Virus record (IMG/VR): IMGVR_UViG_3300017963_000239
Location: 1 to 64,000 of that record
Reading direction: 5' to 3' (one strand)
DNA from: a virus
Length of the DNA: 64,000 nt
Below the pieces are notes generated by a model. The model searched no databases. It saw nothing but the letters and a program-made list of their open reading frames with translations, and had not been told where the DNA came from. The translations under genes and the position numbers were made by a program. Positions 1 through 64,000 of this stretch are shown here, piece after piece; the first letter of the stretch is position 1, and each line of letters starts with the position of its first letter.

Positions 1-2
1 CG

Positions 3-2156
3 ATCGACAGCGGTGGGACGAACACCATCGACTACAACACGGGTGAGTACGACTTCACGACGGCTACCGCCTACCTCCCCCATGACGACGCCCCCATCCT
101 GACGTACTACGACTACTCGGCGTGGGACATGGACCCCGTGTCGAACGGCGTGTGGGCCAACAACGTCCAGATCGAGGTCCGCGGCAACGCCGACTACTTC
201 GACGCTGCGACGCAGTCCTACTCGCGGCACGACGTGTTCGTGCGGGAGTACAACAGCGCCTCTGGGTCCTACGACATCGTCGAGTCCTACGACTCGCTCG
301 ACTTCACCGACTCGTCGTCGACCGAGTACTTCCCGGATGTGGTCAACGAGCTGTCGGACCTCGTGTCCGTCGAGACCCCTGGTGGCGACGTCTACCCCGG
401 TTCCTTGGACGGCTTCCTGTCCACGGTGATCATGGGCGGAGGAGACGAGGACAACACGACGGGCAACTCGACGTTCGCTTCGGCGGCTGACCAGATCTTG
501 CCGACGTTCTTGGGCAACTACGAGGTTGGCGCGCGCTCCGTGAACATCACGGGCACGGCGGCAGGCACTTCGGCGTCGGGCACGATCGTATCTGTCGCTC
601 AGGCCAACTACGTGGATGGCGAGCAGTTCGTTCTCAACGACGGTGTGAACCCTCCGGTGACTTTCTGGATCGACCAGACCGGAACGTACACTCCGGGCGG
701 TGGCTACGACGCCACCAACATCCACGTGGATGTCTCGGGCGATACCTCTGCCACCGACACGGCAGACACCATCGTGGCGGCCATCAACGGCGTGTCCGCG
801 CTGCTCATCTACGCCGACAACACCGGAGGCACCTCGGCCACGGTCGACCTGATCCACCTGCAGCAGCTCGCCGCAGGCAATCAGACGATCACCGATACCG
901 TGGCGGACGTGGGATTCACCACCACCGGTATGGCTGGTGGCGCGGATGCAGCGGCCATCGCCATCTCCGACGATGGCAACGGCAACCTGACAGGCTCTGT
1001 CGACCCGACCTACGCCACGTCGGTAACGGTTGGCGGGGTGACGCTCGACCCGAACACCGTGGACTACGCTACGGGCTACGTGAACTTCAAGACCGTGTCG
1101 CCCATTCAGGGTGGGTCGGTTCTCACGGCGGCCTACTACGTCGAGCCGGAGGAGAGCACGCACATCGAGCAGTTCGGCGACACCACCAAGCAGTTCACCG
1201 ACTCGCTCGCAGTCGTGCACTACGCGGCGGGCACGGACGGCACCTTCACCGGGTCCACCTACACGCGAGGCGAGTTCACCAACCCGACGTTGCAGGCTTC
1301 CAAGCGAGGCGTGTACGCGTTCGACGAGGTGGACGAGCTGTTGCAGGTCGTCATCCCCGACTTCGCCGGGGACGTGACGGTGACCGGAGACCTTCTCGAC
1401 TACGCAGCTTCCCGAGCGAACCTGCCATCGGGTGGCGACCGGTTCATCATCCTGACGGTCCCGCTGGGCTCCGACCCGCAGGAAGCGGTGGACTGGTTCC
1501 GCTTCGACCTCGGGCGCTTCTCCAAGTGGGCGGCCCTTTACTGGCCGTGGATCAACGTGGCCGACCCCCTCGCCAACGGTCGCACGCTGACGATGCCCCC
1601 GATGGGTCACATCGCCGGCATCTACGCCCGGACCGACAACAACAAGAGCGTGGGCAAGGCACCGGCCGGAACGGTCGACGGTGCGCTCAACTGGCTCACG
1701 GGGCTGGAGTACGTCGCGACTCAGGGCGAGCGCGACTTCGTGTACCCCAACAAGATCAACCCGCTCATCTCGTCGCCGCAGACGGGGCTCGCTGTGTGGG
1801 GTGCTCGCACCATCGCGCAGGAGAGCGAGTGGCGGTACGTGCATGCCCGTCGCCTCTTCATGTTCATGGAGAAGTCGATCTACAACAGCACGGCCTGGAT
1901 TGTGTTCGAGAACAACGGCGAAGCGCTGTGGGCTCGAATCAAGGGCCAGATTGACGGCTTCATGAACGGGCTTTTCAACTCGGGCTTGTTCTTCGGGAAC
2001 AGCCCACAGGAAGCGTACTTCGTCATCGTGGACTCCTCGAACAACGACGCGTCTTCCATCGAGGCCGGACAGGTCATCATCGACGTTGGGGCCGCTCCGA
2101 ACCGCCCGGCAGAGTTCGTGCGGTTCAGGTTCCAGCAAGCCACGATCGCTGCCTGA
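3..2156 (+). CDS. contractile tail sheath protein (5'-partial)
   Basis: Frame open from window start; C-terminal sheath motifs YWPWI..PPMGHIAGIYARTD..KAPAG, INPL, WGART, WRYVHARRL, PAEFVRFRF. Confidence 0.93.
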   Translation: MDSGGTNTIDYNTGEYDFTTATAYLPHDDAPILTYYDYSAWDMDPVSNGVWANNVQIEVRGNADYFDAATQSYSRHDVFVREYNSASGSYDIVESYDSLDFTDSSSTEYFPDVVNELSDLVSVETPGGDVYPGSLDGFLSTVIMGGGDEDNTTGNSTFASAADQILPTFLGNYEVGARSVNITGTAAGTSASGTIVSVAQANYVDGEQFVLNDGVNPPVTFWIDQTGTYTPGGGYDATNIHVDVSGDTSATDTADTIVAAINGVSALLIYADNTGGTSATVDLIHLQQLAAGNQTITDTVADVGFTTTGMAGGADAAAIAISDDGNGNLTGSVDPTYATSVTVGGVTLDPNTVDYATGYVNFKTVSPIQGGSVLTAAYYVEPEESTHIEQFGDTTKQFTDSLAVVHYAAGTDGTFTGSTYTRGEFTNPTLQASKRGVYAFDEVDELLQVVIPDFAGDVTVTGDLLDYAASRANLPSGGDRFIILTVPLGSDPQEAVDWFRFDLGRFSKWAALYWPWINVADPLANGRTLTMPPMGHIAGIYARTDNNKSVGKAPAGTVDGALNWLTGLEYVATQGERDFVYPNKINPLISSPQTGLAVWGARTIAQESEWRYVHARRLFMFMEKSIYNSTAWIVFENNGEALWARIKGQIDGFMNGLFNSGLFFGNSPQEAYFVIVDSSNNDASSIEAGQVIIDVGAAPNRPAEFVRFRFQQATIAA

Positions 2157-2194
2157 TCGGAAGTTTTCAGCCAGCTACCCCTTAGGAGATAGTC

Positions 2195-2557
2195 ATGCAG
2201 GTCACATTCACGAATGCCAGTGCCGACGAGATCTTCGTCTCGGCGCTCTACGCTCAGTTGGCTGCCGGAGCTTCGGTGACGGCGAGTCGGACTCCCGCAC
2301 AGATGGACGACCAGGGTCTGAAGGCTCTGATCGAGGCGGGAACTCTCACGGTGTCCGTCGCCTTGGAGACCGGGGACACGGTTCAGATCCAGAACTTGGA
2401 TCCGGACGTGTACTGGTACGTGCCGGTGCACACCGATGCGAACCGGCCGCTTCCCACCGCGGTGACGCCGGGCACGGTCATCTGGAACTCGGACGACGGG
2501 TTCTCGAACTACAGCGACGGCACCGACTGGTACGACCCGACTGGCGCTACCACCTGA
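2195..2557 (+). CDS. hypothetical virion-associated protein
   Basis: AGGAG RBS, phage-typical codon usage, lies between sheath and tube. Confidence 0.6.
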   Translation: MQVTFTNASADEIFVSALYAQLAAGASVTASRTPAQMDDQGLKALIEAGTLTVSVALETGDTVQIQNLDPDVYWYVPVHTDANRPLPTAVTPGTVIWNSDDGFSNYSDGTDWYDPTGATT

Positions 2558-2650
2558 TCTTTGGTGGCTGGTTGAGCGCGGCCCCCGCTTCGATGGTGAG
2601 GTGGGGGCCGTGGCTGGACGTCGGCTAGGATAACGGACGAAGGAGACATC

Positions 2651-3262
2651 ATGGCAACGCTGGAGATCACCAACACCTCTTCGGACGAGGTCTACCTCGC
2701 AGACCTCTACACGAAGATCGCCGTAGGGGCGACCAAGACCATCGAGCGTTCTGCGACCGACTTGCCTCGCATGCGGTCGCTCCAAGAAGCGATGGCAGAC
2801 GGCAGGGTTTCCCTGTCGGTCACGTACAGCAACGACGAGGTGGCGTCTGGGCTTCATGCCCCGCCGTCGACCATCGAGGCTGTGGACATTGCGCCTGTGG
2901 CGGCGGCTACCCCAGCGGCTGGCCTCGCCACGATCTACGTCCCCCTTCCTGTGGGGGCCGGGGGTGCGCCGGACGACGTGGAGATCTACCCCGCCGGCTC
3001 GCTCCCCTTCAAGTTCCGCGTCGTGGATTTCGTCTTGTACGTCTCCACGGCCGTAGTGGGCTCTTCGGTGGAGATCAGGGACGAGGCTGCTGGCGCCGGA
3101 GCCCAGCTCGCGTCTGCGAGTGCTGCGGCGGCAGGCCGGATCCCCAACGCCGAAAATCAGACGGCTGTTGCCACACCGGCGGCTGCGAAGGGCCTATTCG
3201 CACGTCGATCTGACTCAGGGATCGAGGGAGAGGTCGTTCTTTTCGTCCGTCCTGAGCTGTAG
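2651..3262 (+). CDS. hypothetical virion-associated protein, N-terminus similar to 2195-2557
   Basis: AGGAG RBS; TNTSSDEVYLADLY resembles TNASADEIFVSALY. Confidence 0.6.
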   Translation: MATLEITNTSSDEVYLADLYTKIAVGATKTIERSATDLPRMRSLQEAMADGRVSLSVTYSNDEVASGLHAPPSTIEAVDIAPVAAATPAAGLATIYVPLPVGAGGAPDDVEIYPAGSLPFKFRVVDFVLYVSTAVVGSSVEIRDEAAGAGAQLASASAAAAGRIPNAENQTAVATPAAAKGLFARRSDSGIEGEVVLFVRPEL

Positions 3263-3303
3263 TACGCTACCGGTGAGGTAACAGCCCGAAGGAGAGTTTT
3301 CCA

Positions 3304-3867
3304 ATGGCCCGTCCCGCAAGCACTGACTTCATGCACGCGATGCGCTTCCACGTCGTGGTTCTCGGCACGAACGCCGAGGAGTACCTGACGGGCGGAGCCG
3401 CTTACGCTGACCCGAACATGGCGATCCCGCAAGCGGGCTTCACCACGTGTTCGATCCCCGAGCTGTCGATCGAGTCGGTGGAGTACAAGGAAGGCACCTT
3501 CATCTACCCCCGTAAGTACCCCGGCAACCCGGCGGTGAGCGACTGCTCCTTCGCGCGAGGCGTGACTCGGGACGACAGCTCGTTCTGGCAGTGGGCGAAG
3601 AACTCCGTGGAGGGTTCGGGTGGCGGTGTCGAGTATCGCTTGGACATGGACATCAAGCACTACCACCGCGACCAGATCCTCCCGAACGCGCAGGGCCAGA
3701 TCGCCAACGTCGAGAATGTCGTTCCCGGACGGACCTACCGCATCTACGAGTGCTTCCCCATCCGGTGCAAGCCGGCCGGAGACCTCGATGCGACTTCGTC
3801 CGAGATCTCCATCCAGGAGATGGACGTCGCCGTCGAGCGCATCGACGCCACGAACGGCAACTTCTAG
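3304..3867 (+). CDS. tail tube protein (T4 gp19-like)
   Basis: AGFTTCSIPE..VEYKEG..KYPG..RGV..FWQW..DLDATSSEISIQEM pattern; follows sheath. Confidence 0.85.
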   Translation: MARPASTDFMHAMRFHVVVLGTNAEEYLTGGAAYADPNMAIPQAGFTTCSIPELSIESVEYKEGTFIYPRKYPGNPAVSDCSFARGVTRDDSSFWQWAKNSVEGSGGGVEYRLDMDIKHYHRDQILPNAQGQIANVENVVPGRTYRIYECFPIRCKPAGDLDATSSEISIQEMDVAVERIDATNGNF

Positions 3868-3872
3868 GCGGC

Positions 3873-4121
3873 GTGAAGCTGCCCATCATCGAGCCGTTGC
3901 AAGGGCCAGTCAACGGCTCGAATCTCCTCTTCCGCACTAGCGTCGACTACGTGCCCGGCTCCACCCGCGTGTTTCTCAACGGGGTGGTCTGGACACAGCA
4001 CCTGGAGAACGGCTGGGACGAGCTGGGAGGCCGGACCCTCCGGATGAAAGAGGCTCCCCGAGCGGAGCCTCCCCCCAGCAACCCGGACGTGCTCTCGGTC
4101 TACTACCTTCCTTTGGTCTGA
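3873..4121 (+). CDS. small hypothetical structural protein
   Basis: GTG start right after tube stop; GPVNGSNLLF..YVPGSTRVFLNG beta-rich sequence. Confidence 0.5.
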   Translation: MKLPIIEPLQGPVNGSNLLFRTSVDYVPGSTRVFLNGVVWTQHLENGWDELGGRTLRMKEAPRAEPPPSNPDVLSVYYLPLV

Positions 4122-4883
4122 TGGCGGCGTTCGACCCCCACCCGGACACCTACCTCCCTCGTAATCCGTGGGAGACCGGGACCGTCTGGTACACGAATGT
4201 GACCCCCCAGACGCTCTCCCTAGACTGTTGGGCTACGGGTTCGAACTACCCTCCCCCGCGGCCGAGCCCGCAGGAGCCCCAGGAGAGCCCCCGAGCTGCC
4301 GAGCTGCGGAGACATAGGGCGGCGTCAAGACGGGCCGTTCTGGAGGCCCTGGCGGCCCGCAGAGGGCTTCGTGACGATCCCTCCCCTCTGGTGCCCCTTC
4401 CGGCGAGGAAGGGCTTCAGCGGGCGCCCAGCGGCCCGCAAACGGGTCTGCGCCGGCTCCAGCCGCTACCGCGTTCTGGTCAACTGAGCTGTTGACAGATC
4501 GGTCGTGGATGAAGACCCTGGACGGTCTGATCCATGAACCTCCGTGTCCTATCCACCACGCCGCCGTTCGGCACCCCGCGCATGGGCTTCAGGCTGTGCT
4601 GGGAGGGGTGCCCCTGCCAGGAGACGGGGCAGTGGATGTGGCCCTCCGAGGTCTGCGGCGACTCGCTTCACCCCGACGTCGCGTCCTTCATCGCCGTCCA
4701 CGTCATCGAGCGATGGGCAAAAATGGGAGTGCGGTTTGTAGACCTATCCCTTCGGAAGCCCAAGCCTTCTCTCCACGGCGCCCCCCTGCTCGAAAGATTC
4801 GTGGTTGCACGAGCCCTCACTCATGCGATACGTAGGGGTGAGAGGTACGACCGACACGAGGTTGAGGCGTCAGAGATTTTCGC

Positions 4884-4911
4884 TTGACACTTTTTCCCTA
4901 TGTGATAAGGT
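4884..4911 (+). promoter_or_regulatory. sigma70-type promoter at start of tRNA island
   Basis: TTGACA-16 nt-TAAGGT with TG extension. Confidence 0.6.
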
Positions 4912-5142
4912 CGTGATCTAGCCATGACGTTCGTACACAGGCATACCACAGCAGCTCGCGCGGCGCGGAAAGCGTCGGCGCTGTGGTGTGCTCTGTTTTC
5001 AGGCATGGGCTATCGCGGACAAGGCACGCCAGAAGCTATCCAGCTCCAGCCGACCTCCCTCGATAGCACCCTGAATGCCATCGTGAAGCCCTTGGAGGTC
5101 GGCGACACAGGCGGTTAGTAGGAACGGGAACTCCAACGATCC

Positions 5143-5185
5143 GAAAGCCGCCGAGGGAACCCCCCGAGGCGGTTTTCGCGTTTCA
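5143..5185 (+). terminator. terminator/attenuator-like hairpin in leader
   Basis: GAAAGCCGCC...GGCGGTTTTC followed by GCGTTTC. Confidence 0.4.
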
Positions 5186-5202
5186 GGGTTTGGATTTCAG
5201 AC

Positions 5203-5769
5203 ATGGGCCGAAAGAAGAAACCGAACGCAACACGAAGGTCGAAGGAGTACGCGCGCCAACGATGGCAAGCGAGGAAGGAGCTGGCACTGGAGAGACTTGA
5301 AGGGAAGTGCGCTGGTTGTGGGTCGTCGGAGGACTTGCAGTTCGACCACATCGACCCGTCAACGAAGGAGCACAAGATCTCCAGCATCTACACCTACTCG
5401 ATGGAGAGGTTCCTAGCTGAAGTCGACAAGTGCCAACTGCTATGCCGCGAGTGCCACGAGAAGAAGTCGATCAAAGACGCGGGGAAGGAGTCATCCAAAG
5501 GTCTACACGGTTCACGTTCAGCCGCTCGGCACTGCGGGCCTCCGATGTGCGATGCGTGCAGAGAGGCTTCTCGGAAGTACCAGAAGATCAAGTGGATGAG
5601 ACGATTGCAGCGAGAGGGTTTGGTGGAGGTCACGCCGGCCGGTGAGGCTTTCATGGAAGGAGACAGAGACATGTGTGACGGAAGGAAGGGCAGGAAGGGC
5701 TATCCCGCAGCGCACGCGCGCACCCGAACCCATCTACGGGGGTGCTGGCACGCTGGAGAGTCCACCTGA
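5203..5769 (+). CDS. HNH homing-type endonuclease
   Basis: CAGC..LQFDHIDP..KCQLLCRECH; 3' end overlaps tRNA-Tyr. Confidence 0.85.
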   Translation: MGRKKKPNATRRSKEYARQRWQARKELALERLEGKCAGCGSSEDLQFDHIDPSTKEHKISSIYTYSMERFLAEVDKCQLLCRECHEKKSIKDAGKESSKGLHGSRSAARHCGPPMCDACREASRKYQKIKWMRRLQREGLVEVTPAGEAFMEGDRDMCDGRKGRKGYPAAHARTRTHLRGCWHAGEST

Positions 5770-5822
5770 TTGTAAATCAGACGCCTTAGGCTATGGCGGT
5801 TCGAGTCCGTCCACCCCCACCA
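5738..5822 (+). tRNA. tRNA-Tyr(GTA)
   Basis: GGGGGTG/CACCCCC acceptor, loop TTGTAAA, long variable arm, CCA. Confidence 0.88.
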
Positions 5823-6005
5823 TGAAGATCAGCGAGAAAGCGAAGTGGATCGGCGAGTTCTGGAGCAAGCTCGGGTTCAAGACGACGGTGCTGCTCGACA
5901 AGGAAGGCGAACCGATCCTGACACACGCATGGTGGCCAGAACTGATCGTGACGAGGTTGGACATGAGCAAGAAGGGAGAGAAGAAACGCACGGCCCCGTG
6001 AACGC

Positions 6006-6083
6006 GGGTCCGTAGCTCAATCAGGTAGCAGCAGCGGCCTTTTAAGCCGAGGGTTGCGGGTTCGATTCCCGCCGGACCCACCA
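6006..6083 (+). tRNA. tRNA-Lys(TTT)
   Basis: Cloverleaf, loop CTTTTAA, CCA. Confidence 0.92.
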
Positions 6084-6122
6084 GGATGGATGGTTAAGGA
6101 TAGCGTGTTACACTTAACCATC

Positions 6123-6536
6123 ATGCCTACAGTTTCTAAGAAGGACGATTACAACGAGTACATGCGGCAGTACATGGCCGAAAGGTATGAACGCCGTAGG
6201 AAAAGTATCGTGGAGCAACTAGGAGGTGTGTGTGCCAGGTGTGGATCAAAAGATCAGTTAGAGATCGATCACATTGATCCGCCGGGTAAGAAGTTGAACA
6301 TCAGTCGGCGCCTAGCCGGAGTATCGGAAAAGGCGCTCCAGCGAGAGCTGACAAAATGCCAACTGCTTTGTCGGCGATGTCACGAGTTGAAGACCATTTT
6401 GGAACGAGGGCACACACCAGCAAAAGGGACACACGGAACGCTGTCAGCGTATCGGTGGTGCGGCCCTCCGAAGTGCGACGAGTGTAAGAGAGCGAAAAGG
6501 GAATACGTGCGGAGAAGAAGAAGTGAGGATCCGTGA
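6123..6536 (+). CDS. HNH homing-type endonuclease
   Basis: CARC..LEIDHIDP..KCQLLCRRCH, C-terminal HGT..C..CxxC; stop inside tRNA-Lys(CTT) 5' end. Confidence 0.85.
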   Translation: MPTVSKKDDYNEYMRQYMAERYERRRKSIVEQLGGVCARCGSKDQLEIDHIDPPGKKLNISRRLAGVSEKALQRELTKCQLLCRRCHELKTILERGHTPAKGTHGTLSAYRWCGPPKCDECKRAKREYVRRRRSEDP

Positions 6537-6601
6537 TGTAACGGTCAGCATGTCCGGCTCTTACCCGGTTCGTGAAGGTTCGAATCCTTTCGGGTCCACC
6601 A
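6527..6601 (+). tRNA. tRNA-Lys(CTT)
   Basis: GGATCCG/CGGGTCC, loop CTCTTAC, CCA. Confidence 0.85.
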
Positions 6602-6616
6602 AGACAAAGATCGCAT

Positions 6617-6687
6617 TGGGATGTAGTTCAACGGCAGAACGGGTGGCTCTGGACCATCAAATCGGGGTTCGAATCCCTGCATCCCAG
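6617..6687 (+). tRNA. tRNA-Gln(CTG)
   Basis: TGGGATG/CATCCCA, loop CTCTGGA. Confidence 0.9.
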
Positions 6688-6752
6688 CCGGCTTCAAAGG
6701 GAAGCCTTGATCTCTGACAACACGACCTAGCTTGTACATGGTACGGTGAGGT

Positions 6753-7148
6753 ATGCAGCCCTCGCGGGAGCCTGCCTACATCTCCAAGTACAACAGAGCC
6801 CTTTTCGCCAAGCGGAGAGCAATCCTTCGTGCCCATCTAGGTGGGCGGTGCGCTGTCTGCGGAAGCGTTGATGATCTCCAGTTCGACCACATCGACCCGT
6901 CTACCAAACGGTTCAAAGTGGCTTCGGGTTTGGGGAGGTCGATGAAGGCGCTCTTGGAGGAAGCGGCAAAGTGCCAACTGCGCTGCGTCGCGTGTCACCG
7001 CGAGAAGACTTCTCGGGAGCGCGCGGCGAAGGCAAGAGCCAACATGAAACATGGGAAGCTCAGCACGTACTACCGACACAAGTGCCGGTGCGCTGCCTGC
7101 AAGAAAGCCCGATCCGATTACTACTTCGAGGTTCAGAAGGGCTCATAG
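6753..7148 (+). CDS. HNH homing-type endonuclease
   Basis: CAVC..LQFDHIDP..KCQLRCVACH, HGK..CRCAAC. Confidence 0.85.
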   Translation: MQPSREPAYISKYNRALFAKRRAILRAHLGGRCAVCGSVDDLQFDHIDPSTKRFKVASGLGRSMKALLEEAAKCQLRCVACHREKTSRERAAKARANMKHGKLSTYYRHKCRCAACKKARSDYYFEVQKGS

Positions 7149-7329
7149 GTTGGCCGACAGGACTTTGGGTCGAACCCCCACCGGCGGCATCGCTGTCGGA
7201 AAAGCACCTCGCGTCACGCCCCTACAGGCGTGGCTGGGAAACGGGCGCGAGGGCGCAGGTGGTTCCACCCTCTCCTGATGTAGACGTAAGGGGGACGGCG
7301 GCAGTTCGTCTGCCGCCTCCCCCGATTTT

Positions 7330-7405
7330 GGCAGGGTAGCTCAATTGGCTGAGCACATGGCCGTTAACCATGCCGATGCGGGTTCGAGTCCCGCCCCTGT
7401 CGCCA
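7330..7405 (+). tRNA. tRNA-Asn(GTT)
   Basis: Cloverleaf, loop CCGTTAA (C33), CCA. Confidence 0.88.
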
Positions 7406-7572
7406 GCAGCGTCCAACCGATCCGAGCACACACGCTTTCAGACTTCCAATCTGAGAATACGGGTTCGAATCCCGTGCCCTCCTCCATCGCCTTCGGGCGA
7501 GTAGTCAACGGGGGGCTCGTCTAACGGCTAGGACATCACAGCAAACACCTGCTCTGTTCCCTCGGACGCTGC
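7406..7572 (+). ncRNA. circularly permuted tRNA-Gly(TCC)-like RNA with CCAAC/CTCGG closing stem
   Basis: Order: anticodon arm, T arm, GCCCTCC-T-CCA, hairpin, GGGGGGC, D arm; closed by GCAGCGTCC/GGACGCTGC. Confidence 0.8.
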
Positions 7573-7579
7573 AAAGTCT

Positions 7580-7933
7580 TTACGGTCTGCGAGGGATCGT
7601 CATGCCGCTGTGGGTGCGGATGCCCAGCATCTCCTTCAAGATGCCGAGGGCCTTCTCATCATCGAACTGCTTGCACGAGAACACGTCCATCATGAACGTG
7701 CGTCGCAGCGGCCAGCAGTGGATGGAGATGTGCGAGGTGGAGATCATGGCGTAGGCCGAGATGCCGCCTTCGTCCAAGAACCCCTGGCTGTTCAATTTGC
7801 TCTTGTCGACGGGGATGCGCTTGAAGCGCGGACCGTCGATGACCTCCATGTCGAGCGCTCGCGCCAACGAGCTGAACAGCTCTCGTAGGTGGTGCTCGGT
7901 GAACACGATCTCATCGCGCACTGTCCCATCCAC
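7580..7933 (-). CDS. speD: S-adenosylmethionine decarboxylase proenzyme-like
   Basis: GGISAYAMISTSHISIHCWP..DVFSCKQF; GLHLVVD motif extends upstream of called start. Confidence 0.75.
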   Translation of the reverse strand: MDGTVRDEIVFTEHHLRELFSSLARALDMEVIDGPRFKRIPVDKSKLNSQGFLDEGGISAYAMISTSHISIHCWPLRRTFMMDVFSCKQFDDEKALGILKEMLGIRTHSGMTIPRRP

Positions 7934-8061
7934 GACGAGGTGCAGTCCGTCGATGACGTTGGCCGTGGCTCGGGATGGTCCGGCACCAGGATCTCCCAGT
8001 CAAGGTCGTTTTTCTCCCCCCAAAGGTGTCAGACGTTCGGGGGTCCGCACGTCGTGGGAGC

Positions 8062-8484
8062 ATGAAGATCACGAAAGACTCACATGTCGACCACAACCTC
8101 ACCACGGAGCATCTGGAGTTCATCAAGGAGCGCTTCGGACACATCGAAGAGTTCTTCATCGAGACCGTGGAGGTGCCTCTGCATCTTCCTCCGCTTCCTT
8201 GTGGGCTCTTCGGCCCGTTCATGGGCGATGAACCCGTGGAGGAGAGCGAGGTCTCCTACGTGCGCCGGGGCGACCGGCCGGGAGATTCCCGCGTCGTACA
8301 GCGCGCCCAACGGATGGTCCGGAAGATGACCGTCATCGGCGGCCCTCATGAGGGAGCCATCATCATGTTCACGGCCTACGGTGGGCCGTGCGCTCCACGC
8401 GAGCCGTGGGACGAGTCCCTGTCTCCGGAGGAGCGAGAAGAGAGCGTGGCTTTTTGGAAGGATCACGCGCTCGCCGCAGAGTAG
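8062..8484 (+). CDS. hypothetical protein
   Basis: GGAG RBS, typical codon usage. Confidence 0.6.
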   Translation: MKITKDSHVDHNLTTEHLEFIKERFGHIEEFFIETVEVPLHLPPLPCGLFGPFMGDEPVEESEVSYVRRGDRPGDSRVVQRAQRMVRKMTVIGGPHEGAIIMFTAYGGPCAPREPWDESLSPEEREESVAFWKDHALAAE

Positions 8485-8560
8485 GCCACCTTGGCTCAGT
8501 TGGTAGAGCAGCTGTTTCGTAAACAGCAGGTCTCCGGTTCAAGTCCGGAAGGTGGCTCCA
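8485..8560 (+). tRNA. tRNA-Thr(CGT)
   Basis: Cloverleaf, loop TTCGTAA, CCA. Confidence 0.92.
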
Positions 8561-8611
8561 TGTGGTGCGCAAGCACCGGCCTGGGAGTCGCTTTGGCTTC
8601 TCCCTCGTCTT

Positions 8612-8687
8612 GCCCCCATCGTCTAGTGGACCAGGACACCGCCCTTTCACGGCGGGAACAGGAGTTCGATTCTCCTTGGGGGTGCCA
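8612..8687 (+). tRNA. tRNA-Glu(TTC)
   Basis: Cloverleaf, loop CTTTCAC, CCA. Confidence 0.92.
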
Positions 8688-8730
8688 GGGGTTGGTCGGC
8701 GGTTAACTAGCCGGCCCGCTCCGTAGGTTT

Positions 8731-8803
8731 GCTTCGGTAGCTCAGATGGCAGAGCGGTGGAGTGAAGATCCACGCGTCGCTGGTTCGATTCCGGCCCGGA
8801 GCA
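8731..8803 (+). tRNA. tRNA-Phe(GAA)
   Basis: Cloverleaf, loop GTGAAGA. Confidence 0.9.
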
Positions 8804-8810
8804 CTATTTA

Positions 8811-8839
8811 TTGACAATCACTTAGCCACTTGATAGTGT
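8811..8839 (+). promoter_or_regulatory. TTGACAATC-type promoter
   Basis: TTGACA-17 nt-TAGTGT with TG extension. Confidence 0.6.
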
Positions 8840-8841
8840 CA

Positions 8842-8918
8842 CGGGACATAGCACAGTCTGGCAGTGCGCGAGCTTTGGGTGCTCGAAGTCGGCGGTTCGA
8901 ATCCGCCTGTCCCGACCA
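8842..8918 (+). tRNA. tRNA-Pro(TGG)
   Basis: Cloverleaf, loop TTTGGGT, CCA. Confidence 0.92.
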
Positions 8919-8968
8919 GCGGCGCACTCGGCTCAATGGAGAGCCATCGGCGTCAGAGGAGAATAGAG

Positions 8969-9049
8969 ATGGAAGCTGAAGCACTGGGACCCGCGGAGAG
9001 GATCATCGACACGGTCCTCACGTACAACGGGAAGAGCGAGGAGAGCTGA
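8969..9049 (+). pseudogene. duplicated, recoded N-terminus of the downstream vWA gene
   Basis: MEAEALGPAERIIDTVLTY then stop vs MDAETLGPAERIINTVLTY at 9051. Confidence 0.85.
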
Positions 9050-9050
9050 T

Positions 9051-10949
9051 ATGGACGCGGAGACTTTGGGTCCTGCCGAAAGGATCATCAACACAGTGCT
9101 AACCTACCAGGACCATCTCTGGCACAACCGTCCGGGGTTCGTCGTGACGGACAACTCGGCGGTGGGCGTCAAGTGGCAGCCGGTGACCACGAAGGACGAG
9201 GACGGCAAGAAGGTCGTCTATCAGGTCCACAAGCGTGGTAAGCGGCGCACTCGGACGAAGCTCGGCACGCTCTGGGCCGACAACACCATTCGGGACGAGA
9301 ACCGACGCAAGATCGGCGAGTACCGACCGGCGGGGCTTTTCCCTGAGGTGGCGACCTGGATGTACAAGCAGGTGGCCGACGTCTGGAGGATGGACAACGA
9401 GTTCGCCGCGCGGTGGGCGTCGTACCAGTTTCCTCAGGACCACAAAGACATGAAGGTCGTGCTTGCGGCGTTCATGCTGGTCCAGTCGCGGAAGGGCGAC
9501 CCCGTTCGAGAGGACGGGCAGGTCTTGTTCCACGACGACGACTTCCGGGAGGTCGGGGAGGCCATGTGTCTCATCCACCGCAGGGACAAGAAGGGCATCG
9601 ACCCGAAGATGCTGGCGCGGATTCGGGACGTGTTGGAGGTTCCTGCCATCGCGGAGCTGAACCGCGAGCTGGGGTTCGGGCGCTCCACGCGCACGCCGTT
9701 CTTGGGCCGTTGGCCGAAGGCGGTTCGGGCGTGGCTCCGATTCCGGGAGGAGAACCTGCCGGTGTTGGAGGGCTTGGTGAACAGTGGTCAGCGCAACATC
9801 GCGCGGAAGCTCGCGAAGGCTGTGGGCTACAAGCCTCAGTCCCCGAAGTTCTTCGAGGTGTTGGGCTGGACGCAGAGCCAGGCCAAGGATGGTCGCAGGA
9901 AGATCGCTCTCGGGCAGGACTTCTCGGGTACGGAAACTTGGGAAGGACTGAGCGAGCAGGAGATCTGCGAGCTGATCATGCGCGAGAAGACCAACTACAA
10001 GCGCATCGTCGGTCTGCTCCCGAAGGACGTGGGGCTGACTCGGGCCATCATGGCTGCGGCTGTGGAGGCGGGCTCCTTGTCCGACAAGGATCTGATCATC
10101 CAGGCGCCGACCCTGGAGGACTTGGGCTTGCTGAAGGTCCAGGAAATCAAGGAGCGGTGGGAGGCGGCCATGAGCCGTGCCGAGGACATGCGGGCGGCGA
10201 ACATCGCAGCTCGGATGCGTACCAAGGAGGGGCGCGAGAAGATGGAGGCCGCGGCCGACACTGCCTTGCAGCAGGCGGCTGAGGAAGAGATGAAGAACCT
10301 TCGGATCTACTTCATCGTCGACCGCTCCGGTTCGATGGACGACTGCATCGAGCGCGCCAAGAGCCACTTGAAGCGGTTCCTGCAGGGCTTCCCGCCGGAC
10401 CGCATCCACGTTTCGCACTTCAACACGGTGGGGCGTGAGGTGGAGATCAAGCACGCTTCCGCAGCGGGCGTCGAGCAAGCCTTCCTAGGCATCCAGGCCA
10501 CGGGTGGGACGAACTACGGCGCCGGCATTCGGGTGCTGCAGCACCGGCCCCCGAAGGACGACGAGGATACGCTGATGATCTTCGTCGGCGATGAGAAGGC
10601 GCACTCCTTCACGCACGACGTGCAGGTGTCGGGTCTGCGCCCCATGGCGTTCGGCTTCATCAAGGTGGAGTCGAACTGGGGCATGGCGGGTCGAGCTGTG
10701 CAGGACACGGCGAGGGAGCTGGGTATCCCCTGCTTCATGATCGAGGAGAGCACGTTCGGCGAGCCTGGCGAAGACCTGGACCCCTATGTCATTCCTCGGA
10801 CGATCCGGAATCTCGTCGCGGTTACTCCGGTCGGGCAGTACCACGGCGTGCAGCGCGTTGCGCCGCGGGTCACGCTGGTCGACCGCATCATGAAGACCGA
10901 CCTGCTCCACAAGCCTGTCTGGGCCACGGAGCTGTCGTCGGCAGCGTGA
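9051..10949 (+). CDS. vWA-domain protein, possibly Ro60/TROVE-like
   Basis: C-terminal MIDAS DRSGSM..GGT..VGDE; long basic helical N-terminal region. Confidence 0.7.
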   Translation: MDAETLGPAERIINTVLTYQDHLWHNRPGFVVTDNSAVGVKWQPVTTKDEDGKKVVYQVHKRGKRRTRTKLGTLWADNTIRDENRRKIGEYRPAGLFPEVATWMYKQVADVWRMDNEFAARWASYQFPQDHKDMKVVLAAFMLVQSRKGDPVREDGQVLFHDDDFREVGEAMCLIHRRDKKGIDPKMLARIRDVLEVPAIAELNRELGFGRSTRTPFLGRWPKAVRAWLRFREENLPVLEGLVNSGQRNIARKLAKAVGYKPQSPKFFEVLGWTQSQAKDGRRKIALGQDFSGTETWEGLSEQEICELIMREKTNYKRIVGLLPKDVGLTRAIMAAAVEAGSLSDKDLIIQAPTLEDLGLLKVQEIKERWEAAMSRAEDMRAANIAARMRTKEGREKMEAAADTALQQAAEEEMKNLRIYFIVDRSGSMDDCIERAKSHLKRFLQGFPPDRIHVSHFNTVGREVEIKHASAAGVEQAFLGIQATGGTNYGAGIRVLQHRPPKDDEDTLMIFVGDEKAHSFTHDVQVSGLRPMAFGFIKVESNWGMAGRAVQDTARELGIPCFMIEESTFGEPGEDLDPYVIPRTIRNLVAVTPVGQYHGVQRVAPRVTLVDRIMKTDLLHKPVWATELSSAA

Positions 10950-10957
10950 GGTGAACC

Positions 10958-11878
10958 ATGGGTTGGAGAGATCTGCTTCAGGCCGATGACGAGACCGTCG
11001 TCTCGGCGTGGGTCGGGGGCAGGACTCTCCGTACCCGAAACCGCACGTGGACCATCGAGGGGCGCCTCCCACCGGAGCACGGCTGGCACTCTTTCAGCAT
11101 CACGGGCCGAAAGGCCCGCTGGAAGGAGCCGACCAACGCTCCGATGGAGGTGCTTTTCGATCTGCAGCGCGGCTACCTCGTCGGGGACCGCCTCGTGGCG
11201 GACAACGTAGAGGTCGAGCTGGACCCCGCGAAGCTCGCGCAGCGCTTCGAGCGCGTGCACTTGGTGGAGGAAGGCTTGGACCGCTTCGCCCGCATCGCTG
11301 CGGGGCGCGTCTGTGACGATGGACCGCTCATCTACGAGGGGCCGGACATGCCGCTCGGCCCGGAGGACGACGTACTTCAGGCATTCCTGGACCGGAAAGG
11401 CACCGTAGACGCCGTTTCGGGGGTTCCCCCTGCTCTGGACGCGGCCTTCCGGTTCGAGTCCTGGCAGCGCTCTGAGGCCGAAAGACGGCGCCGTGAGGAG
11501 CGGGAGCGTCGGGAGCGAGAAGAGCGCCGCAGGCGCATCATGGAGCAGGTCGGCAGCGCAGCCGGTCGGAGGGCCATGGCGCGCGAGGACTTTGGCGAGG
11601 CTGCTCGGGCAGCGCTCGCGATGGGCAACGCCGAGTACTTGGATCATCGGCGAGCTGTAGGACGGAACGAGATGATCGTGCGGTTCCGTATAAACAGGCG
11701 GCGCTTCGAGTGCACCTGCGACGCGGAGACTCTGCGCATCATCGACTCGGGCATCTGCCTGACGAGTCATGACACCGGAAAGCAGTACGACAACTACTTC
11801 ACGTTGGAGTCGTTGCCTGGGGTCATTGAGGACGCGGAGCGTCAGGGCGTGCTCGTGGTGTTCCGCCACGTCGACTAG
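10958..11878 (+). CDS. putative divergent E2-like (Ubl-conjugating) protein
   Basis: C-terminal IIDSGICL resembles E2 G-x-ICL active site; operon context with JAB/Ubl/E1. Confidence 0.45.
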   Translation: MGWRDLLQADDETVVSAWVGGRTLRTRNRTWTIEGRLPPEHGWHSFSITGRKARWKEPTNAPMEVLFDLQRGYLVGDRLVADNVEVELDPAKLAQRFERVHLVEEGLDRFARIAAGRVCDDGPLIYEGPDMPLGPEDDVLQAFLDRKGTVDAVSGVPPALDAAFRFESWQRSEAERRRREERERREREERRRRIMEQVGSAAGRRAMAREDFGEAARAALAMGNAEYLDHRRAVGRNEMIVRFRINRRRFECTCDAETLRIIDSGICLTSHDTGKQYDNYFTLESLPGVIEDAERQGVLVVFRHVD

Positions 11879-11890
11879 GAGCTGAGAGAG

Positions 11891-12514
11891 ATGCACACGA
11901 CGAAGTTCGAGCTGGCGGACGGCCGTGGGGTCACTGTCGCCCACAACGGAGACTGGTCTGGGGACGCAGAGGTTACGTGGACGGAGAAGAACGGCAAGCG
12001 GGCGTGCACGATGGTGCCGGCCGACGTGCTTCTCCAGGTTGGGAACCAGGCGGCGTTCGAGGCCCTGAAGGGGAAGCTCATCAGCTTCATCGAAGATCTG
12101 GAGTGGGAGGAAGAGCCCGAACCGGTCAGGAAGGGGAACGACATGGAAGCTGGAGTGGTTCTCGGGCCGGGCGGCGAGCCGATCTATTGGCACGTTCCTT
12201 CCGACCGCCAAGTGGCGCACATTCCTGACAGCCAAGTGCTGTGGGATGTGTTCTTCAAGTACAAGGAGACGATGACGGGCTTCGCGCACAGTCATCCGGG
12301 CAGTGGGTCCCCGCTTCCGTCCCACATGGACTTGACCACCTTTGCTGCCAACGAAGTAGGACTCGGGAAGCGGTACGATTGGTGGATCGTCACCGGGAGC
12401 GCCGTAGGGCTCGTCCGGTGGAGGGGGCCGAAGAGGCTCGACTACGAAGTGTGGGCTCTGCTGTCTGAGGAGCCGGCATGGGTGAACGAGCTTCGAAGGG
12501 TTTCAACAGGCTGA
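11891..12514 (+). CDS. JAB/JAMM metalloprotease
   Basis: E...HSHP..PSHMD JAMM motif; JAB domain starts near ATG 12143. Confidence 0.8.
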   Translation: MHTTKFELADGRGVTVAHNGDWSGDAEVTWTEKNGKRACTMVPADVLLQVGNQAAFEALKGKLISFIEDLEWEEEPEPVRKGNDMEAGVVLGPGGEPIYWHVPSDRQVAHIPDSQVLWDVFFKYKETMTGFAHSHPGSGSPLPSHMDLTTFAANEVGLGKRYDWWIVTGSAVGLVRWRGPKRLDYEVWALLSEEPAWVNELRRVSTG

Positions 12515-12531
12515 CAGGAGTGGAGGTTGAG

Positions 12532-12858
12532 ATGGTACAGCGAATGCCAGGTGAAGATGGTGACGGAGCGGTCGAGCAGATCATGGACGCCGTGAACGTC
12601 GCACCACAGGACAACGAGGCCGTGTTGGAGATCACCTACGGTGGTCAGCAGGGCACTTTGACCGACCCGGTTCCGTGGGACGCTGCGGACGGCGACTTGA
12701 AGCAGTGGGCGACGGAGGCGTTGCAGGCTGGGGGCATCCCTGGTTTGGACGCCACGCCGGACGCGGACTTCACGGACTTCGTCGTCCACAAGTTCTCCGC
12801 GAAGGACGGCCTGCCCAACAGGGTCGTACTGAGACCCAAAACGGAATACGGGTATTGA
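12532..12858 (+). CDS. ubiquitin-like (beta-grasp) protein
   Basis: Small protein ending LRPKTEYG-Y, between JAB and E1; GGAGG RBS. Confidence 0.6.
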   Translation: MVQRMPGEDGDGAVEQIMDAVNVAPQDNEAVLEITYGGQQGTLTDPVPWDAADGDLKQWATEALQAGGIPGLDATPDADFTDFVVHKFSAKDGLPNRVVLRPKTEYGY

Positions 12859-12891
12859 CCGAATACAGTGTTTGGTTCTACAATACCAAAC

Positions 12892-13818
12892 ATGGTTGAG
12901 GTTGATGTTCGGGCTTTGGCGGAGGGTTATCAGGACGGAGCGAGCGCGAAGAAGCTGGCACGCCAGCACGGTGTGTCGGTTTGGACCGTGCTCGCCCGTC
13001 TGAGGTCCGCTGGAGTGGAGATACGCCCGAGACAGCCCGAGAAGCGTTTGGATCTTCCGAAGCCCGACCACTCGCTTTTGGTCGAGATTGTTGACGGCCT
13101 TCTTCTCGGTGATGGCAGTATTGATCGAAAGGGGGCTCTTCGATTGGAGCAAGCCCGCGACACTACGGGGTGGTTGTACGAGGTGCAGGGGCTCTTGAGA
13201 GCTGTTCGGTGTTCGTCTAGGATCGTTCCTATTCCTCCGAGGGAAAGGCGCATAGAGGATCGTGTGGTGAGATCTTCGGGAGGCGCATTGCTTTACACCC
13301 CGTGCTACGTCGAGTTGAAGAAACAGCGCGCACGGTGGTATCCGAAGGGGGAGAAGCGCGTTCCAAAGGGCATCAAGATGTCTCCGATGGTGCTAGCTCA
13401 GTGGTTGGCCGGGGACGGTACATACGACCATTCGGGGCGCCTACGTTTCTGCACTGATGGATTCAGGCGCGAGGATGTGGACCTTCTCATTCGTGCCCTG
13501 GGGGTGGTTGGGCTACAGGCAACCAGGGCGGCGAGGCCGCGACCGGGCCAGTACCACGTCAACGTGGATCGCCTGGACGAAGCTGTGAAGGTTAAGGCCA
13601 TGATCGAGGACTTGGTTCCTGCGTGCTTCCGATACAAGCTCTCCTACGTGCGACCACCTATTCGGAAGCCTGGGAGGAAGCTGACCGACGAGCAGGTCTT
13701 GGAGATTAGAGAGCGGGCAGAGCAGGGTGAGTCCAAGGCTGCGCTGGCAGAACGCTTCGGTGTGTCCGACACGGCTGCCGGAAACATCGTTAAAAGACGA
13801 ACGTACAAGGATCTGTGA
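12892..13818 (+). CDS. LAGLIDADG homing endonuclease with HTH extensions
   Basis: GLLLGDGSI and QWLAGDG motifs; atypical codon usage. Confidence 0.85.
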   Translation: MVEVDVRALAEGYQDGASAKKLARQHGVSVWTVLARLRSAGVEIRPRQPEKRLDLPKPDHSLLVEIVDGLLLGDGSIDRKGALRLEQARDTTGWLYEVQGLLRAVRCSSRIVPIPPRERRIEDRVVRSSGGALLYTPCYVELKKQRARWYPKGEKRVPKGIKMSPMVLAQWLAGDGTYDHSGRLRFCTDGFRREDVDLLIRALGVVGLQATRAARPRPGQYHVNVDRLDEAVKVKAMIEDLVPACFRYKLSYVRPPIRKPGRKLTDEQVLEIRERAEQGESKAALAERFGVSDTAAGNIVKRRTYKDL

Positions 13819-13826
13819 GGATACCG

Positions 13827-14402
13827 ATGGCACGAGTAGTAGTAGTTGGAGTTGGTGCTTTGGGTTCCCACGTGGTGCAGTACCTGCGCAACGTGGCCGA
13901 TGAGATCGTGGTGATTGATCACGATAGGGTCGAGCGCAAGAACGTGCTGTCGCAGTTCCACGGCAAGGGCACGGTAGGCAAGTCGAAGGTCCAGGCGATC
14001 CAACAGTCGATGAACTTCATGTTCGGTGTGAAGGTCCACACGGTCCCTCACAAGCTCGTGGAGGACAACGCCGAGCAGTTGCTCGGGGGTGCAGACCTCG
14101 TGTTGGACTGCTTGGACAACGGAGAGTCCCGAGCTGTCGTGCAGCGCTACGTCCGTGAGGCCGGTACGCCGTGCTTGCACGGAGCGCTCGACGCGAACGG
14201 CACTTTCGGACAGGTCATGTGGGACGACGAGTTCCACATCGACTACGAGACGACGCGCGGAGGAGCTACCTGCGAGAACGGAGAGCACTTGCCCTTCATC
14301 TCGATGGTGTCCGCTTTCCTGGCGCGCGCCGCACAAGCGTTCCTGACGCAAGGCAAGCAGATTGGGTTCCTCGTCTATCTGGACGGGGCCAAGCGAGTCT
14401 GA
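13827..14402 (+). CDS. E1/ThiF-family adenylyltransferase
   Basis: VVVGVGALGS, IDHDRVERKN..Q, GKSKV, DLVLDCLDN, ATCE. Confidence 0.88.
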   Translation: MARVVVVGVGALGSHVVQYLRNVADEIVVIDHDRVERKNVLSQFHGKGTVGKSKVQAIQQSMNFMFGVKVHTVPHKLVEDNAEQLLGGADLVLDCLDNGESRAVVQRYVREAGTPCLHGALDANGTFGQVMWDDEFHIDYETTRGGATCENGEHLPFISMVSAFLARAAQAFLTQGKQIGFLVYLDGAKRV

Positions 14403-14455
14403 GGACCATGATCGTAGTAGCTGGGCGCGGTCGTGCAGATTCGTGTGGAAAGAGG

Positions 14456-14484
14456 TTGACGAGTCAACCTCTACCTGATACCTT
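14456..14484 (+). promoter_or_regulatory. promoter upstream of tRNA-mimic cluster
   Basis: TTGACG-17 nt-TACCTT with TG extension. Confidence 0.55.
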
Positions 14485-14513
14485 GCTAGATGCGTCGGGC
14501 TAGCCCGGCACTT

Positions 14514-14625
14514 GGGGTCTTGAGAAGTTCGGTTCTCATTATCTGGGATTGCCCCTCGGCCTCGTCACACAGGCCAACCAGTACTTCCCCACACGCTTGG
14601 GGGTTCGATTCCCCCAGACCCCGCC
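14514..14625 (+). ncRNA. tRNA-like RNA whose anticodon arm is replaced by a CTCGG/CCAAC hairpin
   Basis: GGGGTCT/AGACCCC acceptor, D-like hairpin, T arm GGGGGTTCGATTCCCCC, central CCTCGGCCT-CGTCACAC-AGGCCAAC. Confidence 0.7.
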
Positions 14626-14630
14626 GATTA

Positions 14631-14773
14631 GTGACCAACGGATCAGATCGTACATGCAACGTATGCGGGTTCGAGTCCCGTCACTTCCGCCAAACTGGAA
14701 ATGAAGCCCGACTGGTAGGGCACTAGCCTCGAAAGCTAGCACAACGCTAACCCCGGTCTCCTCACTCGGTCAC
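14631..14773 (+). ncRNA. circularly permuted tRNA-Ser(CGA)-like RNA with CCAAC/CTCGG stem
   Basis: T arm, CACTTCC-G-CCA, GGAAATG, D arm, anticodon arm loop CTCGAAA; closed by GTGACC/GGTCAC. Confidence 0.78.
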
Positions 14774-14784
14774 AAGTCGAATCT

Positions 14785-14933
14785 GCCCCTTTGGGAGAGT
14801 GATACTCCGCTTGCTACCCTCCAGCTCTTGCCACTCCCCTCATTGGAGGGACCGGGCAAGTGCTCACAAGCCGCCCAAGTATTGGGCACCATCTCCGCAA
14901 GAGATCCGTGGTTTGATTCCACGAAGGGGCTCC
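14785..14933 (+). ncRNA. tRNA-like RNA with greatly extended anticodon arm
   Basis: GCCCCTT/AAGGGGC acceptor, T-like arm CGTGGTTTGATTCCACG; shares TGCTCACAAGC with 15077 element. Confidence 0.5.
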
Positions 14934-14939
14934 GGTCAA

Positions 14940-15062
14940 GTCGACCAACTTGAAAGTGCTAACACGCAATTCGCCCAGTGGTAGGGCGTCAACCTGCTAA
15001 GTTGAAAGTCACTGGTTCAAATCCAGTATTGCATTCCAATTCAGCACCTCACCTCGGACGAC
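14940..15062 (+). ncRNA. tRNA(GCT)-like cloverleaf embedded in CCAAC/CTCGG stem
   Basis: D, anticodon (CTGCTAA) and T arms within GTCGACCAAC...CTCGGACGAC. Confidence 0.72.
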
Positions 15063-15076
15063 ACGACCAACCTTTC

Positions 15077-15192
15077 GGGCCGCTGGAATTTTGGTTCCAA
15101 ACCTTTACCCAGCATAGCTCCTCGGCCCCGTCACACGGGCCAACACGCGTTGCTCACAAGCACTCCGAGTTCGACTCTCGGGCGGTCCACCA
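15077..15192 (+). ncRNA. tRNA-like RNA whose anticodon arm is replaced by a CTCGG/CCAAC hairpin
   Basis: GGGCCGC/GCGGTCC-A-CCA, T arm, central CCTCGGCCC-CGTCACAC-GGGCCAAC. Confidence 0.72.
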
Positions 15193-15207
15193 GATACAAT
15201 AACCTTT

Positions 15208-15720
15208 GTGAACGAGGAGACTAGAACCTGCAAGGACTGTGGTAAGTCCAAACCGATCAAGTCGTTCAAGCCTACTGGGAGGGGCGGCTATCGACGGCGC
15301 GTTTGCTATCCTTGCTACCGAGCTAGGGAGGATAAGAGAAACCCAGCCTACAAGCTGGAGCGCCAGCGTCGCTACAGGGCGAACAACCCCGTAACCAGCA
15401 TCTTGTGGGACTGTAGGCAGTCGGATAGGAAACGAGGGTTCAGCGGGAACGACTTGGACAAGGAGTTCATCGCAGAGAAGATTTCAGAGGGTTGCCTGTA
15501 CTGCGGAGAGCGAAGCATCAGGATGACCCTAGATAGGATCGACAACGAGAAGCCGCACGACAAAAGCAACGTCGCCCCCTGTTGCATTCGCTGCAACTAT
15601 TTGAAGGGGTCGATGCCTTACGAGGCTTGGTTGCACATCGTTCCTGCGGTTCGAGAAGCGAGTGAGTTAGGGCTGTTCGGATCTTGGCGTTCGGAGCCCA
15701 TCTCGAAAAAGGGACCGTAG
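15208..15720 (+). CDS. HNH-type endonuclease
   Basis: CKDC..CYPC, CLYC..LDRIDN..H..NVAPCCIRCN. Confidence 0.8.
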   Translation: MNEETRTCKDCGKSKPIKSFKPTGRGGYRRRVCYPCYRAREDKRNPAYKLERQRRYRANNPVTSILWDCRQSDRKRGFSGNDLDKEFIAEKISEGCLYCGERSIRMTLDRIDNEKPHDKSNVAPCCIRCNYLKGSMPYEAWLHIVPAVREASELGLFGSWRSEPISKKGP

Positions 15721-15737
15721 TCATCTACGGGGCACGG

Positions 15738-15764
15738 GCGGTTCGAGGCCGCAGCGGTCCACCA
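15738..15764 (+). pseudogene. orphan T arm and acceptor 3' end matching the 15077 RNA
   Basis: GCGGTTCGAGGCCGC-A-GCGGTCCACCA; same terminal 11 nt as 15182-15192. Confidence 0.7.
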
Positions 15765-15765
15765 A

Positions 15766-15933
15766 GGCATCCAACAGATCAAGTCATACATGCATCCTCG
15801 AAAGAGGGCTCCAGGTTCGAGTCCTGGCTCCGCGACCAGCCCGCAAGGGCTACAAACCGCGGAGTGGCGGAATGGTAGACGCACTTGTGTTTGGAACAAG
15901 CAAAACGCTTTCTGGCCTGTTCACTCGGATGCC
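15766..15933 (+). ncRNA. circularly permuted class-II tRNA-like RNA with CCAAC/CTCGG stem
   Basis: Variable arm, T arm, CTCCGCG-A-CCA, hairpin, CGCGGAG, Leu-type D arm, anticodon arm loop GTTTGGA; closed by GGCATCC/GGATGCC. Confidence 0.78.
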
Positions 15934-15994
15934 CTATCTCTGGTTCCCCTGATTGGCAGGGCTCGCTGGGTTCGACTCCCAGGTGCCGGACCAA

Positions 15995-16224
15995 GACAGC
16001 CAACTGGTGAGATCACACACGCACTGGTTTAGCGCTTGACTGAATATCAAGAGTACGTTGGTTCGAGACCAACCCCTCCCGCTCTGCTTCGGACTGCACG
16101 AAGGTTCCGCTGATCCCCGGTAAGACGGCCATGACGCCGGGGCTAGGTAACCATGGCCAGCAGTCCGGAGTGGAGCGGGAGGGTAGCTGAGAAATCGCAA
16201 CTCTGGTCCCTCCCCTCGGCTGTC
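15995..16224 (+). ncRNA. circularly permuted tRNA-Phe(GAA)-like RNA opened in the D loop
   Basis: 3' D strand, loop CTGAATA, T arm, CCCTCCC, long linker, GGGAGGG-TAGCT; closed by GACAGCC/GGCTGTC. Confidence 0.72.
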
Positions 16225-16285
16225 CTGATTTTTCGTACACGGTGGAGTCTTAGGACTCCTGCTCTATCCGTGATACAGTGTCTGT

Positions 16286-16834
16286 GTGGCGGCGAAGAAG
16301 AAGCTCCCGTACCAACCGAATTGGGAGAGGACGTCTACCAGCACGGGCTACAAGGTAGTTCATTGCCCCGACCACCCGAGAGCGTGGAGCACCGGGTACG
16401 TGTACGTGCACGTCGTGGTCATGGAGGCGAAGCTGGGGCGCTTGTTGAGACGTGGAGAGGTGGTTCACCACGACAACGAGGACCGGTTGGACAACGATCC
16501 AGACAACCTGGTGCTGACGTCGAAGGTAGGGCACGGCAAGGAGCACGCGAGGCCGCAGAGACAAGTAGGTTTGACCTGCGCTAACTGCGGCAAGAAGTTC
16601 AAGAGACGTCTGGGCCAAGAGCCCTCCAAGAAAGGAGCCAAGAGGGCGTTCTGTTCGCGGCGCTGCAACGGGTTGGCAAACGGCTTCAAGGGAAACCACG
16701 GGGTTCGACATGGGACACTCGTGGCCTACAACTACAGGGGTTGTCGCTGCTCGTTGTGCAAGGAAGCCAAATCTCGGTACTATCGATCAAGAAAGAAAGC
16801 CCTCGACGCCGATGGACGGCATCCGGATTCCTAA
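16286..16834 (+). CDS. HNH homing-type endonuclease
   Basis: VHVVVME..EVVHHDNEDRLDN..NL, HGT..CRCSLC; stop lies in anticodon loop of tRNA-Arg(CCT). Confidence 0.88.
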   Translation: MAAKKKLPYQPNWERTSTSTGYKVVHCPDHPRAWSTGYVYVHVVVMEAKLGRLLRRGEVVHHDNEDRLDNDPDNLVLTSKVGHGKEHARPQRQVGLTCANCGKKFKRRLGQEPSKKGAKRAFCSRRCNGLANGFKGNHGVRHGTLVAYNYRGCRCSLCKEAKSRYYRSRKKALDADGRHPDS

Positions 16835-16872
16835 TCCGGTCGGTGCAGGTTCGATTCCTGCCGGGGGTGCCA
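16799..16872 (+). tRNA. tRNA-Arg(CCT), atypical D arm
   Basis: Loop TTCCTAA, T arm, CCA. Confidence 0.8.
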
Positions 16873-16900
16873 GACGGAGCATATTGTGCTAGCGTCTTGA

Positions 16901-16978
16901 TGCGGCGTGGAGCAGTCAGGTAGCTCGCAAGGCTCATAACCTTGAGGTCGTAGGTTCAAATCCTACCGCTCGCAACCA
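16901..16978 (+). tRNA. tRNA-Met(CAT), initiator-like
   Basis: TGGAGCAG..GGTAGCTCG D arm, loop CTCATAA, CCA. Confidence 0.85.
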
Positions 16979-16983
16979 CCTAG

Positions 16984-17012
16984 TTGACAATCCGCTGACC
17001 ACATAATATGAT
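16984..17012 (+). promoter_or_regulatory. TTGACAATC-type promoter, leaderless GTG 6 nt downstream
   Basis: TTGACA-17 nt-TATGAT. Confidence 0.65.
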
Positions 17013-17018
17013 GGCGGC

Positions 17019-17303
17019 GTGGATCAACTACCAAACAGCTCGTGCGTCGGATGCGGCTACTGCTGCTCCAAGGCACCGTGCCCTCTCGGGGTAAAGCTGC
17101 ATGGCGCGGTGGCGCCGTGCCCGTCACTCGTCGAGAAGGACGGGAGGTGGTGGTGCTCAGAGGTGTTGAGAGCGGAAGGGCAGGACAAGCAATGGCTGGT
17201 CGACAACTTGTACATCGGCGCGGGGTGCTGCAGCAGCCTGAACAGCCAGCGCCGCGCGAAGCTCTCCGAACTGAACTCCTCGTCGAGTTCTGCCGGGCGT
17301 TGA
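17019..17303 (+). CDS. CxxCxxCC cysteine-cluster protein
   Basis: CVGCGYCC..C..CPSL..WC. Confidence 0.55.
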   Translation: MDQLPNSSCVGCGYCCSKAPCPLGVKLHGAVAPCPSLVEKDGRWWCSEVLRAEGQDKQWLVDNLYIGAGCCSSLNSQRRAKLSELNSSSSSAGR

Positions 17304-17465
17304 TCCGCAACCATCCGAGCACGGACGCTATCGTCCTGAGCCTTGTGGCGGCGCAGCGCGCTACAGAGGCGACAGACGATGAGATGAAGCTGTTCTCGGA
17401 GGCGGTTCTTCAGGAGCAACGCAAAGCCCCATGGCCCGAAGGGTTCTTCGGTTGAGGAGAGGACG

Positions 17466-17747
17466 ATGGCTGACGATCTGGAGCTGACGGACGAGGAACG
17501 AGAGCACATCAAGGCGCGCCGAGCTGAGAAGAAGCAGAAGGCGTGGAATCCGAAGCAAGCCTCCGACTACACGCCGGAGGAGAAGGCTGTGGCATTCGAC
17601 AAGATCCACAAGCTCGCGCTGGAGCATTTCGAAGGGAAGAAGAAGGACGGCTGGGGCTTGAAGGACGTCGAGCACTGGTTCTACGAGGCTGGCATGGAGC
17701 TTCTTGGGGAGGGCGTCTGGGACGTCTTGAACTCGTTCGAGGGCTGA
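17466..17747 (+). CDS. hypothetical protein
   Basis: GAGGA RBS, typical codon usage. Confidence 0.6.
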   Translation: MADDLELTDEEREHIKARRAEKKQKAWNPKQASDYTPEEKAVAFDKIHKLALEHFEGKKKDGWGLKDVEHWFYEAGMELLGEGVWDVLNSFEG

Positions 17748-17788
17748 GCGCCTTGCGATAGATCCCCGTGCTCGGGTAGTATCCGGGC

Positions 17789-18061
17789 ATGGGCAAGCTA
17801 GGTCATCTGGTCCGTCATTTGCGGGAGGGTATGGGTGCCGTGGTTAGCGGTGAGTTCGGATCCCCGCAGGCTCCTGAGACCATTCCTGGTGGTGAGGGTG
17901 CTCATCTGACCCCGCAGGACGTCGACCCCGAGCAGTTGGCTTTGGGGGCCGCGGTCGAGATGGAGCACACGAAGGACCCGAAGACGGCCATGGAGATCGC
18001 GCTCGATCACTTGGCCGAAGACCCGAAGTACTACGACAAGCTGCTGTCGCTCGGGCTCTGA
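17789..18061 (+). CDS. DUF5661-like phage protein
   Basis: QLALGAAVEMEHT..AMEIALDHLAEDPKYYDKL. Confidence 0.6.
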   Translation: MGKLGHLVRHLREGMGAVVSGEFGSPQAPETIPGGEGAHLTPQDVDPEQLALGAAVEMEHTKDPKTAMEIALDHLAEDPKYYDKLLSLGL

Positions 18062-18136
18062 GCAGCAACACATAGCTCCACGGAGGAGCGTTCCGAGCAC
18101 TGGAACTTCACGTGCTCCTCCGTTTCTTTGCGTCTT

Positions 18137-18211
18137 GGGGATGTGGTCTAGCTAGGCGAGGACGCTGGATTGTCGATCCAGAGGTCGCGGGTTCGAATCC
18201 CGTCATCCCCG
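18137..18211 (+). tRNA. tRNA-Asp(GTC)
   Basis: Cloverleaf, loop TTGTCGA. Confidence 0.9.
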
Positions 18212-18213
18212 CT

Positions 18214-18254
18214 GTGGTCGTAGCTCAATCGGTAGAGCGTCTGGATGTGGCCCA
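18214..18254 (+). pseudogene. 5' half of tRNA-His(GTG)
   Basis: GTGGTCGTAGCTCAATCGGTAGAGCGTCTGGATGTGG then no T arm. Confidence 0.75.
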
Positions 18255-18274
18255 AAAGTGTTAGGCTCACAACC

Positions 18275-18703
18275 ATGCCAGCGAAGACCAAGAAGTGTGG
18301 GAAGTGCCAGAAGCGCAAGCCTGTGGATCAGTTTTACTGGAAGGACAAGGCGCGGGGGACGAGGCATTCGTACTGCAGGGCGTGTTTCGCCGCGCGCCAC
18401 AAGACTTACTACCAGGAGAACAAGCAGTACTACTTGGAGAAGAAGGCGCGCTGCAAGCAGAGGCTCCGCGAGTATGTGAACGAACTGAAGCGCGCGCCGT
18501 GTACGGACTGTGGCCGGACGTACCCGCCCTACGTGATGGACTTTGATCACTTGAATGGGGAGGAGAAGGGGGGCCTCGTGGCGCATTTGGTGGCGCAGGG
18601 GCAGGTTCGGAGAGCCAAAGAAGAGATAGCTAAGTGCGAGCTGGTATGCGCCAACTGTCACAGGATCAGAACGCACGAAAGACGTATGGAGGTCGTAGCC
18701 TAA
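18275..18703 (+). CDS. HNH homing-type endonuclease
   Basis: CTDC..MDFDHL..KCELVCANCHR; stop inside downstream tRNA-His. Confidence 0.85.
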   Translation: MPAKTKKCGKCQKRKPVDQFYWKDKARGTRHSYCRACFAARHKTYYQENKQYYLEKKARCKQRLREYVNELKRAPCTDCGRTYPPYVMDFDHLNGEEKGGLVAHLVAQGQVRRAKEEIAKCELVCANCHRIRTHERRMEVVA

Positions 18704-18760
18704 CGGTTAAGGCACAGGATTGTGGCTCCTGGTATGCCGGTTCGATTCCGGTCGATCTCC
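18688..18760 (+). tRNA. tRNA-His(GTG)
   Basis: G-1, loop TTGTGGC, C73. Confidence 0.88.
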
Positions 18761-18872
18761 CCGGTGGTCGAGTCCGCTCGGTCACCCCACTACGCCCCTG
18801 GAGCCGGGTACTCCGGCGGGGCCAACAAGGAGAAGAAGAGAGACAAGGGTGTGGCAACCCAGGCAGGTAGCC

Positions 18873-20030
18873 ATGAACAAGGTACACGTGAACGTCGGAA
18901 CCATCGGACACATCGACCATGGGAAGACGACCCTCACCGCGGCGATCACCAAGGTGATGGCGGAGCTTCACGGTGGGAAGGTGGTCCCCTTCAACAAGAT
19001 CGACAACGCACCGGAAGAGCAGAAGCGCGGCGTGACCATCAACACGTCGCACGTGGAGTACGAGTCGGCGACGCGGCACTACGCGCACGTCGACTGTCCG
19101 GGGCACGCTGACTACATCAAGAACATGATCACCGGTGCGGCCCAGATGGACGGCGCGGTGCTTCTGGTCGATGGGTCGCAGGGTCCGCAGGTGCAGACCA
19201 AGGAGCACATCCTGCTTGCGAAGCAGGTGGGTGTGGAGAGGATGGTGGTGTTCATCAACAAGGTGGACATCGCAGACCCCGAGCTGCTGGAGTTGGTCGC
19301 CTTGGAGACGGCCGAGCATCTGGAGGCGCAGGGATACGAGGACTCTCCGGTGGTCCAGGGCTCCGCTCTGAAGGCTCTGGAGGGCTCTGAGACGGGCTGC
19401 ATCGTCGAGCTGGTCGAAGCCATGGACAGGCACTTCCCGGACCCTGTGAGGGACTTCGAGGCGCCTTTCATGCTGCCTATCGAGGGAGTCCACACCATCG
19501 AAGGCCGCGGCACTGTGGTCACCGGTCGTGTGGAGCGTGGTGTGTTGCCTCTCGGGGCGACGGTCGAGATCATCGGTCTGGTGGACGAGGACTCCAAGCC
19601 TCGCCAGGTCGTGGTCACGGGCATCCAGATGTTCCACAAGGACCAACCCGAAGCGCGGGCCGGAGAGAACTGTGGCCTGTTGCTGCGCGGTGTTCGTCGG
19701 GACGAGGTGGTTCGGGGTCAGGTGCTCATCGTGCCGGGCTCCGTGCGGTCTCACATGAAGGCGAAGGCCGAGCTGTTCGTGTTGTCGAAGGAGGACGGGG
19801 GTCGGCACACTCCGATCTTCAAGGGCTACCGCCCACAGTTCTTCTTCGGCACGACCAACGTCACGGGCACCGTGGCGGACATCGGCGAGCTGGACTTGGT
19901 CAAGCCTGGCGAGCACGCCGAAGTAGCGCTGGAGTTGCAGAAGCCTGTCGGCATGGAAGCTGGCATGCGATTCGCTGTTCGTGAGAGCAGCAAGACCGTC
20001 GCTGCAGGTGTGGTCCTCAGCGTCACGTAG
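18873..20030 (+). CDS. tuf: elongation factor Tu (divergent)
   Basis: [58 protein letters not shown]. Confidence 0.96.
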
Positions 20031-20062
20031 AACGGGCAGGCCGGTCCCGCAAACCGGCCATT

Positions 20063-20139
20063 GGGGATGTGGTGCAGTCGCGTAGCACACTTGCCTGTCA
20101 CGCAAGAGGTCGCGGGTTCAAGTCCCGTCATCCCCGCCA
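20063..20139 (+). tRNA. tRNA-Asp(GTC)
   Basis: Cloverleaf, loop CTGTCAC, CCA. Confidence 0.9.
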
Positions 20140-20140
20140 A

Positions 20141-20269
20141 GCGCCCATCGGATCAGATCAAACAAGCATCCTACGTAGCTCAGATGGTAGAGCAGCGGCC
20201 TCTCAAGCCGCCGGCCATGGGTTCAATTCCCATCGCGGGTAACACAACATGATCTTTTCACTCGGGCGC
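20141..20269 (+). ncRNA. tRNA(CTC)-like cloverleaf embedded in CCATC/CTCGG stem
   Basis: GCGCCCATC..AGATCA [cloverleaf, loop CTCTCAA] TGATCT..CACTCGGGCGC. Confidence 0.72.
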
Positions 20270-20277
20270 CCATTTTT

Positions 20278-20814
20278 CTAGGGCTCGTGACATCCTCGGC
20301 ACCTCGCCTCGTAGGACTCGGCGCCGCCGACTTTCACTTGTTCTTCACCATGCACGAGCCTCTGGGTTCGACTGGCTTCCTTGCCGCACCGGGAGCACAC
20401 AGCGCGTACTTTGGTCACGGTTTCAGCGATGGCCATCAACTCAGGGACAGGGTGGAAGGGGCGCCCCTGAAAGTCTTGGTCTAGGCCGGCGACGATGACG
20501 CGGTAGCCCTTGTCTGCCAGGATGTTGATTCCATCGATCATGTCGTTGTCGAAGAACTGCGCTTCGTCGATGGCTACGACGTCGGTCTCAGGCTTGACGC
20601 GACGAATGAGATCGTAGCTCGAAGCCACTGGCTCGGCTTCGATGTCGATCCCTTGGTGGCTTACGATCTTCTCTTTGGCGTAGCGGTCGTCAACGGACGG
20701 CTTGAACGCCTGAACGGTTTGCTTCGCGAACAGGGCTCGGCGCACGCGGCGGATCAACTCTTCGGTTTTGCCGCTGAACATCGAGCCCACAACAACTTCA
20801 ACATGTCCTGACAT
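20278..20814 (-). CDS. tdk: thymidine kinase
   Basis: [31 protein letters not shown]. Confidence 0.95.
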
Positions 20815-20819
20815 GTTCT

Positions 20820-20893
20820 AGGGGTATAGCTCAGCTAGGGAGAGCAGCGGATTCCAAATCCGCAGGTCGGGAGTTCGATTCTCTCTGCCCCTG
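20820..20893 (+). tRNA. tRNA-Trp(CCA)
   Basis: Cloverleaf, loop TTCCAAA. Confidence 0.9.
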
Positions 20894-20897
20894 CTAC

Positions 20898-20947
20898 GGG
20901 CCAGTAGCTCAGTAGGTTAGAGCGTCCGCCTGATAAGCGGGAGGTCG
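20898..20947 (+). pseudogene. 3'-truncated tRNA-Ile(GAT)
   Basis: Canonical acceptor 5', D and anticodon arms (CTGATAA), stops after AGGTCG. Confidence 0.8.
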
Positions 20948-20972
20948 TTTATTCTAACCTGGACAATTTCTT

Positions 20973-21044
20973 GGACTGCAATGCTCTGGTTGAGCTACGA
21001 TGCCTGATAAGCATCGTGGCGGGGTCCAATTCCCCGGCGGTCCA
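20973..21044 (+). tRNA. tRNA-Ile(GAT), atypical replacement copy
   Basis: GGACTGC/GCGGTCC, loop CTGATAA, T loop TCCAATT. Confidence 0.72.
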
Positions 21045-21047
21045 CCG

Positions 21048-21623
21048 ATGAGCAAACAACGCAGGGATTCCCAGGGCCGTCTTCTTCTAGAATTTCGGTG
21101 TCCTTGTGGGAAGAGGTTCTGGGCACGCCCCAGACCTCCGAACAAGTCGGGGAAGCGGTATTGTAGCTTGGTGTGCTACGGGAGGCTTAGGGACTTTTCT
21201 GGATCTAAAAACCCCAACTGGAGGGGAGGGTCGTTCCAGAGTGGCAAGGGTTACTGGTATGTTCATATGCCAGATCATCACCGAGCGATGAAGAATGGCT
21301 ACGTCAAGAGGGCGGATGTTGTAGCCGAGAAGAAGATCGGGAGGAAGTTGTTGCCTAACGAGGTGGTGCACCACGAAGATTCAGATCCGAGCAACGACAG
21401 CCTAGACAACCTAGTGGTCAAGGACTCCCTAGCGCATATCAGAGAGCACGCAGTGAAGAGGCGAAAGCCTAAGAAGTCAAAGAAGGCTCGAAAGTCTGTT
21501 TGTTGGCCCTCCGATAGCGTGCTTTTGGAGATGGCTAAGACCATGACACAGCGCCAAATGGCAACGCTTCTTGGGTGCAGTCAGCCCGCCGTATTCTATC
21601 GCCTGCACCGTTCTCGTCGTTGA
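21048..21623 (+). CDS. HNH homing-type endonuclease
   Basis: KNPNWRGG, EVVHHEDSDPSND..NL, C-terminal HTH. Confidence 0.85.
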   Translation: MSKQRRDSQGRLLLEFRCPCGKRFWARPRPPNKSGKRYCSLVCYGRLRDFSGSKNPNWRGGSFQSGKGYWYVHMPDHHRAMKNGYVKRADVVAEKKIGRKLLPNEVVHHEDSDPSNDSLDNLVVKDSLAHIREHAVKRRKPKKSKKARKSVCWPSDSVLLEMAKTMTQRQMATLLGCSQPAVFYRLHRSRR

Positions 21624-22040
21624 GCCCTGAGCAGCTTCCGCACATCATCTGCGGACCGGCTGCTCAGGACGAGGCGCAGCTGCGTGGAAAGCTCCCGCAT
21701 GCGCGCGCAGACGTCGCACTGGCAGCCGGGTTTGGTCTGTTGGTGCTCGTTCCAGATCTTCAGCTCTTGCTCTTCGACGGCAGTCATGCTGCCATCATGC
21801 CTGAGAGCTGAAGCTCATCTTGCACGACGCCGGTCGATTTCCGGCTGGAGGTAGACATGAAGAGGTCGATGCCGCCGTAGCCCCTCCTTCTGCGTGAAGG
21901 AGGTGGCCTATGTGTCGCTACTGCCAAATCGTCTGGTCCCTGCTGGGGCCGGGCTATCTCTGTCGCCCTTGCTGGAGGAAGAAGTATCGGAATGCGAAGA
22001 AGGGTCGGTAAGACCGGCTGAGGGCTAGCTGCCCTCACAC

Positions 22041-22071
22041 GGGCCTGTAGCTCAGCTGGGAGAGCGCTTCG
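22041..22071 (+). pseudogene. 5' half of tRNA-Ala
   Basis: GGGCCTGTAGCTCAGCTGGGAGAGCGCTTCG, ends at anticodon loop. Confidence 0.8.
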
Positions 22072-22086
22072 TGCTACACTGGCAAA

Positions 22087-22578
22087 ATGCTGGAAGTGGT
22101 TGTGAGGTACGAGAAACCTGGAGATCCGTATGTCCGTGTTCGGCTGTCGGATGGCCGGGTCGTGCGTGAGCACAGGTTCATCATGGAGTGCAAGCTAGGT
22201 CGGAAGCTCTCCCCTAGCGAGCACGTCCATCATAAGGACTTGAACCCCCGGAACAACGAGGAGAGCAACTTAGAATTGAAGTCGCGGGCGGATCACTGCC
22301 GCCTGCACCGCCCTGTGGCGCGGAAGGTTAGACTGCGCTGTCCTACTTGCGGGTGTTGTTTCGAACGCACTGCCAGGTATGTCAGGTCCAAGAAGAAGCT
22401 AGGCCAGCACAGTTTCTTCTGCGGTCGTAGCTGCCGGGGACCTAGGGGCGGAGAAACAACACGAAAGGTCACCGCGCATGGGTCTCGCGGAGGCTATTTG
22501 AGGGGCTGTCGGTGTGCTGAGTGTCGAGAGGCGCAGGCGCACTACATGCGCGAGTACAGATCAAAGGGGCTGTGGTGA
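22087..22578 (+). CDS. HNH homing-type endonuclease
   Basis: EHRFIME..HVHHKDLNPRNN..NL, HGS..CRCAEC. Confidence 0.88.
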   Translation: MLEVVVRYEKPGDPYVRVRLSDGRVVREHRFIMECKLGRKLSPSEHVHHKDLNPRNNEESNLELKSRADHCRLHRPVARKVRLRCPTCGCCFERTARYVRSKKKLGQHSFFCGRSCRGPRGGETTRKVTAHGSRGGYLRGCRCAECREAQAHYMREYRSKGLW

Positions 22579-22636
22579 AAGGGGATCACGCAACCATGGC
22601 ATGGTTGTATTACGGGTTCGAATCCCGTCAGCTCCA
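22566..22636 (+). tRNA. tRNA-Ala(GGC)
   Basis: G3:U70, loop ATGGCAT. Confidence 0.85.
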
Positions 22637-22652
22637 CTAGGGACCTTCCGGT

Positions 22653-22691
22653 CGGCGGGGGTCGGGGGTTCGAGTCCCCCTAGGTCCACCA
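22653..22691 (+). pseudogene. 3' half of tRNA-Ala
   Basis: T arm plus TAGGTCC-A-CCA pairs with GGGCCTG at 22041. Confidence 0.8.
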
Positions 22692-22806
22692 TCGGCCCCT
22701 CTGAGGGCAGCTTAGGCGTCAGGGCAGCGCGACGAACGACCCAGTACTCGGACAGCTGCAAGTCGAGCTGCGGGGCATCCTCCTGACGGGAGGCCCCGCC
22801 GATGAC

Positions 22807-23022
22807 CTACTTCTTCTCGGGCTCGGCGGTCGCAGCGGCCGACGCGGTGGCGCTGGCTGTCGCTGTGGCGGTCGCCGTAGCAGTCGCTTCGGCAGTCGCG
22901 GTGCTGGTCTCTGCGGCGGCGGTCGACGTCTCCTTGGTGGGGACGGTTTCTTCGGCCTTCTTCTCGTCGCAGGCGGACAGGAAGCAGATCGCGATCACGA
23001 GGGTAGCTGCTAGGGTCTTCAT
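22807..23022 (-). CDS. small Ala/Thr-rich lipoprotein
   Basis: Signal peptide with lipobox LSAC; AGGAG RBS. Confidence 0.7.
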   Translation of the reverse strand: MKTLAATLVIAICFLSACDEKKAEETVPTKETSTAAAETSTATAEATATATATATASATASAAATAEPEKK

Positions 23023-23340
23023 CGGATTTCTCCTTGCGGTGGAGGTTATACTTCACACCCCGGAGATCGCGCAAAGGGGATTGTCAGAGTGGCCATACGT
23101 CCATGTGGACGCATACGCCTACTTGACTATCGCTTTTCTATAGGCTAATTCTTGAGCCCATGGCGACGAAGAAGGTGATTGTCGACTTCGACGAGGACAT
23201 CCAGAACCTGCGCGACCCCGAGACAGGCCGTTATGTCGAGCTGAACTCCGTTGTGGGAGCCAAGGTCGTAGGGGTGGAGCGGGGTGAGGACGACCAGCTC
23301 GTGTTGATCCTCGAAGGGGTCGAAGACGAAGAAGACTGAC

Positions 23341-23416
23341 GGGCCTGTAGCTCAGCTGGGAGAGCGCTGCGTTCGCAATGCAGAGGTCAGGGGTTCGATT
23401 CCCCTCAGGTCCACCA
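23341..23416 (+). tRNA. tRNA-Ala(CGC)
   Basis: Cloverleaf, loop TTCGCAA, G3:U70, CCA. Confidence 0.92.
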
Positions 23417-23509
23417 GCTCCGGAGCCAAGTCTGTGGGCTCAGTAGCTACACGCGGAGTGACGCCCGCAGCCGGAGTTAGGAGCCTCGCCAGCGCAGCGC
23501 GGCTCTGTT

Positions 23510-23548
23510 GGGCTCATAGCTCAGATGGGAGAGCGCGGCATATTGCAA
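23510..23548 (+). pseudogene. 5' half of tRNA-Ala(TGC)
   Basis: GGGCTCATAGCTCAGATGGGAGAGCG...TTGCAA. Confidence 0.78.
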
Positions 23549-23577
23549 CTGGAGATCGTCGCTGATACTGTACCTGT

Positions 23578-23967
23578 ATGGGGTACAAGTTCGTTAAGGC
23601 TCCCTCTAGCTATCCGGGCAGAACGTATCGCTGGGGCAACCGAGTTCTGGAGCACCACTTGGTATGGTGGGAGAACACAGGACAGGTCGTTCCGGAAGGG
23701 TACGTTGTTCACCATCTGAATGAAGACAAGGAGGACAATCGTTTCGGGAACCTCGCGCTGAAGAAGCGTGGGGAGCACACAACGGATCACCAATTGAAGG
23801 ATCCGCCTGTGGCGTTGGTGTGCTCTTGGTGCGGGAAGAAGATCGAACGTAGCTCTAGAGATGTTCGAAGCAAACGCAAGCAAGGGCAGAGTCGTTTCTT
23901 CTGTTGTTCCGCTCACGCAGCCGCTGCGGGTTGGTCGAGCAGAAGAGCGAGAGGGGTCATCGTCTAA
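23578..23967 (+). CDS. HNH homing-type endonuclease
   Basis: EHHLVW..VVHHLNEDKEDNRFGNL. Confidence 0.88.
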   Translation: MGYKFVKAPSSYPGRTYRWGNRVLEHHLVWWENTGQVVPEGYVVHHLNEDKEDNRFGNLALKKRGEHTTDHQLKDPPVALVCSWCGKKIERSSRDVRSKRKQGQSRFFCCSAHAAAAGWSSRRARGVIV

Positions 23968-24024
23968 TCGGGAGGACGCTAGCCTTGCACGCTGGTAATA
24001 CGGGTTCGAGTCCCGTTGGCTCCA
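23953..24024 (+). tRNA. tRNA-Ala(TGC)
   Basis: G3:U70, loop CTTGCAC. Confidence 0.88.
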
Positions 24025-24130
24025 CTGCGGCAACGTGTGGTCGTCCGCAGGGCTTGACCCGTCCCTGCTAAGTGATCACGCAAGATCCCTAACGGGTCGC
24101 ACAAAGCCGGAAGGCGTGGGGACGCCGCGC

Positions 24131-24175
24131 CTTGCAAGCCTGAGGTCGGGAGTTCGATCCTCCCTGAGTCCACCA
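24131..24175 (+). pseudogene. 3' half of tRNA-Ala(TGC)
   Basis: CTTGCAA..T arm..TGAGTCC-A-CCA pairs with GGGCTCA at 23510. Confidence 0.8.
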
Positions 24176-24622
24176 ATGCAGACGTTCCTACCCTTTCCGG
24201 ACTTTCAGAGATCTGCCTCTGTGCTCGACTGGCGGCGTCTGGGCAAGCAGCGCATCGAGGCGAGGCACATCGTGGAGGTGCTTCTAGGCATCAAGCCTCA
24301 CAGTCGTTACCGGAACCACGCGGCGGTCCGCATGTGGCGAGGCTTCGGACACTTCTTGTGTTCCTACGGCGTCGCCATCTGCCAGGAGTGGCGTGGGCGT
24401 GGCTACCGAGATCAGCAGCTCGAAGCCTTCCAACGCCTGCGGAAGCTCGCCGAGCGCGAGGATCAACACGGAACGCCGCCTTGGTTTGGAGACGCTGCGT
24501 TCCACGCGGCGCACCGAGCTGCTTTGCTCGCCAAGGCTCCGGAGTGGTACGGCCAATTCGGATGGCAGGAGATCCCGCTCGTGGACTACGTGTGGCCTGC
24601 CGGTGTAGCCTATGGCGCATGA
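24176..24622 (+). CDS. pyrimidine-dimer DNA glycosylase/endonuclease V-like (MSMEG_6728 type)
   Basis: MQTFLP..LD..RLGKQRIE..NHAAVRMWRG..HRAALL. Confidence 0.75.
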   Translation: MQTFLPFPDFQRSASVLDWRRLGKQRIEARHIVEVLLGIKPHSRYRNHAAVRMWRGFGHFLCSYGVAICQEWRGRGYRDQQLEAFQRLRKLAEREDQHGTPPWFGDAAFHAAHRAALLAKAPEWYGQFGWQEIPLVDYVWPAGVAYGA

Positions 24623-25527
24623 GCACCATCGACGTCGTTCAGCTAGTCAAGGACGGGAAGGCGAAGTTCGAGTGGGCGGACGTGCTGTCGACGCACGAGG
24701 ACAAGGAGCTGACGATCAGCGTCTTTAGGGACGCGATGAAGTTCGACGACATCCCGGCGTTGACATGGGACTTCAAGCCGATTCCGGGAAACGACCAGAT
24801 CTACAACGGTGTACGGCTGCCAGCTTCGGCTGACCAGTTGCAGCAGATCGCCGACGTGCTCGGGTGCATGCTGCTGACCCCGAAGGTCGTAGATCTCATC
24901 TGGCTCCAAGCGCAGCTCAAGTTCAACCCGGTCATCAACGACGGCCCCCCGCGGTACAACATCGTGGCAATCTCCAACATCAACGATGTCCACGACCTCA
25001 TTCAGAAGAAGATCGAGGGAGCTGGCGGTGACGACGGCTACAAGCTCATCGCCTGTGTGGGCAAGTACTGGGTGCTTTGCAATGCGCTTGGGCAGATGGT
25101 CGTGGTCCACGGAGATCTGCAGGCATTCAACTACGGATGGCCTGATGCGAACGCTCCTACCTCACGCCGCGGTGTCACGTCGGGCGTGAAGGTATGGCAG
25201 AACCTAGCGGGAGCCCACAACAAGCTGCACTGGGATCCATCGCAGACCATTCGGCTGATGTTCCAGTGGGCCTGGTTGAAGGTGGGCGATGCGGATCCCG
25301 TTCAGATCCATCTGCATGACGTGGCCTCCGATCCCGAGCTGGCGCCACTGTTGCACCACGAGGGTGAGCTGAAGGTGTTCCGGCAGTCGGGGGTGCCCGA
25401 GCCGAAGGGCGAGGTGCAGGAAGACGGAACCATTCTGATGCCCGAGATCATCATCTACGGCGCTCCTCCGAAGCACCCGATGGTTCCCGTCCGCGAGGGC
25501 GGTCATCGAGTGAAGGTGATTTCTTAG
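24619..25527 (+). CDS. hypothetical protein
   Basis: ATGA overlap with previous stop, typical codon usage. Confidence 0.65.
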   Translation: MSTIDVVQLVKDGKAKFEWADVLSTHEDKELTISVFRDAMKFDDIPALTWDFKPIPGNDQIYNGVRLPASADQLQQIADVLGCMLLTPKVVDLIWLQAQLKFNPVINDGPPRYNIVAISNINDVHDLIQKKIEGAGGDDGYKLIACVGKYWVLCNALGQMVVVHGDLQAFNYGWPDANAPTSRRGVTSGVKVWQNLAGAHNKLHWDPSQTIRLMFQWAWLKVGDADPVQIHLHDVASDPELAPLLHHEGELKVFRQSGVPEPKGEVQEDGTILMPEIIIYGAPPKHPMVPVREGGHRVKVIS

Positions 25528-25534
25528 ACGAAGT

Positions 25535-25612
25535 GCCGCTGTAGCTCAGTTCTGGCAGAGCACAGTCTTGGTAAGACTGGGGTCATCGGTTCGACTCCGA
25601 TCAGCGGCTCCA
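25535..25612 (+). tRNA. tRNA-Thr(GGT)
   Basis: Cloverleaf, loop TTGGTAA, CCA. Confidence 0.92.
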
Positions 25613-25615
25613 CAT

Positions 25616-25690
25616 GCGGGTGTAGTTCAGGGGTAGAACGTCAGCTTCCCAAGCTGAATGTCGTCGGTTCAAATCCGATCATCCGCTCCA
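25616..25690 (+). tRNA. tRNA-Gly(CCC)
   Basis: Cloverleaf, loop TTCCCAA, CCA. Confidence 0.92.
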
Positions 25691-25694
25691 ACTT

Positions 25695-25766
25695 GCGGGC
25701 ATAGCCAAGTGGTAAGGCCGTGGGTTTCCAACCCACCATTCGCCGGTTCGAATCCGGCTGTCCGCT
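25695..25766 (+). tRNA. tRNA-Gly(TCC)
   Basis: Cloverleaf, loop TTTCCAA. Confidence 0.9.
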
Positions 25767-25844
25767 CCGCCGGGGAAATGGAGTACCCGGATGGTCTGTT
25801 TGATCAAACCGACTAACCAAGCCGGCTCGGGAGGGCCGGCATCT

Positions 25845-25919
25845 GCGGGTGTAACTCAGTGGTAGAGTACTTGCTTGCCAAGCAAGATGCCGTGGGTTCG
25901 AATCCCATCACCCGCTCCA
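25845..25919 (+). tRNA. tRNA-Gly(GCC)
   Basis: Cloverleaf, loop TTGCCAA, CCA. Confidence 0.92.
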
Positions 25920-26079
25920 ACGTGTAGAGTAGGCGCCATGGGTGCAGCGTTCATCGCAGTGACCGCCATCTTCGTTCTCGGCTTTTTGCCCGGCTACTTC
26001 GTGGGCTACGTTCACGGAGGGAACGACGAGAAGGCCAAGCGCCCCGAACCCGAACCTGTGTGGGGGGAGGACGTCGAAG

Positions 26080-36063: not shown

Positions 36064-36148
36064 GCACAGGTGGCGGAACTAGGCAGACGCGCGGGCTTCA
36101 GGTGCCCGTACCCTTCGGGGTGTGAGGGTTCGATTCCCTCTCTGTGCA
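36064..36148 (+). tRNA. tRNA-Leu(CAG)
   Basis: Class II cloverleaf, loop TTCAGGT. Confidence 0.9.
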
Positions 36149-36230
36149 CCGCTGGTCGAGGACAGCAGTCCGGGGAAAGCCTGGTGAGAGAAGCAGGCCC
36201 ACGGAAGGCGAAGCCTGCCGACCAGCATTC

Positions 36231-36319
36231 GCGAACGTGGCGGAATTTTGGTAGACGCGCAGGCTTGAGGTGCCTGTGGCCCACTAGTGGCTGTGAGGGT
36301 TCGATTCCCTCCGTTCGCA
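36231..36319 (+). tRNA. tRNA-Leu(GAG)
   Basis: Class II cloverleaf, loop TTGAGGT. Confidence 0.9.
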
Positions 36320-36386
36320 CTGCTTCTTCGGAAGCGTGGTGGAGCCGCCGACCGGGCTTACCCCCGGTCGGCCCTTTTTCACCTCC

Positions 36387-36732
36387 GGGCTCGATCGGTT
36401 TCGACGTGGAGGAAAGGAAAGATTCGCGTGTAGGCAGCGCTCGACCTGCCTTGATCAATCGAGCAATTTGCAGTTGCCAACGACAACAGCACCCCTCTGG
36501 CCGCGAAGGCGGCCTGAGCGCTGGGCGGGTAGGAGTCCGAGTACCCCGCAGGCGCCAATACCACACGGACTGTGCTCGGGGAGGTTGGCACCGCCGATGC
36601 CCGAGCGAGACTTTCGGTGCTGGACAGGCTGGAGAGACGGCCAAGCCCTGCTGTGAGGGTAGATCAGCTACGCACGTGAACGAGGATCTTGACGGAACTC
36701 GGCGGACCAGGGTTCGATTCCCTGCGGGTCCA
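36387..36732 (+). ncRNA. ssrA: tmRNA
   Basis: 5' GGGCTCGATCGGTTTCGAC, 3' GACCAGGGTTCGATTCCCTGCGGGTCCA with G3:U; tag ANDNSTPLAAKAA* at 36476-36517. Confidence 0.9.
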
Positions 36733-36785
36733 CGAAGTCTCCATTGAGCATTGCAGGGAGCGTCCATAAGAGGTACATTGGTCGA

Positions 36786-37397
36786 ATGGCTCTTGTGGAC
36801 GTGACCTGCGCTCAATGCGGGAAGAAGGTGAAGAAGCCGGTGGGAGAGGTGAACAGGTCGGTCAGGCTAGGGCGCAAGTTTTTCTGTGGCTCTGTCTGTT
36901 CCGGGTTGTTCAGCGGACAAGCTCGGGCTGCGGTGGAGGTCAAGAAGACGTGCCCTCATTGTGGGGAGGACTTCGTGACGACGACCAAAGCACGAGCCAA
37001 GAAGTTCTGTTCTAGATCCTGTGCCAGTAAGGGGAGCATGTCCGAAGAGCGCCGGGAGGCGCAGCGTCTGGCGGGCCTCGCGCACGCGCAGAATCTTCTT
37101 TCCCCTGCGGAGACCTTGAAGCAGCGCGAAGCCTGGAAGTACGCAGCGCTGGAGAAGGTGTTGCGGGAGGCGGATCGGGACTTCGAGTTCGAGTATCAGG
37201 TCGGTGGGTTCGTGTTCGACCTGGCTCTTTTGGACGAGAAGGTTCTGGTAGAGTTCGACGGCCCTCACCATCGAGGGGACGAAGCAGAACGAGACAAGCA
37301 CAAGGAGAAGATGGCGAAGAAACGAGGATTCGTCGTGGTCCGTCGAGAAGTAAAGGCGGCCTCGGTGATTTCCCCAGACACGATCAAGGAACTCTAG
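36786..37397 (+). CDS. DUF559/Vsr-like PD-(D/E)xK homing-type endonuclease
   Basis: CxxC..FCS zinc repeats; FEYQVGGFVFDLAL..VEFDGPHH. Confidence 0.8.
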   Translation: MALVDVTCAQCGKKVKKPVGEVNRSVRLGRKFFCGSVCSGLFSGQARAAVEVKKTCPHCGEDFVTTTKARAKKFCSRSCASKGSMSEERREAQRLAGLAHAQNLLSPAETLKQREAWKYAALEKVLREADRDFEFEYQVGGFVFDLALLDEKVLVEFDGPHHRGDEAERDKHKEKMAKKRGFVVVRREVKAASVISPDTIKEL

Positions 37398-37425
37398 TGG
37401 GGTTCGATTCCCCGCAGGTCCACCA
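37398..37425 (+). pseudogene. orphan second 3' end of tmRNA
   Basis: GGGGTTCGATTCCCCGCAGGTCCACCA, near-copy of 36709-36735. Confidence 0.8.
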
Positions 37426-37469
37426 CGGTTCTCTCGACGCGGCACCGAAGCCGCAGAGAGGCAGACATC

Positions 37470-37793
37470 ATGAAGCGAGAGTACAACACAGGACAGCACG
37501 TCATCTTCGTCGATCCTCACGGCATTCGACGGGACGCGCTCGTCACCATCTGGCACTGCACCGACAACCGCGAGGCTTGGTTGGAATCTCAACAGGTCAA
37601 CCGGGAGTCGTGGGCCAAGCAGGATCCCCCGGTCGATGTGCCGGTGACAGAGACCTGCTGCAACTTGGTCTGGGTCAGCGGAGACGAGAAGCGGACGGAC
37701 TCCTACGGTCGTCAGATCGTTCGAGAGTCGTCGGTAGTCCACAAGGGCAGCCAGCCTGCCCACGGGAACTACTGGCTCTGGCCTGACGAGTAG
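37470..37793 (+). CDS. hypothetical protein
   Basis: GAGG RBS, typical codon usage. Confidence 0.55.
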   Translation: MKREYNTGQHVIFVDPHGIRRDALVTIWHCTDNREAWLESQQVNRESWAKQDPPVDVPVTETCCNLVWVSGDEKRTDSYGRQIVRESSVVHKGSQPAHGNYWLWPDE

Positions 37794-37924
37794 TCGAGCT
37801 TGACTGCCAGGCCGGAACCGCGCAGGAACCGGAAGGCTGTTTCGATGTCGCGTCGAGAGGATCGATCAAGCCGAGACGCGTTGATCTGTGGCGTTATTGG
37901 CAGACACGTGATAGCTTAAAGACT

Positions 37925-38011
37925 GCCCGGATGCTGGAATTGGTTTACAGGCCGGTTTCAAAAACCGGTGTCCTCCGGGGCATGAGGGTTCGACTCCCTC
38001 TCCGGGCACCA
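37925..38011 (+). tRNA. tRNA-Leu(CAA)
   Basis: Class II cloverleaf, loop TTCAAAA, CCA. Confidence 0.9.
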
Positions 38012-38012
38012 G

Positions 38013-38561
38013 ATGTTCAACCCCTACGATAAGGAGATCAAGAAGGTCTATGGGCCGTACATGCGTTCTTACCCTCGGGGGGTGTCAAGGCGGCAAGTTG
38101 TGATCTGTTTCGAGGACGGTTCGCGAACAACAATGTCGTACTCCCGATGGTTGATGACACAGCACTTGGGCCGGGCTCTCGGCGGTGGCGAACATGTAGA
38201 TCACGAGAACGAGGACCCGCAGGATGACAGGATCGAGAACTTGCAGTTGCTGTCTCCTGGCGAGAATGCGGCGAAGTCGAATCGGTCACGCCCGTCCCCT
38301 TTGAAGGGTGTGGAGAAGGGTTGGTCACATGGGACGGTCTACGGTTGGATGAAGAAGAAGTGCTCGTGTGGGGAGTGTTCAGCCGCTAAGCGGCGCTGGT
38401 TGGACGCTCGCAACGAGGCGCGTCGTGGAGGGGGCGAGGGGCGCAGTTATCAGAAGGCTGTGCATGGTTCCCGGTCGATGTACCGGAAGGGTTGTAGGTG
38501 CCCCTTGTGTCGTCAGGCTCAGACTGAGTATGCCCGCGAGTACAGGAATCGCAGAAGATGA
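38013..38561 (+). CDS. HNH homing-type endonuclease
   Basis: EHVDHENEDPQDDRIENLQLL; two HG..CxCxxC motifs. Confidence 0.85.
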   Translation: MFNPYDKEIKKVYGPYMRSYPRGVSRRQVVICFEDGSRTTMSYSRWLMTQHLGRALGGGEHVDHENEDPQDDRIENLQLLSPGENAAKSNRSRPSPLKGVEKGWSHGTVYGWMKKKCSCGECSAAKRRWLDARNEARRGGGEGRSYQKAVHGSRSMYRKGCRCPLCRQAQTEYAREYRNRRR

Positions 38562-38872
38562 GCGCAGTCGCAGCATACGCGAGGAGATACCGGGAGGACG
38601 CTTTGCCTTCGCGCCAGCAGATTCCTCCGACGTGCGACCCCCGATGGGAGCGCTGGTGCGCTCCCCTGCTGGAGTTCATCCGGCAGTCTCCGCGGACGTG
38701 GGAGGACTTGCGCGTGTGGGAGAAGGAGAACAGCATTCGGCCGTCGCTTCTTCTGCAGATGCTCTGCTGGCTTGAGTTCAATCACCGCGTGGTTGCGGTG
38801 ACAGAAGGCGGACCCGTTCTGTGGTGCGCCGCAAGGAGAGATCCGAAATGACATGGAAGCAATGAAGGTGAG

Positions 38873-40123
38873 GTGATCAAGATGACTAGGAGAACATTGA
38901 AGCTGACGAGTTGGTACATGCCGATCCAGATCATGTCCTGGCAGGACGCGATCAGCGACGTGTACTTGGGTAGGGTGGTTCCGGTCGTGGACTACGACGC
39001 GGAGGTCCGCTCGCCTTCCACCGTGATGAAGATTCCGGCGGTGGTCCGCATTCCGCGCGCCACGGGAACCATCAAGCGAGGCATCAAGTTCTCCAAGCTC
39101 AACGTGGCAGCTCGGGACCAGTACCGCTGTCAGTACTGTTTGTCTCCAGATCACAGGGTGCTTACGGCGGGGCTGCGGTGGGTTTCTCTGGGTGACCTAG
39201 GTGTTGGAGATCAACTCGTAGGGTTCGATGAAAGCGCGGGGTATGGGATGCTTCGACGCTTCAAGACCTCAGTCGTGGAGGAGATCAGGCTTACGAGGGC
39301 TCCGTTGTTTCGTGTGGTTTTGGACGATGGGACTGTCTTCAGAGCTACGATCGACCACCGCTGGTTGGTGTACAAGTCGCAGGCGCTTCGTTGGAGAACC
39401 ACGAAACAGCTCAAGCCTGGTCGCAGAGTTCCTCGTTTGTTTGACCTGTGGTCAGATCTAACAAGTTGGGATGCTGGGTGGCTGGCCGGCATGTTCGACG
39501 GAGAGGGGTGGTTGGAGACAACGACTAACCTCGGTATTGCAGTAGGGCAGAACCCTGGATACTGCTACGATCGCATAAGCGCGCTAGTCGCCGTTTTCGG
39601 TTTCGACTATTCCTCGACTCAGGTGAATACCGACAGGGACTGTCACCGTCTACGTATCCTTGGGGCGGCTTCGGACAAATCCAGGTTTCTTGGCAGTGTT
39701 CGGCCTCGGAGGTTGTTGGATCAGTTTCGCCCTGAGATGCTGGGAGCCCTCCGCGCTCGGTCGGTTGCCGCTGTGGAATGTGTTGAGTCTGCCGGGTCTG
39801 GGGAGATTGTAGAAATACGGACTTCTACGGGGACGCTGGTGGTGGAGGGTTTCCCCCATCACAACTGCCTGACGAAGCTGCCGGTCTCGAAGATCACCTA
39901 CGACCACGTGTTCCCAAAGTCCCGCGGAGGCGAGACGACGTGGGACAACGTGGTGAGCGCGTGCTCCGAGTGCAACTCGCGTAAGGACAACAAGACGCCG
40001 GAAGAGGCGGGCATGCGGCTGCACACCGTGCCTCGGCGTCCGCACTCGCTGCCGGTCGAGCCGCTGCGGTTGAAGGACATGCCTGGCATTCCTGAGCAGT
40101 GGCTGGAGTTCGCTGTAGCGTAG
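38873..40123 (+). CDS. HNH endonuclease (McrA-like) containing an intein
   Basis: RDQYRCQY|intein|C..TYDHVFPKSRGG..WDNVVSACSECNSRK. Confidence 0.88.
   Translation: MIKMTRRTLKLTSWYMPIQIMSWQDAISDVYLGRVVPVVDYDAEVRSPSTVMKIPAVVRIPRATGTIKRGIKFSKLNVAARDQYRCQYCLSPDHRVLTAGLRWVSLGDLGVGDQLVGFDESAGYGMLRRFKTSVVEEIRLTRAPLFRVVLDDGTVFRATIDHRWLVYKSQALRWRTTKQLKPGRRVPRLFDLWSDLTSWDAGWLAGMFDGEGWLETTTNLGIAVGQNPGYCYDRISALVAVFGFDYSSTQVNTDRDCHRLRILGAASDKSRFLGSVRPRRLLDQFRPEMLGALRARSVAAVECVESAGSGEIVEIRTSTGTLVVEGFPHHNCLTKLPVSKITYDHVFPKSRGGETTWDNVVSACSECNSRKDNKTPEEAGMRLHTVPRRPHSLPVEPLRLKDMPGIPEQWLEFAVA
39137..39865 (+). mobile_element. intein with LAGLIDADG motif (243 aa)
   Basis: C1 CLSPDHRV, TIDHRWL, WLAGMFDGEG, ends HHN before Cys+1. 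Confidence 0.88.
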
Positions 40124-40154
40124 CTCGTGGCCCCGGAGCGAAACGGGGCAACCA

Positions 40155-40184
40155 CGGGATGTGGCCTAGTCTGGTTAAGGCGCC
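40155..40184 (+). pseudogene. 5' fragment of tRNA-Pro
   Basis: CGGGATGTGGCCTAGTCTGGTTAAGGCGCC; CGGGATG pairs perfectly with CATCCCG of downstream tRNA-Pro. Confidence 0.8.
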
Positions 40185-40210
40185 AAGCTTTTGCTAGGCT
40201 AGGCTACATC

Positions 40211-40720
40211 ATGTGGAAGCTGCGGGGTCGGAAGCGGGAGAGTAAAGGGCTGTCAGGGTACGAAACAGTCTGTCTTCCGGAGCACCCGAAGGCGGACGGT
40301 CGTGGTCGTGTGTATCTCCATAGGGTTCTGATGGAGAACCACTTAGGGCGCGTGTTAGGGGAAGATGAAGTTGTCCATCACAAGAATGGTGACCCCCGAG
40401 ACAATAGGATCAAAAATTTGGAGATCCTATCGAGAGTGGACCATGCCGCGTTCCACGGGAAAGCCCGACGCGGTCGGGTCGAAGAGTGCGAGTGCGCGAA
40501 TTGTGGGACTCGGTTTGAGCGCCTTCGGAGGAAGCTTCAGGGGCAGCGAACCTTTTGCAGTAGGCGCTGTGTGATGCTTTTCTACAAGCCCCGGCCGCCT
40601 CGTACACCGAGGGTCGTAGAGCACGGCACGAACTCCATGTACAAGAACCACGGCTGTCGCTGTTTTGACTGCCGCCGTGCTCATGCCGAGGCCATGAAGT
40701 CGTACAGAAACGGGGTGTAG
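40211..40720 (+). CDS. HNH homing-type endonuclease
   Basis: LHRVLME..EVVHHKNGDPRDNRIKNL, HGT..CRCFDC. Confidence 0.88.
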   Translation: MWKLRGRKRESKGLSGYETVCLPEHPKADGRGRVYLHRVLMENHLGRVLGEDEVVHHKNGDPRDNRIKNLEILSRVDHAAFHGKARRGRVEECECANCGTRFERLRRKLQGQRTFCSRRCVMLFYKPRPPRTPRVVEHGTNSMYKNHGCRCFDCRRAHAEAMKSYRNGV

Positions 40721-40787
40721 TTCAGCTTGGAAGAACGCCGCGCTGGGGGCGCGGAGGCCGGAGGTTCAAATCCTCTCATCCCGACCA
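40711..40787 (+). tRNA. tRNA-Pro(GGG)
   Basis: Cloverleaf, loop CTGGGGG, CCA. Confidence 0.9.
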
Positions 40788-41179
40788 TGAATTACGATCA
40801 CGTCATCTTCGCATCCTACGGCAACGACTCGGTGGCGCTGATTCAGTGGGCGCACATCCACAAGCTGGAGAACGTCGCGGTTGCCTACTCCGACACGGGG
40901 TGGGCCTCCGAGGTCTGGAAGGATCGGGTGGCCGAGTGTGAGGAGTGGGTCAAGACGTTGGGCTTCACGCCCTTCCGCATCCCTTCGATGGGTATGGTGG
41001 AACTCATCAAGTCCCGGAAGGGTTGGCCGCTTCCGCGCAAGTACCAGTTCTGCACGACGGTGCTGAAGATCGAACCGGCGCAGAAGTGGCTGGACGAGAT
41101 CGACGTGGGAGTGGTGGCTGATGGATCAGCGCCTCCCCAAACGCTAGGGATCTTCCGTCTTTCTTGGCGTTTCTGCTAG
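40787..41179 (+). pseudogene. PAPS-reductase-like PP-loop protein, apparently truncated
   Basis: SYGNDS, SDTGW, FCTTVLKIEP; ends early. Confidence 0.55.
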
Positions 41180-41201
41180 ACTCCTCGCTCGGAGGACGAC
41201 A

Positions 41202-43475
41202 GTGGCCAAGAAGAGGACGACTAAGAGGACCAAGGCCCCCGAGCCCGATCCGCTATACGACCATCCGACCGGGATGTCGGCCCCCGCGCCGAAAACTCCC
41301 CCGGCCCCGGCGGCGCCCCCGAGCGACGACGGCTCAGGCATCGACTTGCCCGAGCTGGACATGGAACCGTTCGTGAGCGACGACGGCACCGATGTCGAAG
41401 TGCTGGAGGACTCGTTCGACTCTGCCATCCGGCTGGCGTTCGTCGGCGCTGGGCAGGGCGGAGGAAGGATCGCCGAAGCGTTCGCCAAGCTCGGCTACGC
41501 TCGGGTCTGCGCGGTCAACACAACCGACCAGGATTTGGTGGAGCTGAAGTCCATCAAGCACAAGCTCGTCATCGGCAACAACCGCGGCGGTGCAGGGAAG
41601 GACCCCACCGAGGGCCGTCTCGCCGCGGAGGAGTCCGCCGAGGACATCATGGACATGATGATGCGGGCTTGGGGCCAAGGCGTCGAGCAGGTCTTCATCT
41701 GCGTGGGCACTGGTGGTGGTTCGGGGACGGGAAGCTGGCCGAAGATCGTGGACCTCGTGGGCGAGTACTGCCGCTCGACCGACATCGAGAAGCCCTTTGG
41801 GAAGCACATCGGGGTCATCATGACGATGCCGAAGCGCTCCGAGGGGGCTCGGGTTCAGAAGAACGCCTTCAGCTCGATCATGCAGGCGGTGAAGATGGCG
41901 GAGGAGAAGAAGATCTCTTCCTTGGTGTTGGTCGACAACGCGAAGATCCACGAGCTGTTCCCGCGGCTGCCGGTCAAGCGCTTCTGGAGCGTCGCCAACC
42001 AGAACTTCGCTGCGGTGCTGCACACCTTCAACCTGCTCGCCGCGAAGAACAGCGAGTACAACTGTGTCGACGCAGAGACGGAGGCTCTCACGCAGCGTGG
42101 TTGGGTGAAGGGGTTCGACCTGGATCCGAAGGACGTTCTGCTCACCAAGAACGCCGAGACTGGTGAACTGGAGTGGCAGCAGATGACCGATCTCAAACTC
42201 TTCCCCGAGTATGAGGGGAAGCTCTACGAGATCGAGACTCGCACGCTCTCGGCGGTGACCACCCCGAACCATCGTTGGTTGGTCACGAACTACAAAGGTG
42301 AGGACGTGTGCAAGGTGTCGGAGGATCTCTCTACCTCCGGCCACGATCGTATCCATCGCGGCGGTACGTACCGTGGGCCGACGACCTCTCCGTGGACCGA
42401 CGACTTCGTGGAGTTGATGGGATGGTTCCTCACCGATGGAACCTGCCTCGTCACTCCACGCGTTCGCGAACCTTCCCAACCGCGTGTCAGCGTCGCGCTC
42501 TACCAGAGCCAACGAGCCAACCCGCAGAAGGTGGCCCGCATCGACGCGTTGCTCGAACGTCTGAAGTGTGTCGCGCATCGCGGTTTCTACGAGCCGGACG
42601 AGCGAGTCACGTGGCGTCTCAACCGTTCTACCTCGGAGATCTTGCACTCGCTCTTTCCCGATCGCGTGCTCACGCCCGAGATGGCTTCGAGCCTGACTCC
42701 GGCACAGGTTCACCGGCTCATGGAGTCGATGATGCTCGGCGATGGCAACATGGCGGGAACCGACAACCGACAGCAGTGTTTCACTGCTGGTTCGCAGGAA
42801 GCGATCGACGCCTTCCAGATGCTCTCGATGCTCACCGGAAAGGCGTCAACATCGCGGTGGCGAGACATGAGTGCGTACGCCCCGACTTCGGAGAAGCTCA
42901 CGAACACGCCCAACATGAACGGCGTCTTCACGGGAACAGTGTTGCGCCGTCAAACCACGCAGCTTCAGAAGGAGCACGTTACGGTGCGTGATGCGGAGAA
43001 GGGCGAAGGCGTCTGGTGTCCGGTGGTCCCGAACACCTACTTCGTAGCTCGTCGCAAGGGTACGGTCTACATCACCGGCAACACGTTCGACCGCGCCGAT
43101 CTCCGAAGCGTCATCCGCAACGGGTTGATGATCTTCGGCATGACGCGGGTGCACCGTTGGAGGGCCACCGAGGACGTGAGTCAGGCGGTACGCAAGAACC
43201 TGACGGGCACTCTTCTCGCCGAGGGGTTCGATCTCTCCCAGGCGAACATGGCGGGCGCCATTGTGGTGGCGCACGACAGCGTTCTCGATGAGATCCCGAT
43301 GGAGAACATCGACTACGCCTTCGCCAGCTTGGGTCGCGCGCTTGGCAACGAGGGGATCACCCTGCACAATGGGATCTACGAAGGACGCCAGGAAGGTATG
43401 CGGGTGTTCACGATCATCAGCGGTCTCGGGCCGCCGTCAGAGCGCTTGGAAGAATTGGAGGCATTGGCAGACTGA
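41202..43475 (+). CDS. tubulin/FtsZ-family GTPase with intein
   Basis: GAGQGGGRIA, GAGKDP, GTGGGSGTG, VDNAK, FDRADL. Confidence 0.88.
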   Translation: MAKKRTTKRTKAPEPDPLYDHPTGMSAPAPKTPPAPAAPPSDDGSGIDLPELDMEPFVSDDGTDVEVLEDSFDSAIRLAFVGAGQGGGRIAEAFAKLGYARVCAVNTTDQDLVELKSIKHKLVIGNNRGGAGKDPTEGRLAAEESAEDIMDMMMRAWGQGVEQVFICVGTGGGSGTGSWPKIVDLVGEYCRSTDIEKPFGKHIGVIMTMPKRSEGARVQKNAFSSIMQAVKMAEEKKISSLVLVDNAKIHELFPRLPVKRFWSVANQNFAAVLHTFNLLAAKNSEYNCVDAETEALTQRGWVKGFDLDPKDVLLTKNAETGELEWQQMTDLKLFPEYEGKLYEIETRTLSAVTTPNHRWLVTNYKGEDVCKVSEDLSTSGHDRIHRGGTYRGPTTSPWTDDFVELMGWFLTDGTCLVTPRVREPSQPRVSVALYQSQRANPQKVARIDALLERLKCVAHRGFYEPDERVTWRLNRSTSEILHSLFPDRVLTPEMASSLTPAQVHRLMESMMLGDGNMAGTDNRQQCFTAGSQEAIDAFQMLSMLTGKASTSRWRDMSAYAPTSEKLTNTPNMNGVFTGTVLRRQTTQLQKEHVTVRDAEKGEGVWCPVVPNTYFVARRKGTVYITGNTFDRADLRSVIRNGLMIFGMTRVHRWRATEDVSQAVRKNLTGTLLAEGFDLSQANMAGAIVVAHDSVLDEIPMENIDYAFASLGRALGNEGITLHNGIYEGRQEGMRVFTIISGLGPPSERLEELEALAD
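42063..43082 (+). mobile_element. intein with LAGLIDADG-type domain (340 aa)
   Basis: C1 CVDAETEALT..GW, TPNHRWL, MGWFLTDG, MMLGDG, ends TGN before Thr+1. Confidence 0.88.
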
Positions 43476-43969
43476 TGGACTCTGCTTTTCTCCGGCGCGT
43501 TAGGAAGACCCCTGACGGTTGTTGGGTGTGGACGGGCGCCACGATTCGGGGCACTCGCGGAGGAAGGTACGCTTACCTGACGCGAGACGGCGAGAACTGG
43601 CTGGGGCATCGTTGGGCCTATACGCAAGCACGCGGAGAGATCCCCGATGGTCTCGTTTTAGATCATATCTGCAGAAACACCCTCTGTGTTAACCCAGACC
43701 ATCTGGAAGCCGTGACGAATCAAGTAAACAGTCGGCGCGGGCGCATAGGAGACAAGCAGCGGTCGAAGTTCGAATCTCGAACCCACTGCCGCCACGGCCA
43801 CCCGATGACTTCGGAAAACACGAGGTTGCAGCGTACTAGGCCGAAGGGTCGTACCAACCCTGACGGATCCCCCTACGAATTTTGGGCTCGTCGCTGTCGG
43901 TTGTGCGAGAAGATTCAGAACAAGCGGTATCGAGAGAAACGATCCAGCGCTGGAGATCATCATGGGTAA
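43475..43969 (+). CDS. HNH homing-type endonuclease
   Basis: CWVWTG, HRWAY, LDHICRNTLCVNPDHLE, HCRHGH. Confidence 0.88.
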   Translation: MDSAFLRRVRKTPDGCWVWTGATIRGTRGGRYAYLTRDGENWLGHRWAYTQARGEIPDGLVLDHICRNTLCVNPDHLEAVTNQVNSRRGRIGDKQRSKFESRTHCRHGHPMTSENTRLQRTRPKGRTNPDGSPYEFWARRCRLCEKIQNKRYREKRSSAGDHHG

Positions 43970-44258
43970 GCTAGGACACTTGGTAGAGTCGCTGCGGGCT
44001 CGCGCGAGACGGCCGGTCAACGAGGACGTCATCGGCAGCCTGTTCATCATCGCCAAGGATGTAGGCGGCAAGGGGAAGAACACCACACGCGGAGACTTCA
44101 TCGGCAACTTCCGCGATGACAAGCAGGCCGAGAAGTTCCTGCGAACCGTGCGCATGGAGTACCCCGGCATCGAGAAGTACATCAAGCGCTCCCCAACGTC
44201 GGACGGCCGCATCGAGATGGTCTTCGATCCCAAGGGTATTCGAAAGTACGACCGGTGA
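43962..44258 (+). CDS. hypothetical protein
   Basis: GGAG RBS; N-terminus MGKLGHLV shared with 17789 ORF. Confidence 0.6.
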   Translation: MGKLGHLVESLRARARRPVNEDVIGSLFIIAKDVGGKGKNTTRGDFIGNFRDDKQAEKFLRTVRMEYPGIEKYIKRSPTSDGRIEMVFDPKGIRKYDR

Positions 44259-44554
44259 CGGAGGCCCATCAGCACGACTGGGGGCCATACGAGGAAGTAC
44301 CGTTCGGGGAGAATCCGGGCCGCTACAAGCGCTGCCAGGACCCCGACTGCCGCGTAGTCGGCTACGTTCGGTACTCCGCTCTCAGCTTCAGCGGAGGTGA
44401 TGGATCTCGCCTCCGGGTCCAGCCGTACAAGTGCGGCGTGAAAGGCTGCCGAGGTGAGGCAGTGGATCGTAAGAAGGGGCGCTGCGGCCCCCGCAACAAC
44501 TTCTTCTGGCTCTGCGCCGAACACCTTCATCTGAGGGACGAGCAGAAGAAGTAG
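44255..44554 (+). CDS. small Cys/His-rich protein
   Basis: GTGA overlap; CxxxxC, CxxxxC, CxxH. Confidence 0.5.
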   Translation: MTEAHQHDWGPYEEVPFGENPGRYKRCQDPDCRVVGYVRYSALSFSGGDGSRLRVQPYKCGVKGCRGEAVDRKKGRCGPRNNFFWLCAEHLHLRDEQKK

Positions 44555-44570
44555 AACGCACACAGCTTCG

Positions 44571-44606
44571 GGGAGGATGGCCGAGCGGACGAAGGCGCCT
44601 GCCTTG
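44571..44606 (+). pseudogene. 5' half of tRNA-Ser
   Basis: GGGAGGATGGCCGAGCGGACGAAGGCGCCTGCCTTG, ends in anticodon TG(A). Confidence 0.78.
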
Positions 44607-44609
44607 TTT

Positions 44610-44694
44610 GGAGAGTGCCGTCACTGGAGGCAAAGCGGCTTTGAACGCCGTGGGGCGTGAAAGCGTCGGGGTTCGAGTCCTCCACTCTCCGCCA
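44610..44694 (+). tRNA. tRNA-Ser(TGA), atypical D arm
   Basis: GGAGAGT/ACTCTCC-G-CCA, loop TTTGAAC, long variable arm. Confidence 0.82.
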
Positions 44695-44696
44695 CT

Positions 44697-44784
44697 GGAG
44701 GGGTGACCGAGTGGCTTATGGTGCACGCTTGGAAAGCGTGTGTGTGGCAACGCACCGTGGGTTCGAATCCCGCCCTCTCCGCCA
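44697..44784 (+). tRNA. tRNA-Ser(GGA)
   Basis: Class II cloverleaf, loop TTGGAAA, CCA. Confidence 0.92.
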
Positions 44785-44997
44785 ATCTTGACAATCACTA
44801 GCAGCCTGTTACTATGCCGGTGAGGTAAGTCCGCGCCTTTGGGCTTTGGGGCAGACCTTGCGACTGCTCGCACCTCGTTCGAGGTTTTGGAGTGGTTGGG
44901 ACATGGATGGCTCGATACGTCGAGACGGACCTGGGAGGTCTGTCCGCCTCCGCTCCCCGACGTTGAACCCGAAAAGCAACGTGGAGAGGAAACGGAC

Positions 44998-46458
44998 ATG
45001 AAGACGAACGCTAGGTTCGATTACGACGCTGTGCGCCACGATCAAGAGAACGAGGTGCACTTGGTGCTGACGCTGAACGCTCCGAAGAAGGAGTGGGAGA
45101 AGGACCGCTCGCCGGTGTGCATCATGCCGGTCATCGACGTGAGCGGTTCGATGGGTGGAGACAAGATCCACTACGCCAAGCAGTCAGCCATGAAGCTGGT
45201 GGACCATCTGAAGCCGGGCGACTTCGCTGGGCTCGCGGTGTTCACCTGCGGAGCGACGCTCATCTCGCCGCCGGTGGAGATGACGCAGGCCAAGAAGGAC
45301 GAGCTGAAGTCGAAGATCGGGGAGCTGAGCGCGCAGGCCAGCACCAACTTCAGCGACGGCATGCTGATGGGCTTGCAGAACGTCAACCAGGCGGACCTGC
45401 CGGCCAAGATGCTGTTCCGGGTGGTGATGCTCACGGACGGCTTGGCCAACCGCGGCGTGACGGGTCGAGATCTCATTCCGCTTCTGAAGGCCAACCGGAA
45501 GAGGGCTTCTCTCAGCGCGTTCGGCTACGGCCGCGATGCAGACCAGGAGCTGCTTGCGGACCTCGCTGTGGCGGGTGACGGCAACTACGCCTTCATCCAG
45601 AACCCCGACGATGCTCTCAGCGCCTTTGGCAAGGAGCTGGGCGGTTTGCTCGCGGTCTACGCTCGGAACGTCCGGGTGGAGGTCGAACTGTCGAACGGTC
45701 ACACGCTGAAGAGCGTAGTCAGCGACGTCGACTCCGAGGGAGACGAGAAGAAGGTGACCGTCAAGCTGCCGGAGATACTGAGCGAGGAAGAGCGCCATCT
45801 GGTGTTCGAGCTGGCGTTGTCGAAGCAGTCCAAGGCGCTCCCTCGGGCGACCAACGTGGCGATGGTGAAGGTCCGCTACGAGGTCATCAACAAGGATGGT
45901 TCGATCACCGAGAAGGTCACCGAAGCAAAGGCCAAGCTCAAGTTCGTCAAGAGCGGCAAGGAGCAGGACAAGCCGACGCAGGCGGTGGCCGACATCGTGG
46001 GCCGGGCGAAGCTGGTTCAGATGCAGATCGAGTCGGAGGAGAAGGCCAAGGCAGGAGACTTCGCTGGGGCCAAGGAGGTGTTCGACCTCGGGGCTCAGGT
46101 GCTTGCGGCCATGGGCGCTGAGGGGGCTTCGCAGCACGCACAGGCCATGAGCGCCAAGGTCAGCAGCCCGGCCATGTACTTGGCCAACGCGGGCTACCTA
46201 GCGTCCAACAAGGCGGTGTTGAACCGTGGTGTGGGCACTTCGGCGCTCCACGCTGAAGCGGCGCACGACGTCAACTGCTTCTACCAGGGCGACGTGCAGC
46301 TCGGGACCGAGGCGCAGCAGCAGGTGCTGGAGAGCTTCACCGGTGGAGGGGAGGTTACTCCGCCCCCGGCGGCGCCCACTCCGACGCCGGCATCGACTCC
46401 TACTCCGCAGTCTTCTGGTTCGAGCGGGGTGAGCAAGACGCGCAGTTCCAGGTGGTGA
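44998..46458 (+). CDS. vWA domain protein
   Basis: IDVSGSM, STN, LTDGLAN, FGYG, GDGNYAFI. Confidence 0.85.
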   Translation: MKTNARFDYDAVRHDQENEVHLVLTLNAPKKEWEKDRSPVCIMPVIDVSGSMGGDKIHYAKQSAMKLVDHLKPGDFAGLAVFTCGATLISPPVEMTQAKKDELKSKIGELSAQASTNFSDGMLMGLQNVNQADLPAKMLFRVVMLTDGLANRGVTGRDLIPLLKANRKRASLSAFGYGRDADQELLADLAVAGDGNYAFIQNPDDALSAFGKELGGLLAVYARNVRVEVELSNGHTLKSVVSDVDSEGDEKKVTVKLPEILSEEERHLVFELALSKQSKALPRATNVAMVKVRYEVINKDGSITEKVTEAKAKLKFVKSGKEQDKPTQAVADIVGRAKLVQMQIESEEKAKAGDFAGAKEVFDLGAQVLAAMGAEGASQHAQAMSAKVSSPAMYLANAGYLASNKAVLNRGVGTSALHAEAAHDVNCFYQGDVQLGTEAQQQVLESFTGGGEVTPPPAAPTPTPASTPTPQSSGSSGVSKTRSSRW

Positions 46459-46459
46459 T

Positions 46460-47029
46460 GTGATAATTGGGATCGACGAGGTCGGCTACGGGTGTTGGGC
46501 GGGGCCAGTTTTTGTGTGCGGCGTAGCCGCTGAGGACGACTGGGCGCCTCCCGGCCTCCGAGATTCCAAGAAGCTGTCGAAGAAGCGCATCGTAGAGGTC
46601 AGCGAAAGCCTGCGCCGGGTGGTGCCGTACCTCGTGGTCGACGGCGACGTAGAGCACATCGACAAGTACGGCATCGGCGCAGTGCTTCGCACGTTGCAGA
46701 AGCTGGTTGCCGAGTCGTTGTTGGAGGAGTTCCCCGGCGCTCGGGTGGTGGTCGACGGGAACATCGCCATCCCTGGGATCCCTGACTGTGAGGCCATTCC
46801 GAAGGCGGACGACACGGTGCCCGCGGTCTCGGCGGCGAGCATCATCGCGAAGGATGCTCGGGACGCGAAGATGCGTGAGCTGGCCAAGGAGTATCCGGGC
46901 TACGGTTTCGAAAAACACGTTGGGTATGGCACCCAGCAGCACGCACAGGCTTTGGACAGGTTGGGCGTCTGTCCGATCCATCGCAAGAGCTACAAGCCGA
47001 TAGCGAAGCGGATCAAGAGTACGTCCTAG
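46460..47029 (+). CDS. rnhB: ribonuclease HII
   Basis: GIDEVG.G.WAGPV, DSKKL, VDG, KAD, SAASIIAK, GYGT, IHRKSY. Confidence 0.93.
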   Translation: MIIGIDEVGYGCWAGPVFVCGVAAEDDWAPPGLRDSKKLSKKRIVEVSESLRRVVPYLVVDGDVEHIDKYGIGAVLRTLQKLVAESLLEEFPGARVVVDGNIAIPGIPDCEAIPKADDTVPAVSAASIIAKDARDAKMRELAKEYPGYGFEKHVGYGTQQHAQALDRLGVCPIHRKSYKPIAKRIKSTS

Positions 47030-47120
47030 GGAGAGGTGGCCGAGTCAGGTTAAGGCGCCCGTTTCGAATGCGGGTGTGCGCGCGAGTGCACCGGGGGTTC
47101 GAATCCCTCTCTCTCCGCCA
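47030..47120 (+). tRNA. tRNA-Ser(CGA)
   Basis: Class II cloverleaf, loop TTCGAAT, CCA. Confidence 0.9.
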
Positions 47121-47121
47121 A

Positions 47122-47213
47122 GGAAGGTAGAATCGTGCTGTGGATGCCGACCTGGGTTGCTACCCCATGGGTGCCCGCAAGGGCATGGAGTTCGACTCTC
47201 CCACCTTCCGCCA
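47122..47213 (+). tRNA. tRNA-Ser(GCT), atypical D arm
   Basis: GGAAGGT/ACCTTCC-G-CCA, loop TTGCTAC. Confidence 0.8.
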
Positions 47214-47835
47214 GTTCGGATGTACTATCCGGTTCTTGGAGGTTCGCCATGTTGATTTCTGAGAAGACTGCCCGTGACCTTCGAGCCCTTGGAGTTCTCG
47301 AAGGTGCGGTGACCCCGGACTACATCGAGAACGACGTGCGCAACGCCATGAAGTCTGCGCACATCGAGAAGGCCGACTTGAAGGTCTCCGAAGAGGGAGG
47401 GATGATCAAGGTACAGGTCACGTGCCGCGATCAGGAAGGGTTGAAGGCCGCAGGAGAGAACGTCGTCAAGCACTTGGAGAGTGAGCAGGTTCCCGCCACG
47501 AACGTGAAGTTCTCGGAGGCCGGCGAGGGTGTGTGGCGGCTCACCTTCGACGTGGAGACCGTCGAACCGCAGCACTGATGATCTTTTGGCGCTACACTAG
47601 AAGGGATCATGAGCTGGGAAAGCGGAGTGTTGGCCTACCTGTTGGTGGCCGTCGTGCTGTTTTTCGCTGGGTTGTACCGGGCGAAAGGGAGCGAGGAGAT
47701 GCGCGCCCGGCTGCGCAACCCTCTGGAGGTCTTCGCGCTCGTGGTGATGACGCTCCTGTGGATCATCATGGTTCCCGTTGCGGCGCTCGTAAGAGATCGA
47801 GAAGAAGCGAATCCGGGGGAGAAGAGAAGCTAGCT

Positions 47836-47911
47836 GCTGGCGTGGCACAATTGGTAGCGCACCTGCCTTGTAAGCAGGGGGTTAGGGGTTCGAGTCCCCT
47901 CGCCAGCTCCA
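47836..47911 (+). tRNA. tRNA-Thr(TGT)
   Basis: Cloverleaf, loop CTTGTAA, CCA. Confidence 0.92.
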
Positions 47912-47971
47912 ACGTCTACATCAGGATCCCTGTCGGGTTGTCAGTGGCTACTACCTCGCTCGTGGTGTAGA

Positions 47972-48700
47972 GTGGGCGACATGGCCCGCACGACGATTCT
48001 GGAGCCGCTACAGAACTACCCTTTCTGGTTGATGGATGTGGGGCCGAACGATTCCCTGGGCCTTCCCATCCTCACTCCGATCTTCGGGTTTTCGGCGATC
48101 ACTGCCCCGGAGATTACAGCGGACGTGATGGATGTGGTGGAGGGCAACTGGTACTTCAACCGCAAGGTTCTCAAGCGCTTCGACATCGCCAACATGACGT
48201 TGCAGCGCGGGGTGACGTGGTACGACTCGGACTTCTGGAAGTGGATGATCGCGGCTGTCACCGGAGACATGACGGATCTGTCGTCTCTGCCTTTCCTCGG
48301 GCTAATTCCAGGTCCGCCTTTGGAGTCGGGGCCGACGTACCGCCGAACTCTGGTTCTGGTGGAGTACTTCCCTCACCTGAACATCGGTGGTGGGGGAGGT
48401 GTTGCCGGGCTCGCCACGGAAATCGGAACGCTGGGGCTGTTGCTGACGGCTTCGGGAGTCACGGGGGTGGACGTGGCCGGTCTTACCTTGGCTTCGACCG
48501 GCGTGGCGGCGCTGTTCAAAGCGGCTCTCGGTCCCTACGAGTTCGCTTCGAGGATTCCAGCGAGGGCCTATGTGCTGAAGGACTGCGTGCCCATCCGGTA
48601 CAAGTCCGGTTCAGATCTGGACGCCAACTCGGGCGCCGTCATGATTTCCGAGCTGGAGCTGGCCATCGAGATGGTGGAGGAGATCAGCCTCGCCGCCTAG
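47972..48700 (+). CDS. second tail tube-like protein (gp19 family)
   Basis: GFSAITAPE..LQRGV..FWKW..CVPIRYK..DLDANSG..ISELEL. Confidence 0.78.
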   Translation: MGDMARTTILEPLQNYPFWLMDVGPNDSLGLPILTPIFGFSAITAPEITADVMDVVEGNWYFNRKVLKRFDIANMTLQRGVTWYDSDFWKWMIAAVTGDMTDLSSLPFLGLIPGPPLESGPTYRRTLVLVEYFPHLNIGGGGGVAGLATEIGTLGLLLTASGVTGVDVAGLTLASTGVAALFKAALGPYEFASRIPARAYVLKDCVPIRYKSGSDLDANSGAVMISELELAIEMVEEISLAA

Positions 48701-49105
48701 GGCCGCTCAGGGCCTTCTGGACGCCCTGAGGGGCGTTGGGGTACGCTCACCCCATGGCGATGGCGAAAGCGGCTCTGATGGCCCTTCTCGGCCCCGTACA
48801 GGGCCGTGAGGAGCAGACCACGACGGCGAACGCGGGTGCGGTGGAGGTTCCGCTGGGGCGCCCGCTCCGGCAGGTGTTCCCTCGCTCGGTGGGGCCGAGG
48901 AAACGGCGCAAGACGCTGGAGATTCCTACGGTGGGTGGAGCTGAGATCGAGGTCTTCGAGATACCGGACGACCAGGAGCTGATTCGCCGCGCCGAAGAAC
49001 AGCTCGCGCGGCTGCGTCGGTAGGCTGGATCCCAAGATCGTCTACCTCAGTGCAGAGGTAGTTTTCCCTTGGCGGATACTCCATATCTGAGGTAGGAATG
49101 GGTGC

Positions 49106-49708
49106 ATGGGAGATGACAGCACGAAGGTGGCGCTGGGTGCTGATGAGCATGTCGAGTTCCTTCGGGGGATCGACCCCAGCAAGATGACCTGGAAGCAGAA
49201 GTACGCTCTGTGGGTCCAGAAGATCCTGGAGCGTTGCCAGGGGAAGTGTTCCAACTGCGGCGGCGAGCACAAGGTTCGGGTCCGCATGGTGGTCCCGCGC
49301 GAGGCCGGTGGAAAACTCTCCTTGGAGAACGGCCGGGTGCTCTGCCGGGCCTGTGAGATGGCTGCCGAGGTGGTGGCGAAGACGGGAAACGGCGAAGCGA
49401 AGCGGCCCGTCAACTTCTGGGTGAGCCGGCGGCTGTTCAAGAAGATCAAGGCGCTCAACGGCTTCACCAGCAACGGGGCGCTCGTGCGCTACCTGATGCA
49501 GAAGTACGTGATGGACGCCGACCGTTTCGATGACTTGGAGAGCTGGCAGGACACGGGATGCGACGTGAAGGTCAACGTGTGGGTGGACAACGACATCTAC
49601 GAGACCTTCAAGGCGATCGTGGGCAAGCGGGGCTCGACGGTGACGGACGCGCTCAAGTCGTTGATCCGCATGTACGAGGATGAGGCGGAGCCTTTGGTGA
49701 GGAAGTAG
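49106..49708 (+). CDS. degenerate HNH zinc domain plus ribbon-helix-helix-like protein
   Basis: CSNC..GG..ENGRVLCRAC; two VN(F/V)WV..F repeats. Confidence 0.55.
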   Translation: MGDDSTKVALGADEHVEFLRGIDPSKMTWKQKYALWVQKILERCQGKCSNCGGEHKVRVRMVVPREAGGKLSLENGRVLCRACEMAAEVVAKTGNGEAKRPVNFWVSRRLFKKIKALNGFTSNGALVRYLMQKYVMDADRFDDLESWQDTGCDVKVNVWVDNDIYETFKAIVGKRGSTVTDALKSLIRMYEDEAEPLVRK

Positions 49709-50144
49709 CCATGGCGAGAGCACTGGTCACCGACATCTACGCAGGGTACTGCTTCATCCTTCATCTCCCCGAGCGCGACGTCTGGGTGAGCGCGAAGGCT
49801 GCGTTCAACGACGTGTTCACCGGAGATCTCTGGGTCGGCGCGGCGCACCGCGTGAACGAGAAGACCCTCGGGGAGTACTTCTTGGAGTGCCACCGGGTGG
49901 AGGTGTGGATGTTCCAGCCCGCTCGCAATTCCGGGGCTTTCGCGCGCTGTATCACGGCGAGCTACGAGGGGTTGTTCCTTCAGCCCGTCGACCTCGATGC
50001 GAGCGCGTCGAAGGTCGCCATGGAGTGGGTGCGGCTGGAGAACACGAAGATGGGCAAGGTTCAGGACGTTCCGAGGGCCGAGTGGCCGGCGGGGCTTGTC
50101 CGAGAGTTCGACACGGGAAAGTAGCCTAGGGGACGAGGGAAAAC

Positions 50145-50975
50145 ATGACGGACCAGCAACAACCGGAACAAGGTGATCACGTACTCGATACGGTACGCCA
50201 GGCGCAACTGGAGAACCCCAAGGGGACTCACGGCGTGTTCGAGCTGCCATGCGGCTACTTGGACGACGCGGGCGAGCTGCACACGGAAGTGCAGGTGAGG
50301 GAGATCACAGGCCACGAGGAAGACATGCTCGGGTCGAAGTCGGTGCCGAACCACAAGAAGGTCGGCAACCTCATTTCGTCCTGTGTCGAGCGCATCGGGA
50401 ACATCACGGACCGCAAGACGCTGAGTACCATCGGTGGTGAGCTGACGCTCGGAGATCGAGTGTTCCTGATGTTCGCCATCCGGCGCACGACGCTGGGCGA
50501 CGAGTACCCCTTCCGGGGGGCGTGCCCCAACGAGAACTGCAACTACCGAGGGCTCTTCACGTTGGATCTGTCCGATCTCGAAGTGAGGAAGATGCCCAAC
50601 CCGAAGCAGCGCATCTACGAGAGAGAGCTACCTTCGGGCAAGGTGGTGCGCTACCGTCCGTTGCTCGGGCGCGACGAAGAGGAGCTGGCGAAGGCTTCGA
50701 ACTCCGACGAGGCGCTTTCTCTTTCGATCCTCATGCACTTGGAGATGCTGGACGAGAAGCCCCCCACTTTGGTCATGGTGAAGAACCTCGGTATGCGGGA
50801 CCGCAATGCTCTGCGGGACGCTTTCGAGGAGATCGAAGGGGGTGTGGACACCACGCTGGAGATGAGCTGCCCCATGTGTGGCACGGAGTTCGAGGAAGAG
50901 CTGAATGTGGGGCAAGCGGGTTTTTTCTTCCCTTCCTCGATCCAGAAGGGCTCGAAGAAGAACTCTTCTACTTGA
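50145..50975 (+). CDS. tail/baseplate assembly chaperone
   Basis: VREITGHEE, LTLGDR, CxxxxC and CPMC; upstream of tape measure; slippery site near 3' end. Confidence 0.7.
   Translation: MTDQQQPEQGDHVLDTVRQAQLENPKGTHGVFELPCGYLDDAGELHTEVQVREITGHEEDMLGSKSVPNHKKVGNLISSCVERIGNITDRKTLSTIGGELTLGDRVFLMFAIRRTTLGDEYPFRGACPNENCNYRGLFTLDLSDLEVRKMPNPKQRIYERELPSGKVVRYRPLLGRDEEELAKASNSDEALSLSILMHLEMLDEKPPTLVMVKNLGMRDRNALRDAFEEIEGGVDTTLEMSCPMCGTEFEEELNVGQAGFFFPSSIQKGSKKNSST
50918..50924 (+). other. putative -1 programmed frameshift site G GGT TTT
   Basis: In-frame X XXY YYZ heptamer; -1 frame open to 51121. Confidence 0.7.
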
Positions 50976-51218
50976 TGGAGGTGTGGCAGGGGGCGCAGTA
51001 CGAAGACCTCATGGCCATGCCCACGACGAGACGCAGGCGATTTGTAAGACGCAAGGTAGACTTGGAGGACAGAAGGCAGAAGGCCCACGAAGCGTCGATG
51101 TCGAAGATGCGTCGGCGGTAGTACATGGGCCGCAGGGCTTGGTAGAATCGCCCATCATGATCCCCGAAGGAGCACGAACCCAAAACCGAAGTGAAATGGG
51201 GCGCACATGGCATTGAAC

Positions 51219-52013
51219 TCACTTCGAGCCCTTCGGCGGGCGCCCTCGCGGGCGTCCTGTGATGAGGGGGCCACCTATGTGGCTCCACGATTCCCCTCTG
51301 GCGATCTTGCCTACCATGACCGAGCTGACGCCGAAGGCTTCGCCCAAGACCCGGTAGTTATCCCCCGCCGCGGCCCGCTCACGGAGTTCGAGAACTCGCT
51401 GTTCGGTGAGTTTAGCGGCCGGGTTCTTGGCGCCTTGGCGTGTGCTGCCCAGCACTTCGATCGAGTGCTTCACGTTCTGCGGCTTCGTGATGTACTCCAG
51501 ATTTTCCAGCCGGTTGTTTTGCCGGTTGCCGTCTTTGTGGTTGGTTTCTTGTCCCGGCGGTCGGGGGCCAACGAAAGCCGCCAGAACAACGAGCGAGACG
51601 CGGCAGTTCCTCGGGGTTCTCGTGTCAGTAAGCGTGACGATGAGGTAGCCGTCCGGATCAGGAGTCTGCCGGAGATGAGTGCCTGTTCGGATGTTTCGAC
51701 GCGTGACTTCGATGCGCACGTTTCCACAGTCCGACACGCTGTAAAGTCCCTCGTACCCTGGTACGGGTCGCCAACGCTCTGTGGTTTCTTCTGTCGGCGG
51801 CGCCGAAGTACGTGGAGGCAGATCTTTCAACGGGCCTTGTATGTCCGACCAAGTAACTCCTCGGATGATCATGGAGACGGCGGCGGGGGATACTCCGAAC
51901 TCCTTGGCGAGTGCGGATCCTTTTTCACCCCTTTCGGATCTTTTACGTATCTTTTTCACTTGGGCTGCTGTGAGCTTCGGGGTGCTCCTGTACTTCGACA
52001 TAATGTGAAGCAT
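51219..52013 (-). CDS. NUMOD4/HNH homing endonuclease
   Basis: ERWRPVPGYEGLYSVSDCG, NHKDGNRQNNRLENLEY. Confidence 0.9.
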   Translation of the reverse strand: MLHIMSKYRSTPKLTAAQVKKIRKRSERGEKGSALAKEFGVSPAAVSMIIRGVTWSDIQGPLKDLPPRTSAPPTEETTERWRPVPGYEGLYSVSDCGNVRIEVTRRNIRTGTHLRQTPDPDGYLIVTLTDTRTPRNCRVSLVVLAAFVGPRPPGQETNHKDGNRQNNRLENLEYITKPQNVKHSIEVLGSTRQGAKNPAAKLTEQRVLELRERAAAGDNYRVLGEAFGVSSVMVGKIARGESWSHIGGPLITGRPRGRPPKGSK

Positions 52014-52036
52014 ACCTCTGAAACTTTGGTGGCGCC

Positions 52037-55000
52037 ATGAGTTTGAATTTCTTAGGGCTCGGCTTCTCCTTCGGCGCGAAGGATATGGGGCTCAAGAAGC
52101 TCCAGCAGCAGGTGACCACCGGCTTCGAGGGGATCAACAAGGAGATGGGGCGTCTCCACGAGACGTCCCAGCCCGCCTTCGACTTCGTTACCGACGCCAT
52201 GGAAGGCGTCGACTCGGTACTCGCGCGACAGGAGAAGCGTGTAGGCGAGTGGAGCCAGTCGTTCGCGGACTCGATTGATCGCGTGGCTGGAATGCCTCAG
52301 CAGGTGACGGACGCCTTCCAGCCTCTGTCGGACTCCCTGCGCAGAGGAGCCGAGTCGGTGTCGCGGACGTGGGAAGGCACGTTCGGTAAGAGCTTCGCTG
52401 CGGTCGGGGAAGGGTTCGACAAGCTCAAGATGCGGATGGGCGGCATCGTGGCCGCCACGGAGCCTCTGACCAAGAAGTTCCGTCCGGTGTTCAAGATCGG
52501 CGCGGAGGGCGCCAAGTTGTTCGGGAATGCCATGCAAGGCATCTTGGACAAGTTCCGCGGGCTGGGCGACGACGTAGAGGAGAGCGAGGGGATTCTCAAG
52601 AAGTTCACCTTCTTCTTCAAGAAGAGGGGGGCGGAGATCGGCAAGACTCAGCAGGTCATCGAGACGGGCTTCGATGGCATCAAGACGATGGTTCACAAGA
52701 TGAACCAGCTCTTGCGCGTCAACAAGCTGCGCGGCTTCATGGAGGCGATCTCCGTAGGCACGCTGTCGAAGATCTCCGGCGCGCTGCAGAACCTCGGCTC
52801 CGCCGGGATGAACCTCACCACAGGGCTCGAAGCGCAGGGCGTAGCGCTGGCAAAGCAGTCGAAGGCCACAGCGGTCAACCTTGGTCTTACCGGCAAGGAG
52901 CTACGGAAAGTTTCTGGGCAAGCATCCGGCATGGCTCTCGGGCTCAACATCGGGGCCGAGCAGGCCACCCAAGCCATCGTCGGGTTCAAGGACGCTGCCG
53001 GAGAGATGGGGCTCATCGGCATTTCGTCCTCGGCAGACCTCGCCAAGCTAACTGAGGTCACGGGGCTAAGCGCCAAGGATCTTGCCCTGCAGCTTCGCAC
53101 GATGCGCAAGACTTTCGGGCTTGCGGACGACGACATCAAGGGGCTGATGTCCAGCTTCACCTCGATGGGGCAGGTAACCCGAGACGTCGCTGGCGGAATC
53201 GGGACGCTGCCTGAGGTGATGCAGCGCATGAGCAAGCAGGCGGAGCTTATGGGGCGCAAGCTCGACCCCAAGCAGCTCGCCAACTTCGCGAAGCAGACGG
53301 CAGCTCTTTCGGCCGGGCTTTACAAGATCACAGGGAGTGCCGACCAGGCTCGGCAGCAGTCCAGTGAGCTAGCTGACGCCATGCTCGGCGCGCAGAAGGA
53401 GTTTGCCAACATGTTCGCCGGCACGGCCAACGACCTGCCGGGGTTCGTCAAGGAGTTGGCCATCATGGGCGGCGACGTGGATGCCGCCTTCGAACTCATC
53501 GACCGTGGTCCTGCGGGCTTCGTGGAGGGTCTGAAGATGATGCTTCAGAACGCCAAGAAGTCCGGGGCGGACATGGATCAGGTGATGAACTTCATGCGCG
53601 GTCGGTTGGAGGCTGCGGGTATCACCAACACCGACACCATCATGTCGTTCCTGCGAACGACGGACGACGAAGTGCTCGACGTGATGAAGTCGGTGCACAA
53701 GTCCACCGCGAGCCTCGGGAAGCTCGCCAAGGAGGGATTCTCGACGGGGCGCACGCTACAGGAAGCGTTCGACTTGGCAAGGGACTCGGCCATCGCGCAC
53801 TTCCGAGCTGGCGGAAAGGCGAGCAAGACTTTTCTGAAGGACTTCACCAAGTCGGCTACGGCGTTCAACAAGATCTTGGACGAGACGAGCAAGAAGGGCG
53901 GCCCGCTAGGCAAGTTCGTCGACCAGCTCCGCGACGTGCACCGTTTGGGGGCCGCGGGGCTGCTTCCTCGCGAGATGCAGGGGGCCGGTGTCTTGTTGGG
54001 GGAGATCATCTCCCAGCTCGGCCCGCTACTTGGCATTCTCGGTGGGGCCATTGTTTTCTTCCCTGGTCTGACCGCAGTGCTGGGGCCGCTGGTCACGGTG
54101 CTCGGGCTGTTCTCGATCAATCTGTTCAAGGCCAAGATGGCGGGGCAGTCGTGGTCGGAGGCGTTCCAGACCGCTTTCCAGGACACACTGAAGATCGTCA
54201 AGAAGGCGTTCACGTACTTCAAGCAGGCCATCCCGAAGTTCATCGCGGCGGCCAAGAAGATTCTGCCCGGCATCATCAAGGCCATCGCGAAGGAGATCCC
54301 GAACGTCCTGGCGGTGTTCTCGGAGATTCAGGATGCCGTGATCGAAGCGGTCATCAAGTACGCCCCCAAGATCGCAAAAGCCTTCGTGAAACTCGTCGAG
54401 AAGGTTGTTGAGCGGTTCGGGAAGTTCGCCCCGAAGCTCATCGAGGCGTTCACCACGTTGATTGACAAGCTGGTGGAGGCGCTGCCGGGCATCGTCCCGA
54501 AGCTGGTGGAGGCATTCGGCAAGGTTCTCGACGCGGTCATCAAGGGTCTAGTGAAGATCGTACCGGGCCTGGTCGGCGTGATCGTGGAGGTGGTTCCTAC
54601 TCTGATCAAAGGTTTGGCGGATGCGCTTCCTAAGGTCGTTGGAGCCATAGCCAAGCTGGCTCCTACGCTCATCGAGGGGCTGGTCAGCATCCTCGTGTCT
54701 CTAGCAGGAGAGCTTCCAAATCTTCTTGGGAAGCTCATTCCTGCTGTGATCGACGGTCTTCAGGCCATCATCGAGGCGATCATCAAGGAGGCGCCAAAGC
54801 TGTTCGACGCCATCTTGGATGCCGTCGTGGGAATTGCAGAGAAGCTGCCTGAGATGCTTCCGCAGCTCGTCAAGGCAATCATGAAGCTCCTCCCCAAGCT
54901 CATCAAGGGCTTGGCGAAGATGATCGCCTCGTTGGCGAATGCGCTTCCTAAGATCTTGCCTCCGCTTCTAGACGCGTTCGTGAAGGGCATCTTGCTCATC

Positions 55001-64000: not shown

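Follow-up and report, generated by a model that had tools for sequence, protein, structure and literature searches.

The nearest known cases to the locus described here are an endonuclease of phage T4 and a set of fungal mitochondrial reading frames that carry a replacement gene end. The T4 enzyme, SegB, is a free-standing GIY-YIG homing endonuclease encoded in the tRNA gene cluster (PMC2330249; PMC13096335). It cuts the tRNA genes of related phages, segB and its neighbouring tRNA genes are inherited preferentially, and a tRNA-Tyr-segB unit can move or amplify as a block. SegB recognises the conserved T loop of many tRNAs, and neither a split target nor a dedicated same-isotype replacement tRNA has been described for it. 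The fungal examples are endonuclease reading frames joined to a foreign C-terminal gene segment, in Allomyces atp6 and in Glomus atp6, atp9, cox2 and nad3 (PMC3630166). The enzymes are of the LAGLIDADG or GIY-YIG type, the targets are organelle protein genes, and the replacement is confined to the 3' end and lies upstream of the endonuclease frame; the native part persists unexpressed and is closer to the allele of relatives than the carried copy is. Among protein genes, those for HNH enzymes are the most widespread in the tRNA arrays of mycobacteria and their phages, and they have been suggested to create diversity in the tRNA repertoire and to move arrays (PMC5966550, PMC6409571, PMC6582537); the portions of these papers available to us describe co-location only, with no split tRNA, HNH-tRNA fusion or pair of empty and occupied alleles.

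Our locus lies in a window of 64,000 nucleotides, the whole stretch of DNA analysed, within an 82-kb viral contig of a jumbo-phage-like lineage that carries 49 tRNAs, a tmRNA, EF-Tu and tubulin. Like segB, its nuclease genes are free-standing members of a phage tRNA array; unlike SegB, the enzymes are HNH rather than GIY-YIG and sit inside a tRNA gene, where segB sits between tRNA genes. As in the fungal mitochondrial frames, an endonuclease has entered an essential gene with a divergent copy of the part it displaces, but the window differs in having HNH enzymes, a phage host and tRNA genes as targets (plus the tmRNA and one tail gene), and what lies downstream of the endonuclease is usually a carried copy of the whole gene or of its 5' part. 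Three cassettes (His, Ala-GGC and Ala-TGC) each interrupt an older tRNA gene of matching isotype, both halves of which are kept. The His cassette runs as follows.

18214-18256, plus strand: 5' part of the old tRNA-His (acceptor, D arm, anticodon arm with GTG; Rfam partial tRNA match 18214-18277)
18245-18703, plus strand: HNH endonuclease gene of the classic type, its ATG in the old anticodon loop and its stop in the new tRNA
18689-18762, plus strand: replacement tRNA-His(GTG) with G-1:C73 (ARAGORN; Rfam tRNA, 62.1 bits)
18763-18789, plus strand: 3' part of the old tRNA-His (T arm minus 1 nt, acceptor CGGTCAC, C73, CCA)

The old anticodon loop, ATGTGGC, is readable and supplies the start codon. 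The old acceptor strands pair at seven of seven positions (CGGTCAC with GTGGTCG) and C73-CCA is retained; taken together, the halves lack the variable loop and one T-loop base. The HNH product matches PHROG 2255, HNH endonuclease (E 5.7e-33), and has homologues in 251 phage records (tblastn). The two Ala cassettes are built alike.

22041-22067, plus strand: 5' part of an old tRNA-Ala, acceptor GGGCCTG and D arm (nhmmer E 0.016)
22087-22578, plus strand: HNH_3 endonuclease gene, Ala-GGC cassette (Pfam HNH_3 E 4e-7)
22566-22637, plus strand: replacement tRNA-Ala(GGC), G3:U70, unusual D arm (ARAGORN)
22659-22691, plus strand: 3' part of the old tRNA-Ala (variable loop, T arm, TAGGTCC, ACCA; nhmmer E 1e-5)
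23510-23548, plus strand: 5' part of an old tRNA-Ala(TGC), as far as the anticodon loop
23578-23967, plus strand: HNH_3 endonuclease gene, a short form without the C-terminal GCRC motif (Pfam E 9e-12; alignment)
23953-24025, plus strand: replacement tRNA-Ala(TGC) with G3:U70 (ARAGORN; Rfam 58.9 bits)
24131-24175, plus strand: 3' part of the old tRNA-Ala(TGC), anticodon loop to CCA (nhmmer E 2e-4)

Both old Ala genes keep G3:U70. The 3' part at 22659-22691 pairs seven of seven with the acceptor strand of its 5' partner, as does TGAGTCC with GGGCTCA in the Ala-TGC pair, where the anticodon loop is present on both sides of the insertion. A preliminary description of this DNA had listed the 5' fragment, HNH gene and intact tRNA of all three cassettes; each of these was found, and the 3' parts can now be added. 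ARAGORN places all six of the intact tRNAs it had named (His, Ile, Ala-GGC, Ala-TGC, Arg-CCG and Pro-GGG) where it had put them. Contigs from two independent public runs span the cassettes without differences, which excludes an assembly artefact, and the Ala-GGC and Arg-CCG cassettes occur in wetland strains as well.

The elements had also been read as intron-less, and so they appear. The group I intron core (RF00028) found no match in the whole window, nor in targeted short scans. The His and Ala-GGC cassettes leave no space for a ribozyme, since their parts adjoin or overlap and the reading frame and inner tRNA fill every base between the halves. Group I introns do house the same HNH family elsewhere: two viral contigs, L041 and L054, have it in introns that split tRNA-Arg(TCT) after U34, the L041 intron scoring 36.8 bits against RF00028 (E 1.8e-6), so the family does target tRNA genes. 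The window elements resemble them in aiming at tRNA genes in or near the anticodon loop and in destroying the target site by insertion; they differ in that the window is without a ribozyme core and function would be restored by a carried gene copy instead of by RNA splicing.

Three further loci, for Ile, Arg-CCG and Pro-GGG, are less complete.

20898-20966, plus strand: old tRNA-Ile(GAT), whole up to the variable loop, T arm destroyed (Rfam tRNA, 35.9 bits)
20973-21046, plus strand: atypical replacement tRNA-Ile(GAT) (ARAGORN only)
21048-21623, plus strand: HNH_3 endonuclease gene directly 3' of the replacement tRNA-Ile (in-frame ATG at 21048)
31013-31034, plus strand: D-arm-like tRNA remnant upstream of an HNH gene (nhmmer E = 10)
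31071-31589, plus strand: HNH_3 endonuclease gene, Arg-CCG cassette (Pfam E 6e-10)
31580-31653, plus strand: tRNA-Arg(CCG) with a 10-nt HNH overlap, the HNH stop being TAG at tRNA positions 8-10 (ARAGORN)
40155-40182, plus strand: old tRNA-Pro-like 5' part, acceptor CGGGATG and D arm (nhmmer E 0.56)
40211-40720, plus strand: HNH_3 endonuclease gene, Pro-GGG cassette (Pfam E 6.5e-13)
40711-40787, plus strand: tRNA-Pro(GGG) (ARAGORN)

For Ile the preliminary description had the replacement preceding the HNH gene. That order holds, and the locus fits the pattern more loosely, the Rfam tRNA model giving no report at 20973-21046. The reading frame there (21000-21623) reaches 23.8 bits with Pfam HNH_3, just below the cut-off, and 26.2 bits, above it, in a genome search. 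Rfam sees the replacement tRNA-Ala(GGC) as a tmRNA-clan match alone (35.1 bits); since this tRNA and the replacement tRNA-Ile both score poorly as tRNAs, their function is not certain. The Arg-CCG locus kept its HNH gene and overlapped tRNA and lost its supposed Arg fragment: the upstream remnant is a D arm only, so its isotype cannot be called. At Pro-GGG the 5' piece, HNH gene and tRNA are all there, again in a looser fit. The HNH gene probably starts at the ATG after the fragment, in a frame open from 40127. The 3' acceptor strand of tRNA-Pro(GGG) pairs seven of seven, all Watson-Crick, with the old 5' strand and by G.U with its own, and this better pairing suggests that the tRNA may be a chimera.

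The strongest support for the cassette model comes from cultured coliphages, Kuravirus and its relatives. SGF2 and IME267, which have no HNH gene, carry an intact old tRNA-Arg(TCT) between the same flanking genes. In O18-011 and YF01 the first 27 nt of the old tRNA are followed by a ribosome-binding site, the HNH gene and a divergent tRNA-Arg(TCT); in Bas91, the first 22 nt of the old tRNA precede the HNH gene and the divergent tRNA-Arg(TCT) follows it. YF01 has the same junction in another old allele (GCGCTCT versus GCACCCT), and one junction in different old alleles fits spread into different backgrounds. The divergent tRNA occurs in 9 records from 7 genomes, with the HNH gene in every one, while the old type is widespread. 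In the occupied allele the old 3' end is absent altogether. The Arg-CCG nuclease of the window is homologous to the Kuravirus HNH linked to tRNA-Arg (tblastn). Window and Kuravirus share the 10-nt HNH-tRNA overlap, in which the stop is a TAG at tRNA positions 8-10, and in Microbacterium phage Magritte the overlap is likewise 10 nt. The preliminary description had proposed a search for empty alleles and stated that HNH-less relatives with the same fragments would refute it; in the coliphages compared, the HNH-less genomes have the tRNA whole, not as fragments. The lineage of the window itself yielded no close relative whose site is empty, and its syntenic relatives are too divergent to polarise alleles.

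We consider it probable that the window contains intron-less homing-endonuclease cassettes aimed at tRNA genes, each carrying its own substitute, much as had been proposed from the first inspection and as the nested anatomy and the coliphage alleles now support. Each cassette joins an HNH gene, head to tail, to a complete tRNA gene that matches the resident one in isotype and differs from it in sequence, the HNH stop falling in the first 10-15 nt of the carried tRNA, often as TAG at positions 8-10. The break in the resident tRNA gene falls mostly in the stretch from the end of the D stem to the anticodon loop and leaves a dead 5' remnant upstream, joined in three cases by a dead 3' remnant downstream; the carried tRNA would take over decoding. 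In a mixed infection the HNH would cut the uninterrupted resident allele of a related phage, and repair would copy the cassette across, using homology from the tRNA halves and flanking DNA. The split site would make the occupied allele immune, and a different spelling of the D arm and anticodon stem would do the same for the carried tRNA. The D arm opens with TAGCTC in 15 of 39 other tRNAs and in none of the 10 HNH-linked ones; six of the seven old 5' pieces, counted by eye, have it. As variants, a right-hand crossover within the tRNA may yield a chimeric tRNA and no 3' remnant (Pro-GGG), or the nuclease may follow the substitute rather than precede it (Ile, and the tmRNA 3' end in the same window). 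Cutting of old alleles by each HNH, resistance of the new tRNAs and spread through homing are what we infer from this anatomy. The net effect would be the spread of a selfish nuclease and a steady replacement and diversification of tRNA bodies in phage arrays, in what looks like a general, so far unnamed route by which phages renew their tRNA sets.

The HNH genes could instead be bystanders of a defence-driven renewal, in which selection for escape from host anticodon nucleases or tRNA-cleaving defences favours foreign tRNAs acquired by recombination and HNH breaks merely raise recombination in the array, with no discrimination between old and new genes. SegB offers a precedent: its relaxed specificity lets it cut numerous tRNA genes at their conserved T loop (PMC2330249), and it promotes tRNA-Tyr-segB amplification under Septu pressure (PMC13096335). 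The window has both RNA-repair-type genes (33741-34310 and 35512-35988) and replacement tRNAs with unusual D arms and anticodon stems. We think this unlikely as the whole explanation: it leaves unexplained the tight, fixed HNH-tRNA fusion conserved from coliphages to the window phage and the shared junction in different old alleles, and it is compatible with homing cassettes rather than exclusive of them.

We find it equally hard to credit that the pieces are unrelated debris, left by arrays that duplicate and decay on their own while HNH genes settle in permissive, gene-poor stretches. Orphan tRNA halves without an HNH gene do lie in the window at 7451, 14597, 14657, 15806, 30836 and 44572, such halves are present also in relatives without these HNHs, and just 13 of the 80 best IMG/VR relatives of the HNH family are near tRNAs. 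Two of the orphans are 5' fragments that immediately precede an intact tRNA, without an intervening HNH gene (30836-30866, Arg-ACG; 44572-44606, Ser-TGA), from which it follows that replacement can leave debris without a resident nuclease or that the nuclease was later lost. Against debris, the fragments enclose the cassette instead of standing in tandem with it, and share the isotype of the inner tRNA in all four or five readable cases. Seven-of-seven acceptor pairing is reached by about 0.1-0.2% of random 7-mers from the window, or about 1e-3 per case. Of the seven orphan 5' pieces, four fall in the roughly 60 nt preceding an HNH start, and these stretches make up about 2% of the tRNA region (chance about 1e-5, a binomial estimate). 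In Kuravirus, the divergent tRNA and the HNH are always together.

Bacterial tRNA introns occur at the anticodon loop, with examples in tRNA-Leu(UAA), tRNA-fMet and tRNA-Arg. That the old halves are exons of a live gene, with the HNH and inner tRNA inside a self-splicing intron of group I or another type, is most improbable, for although several window insertions lie in or near that loop and the family has its intron-borne members, the window has neither a ribozyme match nor, in His and Ala-GGC, unused bases to hold one, the halves give no clean tRNA (the His losses; the Ala-TGC loop twice), and in Kuravirus the old 3' end is gone.

Other HNH genes of the window adjoin tRNAs in related ways.

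5203-5769, plus strand: classic HNH gene, stop inside tRNA-Tyr 5738-5822 (PHROGs)
6087-6536, plus strand: classic HNH gene between intact tRNA-Lys(TTT) and tRNA-Lys(CTT), stop 10 nt inside the latter
16286-16834, plus strand: HNH_3 gene, stop 36 nt inside tRNA-Arg(CCT) 16799-16872 (Pfam)
38013-38561, plus strand: HNH_3 gene, start 2 nt past tRNA-Leu(CAA) 37925-38011 (Pfam)

No old-tRNA fragment was seen upstream of the Tyr, Lys-CTT and Arg-CCT pairs. The tree of the HNH proteins, which is without resolution, gives no grouping by tRNA isotype, and the co-phylogeny that had been suggested as a check does not emerge from it. Pfam HNH_3 scores above its cut-off at 16286-16834, 22087-22578, 23578-23967, 31071-31589, 38013-38561 and 40127-40720, and PHROGs HNH families are matched by 18245-18703, 6087-6536 and 5203-5769. 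Homologues of the Lys-linked gene adjoin tRNA-Lys in phages Magritte and BUCTxx99. The stops noticed at the outset inside tRNAs all measure out, at 15 nt for His, 13 for Ala-GGC, 15 for Ala-TGC and 10 each for Arg-CCG and Pro-GGG, and at 32 for Tyr, 10 for Lys-CTT and 36 for Arg-CCT. Such stops are no speciality of HNH genes in this genome, occurring also in the non-HNH genes 34868-35302 and 35512-35988. The latter is a HAD_SAK_2 gene of RNA-repair type, and the second gene of that type, at 33741-34310, is 2'-5' ligase-like.

The HNH–tRNA cassettes of this virus are a real feature of its genome. Each pairs an HNH nuclease gene with an intact tRNA gene, and at His, Ala-GGC and Ala-TGC the two sit inside an older, resident tRNA gene of the same isotype. 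They lie in a window that covers the opening 64 kb of a viral contig from IMG/VR; the contig is 81,879 bases long and is taken to be about half complete. The G+C content of the window is about 61%. It encodes 49 tRNAs and one tmRNA and also has EF-Tu, tubulin-like, DNA methylase and RNA-repair-type genes. The intact tRNAs and open reading frames lie where a preliminary description, made from sequence alone, had placed them. That description also had HNH stop codons falling inside tRNAs, and so they do: eight HNH ORFs finish 10–36 nt into the downstream tRNA, and two more begin 1–2 nt past a tRNA end.

HNH genes linked to tRNAs in the window, named by start coordinate
5203, beside tRNA-Tyr, family B
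6087, beside tRNA-Lys-CTT, family B
16286, beside tRNA-Arg-CCT, family A
18245, in the His cassette, family B
21048, in the Ile cassette, family A
22087, in the Ala-GGC cassette, family A
23578, in the Ala-TGC cassette, family A
31071, in the Arg-CCG cassette, family A
38013, after tRNA-Leu-CAA, family A
40211, in the Pro-GGG cassette, family A

The nucleases are of two kinds. Family A enzymes combine an HNH_3 domain with a zinc ribbon and a C-terminal HG..Y..GCRC..C motif; family B enzymes are of the classic DH..N..CH type, and all three (18245, 6087 and 5203) match PHROG HNH families, the best with an E value of 6e-33. Pfam HNH_3 exceeds its cut-off of 24.8 bits in eight window ORFs. By hmmscan ORF 21000–21623 reaches 23.8 bits; in the genome search it reaches 26.2 bits, above the cut-off. 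The window ORFs, in other words, carry the HNH catalytic domain expected of free-standing homing endonucleases. We make no claim that nucleases and tRNAs share a phylogeny, because 11 of the 17 inner branches of the HNH tree are unresolved and the Arg-linked enzymes form no single clade.

What lies around the nucleases suggests how they came to be there. Pieces of 5' tRNA had been proposed upstream of them, and at His, Ala-GGC, Ala-TGC, Pro and Ile these can be read directly from the sequence; the supposed Arg-CCG piece amounts to a D arm and nothing else. To these we add the missing ends. With a profile of tRNA 3' halves we located orphan 3' halves, absent from the preliminary description, immediately behind the His, Ala-GGC and Ala-TGC replacement tRNAs. 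In all three the acceptor strands of the old 5' and 3' pieces pair at 7 of 7 positions, as only about 0.1–0.2% of random window 7-mers do. Both old Ala pairs retain the alanine mark G3:U70, and old His retains C73-CCA. Since the old halves pair and keep these identity marks, the HNH gene and the new tRNA are nested within an older gene of the same isotype. Junctions concentrate between the D stem and the anticodon loop. Pro-GGG has no separate 3' piece; the 3' acceptor strand of its "new" tRNA is fully complementary to the old 5' strand but forms a G.U with its own, a fit that suggests a crossover inside the Pro gene. Three HNH–tRNA pairs come without any old fragment, and the replacement tRNAs of Ile and Ala-GGC have poor tRNA scores. 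Encoded CCA did not separate HNH-linked tRNAs from the others in the window.

A stop codon inside a tRNA is a general habit of this genome, since two genes that are not HNH nucleases (35512–35988 and 34868–35302, at Val-GAC and Met) also stop 10 nt into a tRNA; one is of the HAD_SAK_2 RNA-repair type and the other belongs to no known family. Broken tRNAs, too, occur away from nucleases. An Arg-like 5' piece (30836–30866) and a Ser-like one (44572–44606) lie 5–15 nt ahead of the matching intact Arg-ACG (30881) and Ser-TGA (44610) with no nuclease between, and further orphan halves or partial tRNA-like elements are found at 7424–7486, 14597–14624, 14657–14692, 14706–14733 and 15806–15837. On the minus strand, 27999–28530 holds a group of tRNA-like genes whose anticodons are unusual (Tyr-ATA, Ile-AAT and one "anticodon" of two bases); it includes an extra gene (28263–28347) scored at 46 bits by Rfam and not called by ARAGORN.

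Could these be ordinary group I introns, each with a nuclease gene on board? Relatives of the family A enzymes do seem to live that way. In two IMG/VR contigs (L041 and L054, 1366–2046 in both) tRNA-Arg(TCT) is split after U34 by inserts of about 600 nt, in which a family A HNH ORF, with no inner tRNA, lies between matching tRNA halves. Behind the ORF is a block common to both that resembles a group I intron; in L041 it scores 36.8 bits (E 1.8e-6) against RF00028, under the Rfam gathering score. Both inserts resemble group I introns of phage tRNA genes, and as both carry a family A HNH enzyme, one nuclease family would serve self-splicing tRNA introns and intron-less spare-tRNA cassettes alike. 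With L041 as the positive contrast, RF00028 found no group I core anywhere in the window, nor in short targeted scans. We therefore rejected the intron reading for the window: the ribozyme core (P3–P9) was not found, and the old halves give no complete tRNA. Every base between the old halves of His and Ala-GGC belongs to the ORF or the tRNA. Old His lacks positions ~44–48 and one T-loop base, old Ala-TGC has the loop on both sides of the insert, and Arg and Ile, like Pro, offer no separate 3' half. An assembly artefact can be dismissed, as every cassette examined is bridged, with zero differences, by contigs from two independent public runs, the probable source run and one from seawater.

Wetland runs contain strains 95–99% identical that carry the Ala-GGC and Arg-CCG cassettes. 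In the same runs a contig ends at 22067, with loose letters that spell the Ala(GGC) anticodon arm, a candidate empty allele; these pieces were not counted because they are short and of high depth and may derive from the tRNA-Ala genes of other organisms.

It was in cultured phages that insertion of a cassette could be seen by comparison. A tblastn search matched the Arg-CCG-linked HNH to Escherichia coli phages of the Kuravirus group, where the nuclease overlaps tRNA-Arg(TCT) by 10 nt, as in the window, its stop being a TAG at tRNA positions 8–10. Relatives with empty alleles had been named beforehand as the comparison to make; SGF2 and IME267 supply them, and the comparison favours insertion of a cassette.

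Alleles at the tRNA-Arg(TCT) locus of Kuravirus-like coliphages
O18-011 and YF01: occupied; the first 27 nt of another tRNA lie upstream of the HNH gene
Bas91: occupied; the first 22 nt of another tRNA lie upstream of the HNH gene
SGF2 and IME267: empty; no HNH gene at the site, the other tRNA whole, as tRNA-Arg(TCT)

These coliphages thus show presence and absence of the nuclease at one locus with homologous flanks, those of SGF2 being 98% identical to those of O18-011. The native remnant is nearer the relatives' allele than is the carried copy: the 27 nt of O18-011 are identical to the SGF2 tRNA, and the carried tRNA is strongly divergent. YF01 has an identical junction in a different old allele. 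The divergent tRNA-Arg(TCT) appears in nine records from seven genomes, with an HNH gene in every one; the old type is widespread. A paper on the Kuravirus group noted a single tRNA and four HNH genes and drew no connection between them (PMC9965538).

One apparent piece of this locus was dropped. The string AGGGTACCA after the new tRNA of O18-011 was taken up as an old 3' remnant; it is more likely to be a deleted form of the downstream spacer of YF01 and IME267. Kuravirus-like phages (L033, 1640–1680; L031, 1965–2010) also have, about 100 nt beyond the tRNA-Arg locus on its downstream side, a separate orphan 3' tRNA end, CTGGTTCGATTCCAGATAGTCCACCA. It is present in HNH-plus and HNH-minus phages alike and may be left over from an earlier event.

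Within the lineage of this phage itself we found no empty site among the relatives, the syntenic ones being too divergent for site-by-site comparison; the HNH genes of the window are almost absent from them. Its nearest EF-Tu relatives are viral contigs of 190–620 kb whose tRNA arrays run in similar isotype order, and, when set against same-anticodon tRNAs of these distant relatives, the old and new tRNA pieces of the window differ too little to favour either as the ancestral allele. Megablast of 18000–24100 against INPHARED returned no near-identical relative, and distant blastn gave generic tRNA and EF-Tu matches only. Exact-pattern scans of IMG/VR found no match to the replacement Ala-TGC and Arg-CCG tRNAs, and a search for related loci from a single HNH protein yielded three partial relatives, all without tRNAs. 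The EF-Tu gene itself (18720–20030) is full length, with three Pfam EF-Tu domains, and sits within the tRNA array; another 26 large viral contigs have homologues that are 47–76% identical to it, likewise in tRNA arrays. The tubulin/FtsZ-like gene (41202–43475, 757 aa) is followed immediately by another HNH_3 gene (43475–43969).

The pairing of nuclease and tRNA extends to other phages. The Lys-CTT-linked HNH finds its best matches beside tRNA-Lys in two phages, one of Stenotrophomonas and one of Microbacterium, and the Microbacterium phage again has an overlap of 10 nt. Among the best 80 IMG/VR relatives of family A, 13 sit in tRNA arrays, and in six of those 13 the tRNA starts between −20 and +10 nt from the HNH stop. 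The His- and Pro-linked HNHs matched numerous phage HNH genes by tblastn, with no tRNA beneath the matches. Unannotated tRNA-like sequences directly follow HNH genes in Mycobacterium phage CicholasNage (L037, 1094–1170), where the stop is once more a TAG at tRNA positions 8–10, and in Stenotrophomonas phage BUCTxx99 (L035, 1122–1196).

How might such a cassette move? We envisage that the HNH enzyme would cut the uninterrupted tRNA allele, that repair would copy the cassette by way of the tRNA halves and flanks, and that the carried tRNA would resist cutting. There is a hint of that resistance in the sequences: a D arm beginning TAGCTC is found in none of the 10 HNH-linked tRNAs and in 15 of the 39 other window tRNAs. 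Counted by eye, the same start occurs in six of seven old 5' pieces, in the Kuravirus old allele and in the intron-bearing exons. With the HNH stop codon within the tRNA, cleavage by RNase P would strip it from the message, which could hold nuclease expression low.

Parts of this picture have precedents. T4 SegB is a free-standing nuclease that lies in a tRNA cluster and cuts tRNA genes (PMC2330249), and it can amplify a tRNA-Tyr-segB unit (PMC13096335); the window nucleases differ in having HNH-type domains only and no GIY-YIG domain. In fungal mitochondria, endonuclease ORFs bring a foreign C-terminal gene segment and the native one stays as a remnant (PMC3630166). Here too, at tRNAs, the tmRNA and a baseplate wedge gene, an endonuclease ORF in a gene is accompanied by a divergent copy and a native remnant. 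The mitochondrial ORFs, however, encode LAGLIDADG or GIY-YIG enzymes in an organelle genome; because ours are HNH enzymes in a phage genome, the cassettes work like mitochondrial mobile ORFs and are no members of that group. Earlier papers place HNH genes in tRNA arrays and propose that they diversify these arrays (PMC5966550, PMC6409571, PMC6582537). In the full-text literature we searched, a scope that excludes Pope et al. 2014, no HNH gene was described as joined to a complete replacement tRNA and inserted in the resident tRNA gene.

We put at about an even chance the broader proposal that "home-and-replace" cassettes form a general class of phage mobile elements, so far without a name, in which a homing nuclease gene is joined to a resistant version of its target gene, whole or in part. 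The class would run from small coliphages to jumbo phages, hit tRNAs, tmRNA and structural genes, be kin to intron-borne nucleases of the same family and act as a main engine of turnover and sequence diversification in phage tRNA arrays. As a side effect, tRNA variants may escape host tRNA-cleaving defences, nuclease-borne foreign tRNA bodies being the raw material. If true, homing nucleases, which can occupy essential genes by way of self-splicing introns or inteins, would have a third route in the spare copy, and this route would extend to RNA genes in viruses. It would explain the tRNA pieces littering phage tRNA arrays and the divergence of phage tRNA bodies from each other and from those of the host. 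For annotators, tRNA halves beside nuclease genes would become marks of past invasions rather than pseudogenes of unknown origin. The model, of interest to those who work on homing endonucleases and on phage tRNAs, can be tested in cultured E. coli phages, occupied (O18-011, YF01, Bas91) and empty (SGF2, EK5, IME267).

Two other loci in the window deserve description. The tmRNA (36387–36733) is followed by a DUF559/Vsr-like nuclease ORF, also annotated as HNH (36744–37397), whose stop falls inside a repeat of the tmRNA 3' end that stands as an orphan (37388–37425). The orphan ends in ACCA and the resident tmRNA in ACGA. This is the break-and-replace logic again, the nuclease here lying downstream of the copy that works. 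In the baseplate wedge gene the first 12 codons occur twice (60375–60410 and 61427–61462), on either side of an HNH gene (60412–61446; PHROG 3377/374, E ~1e-91). The two copies share 11 of 12 residues and about 69% of their DNA, by hand count over the two 36-nt stretches; the upstream copy terminates after 14 codons, and the downstream copy belongs to the full gene.
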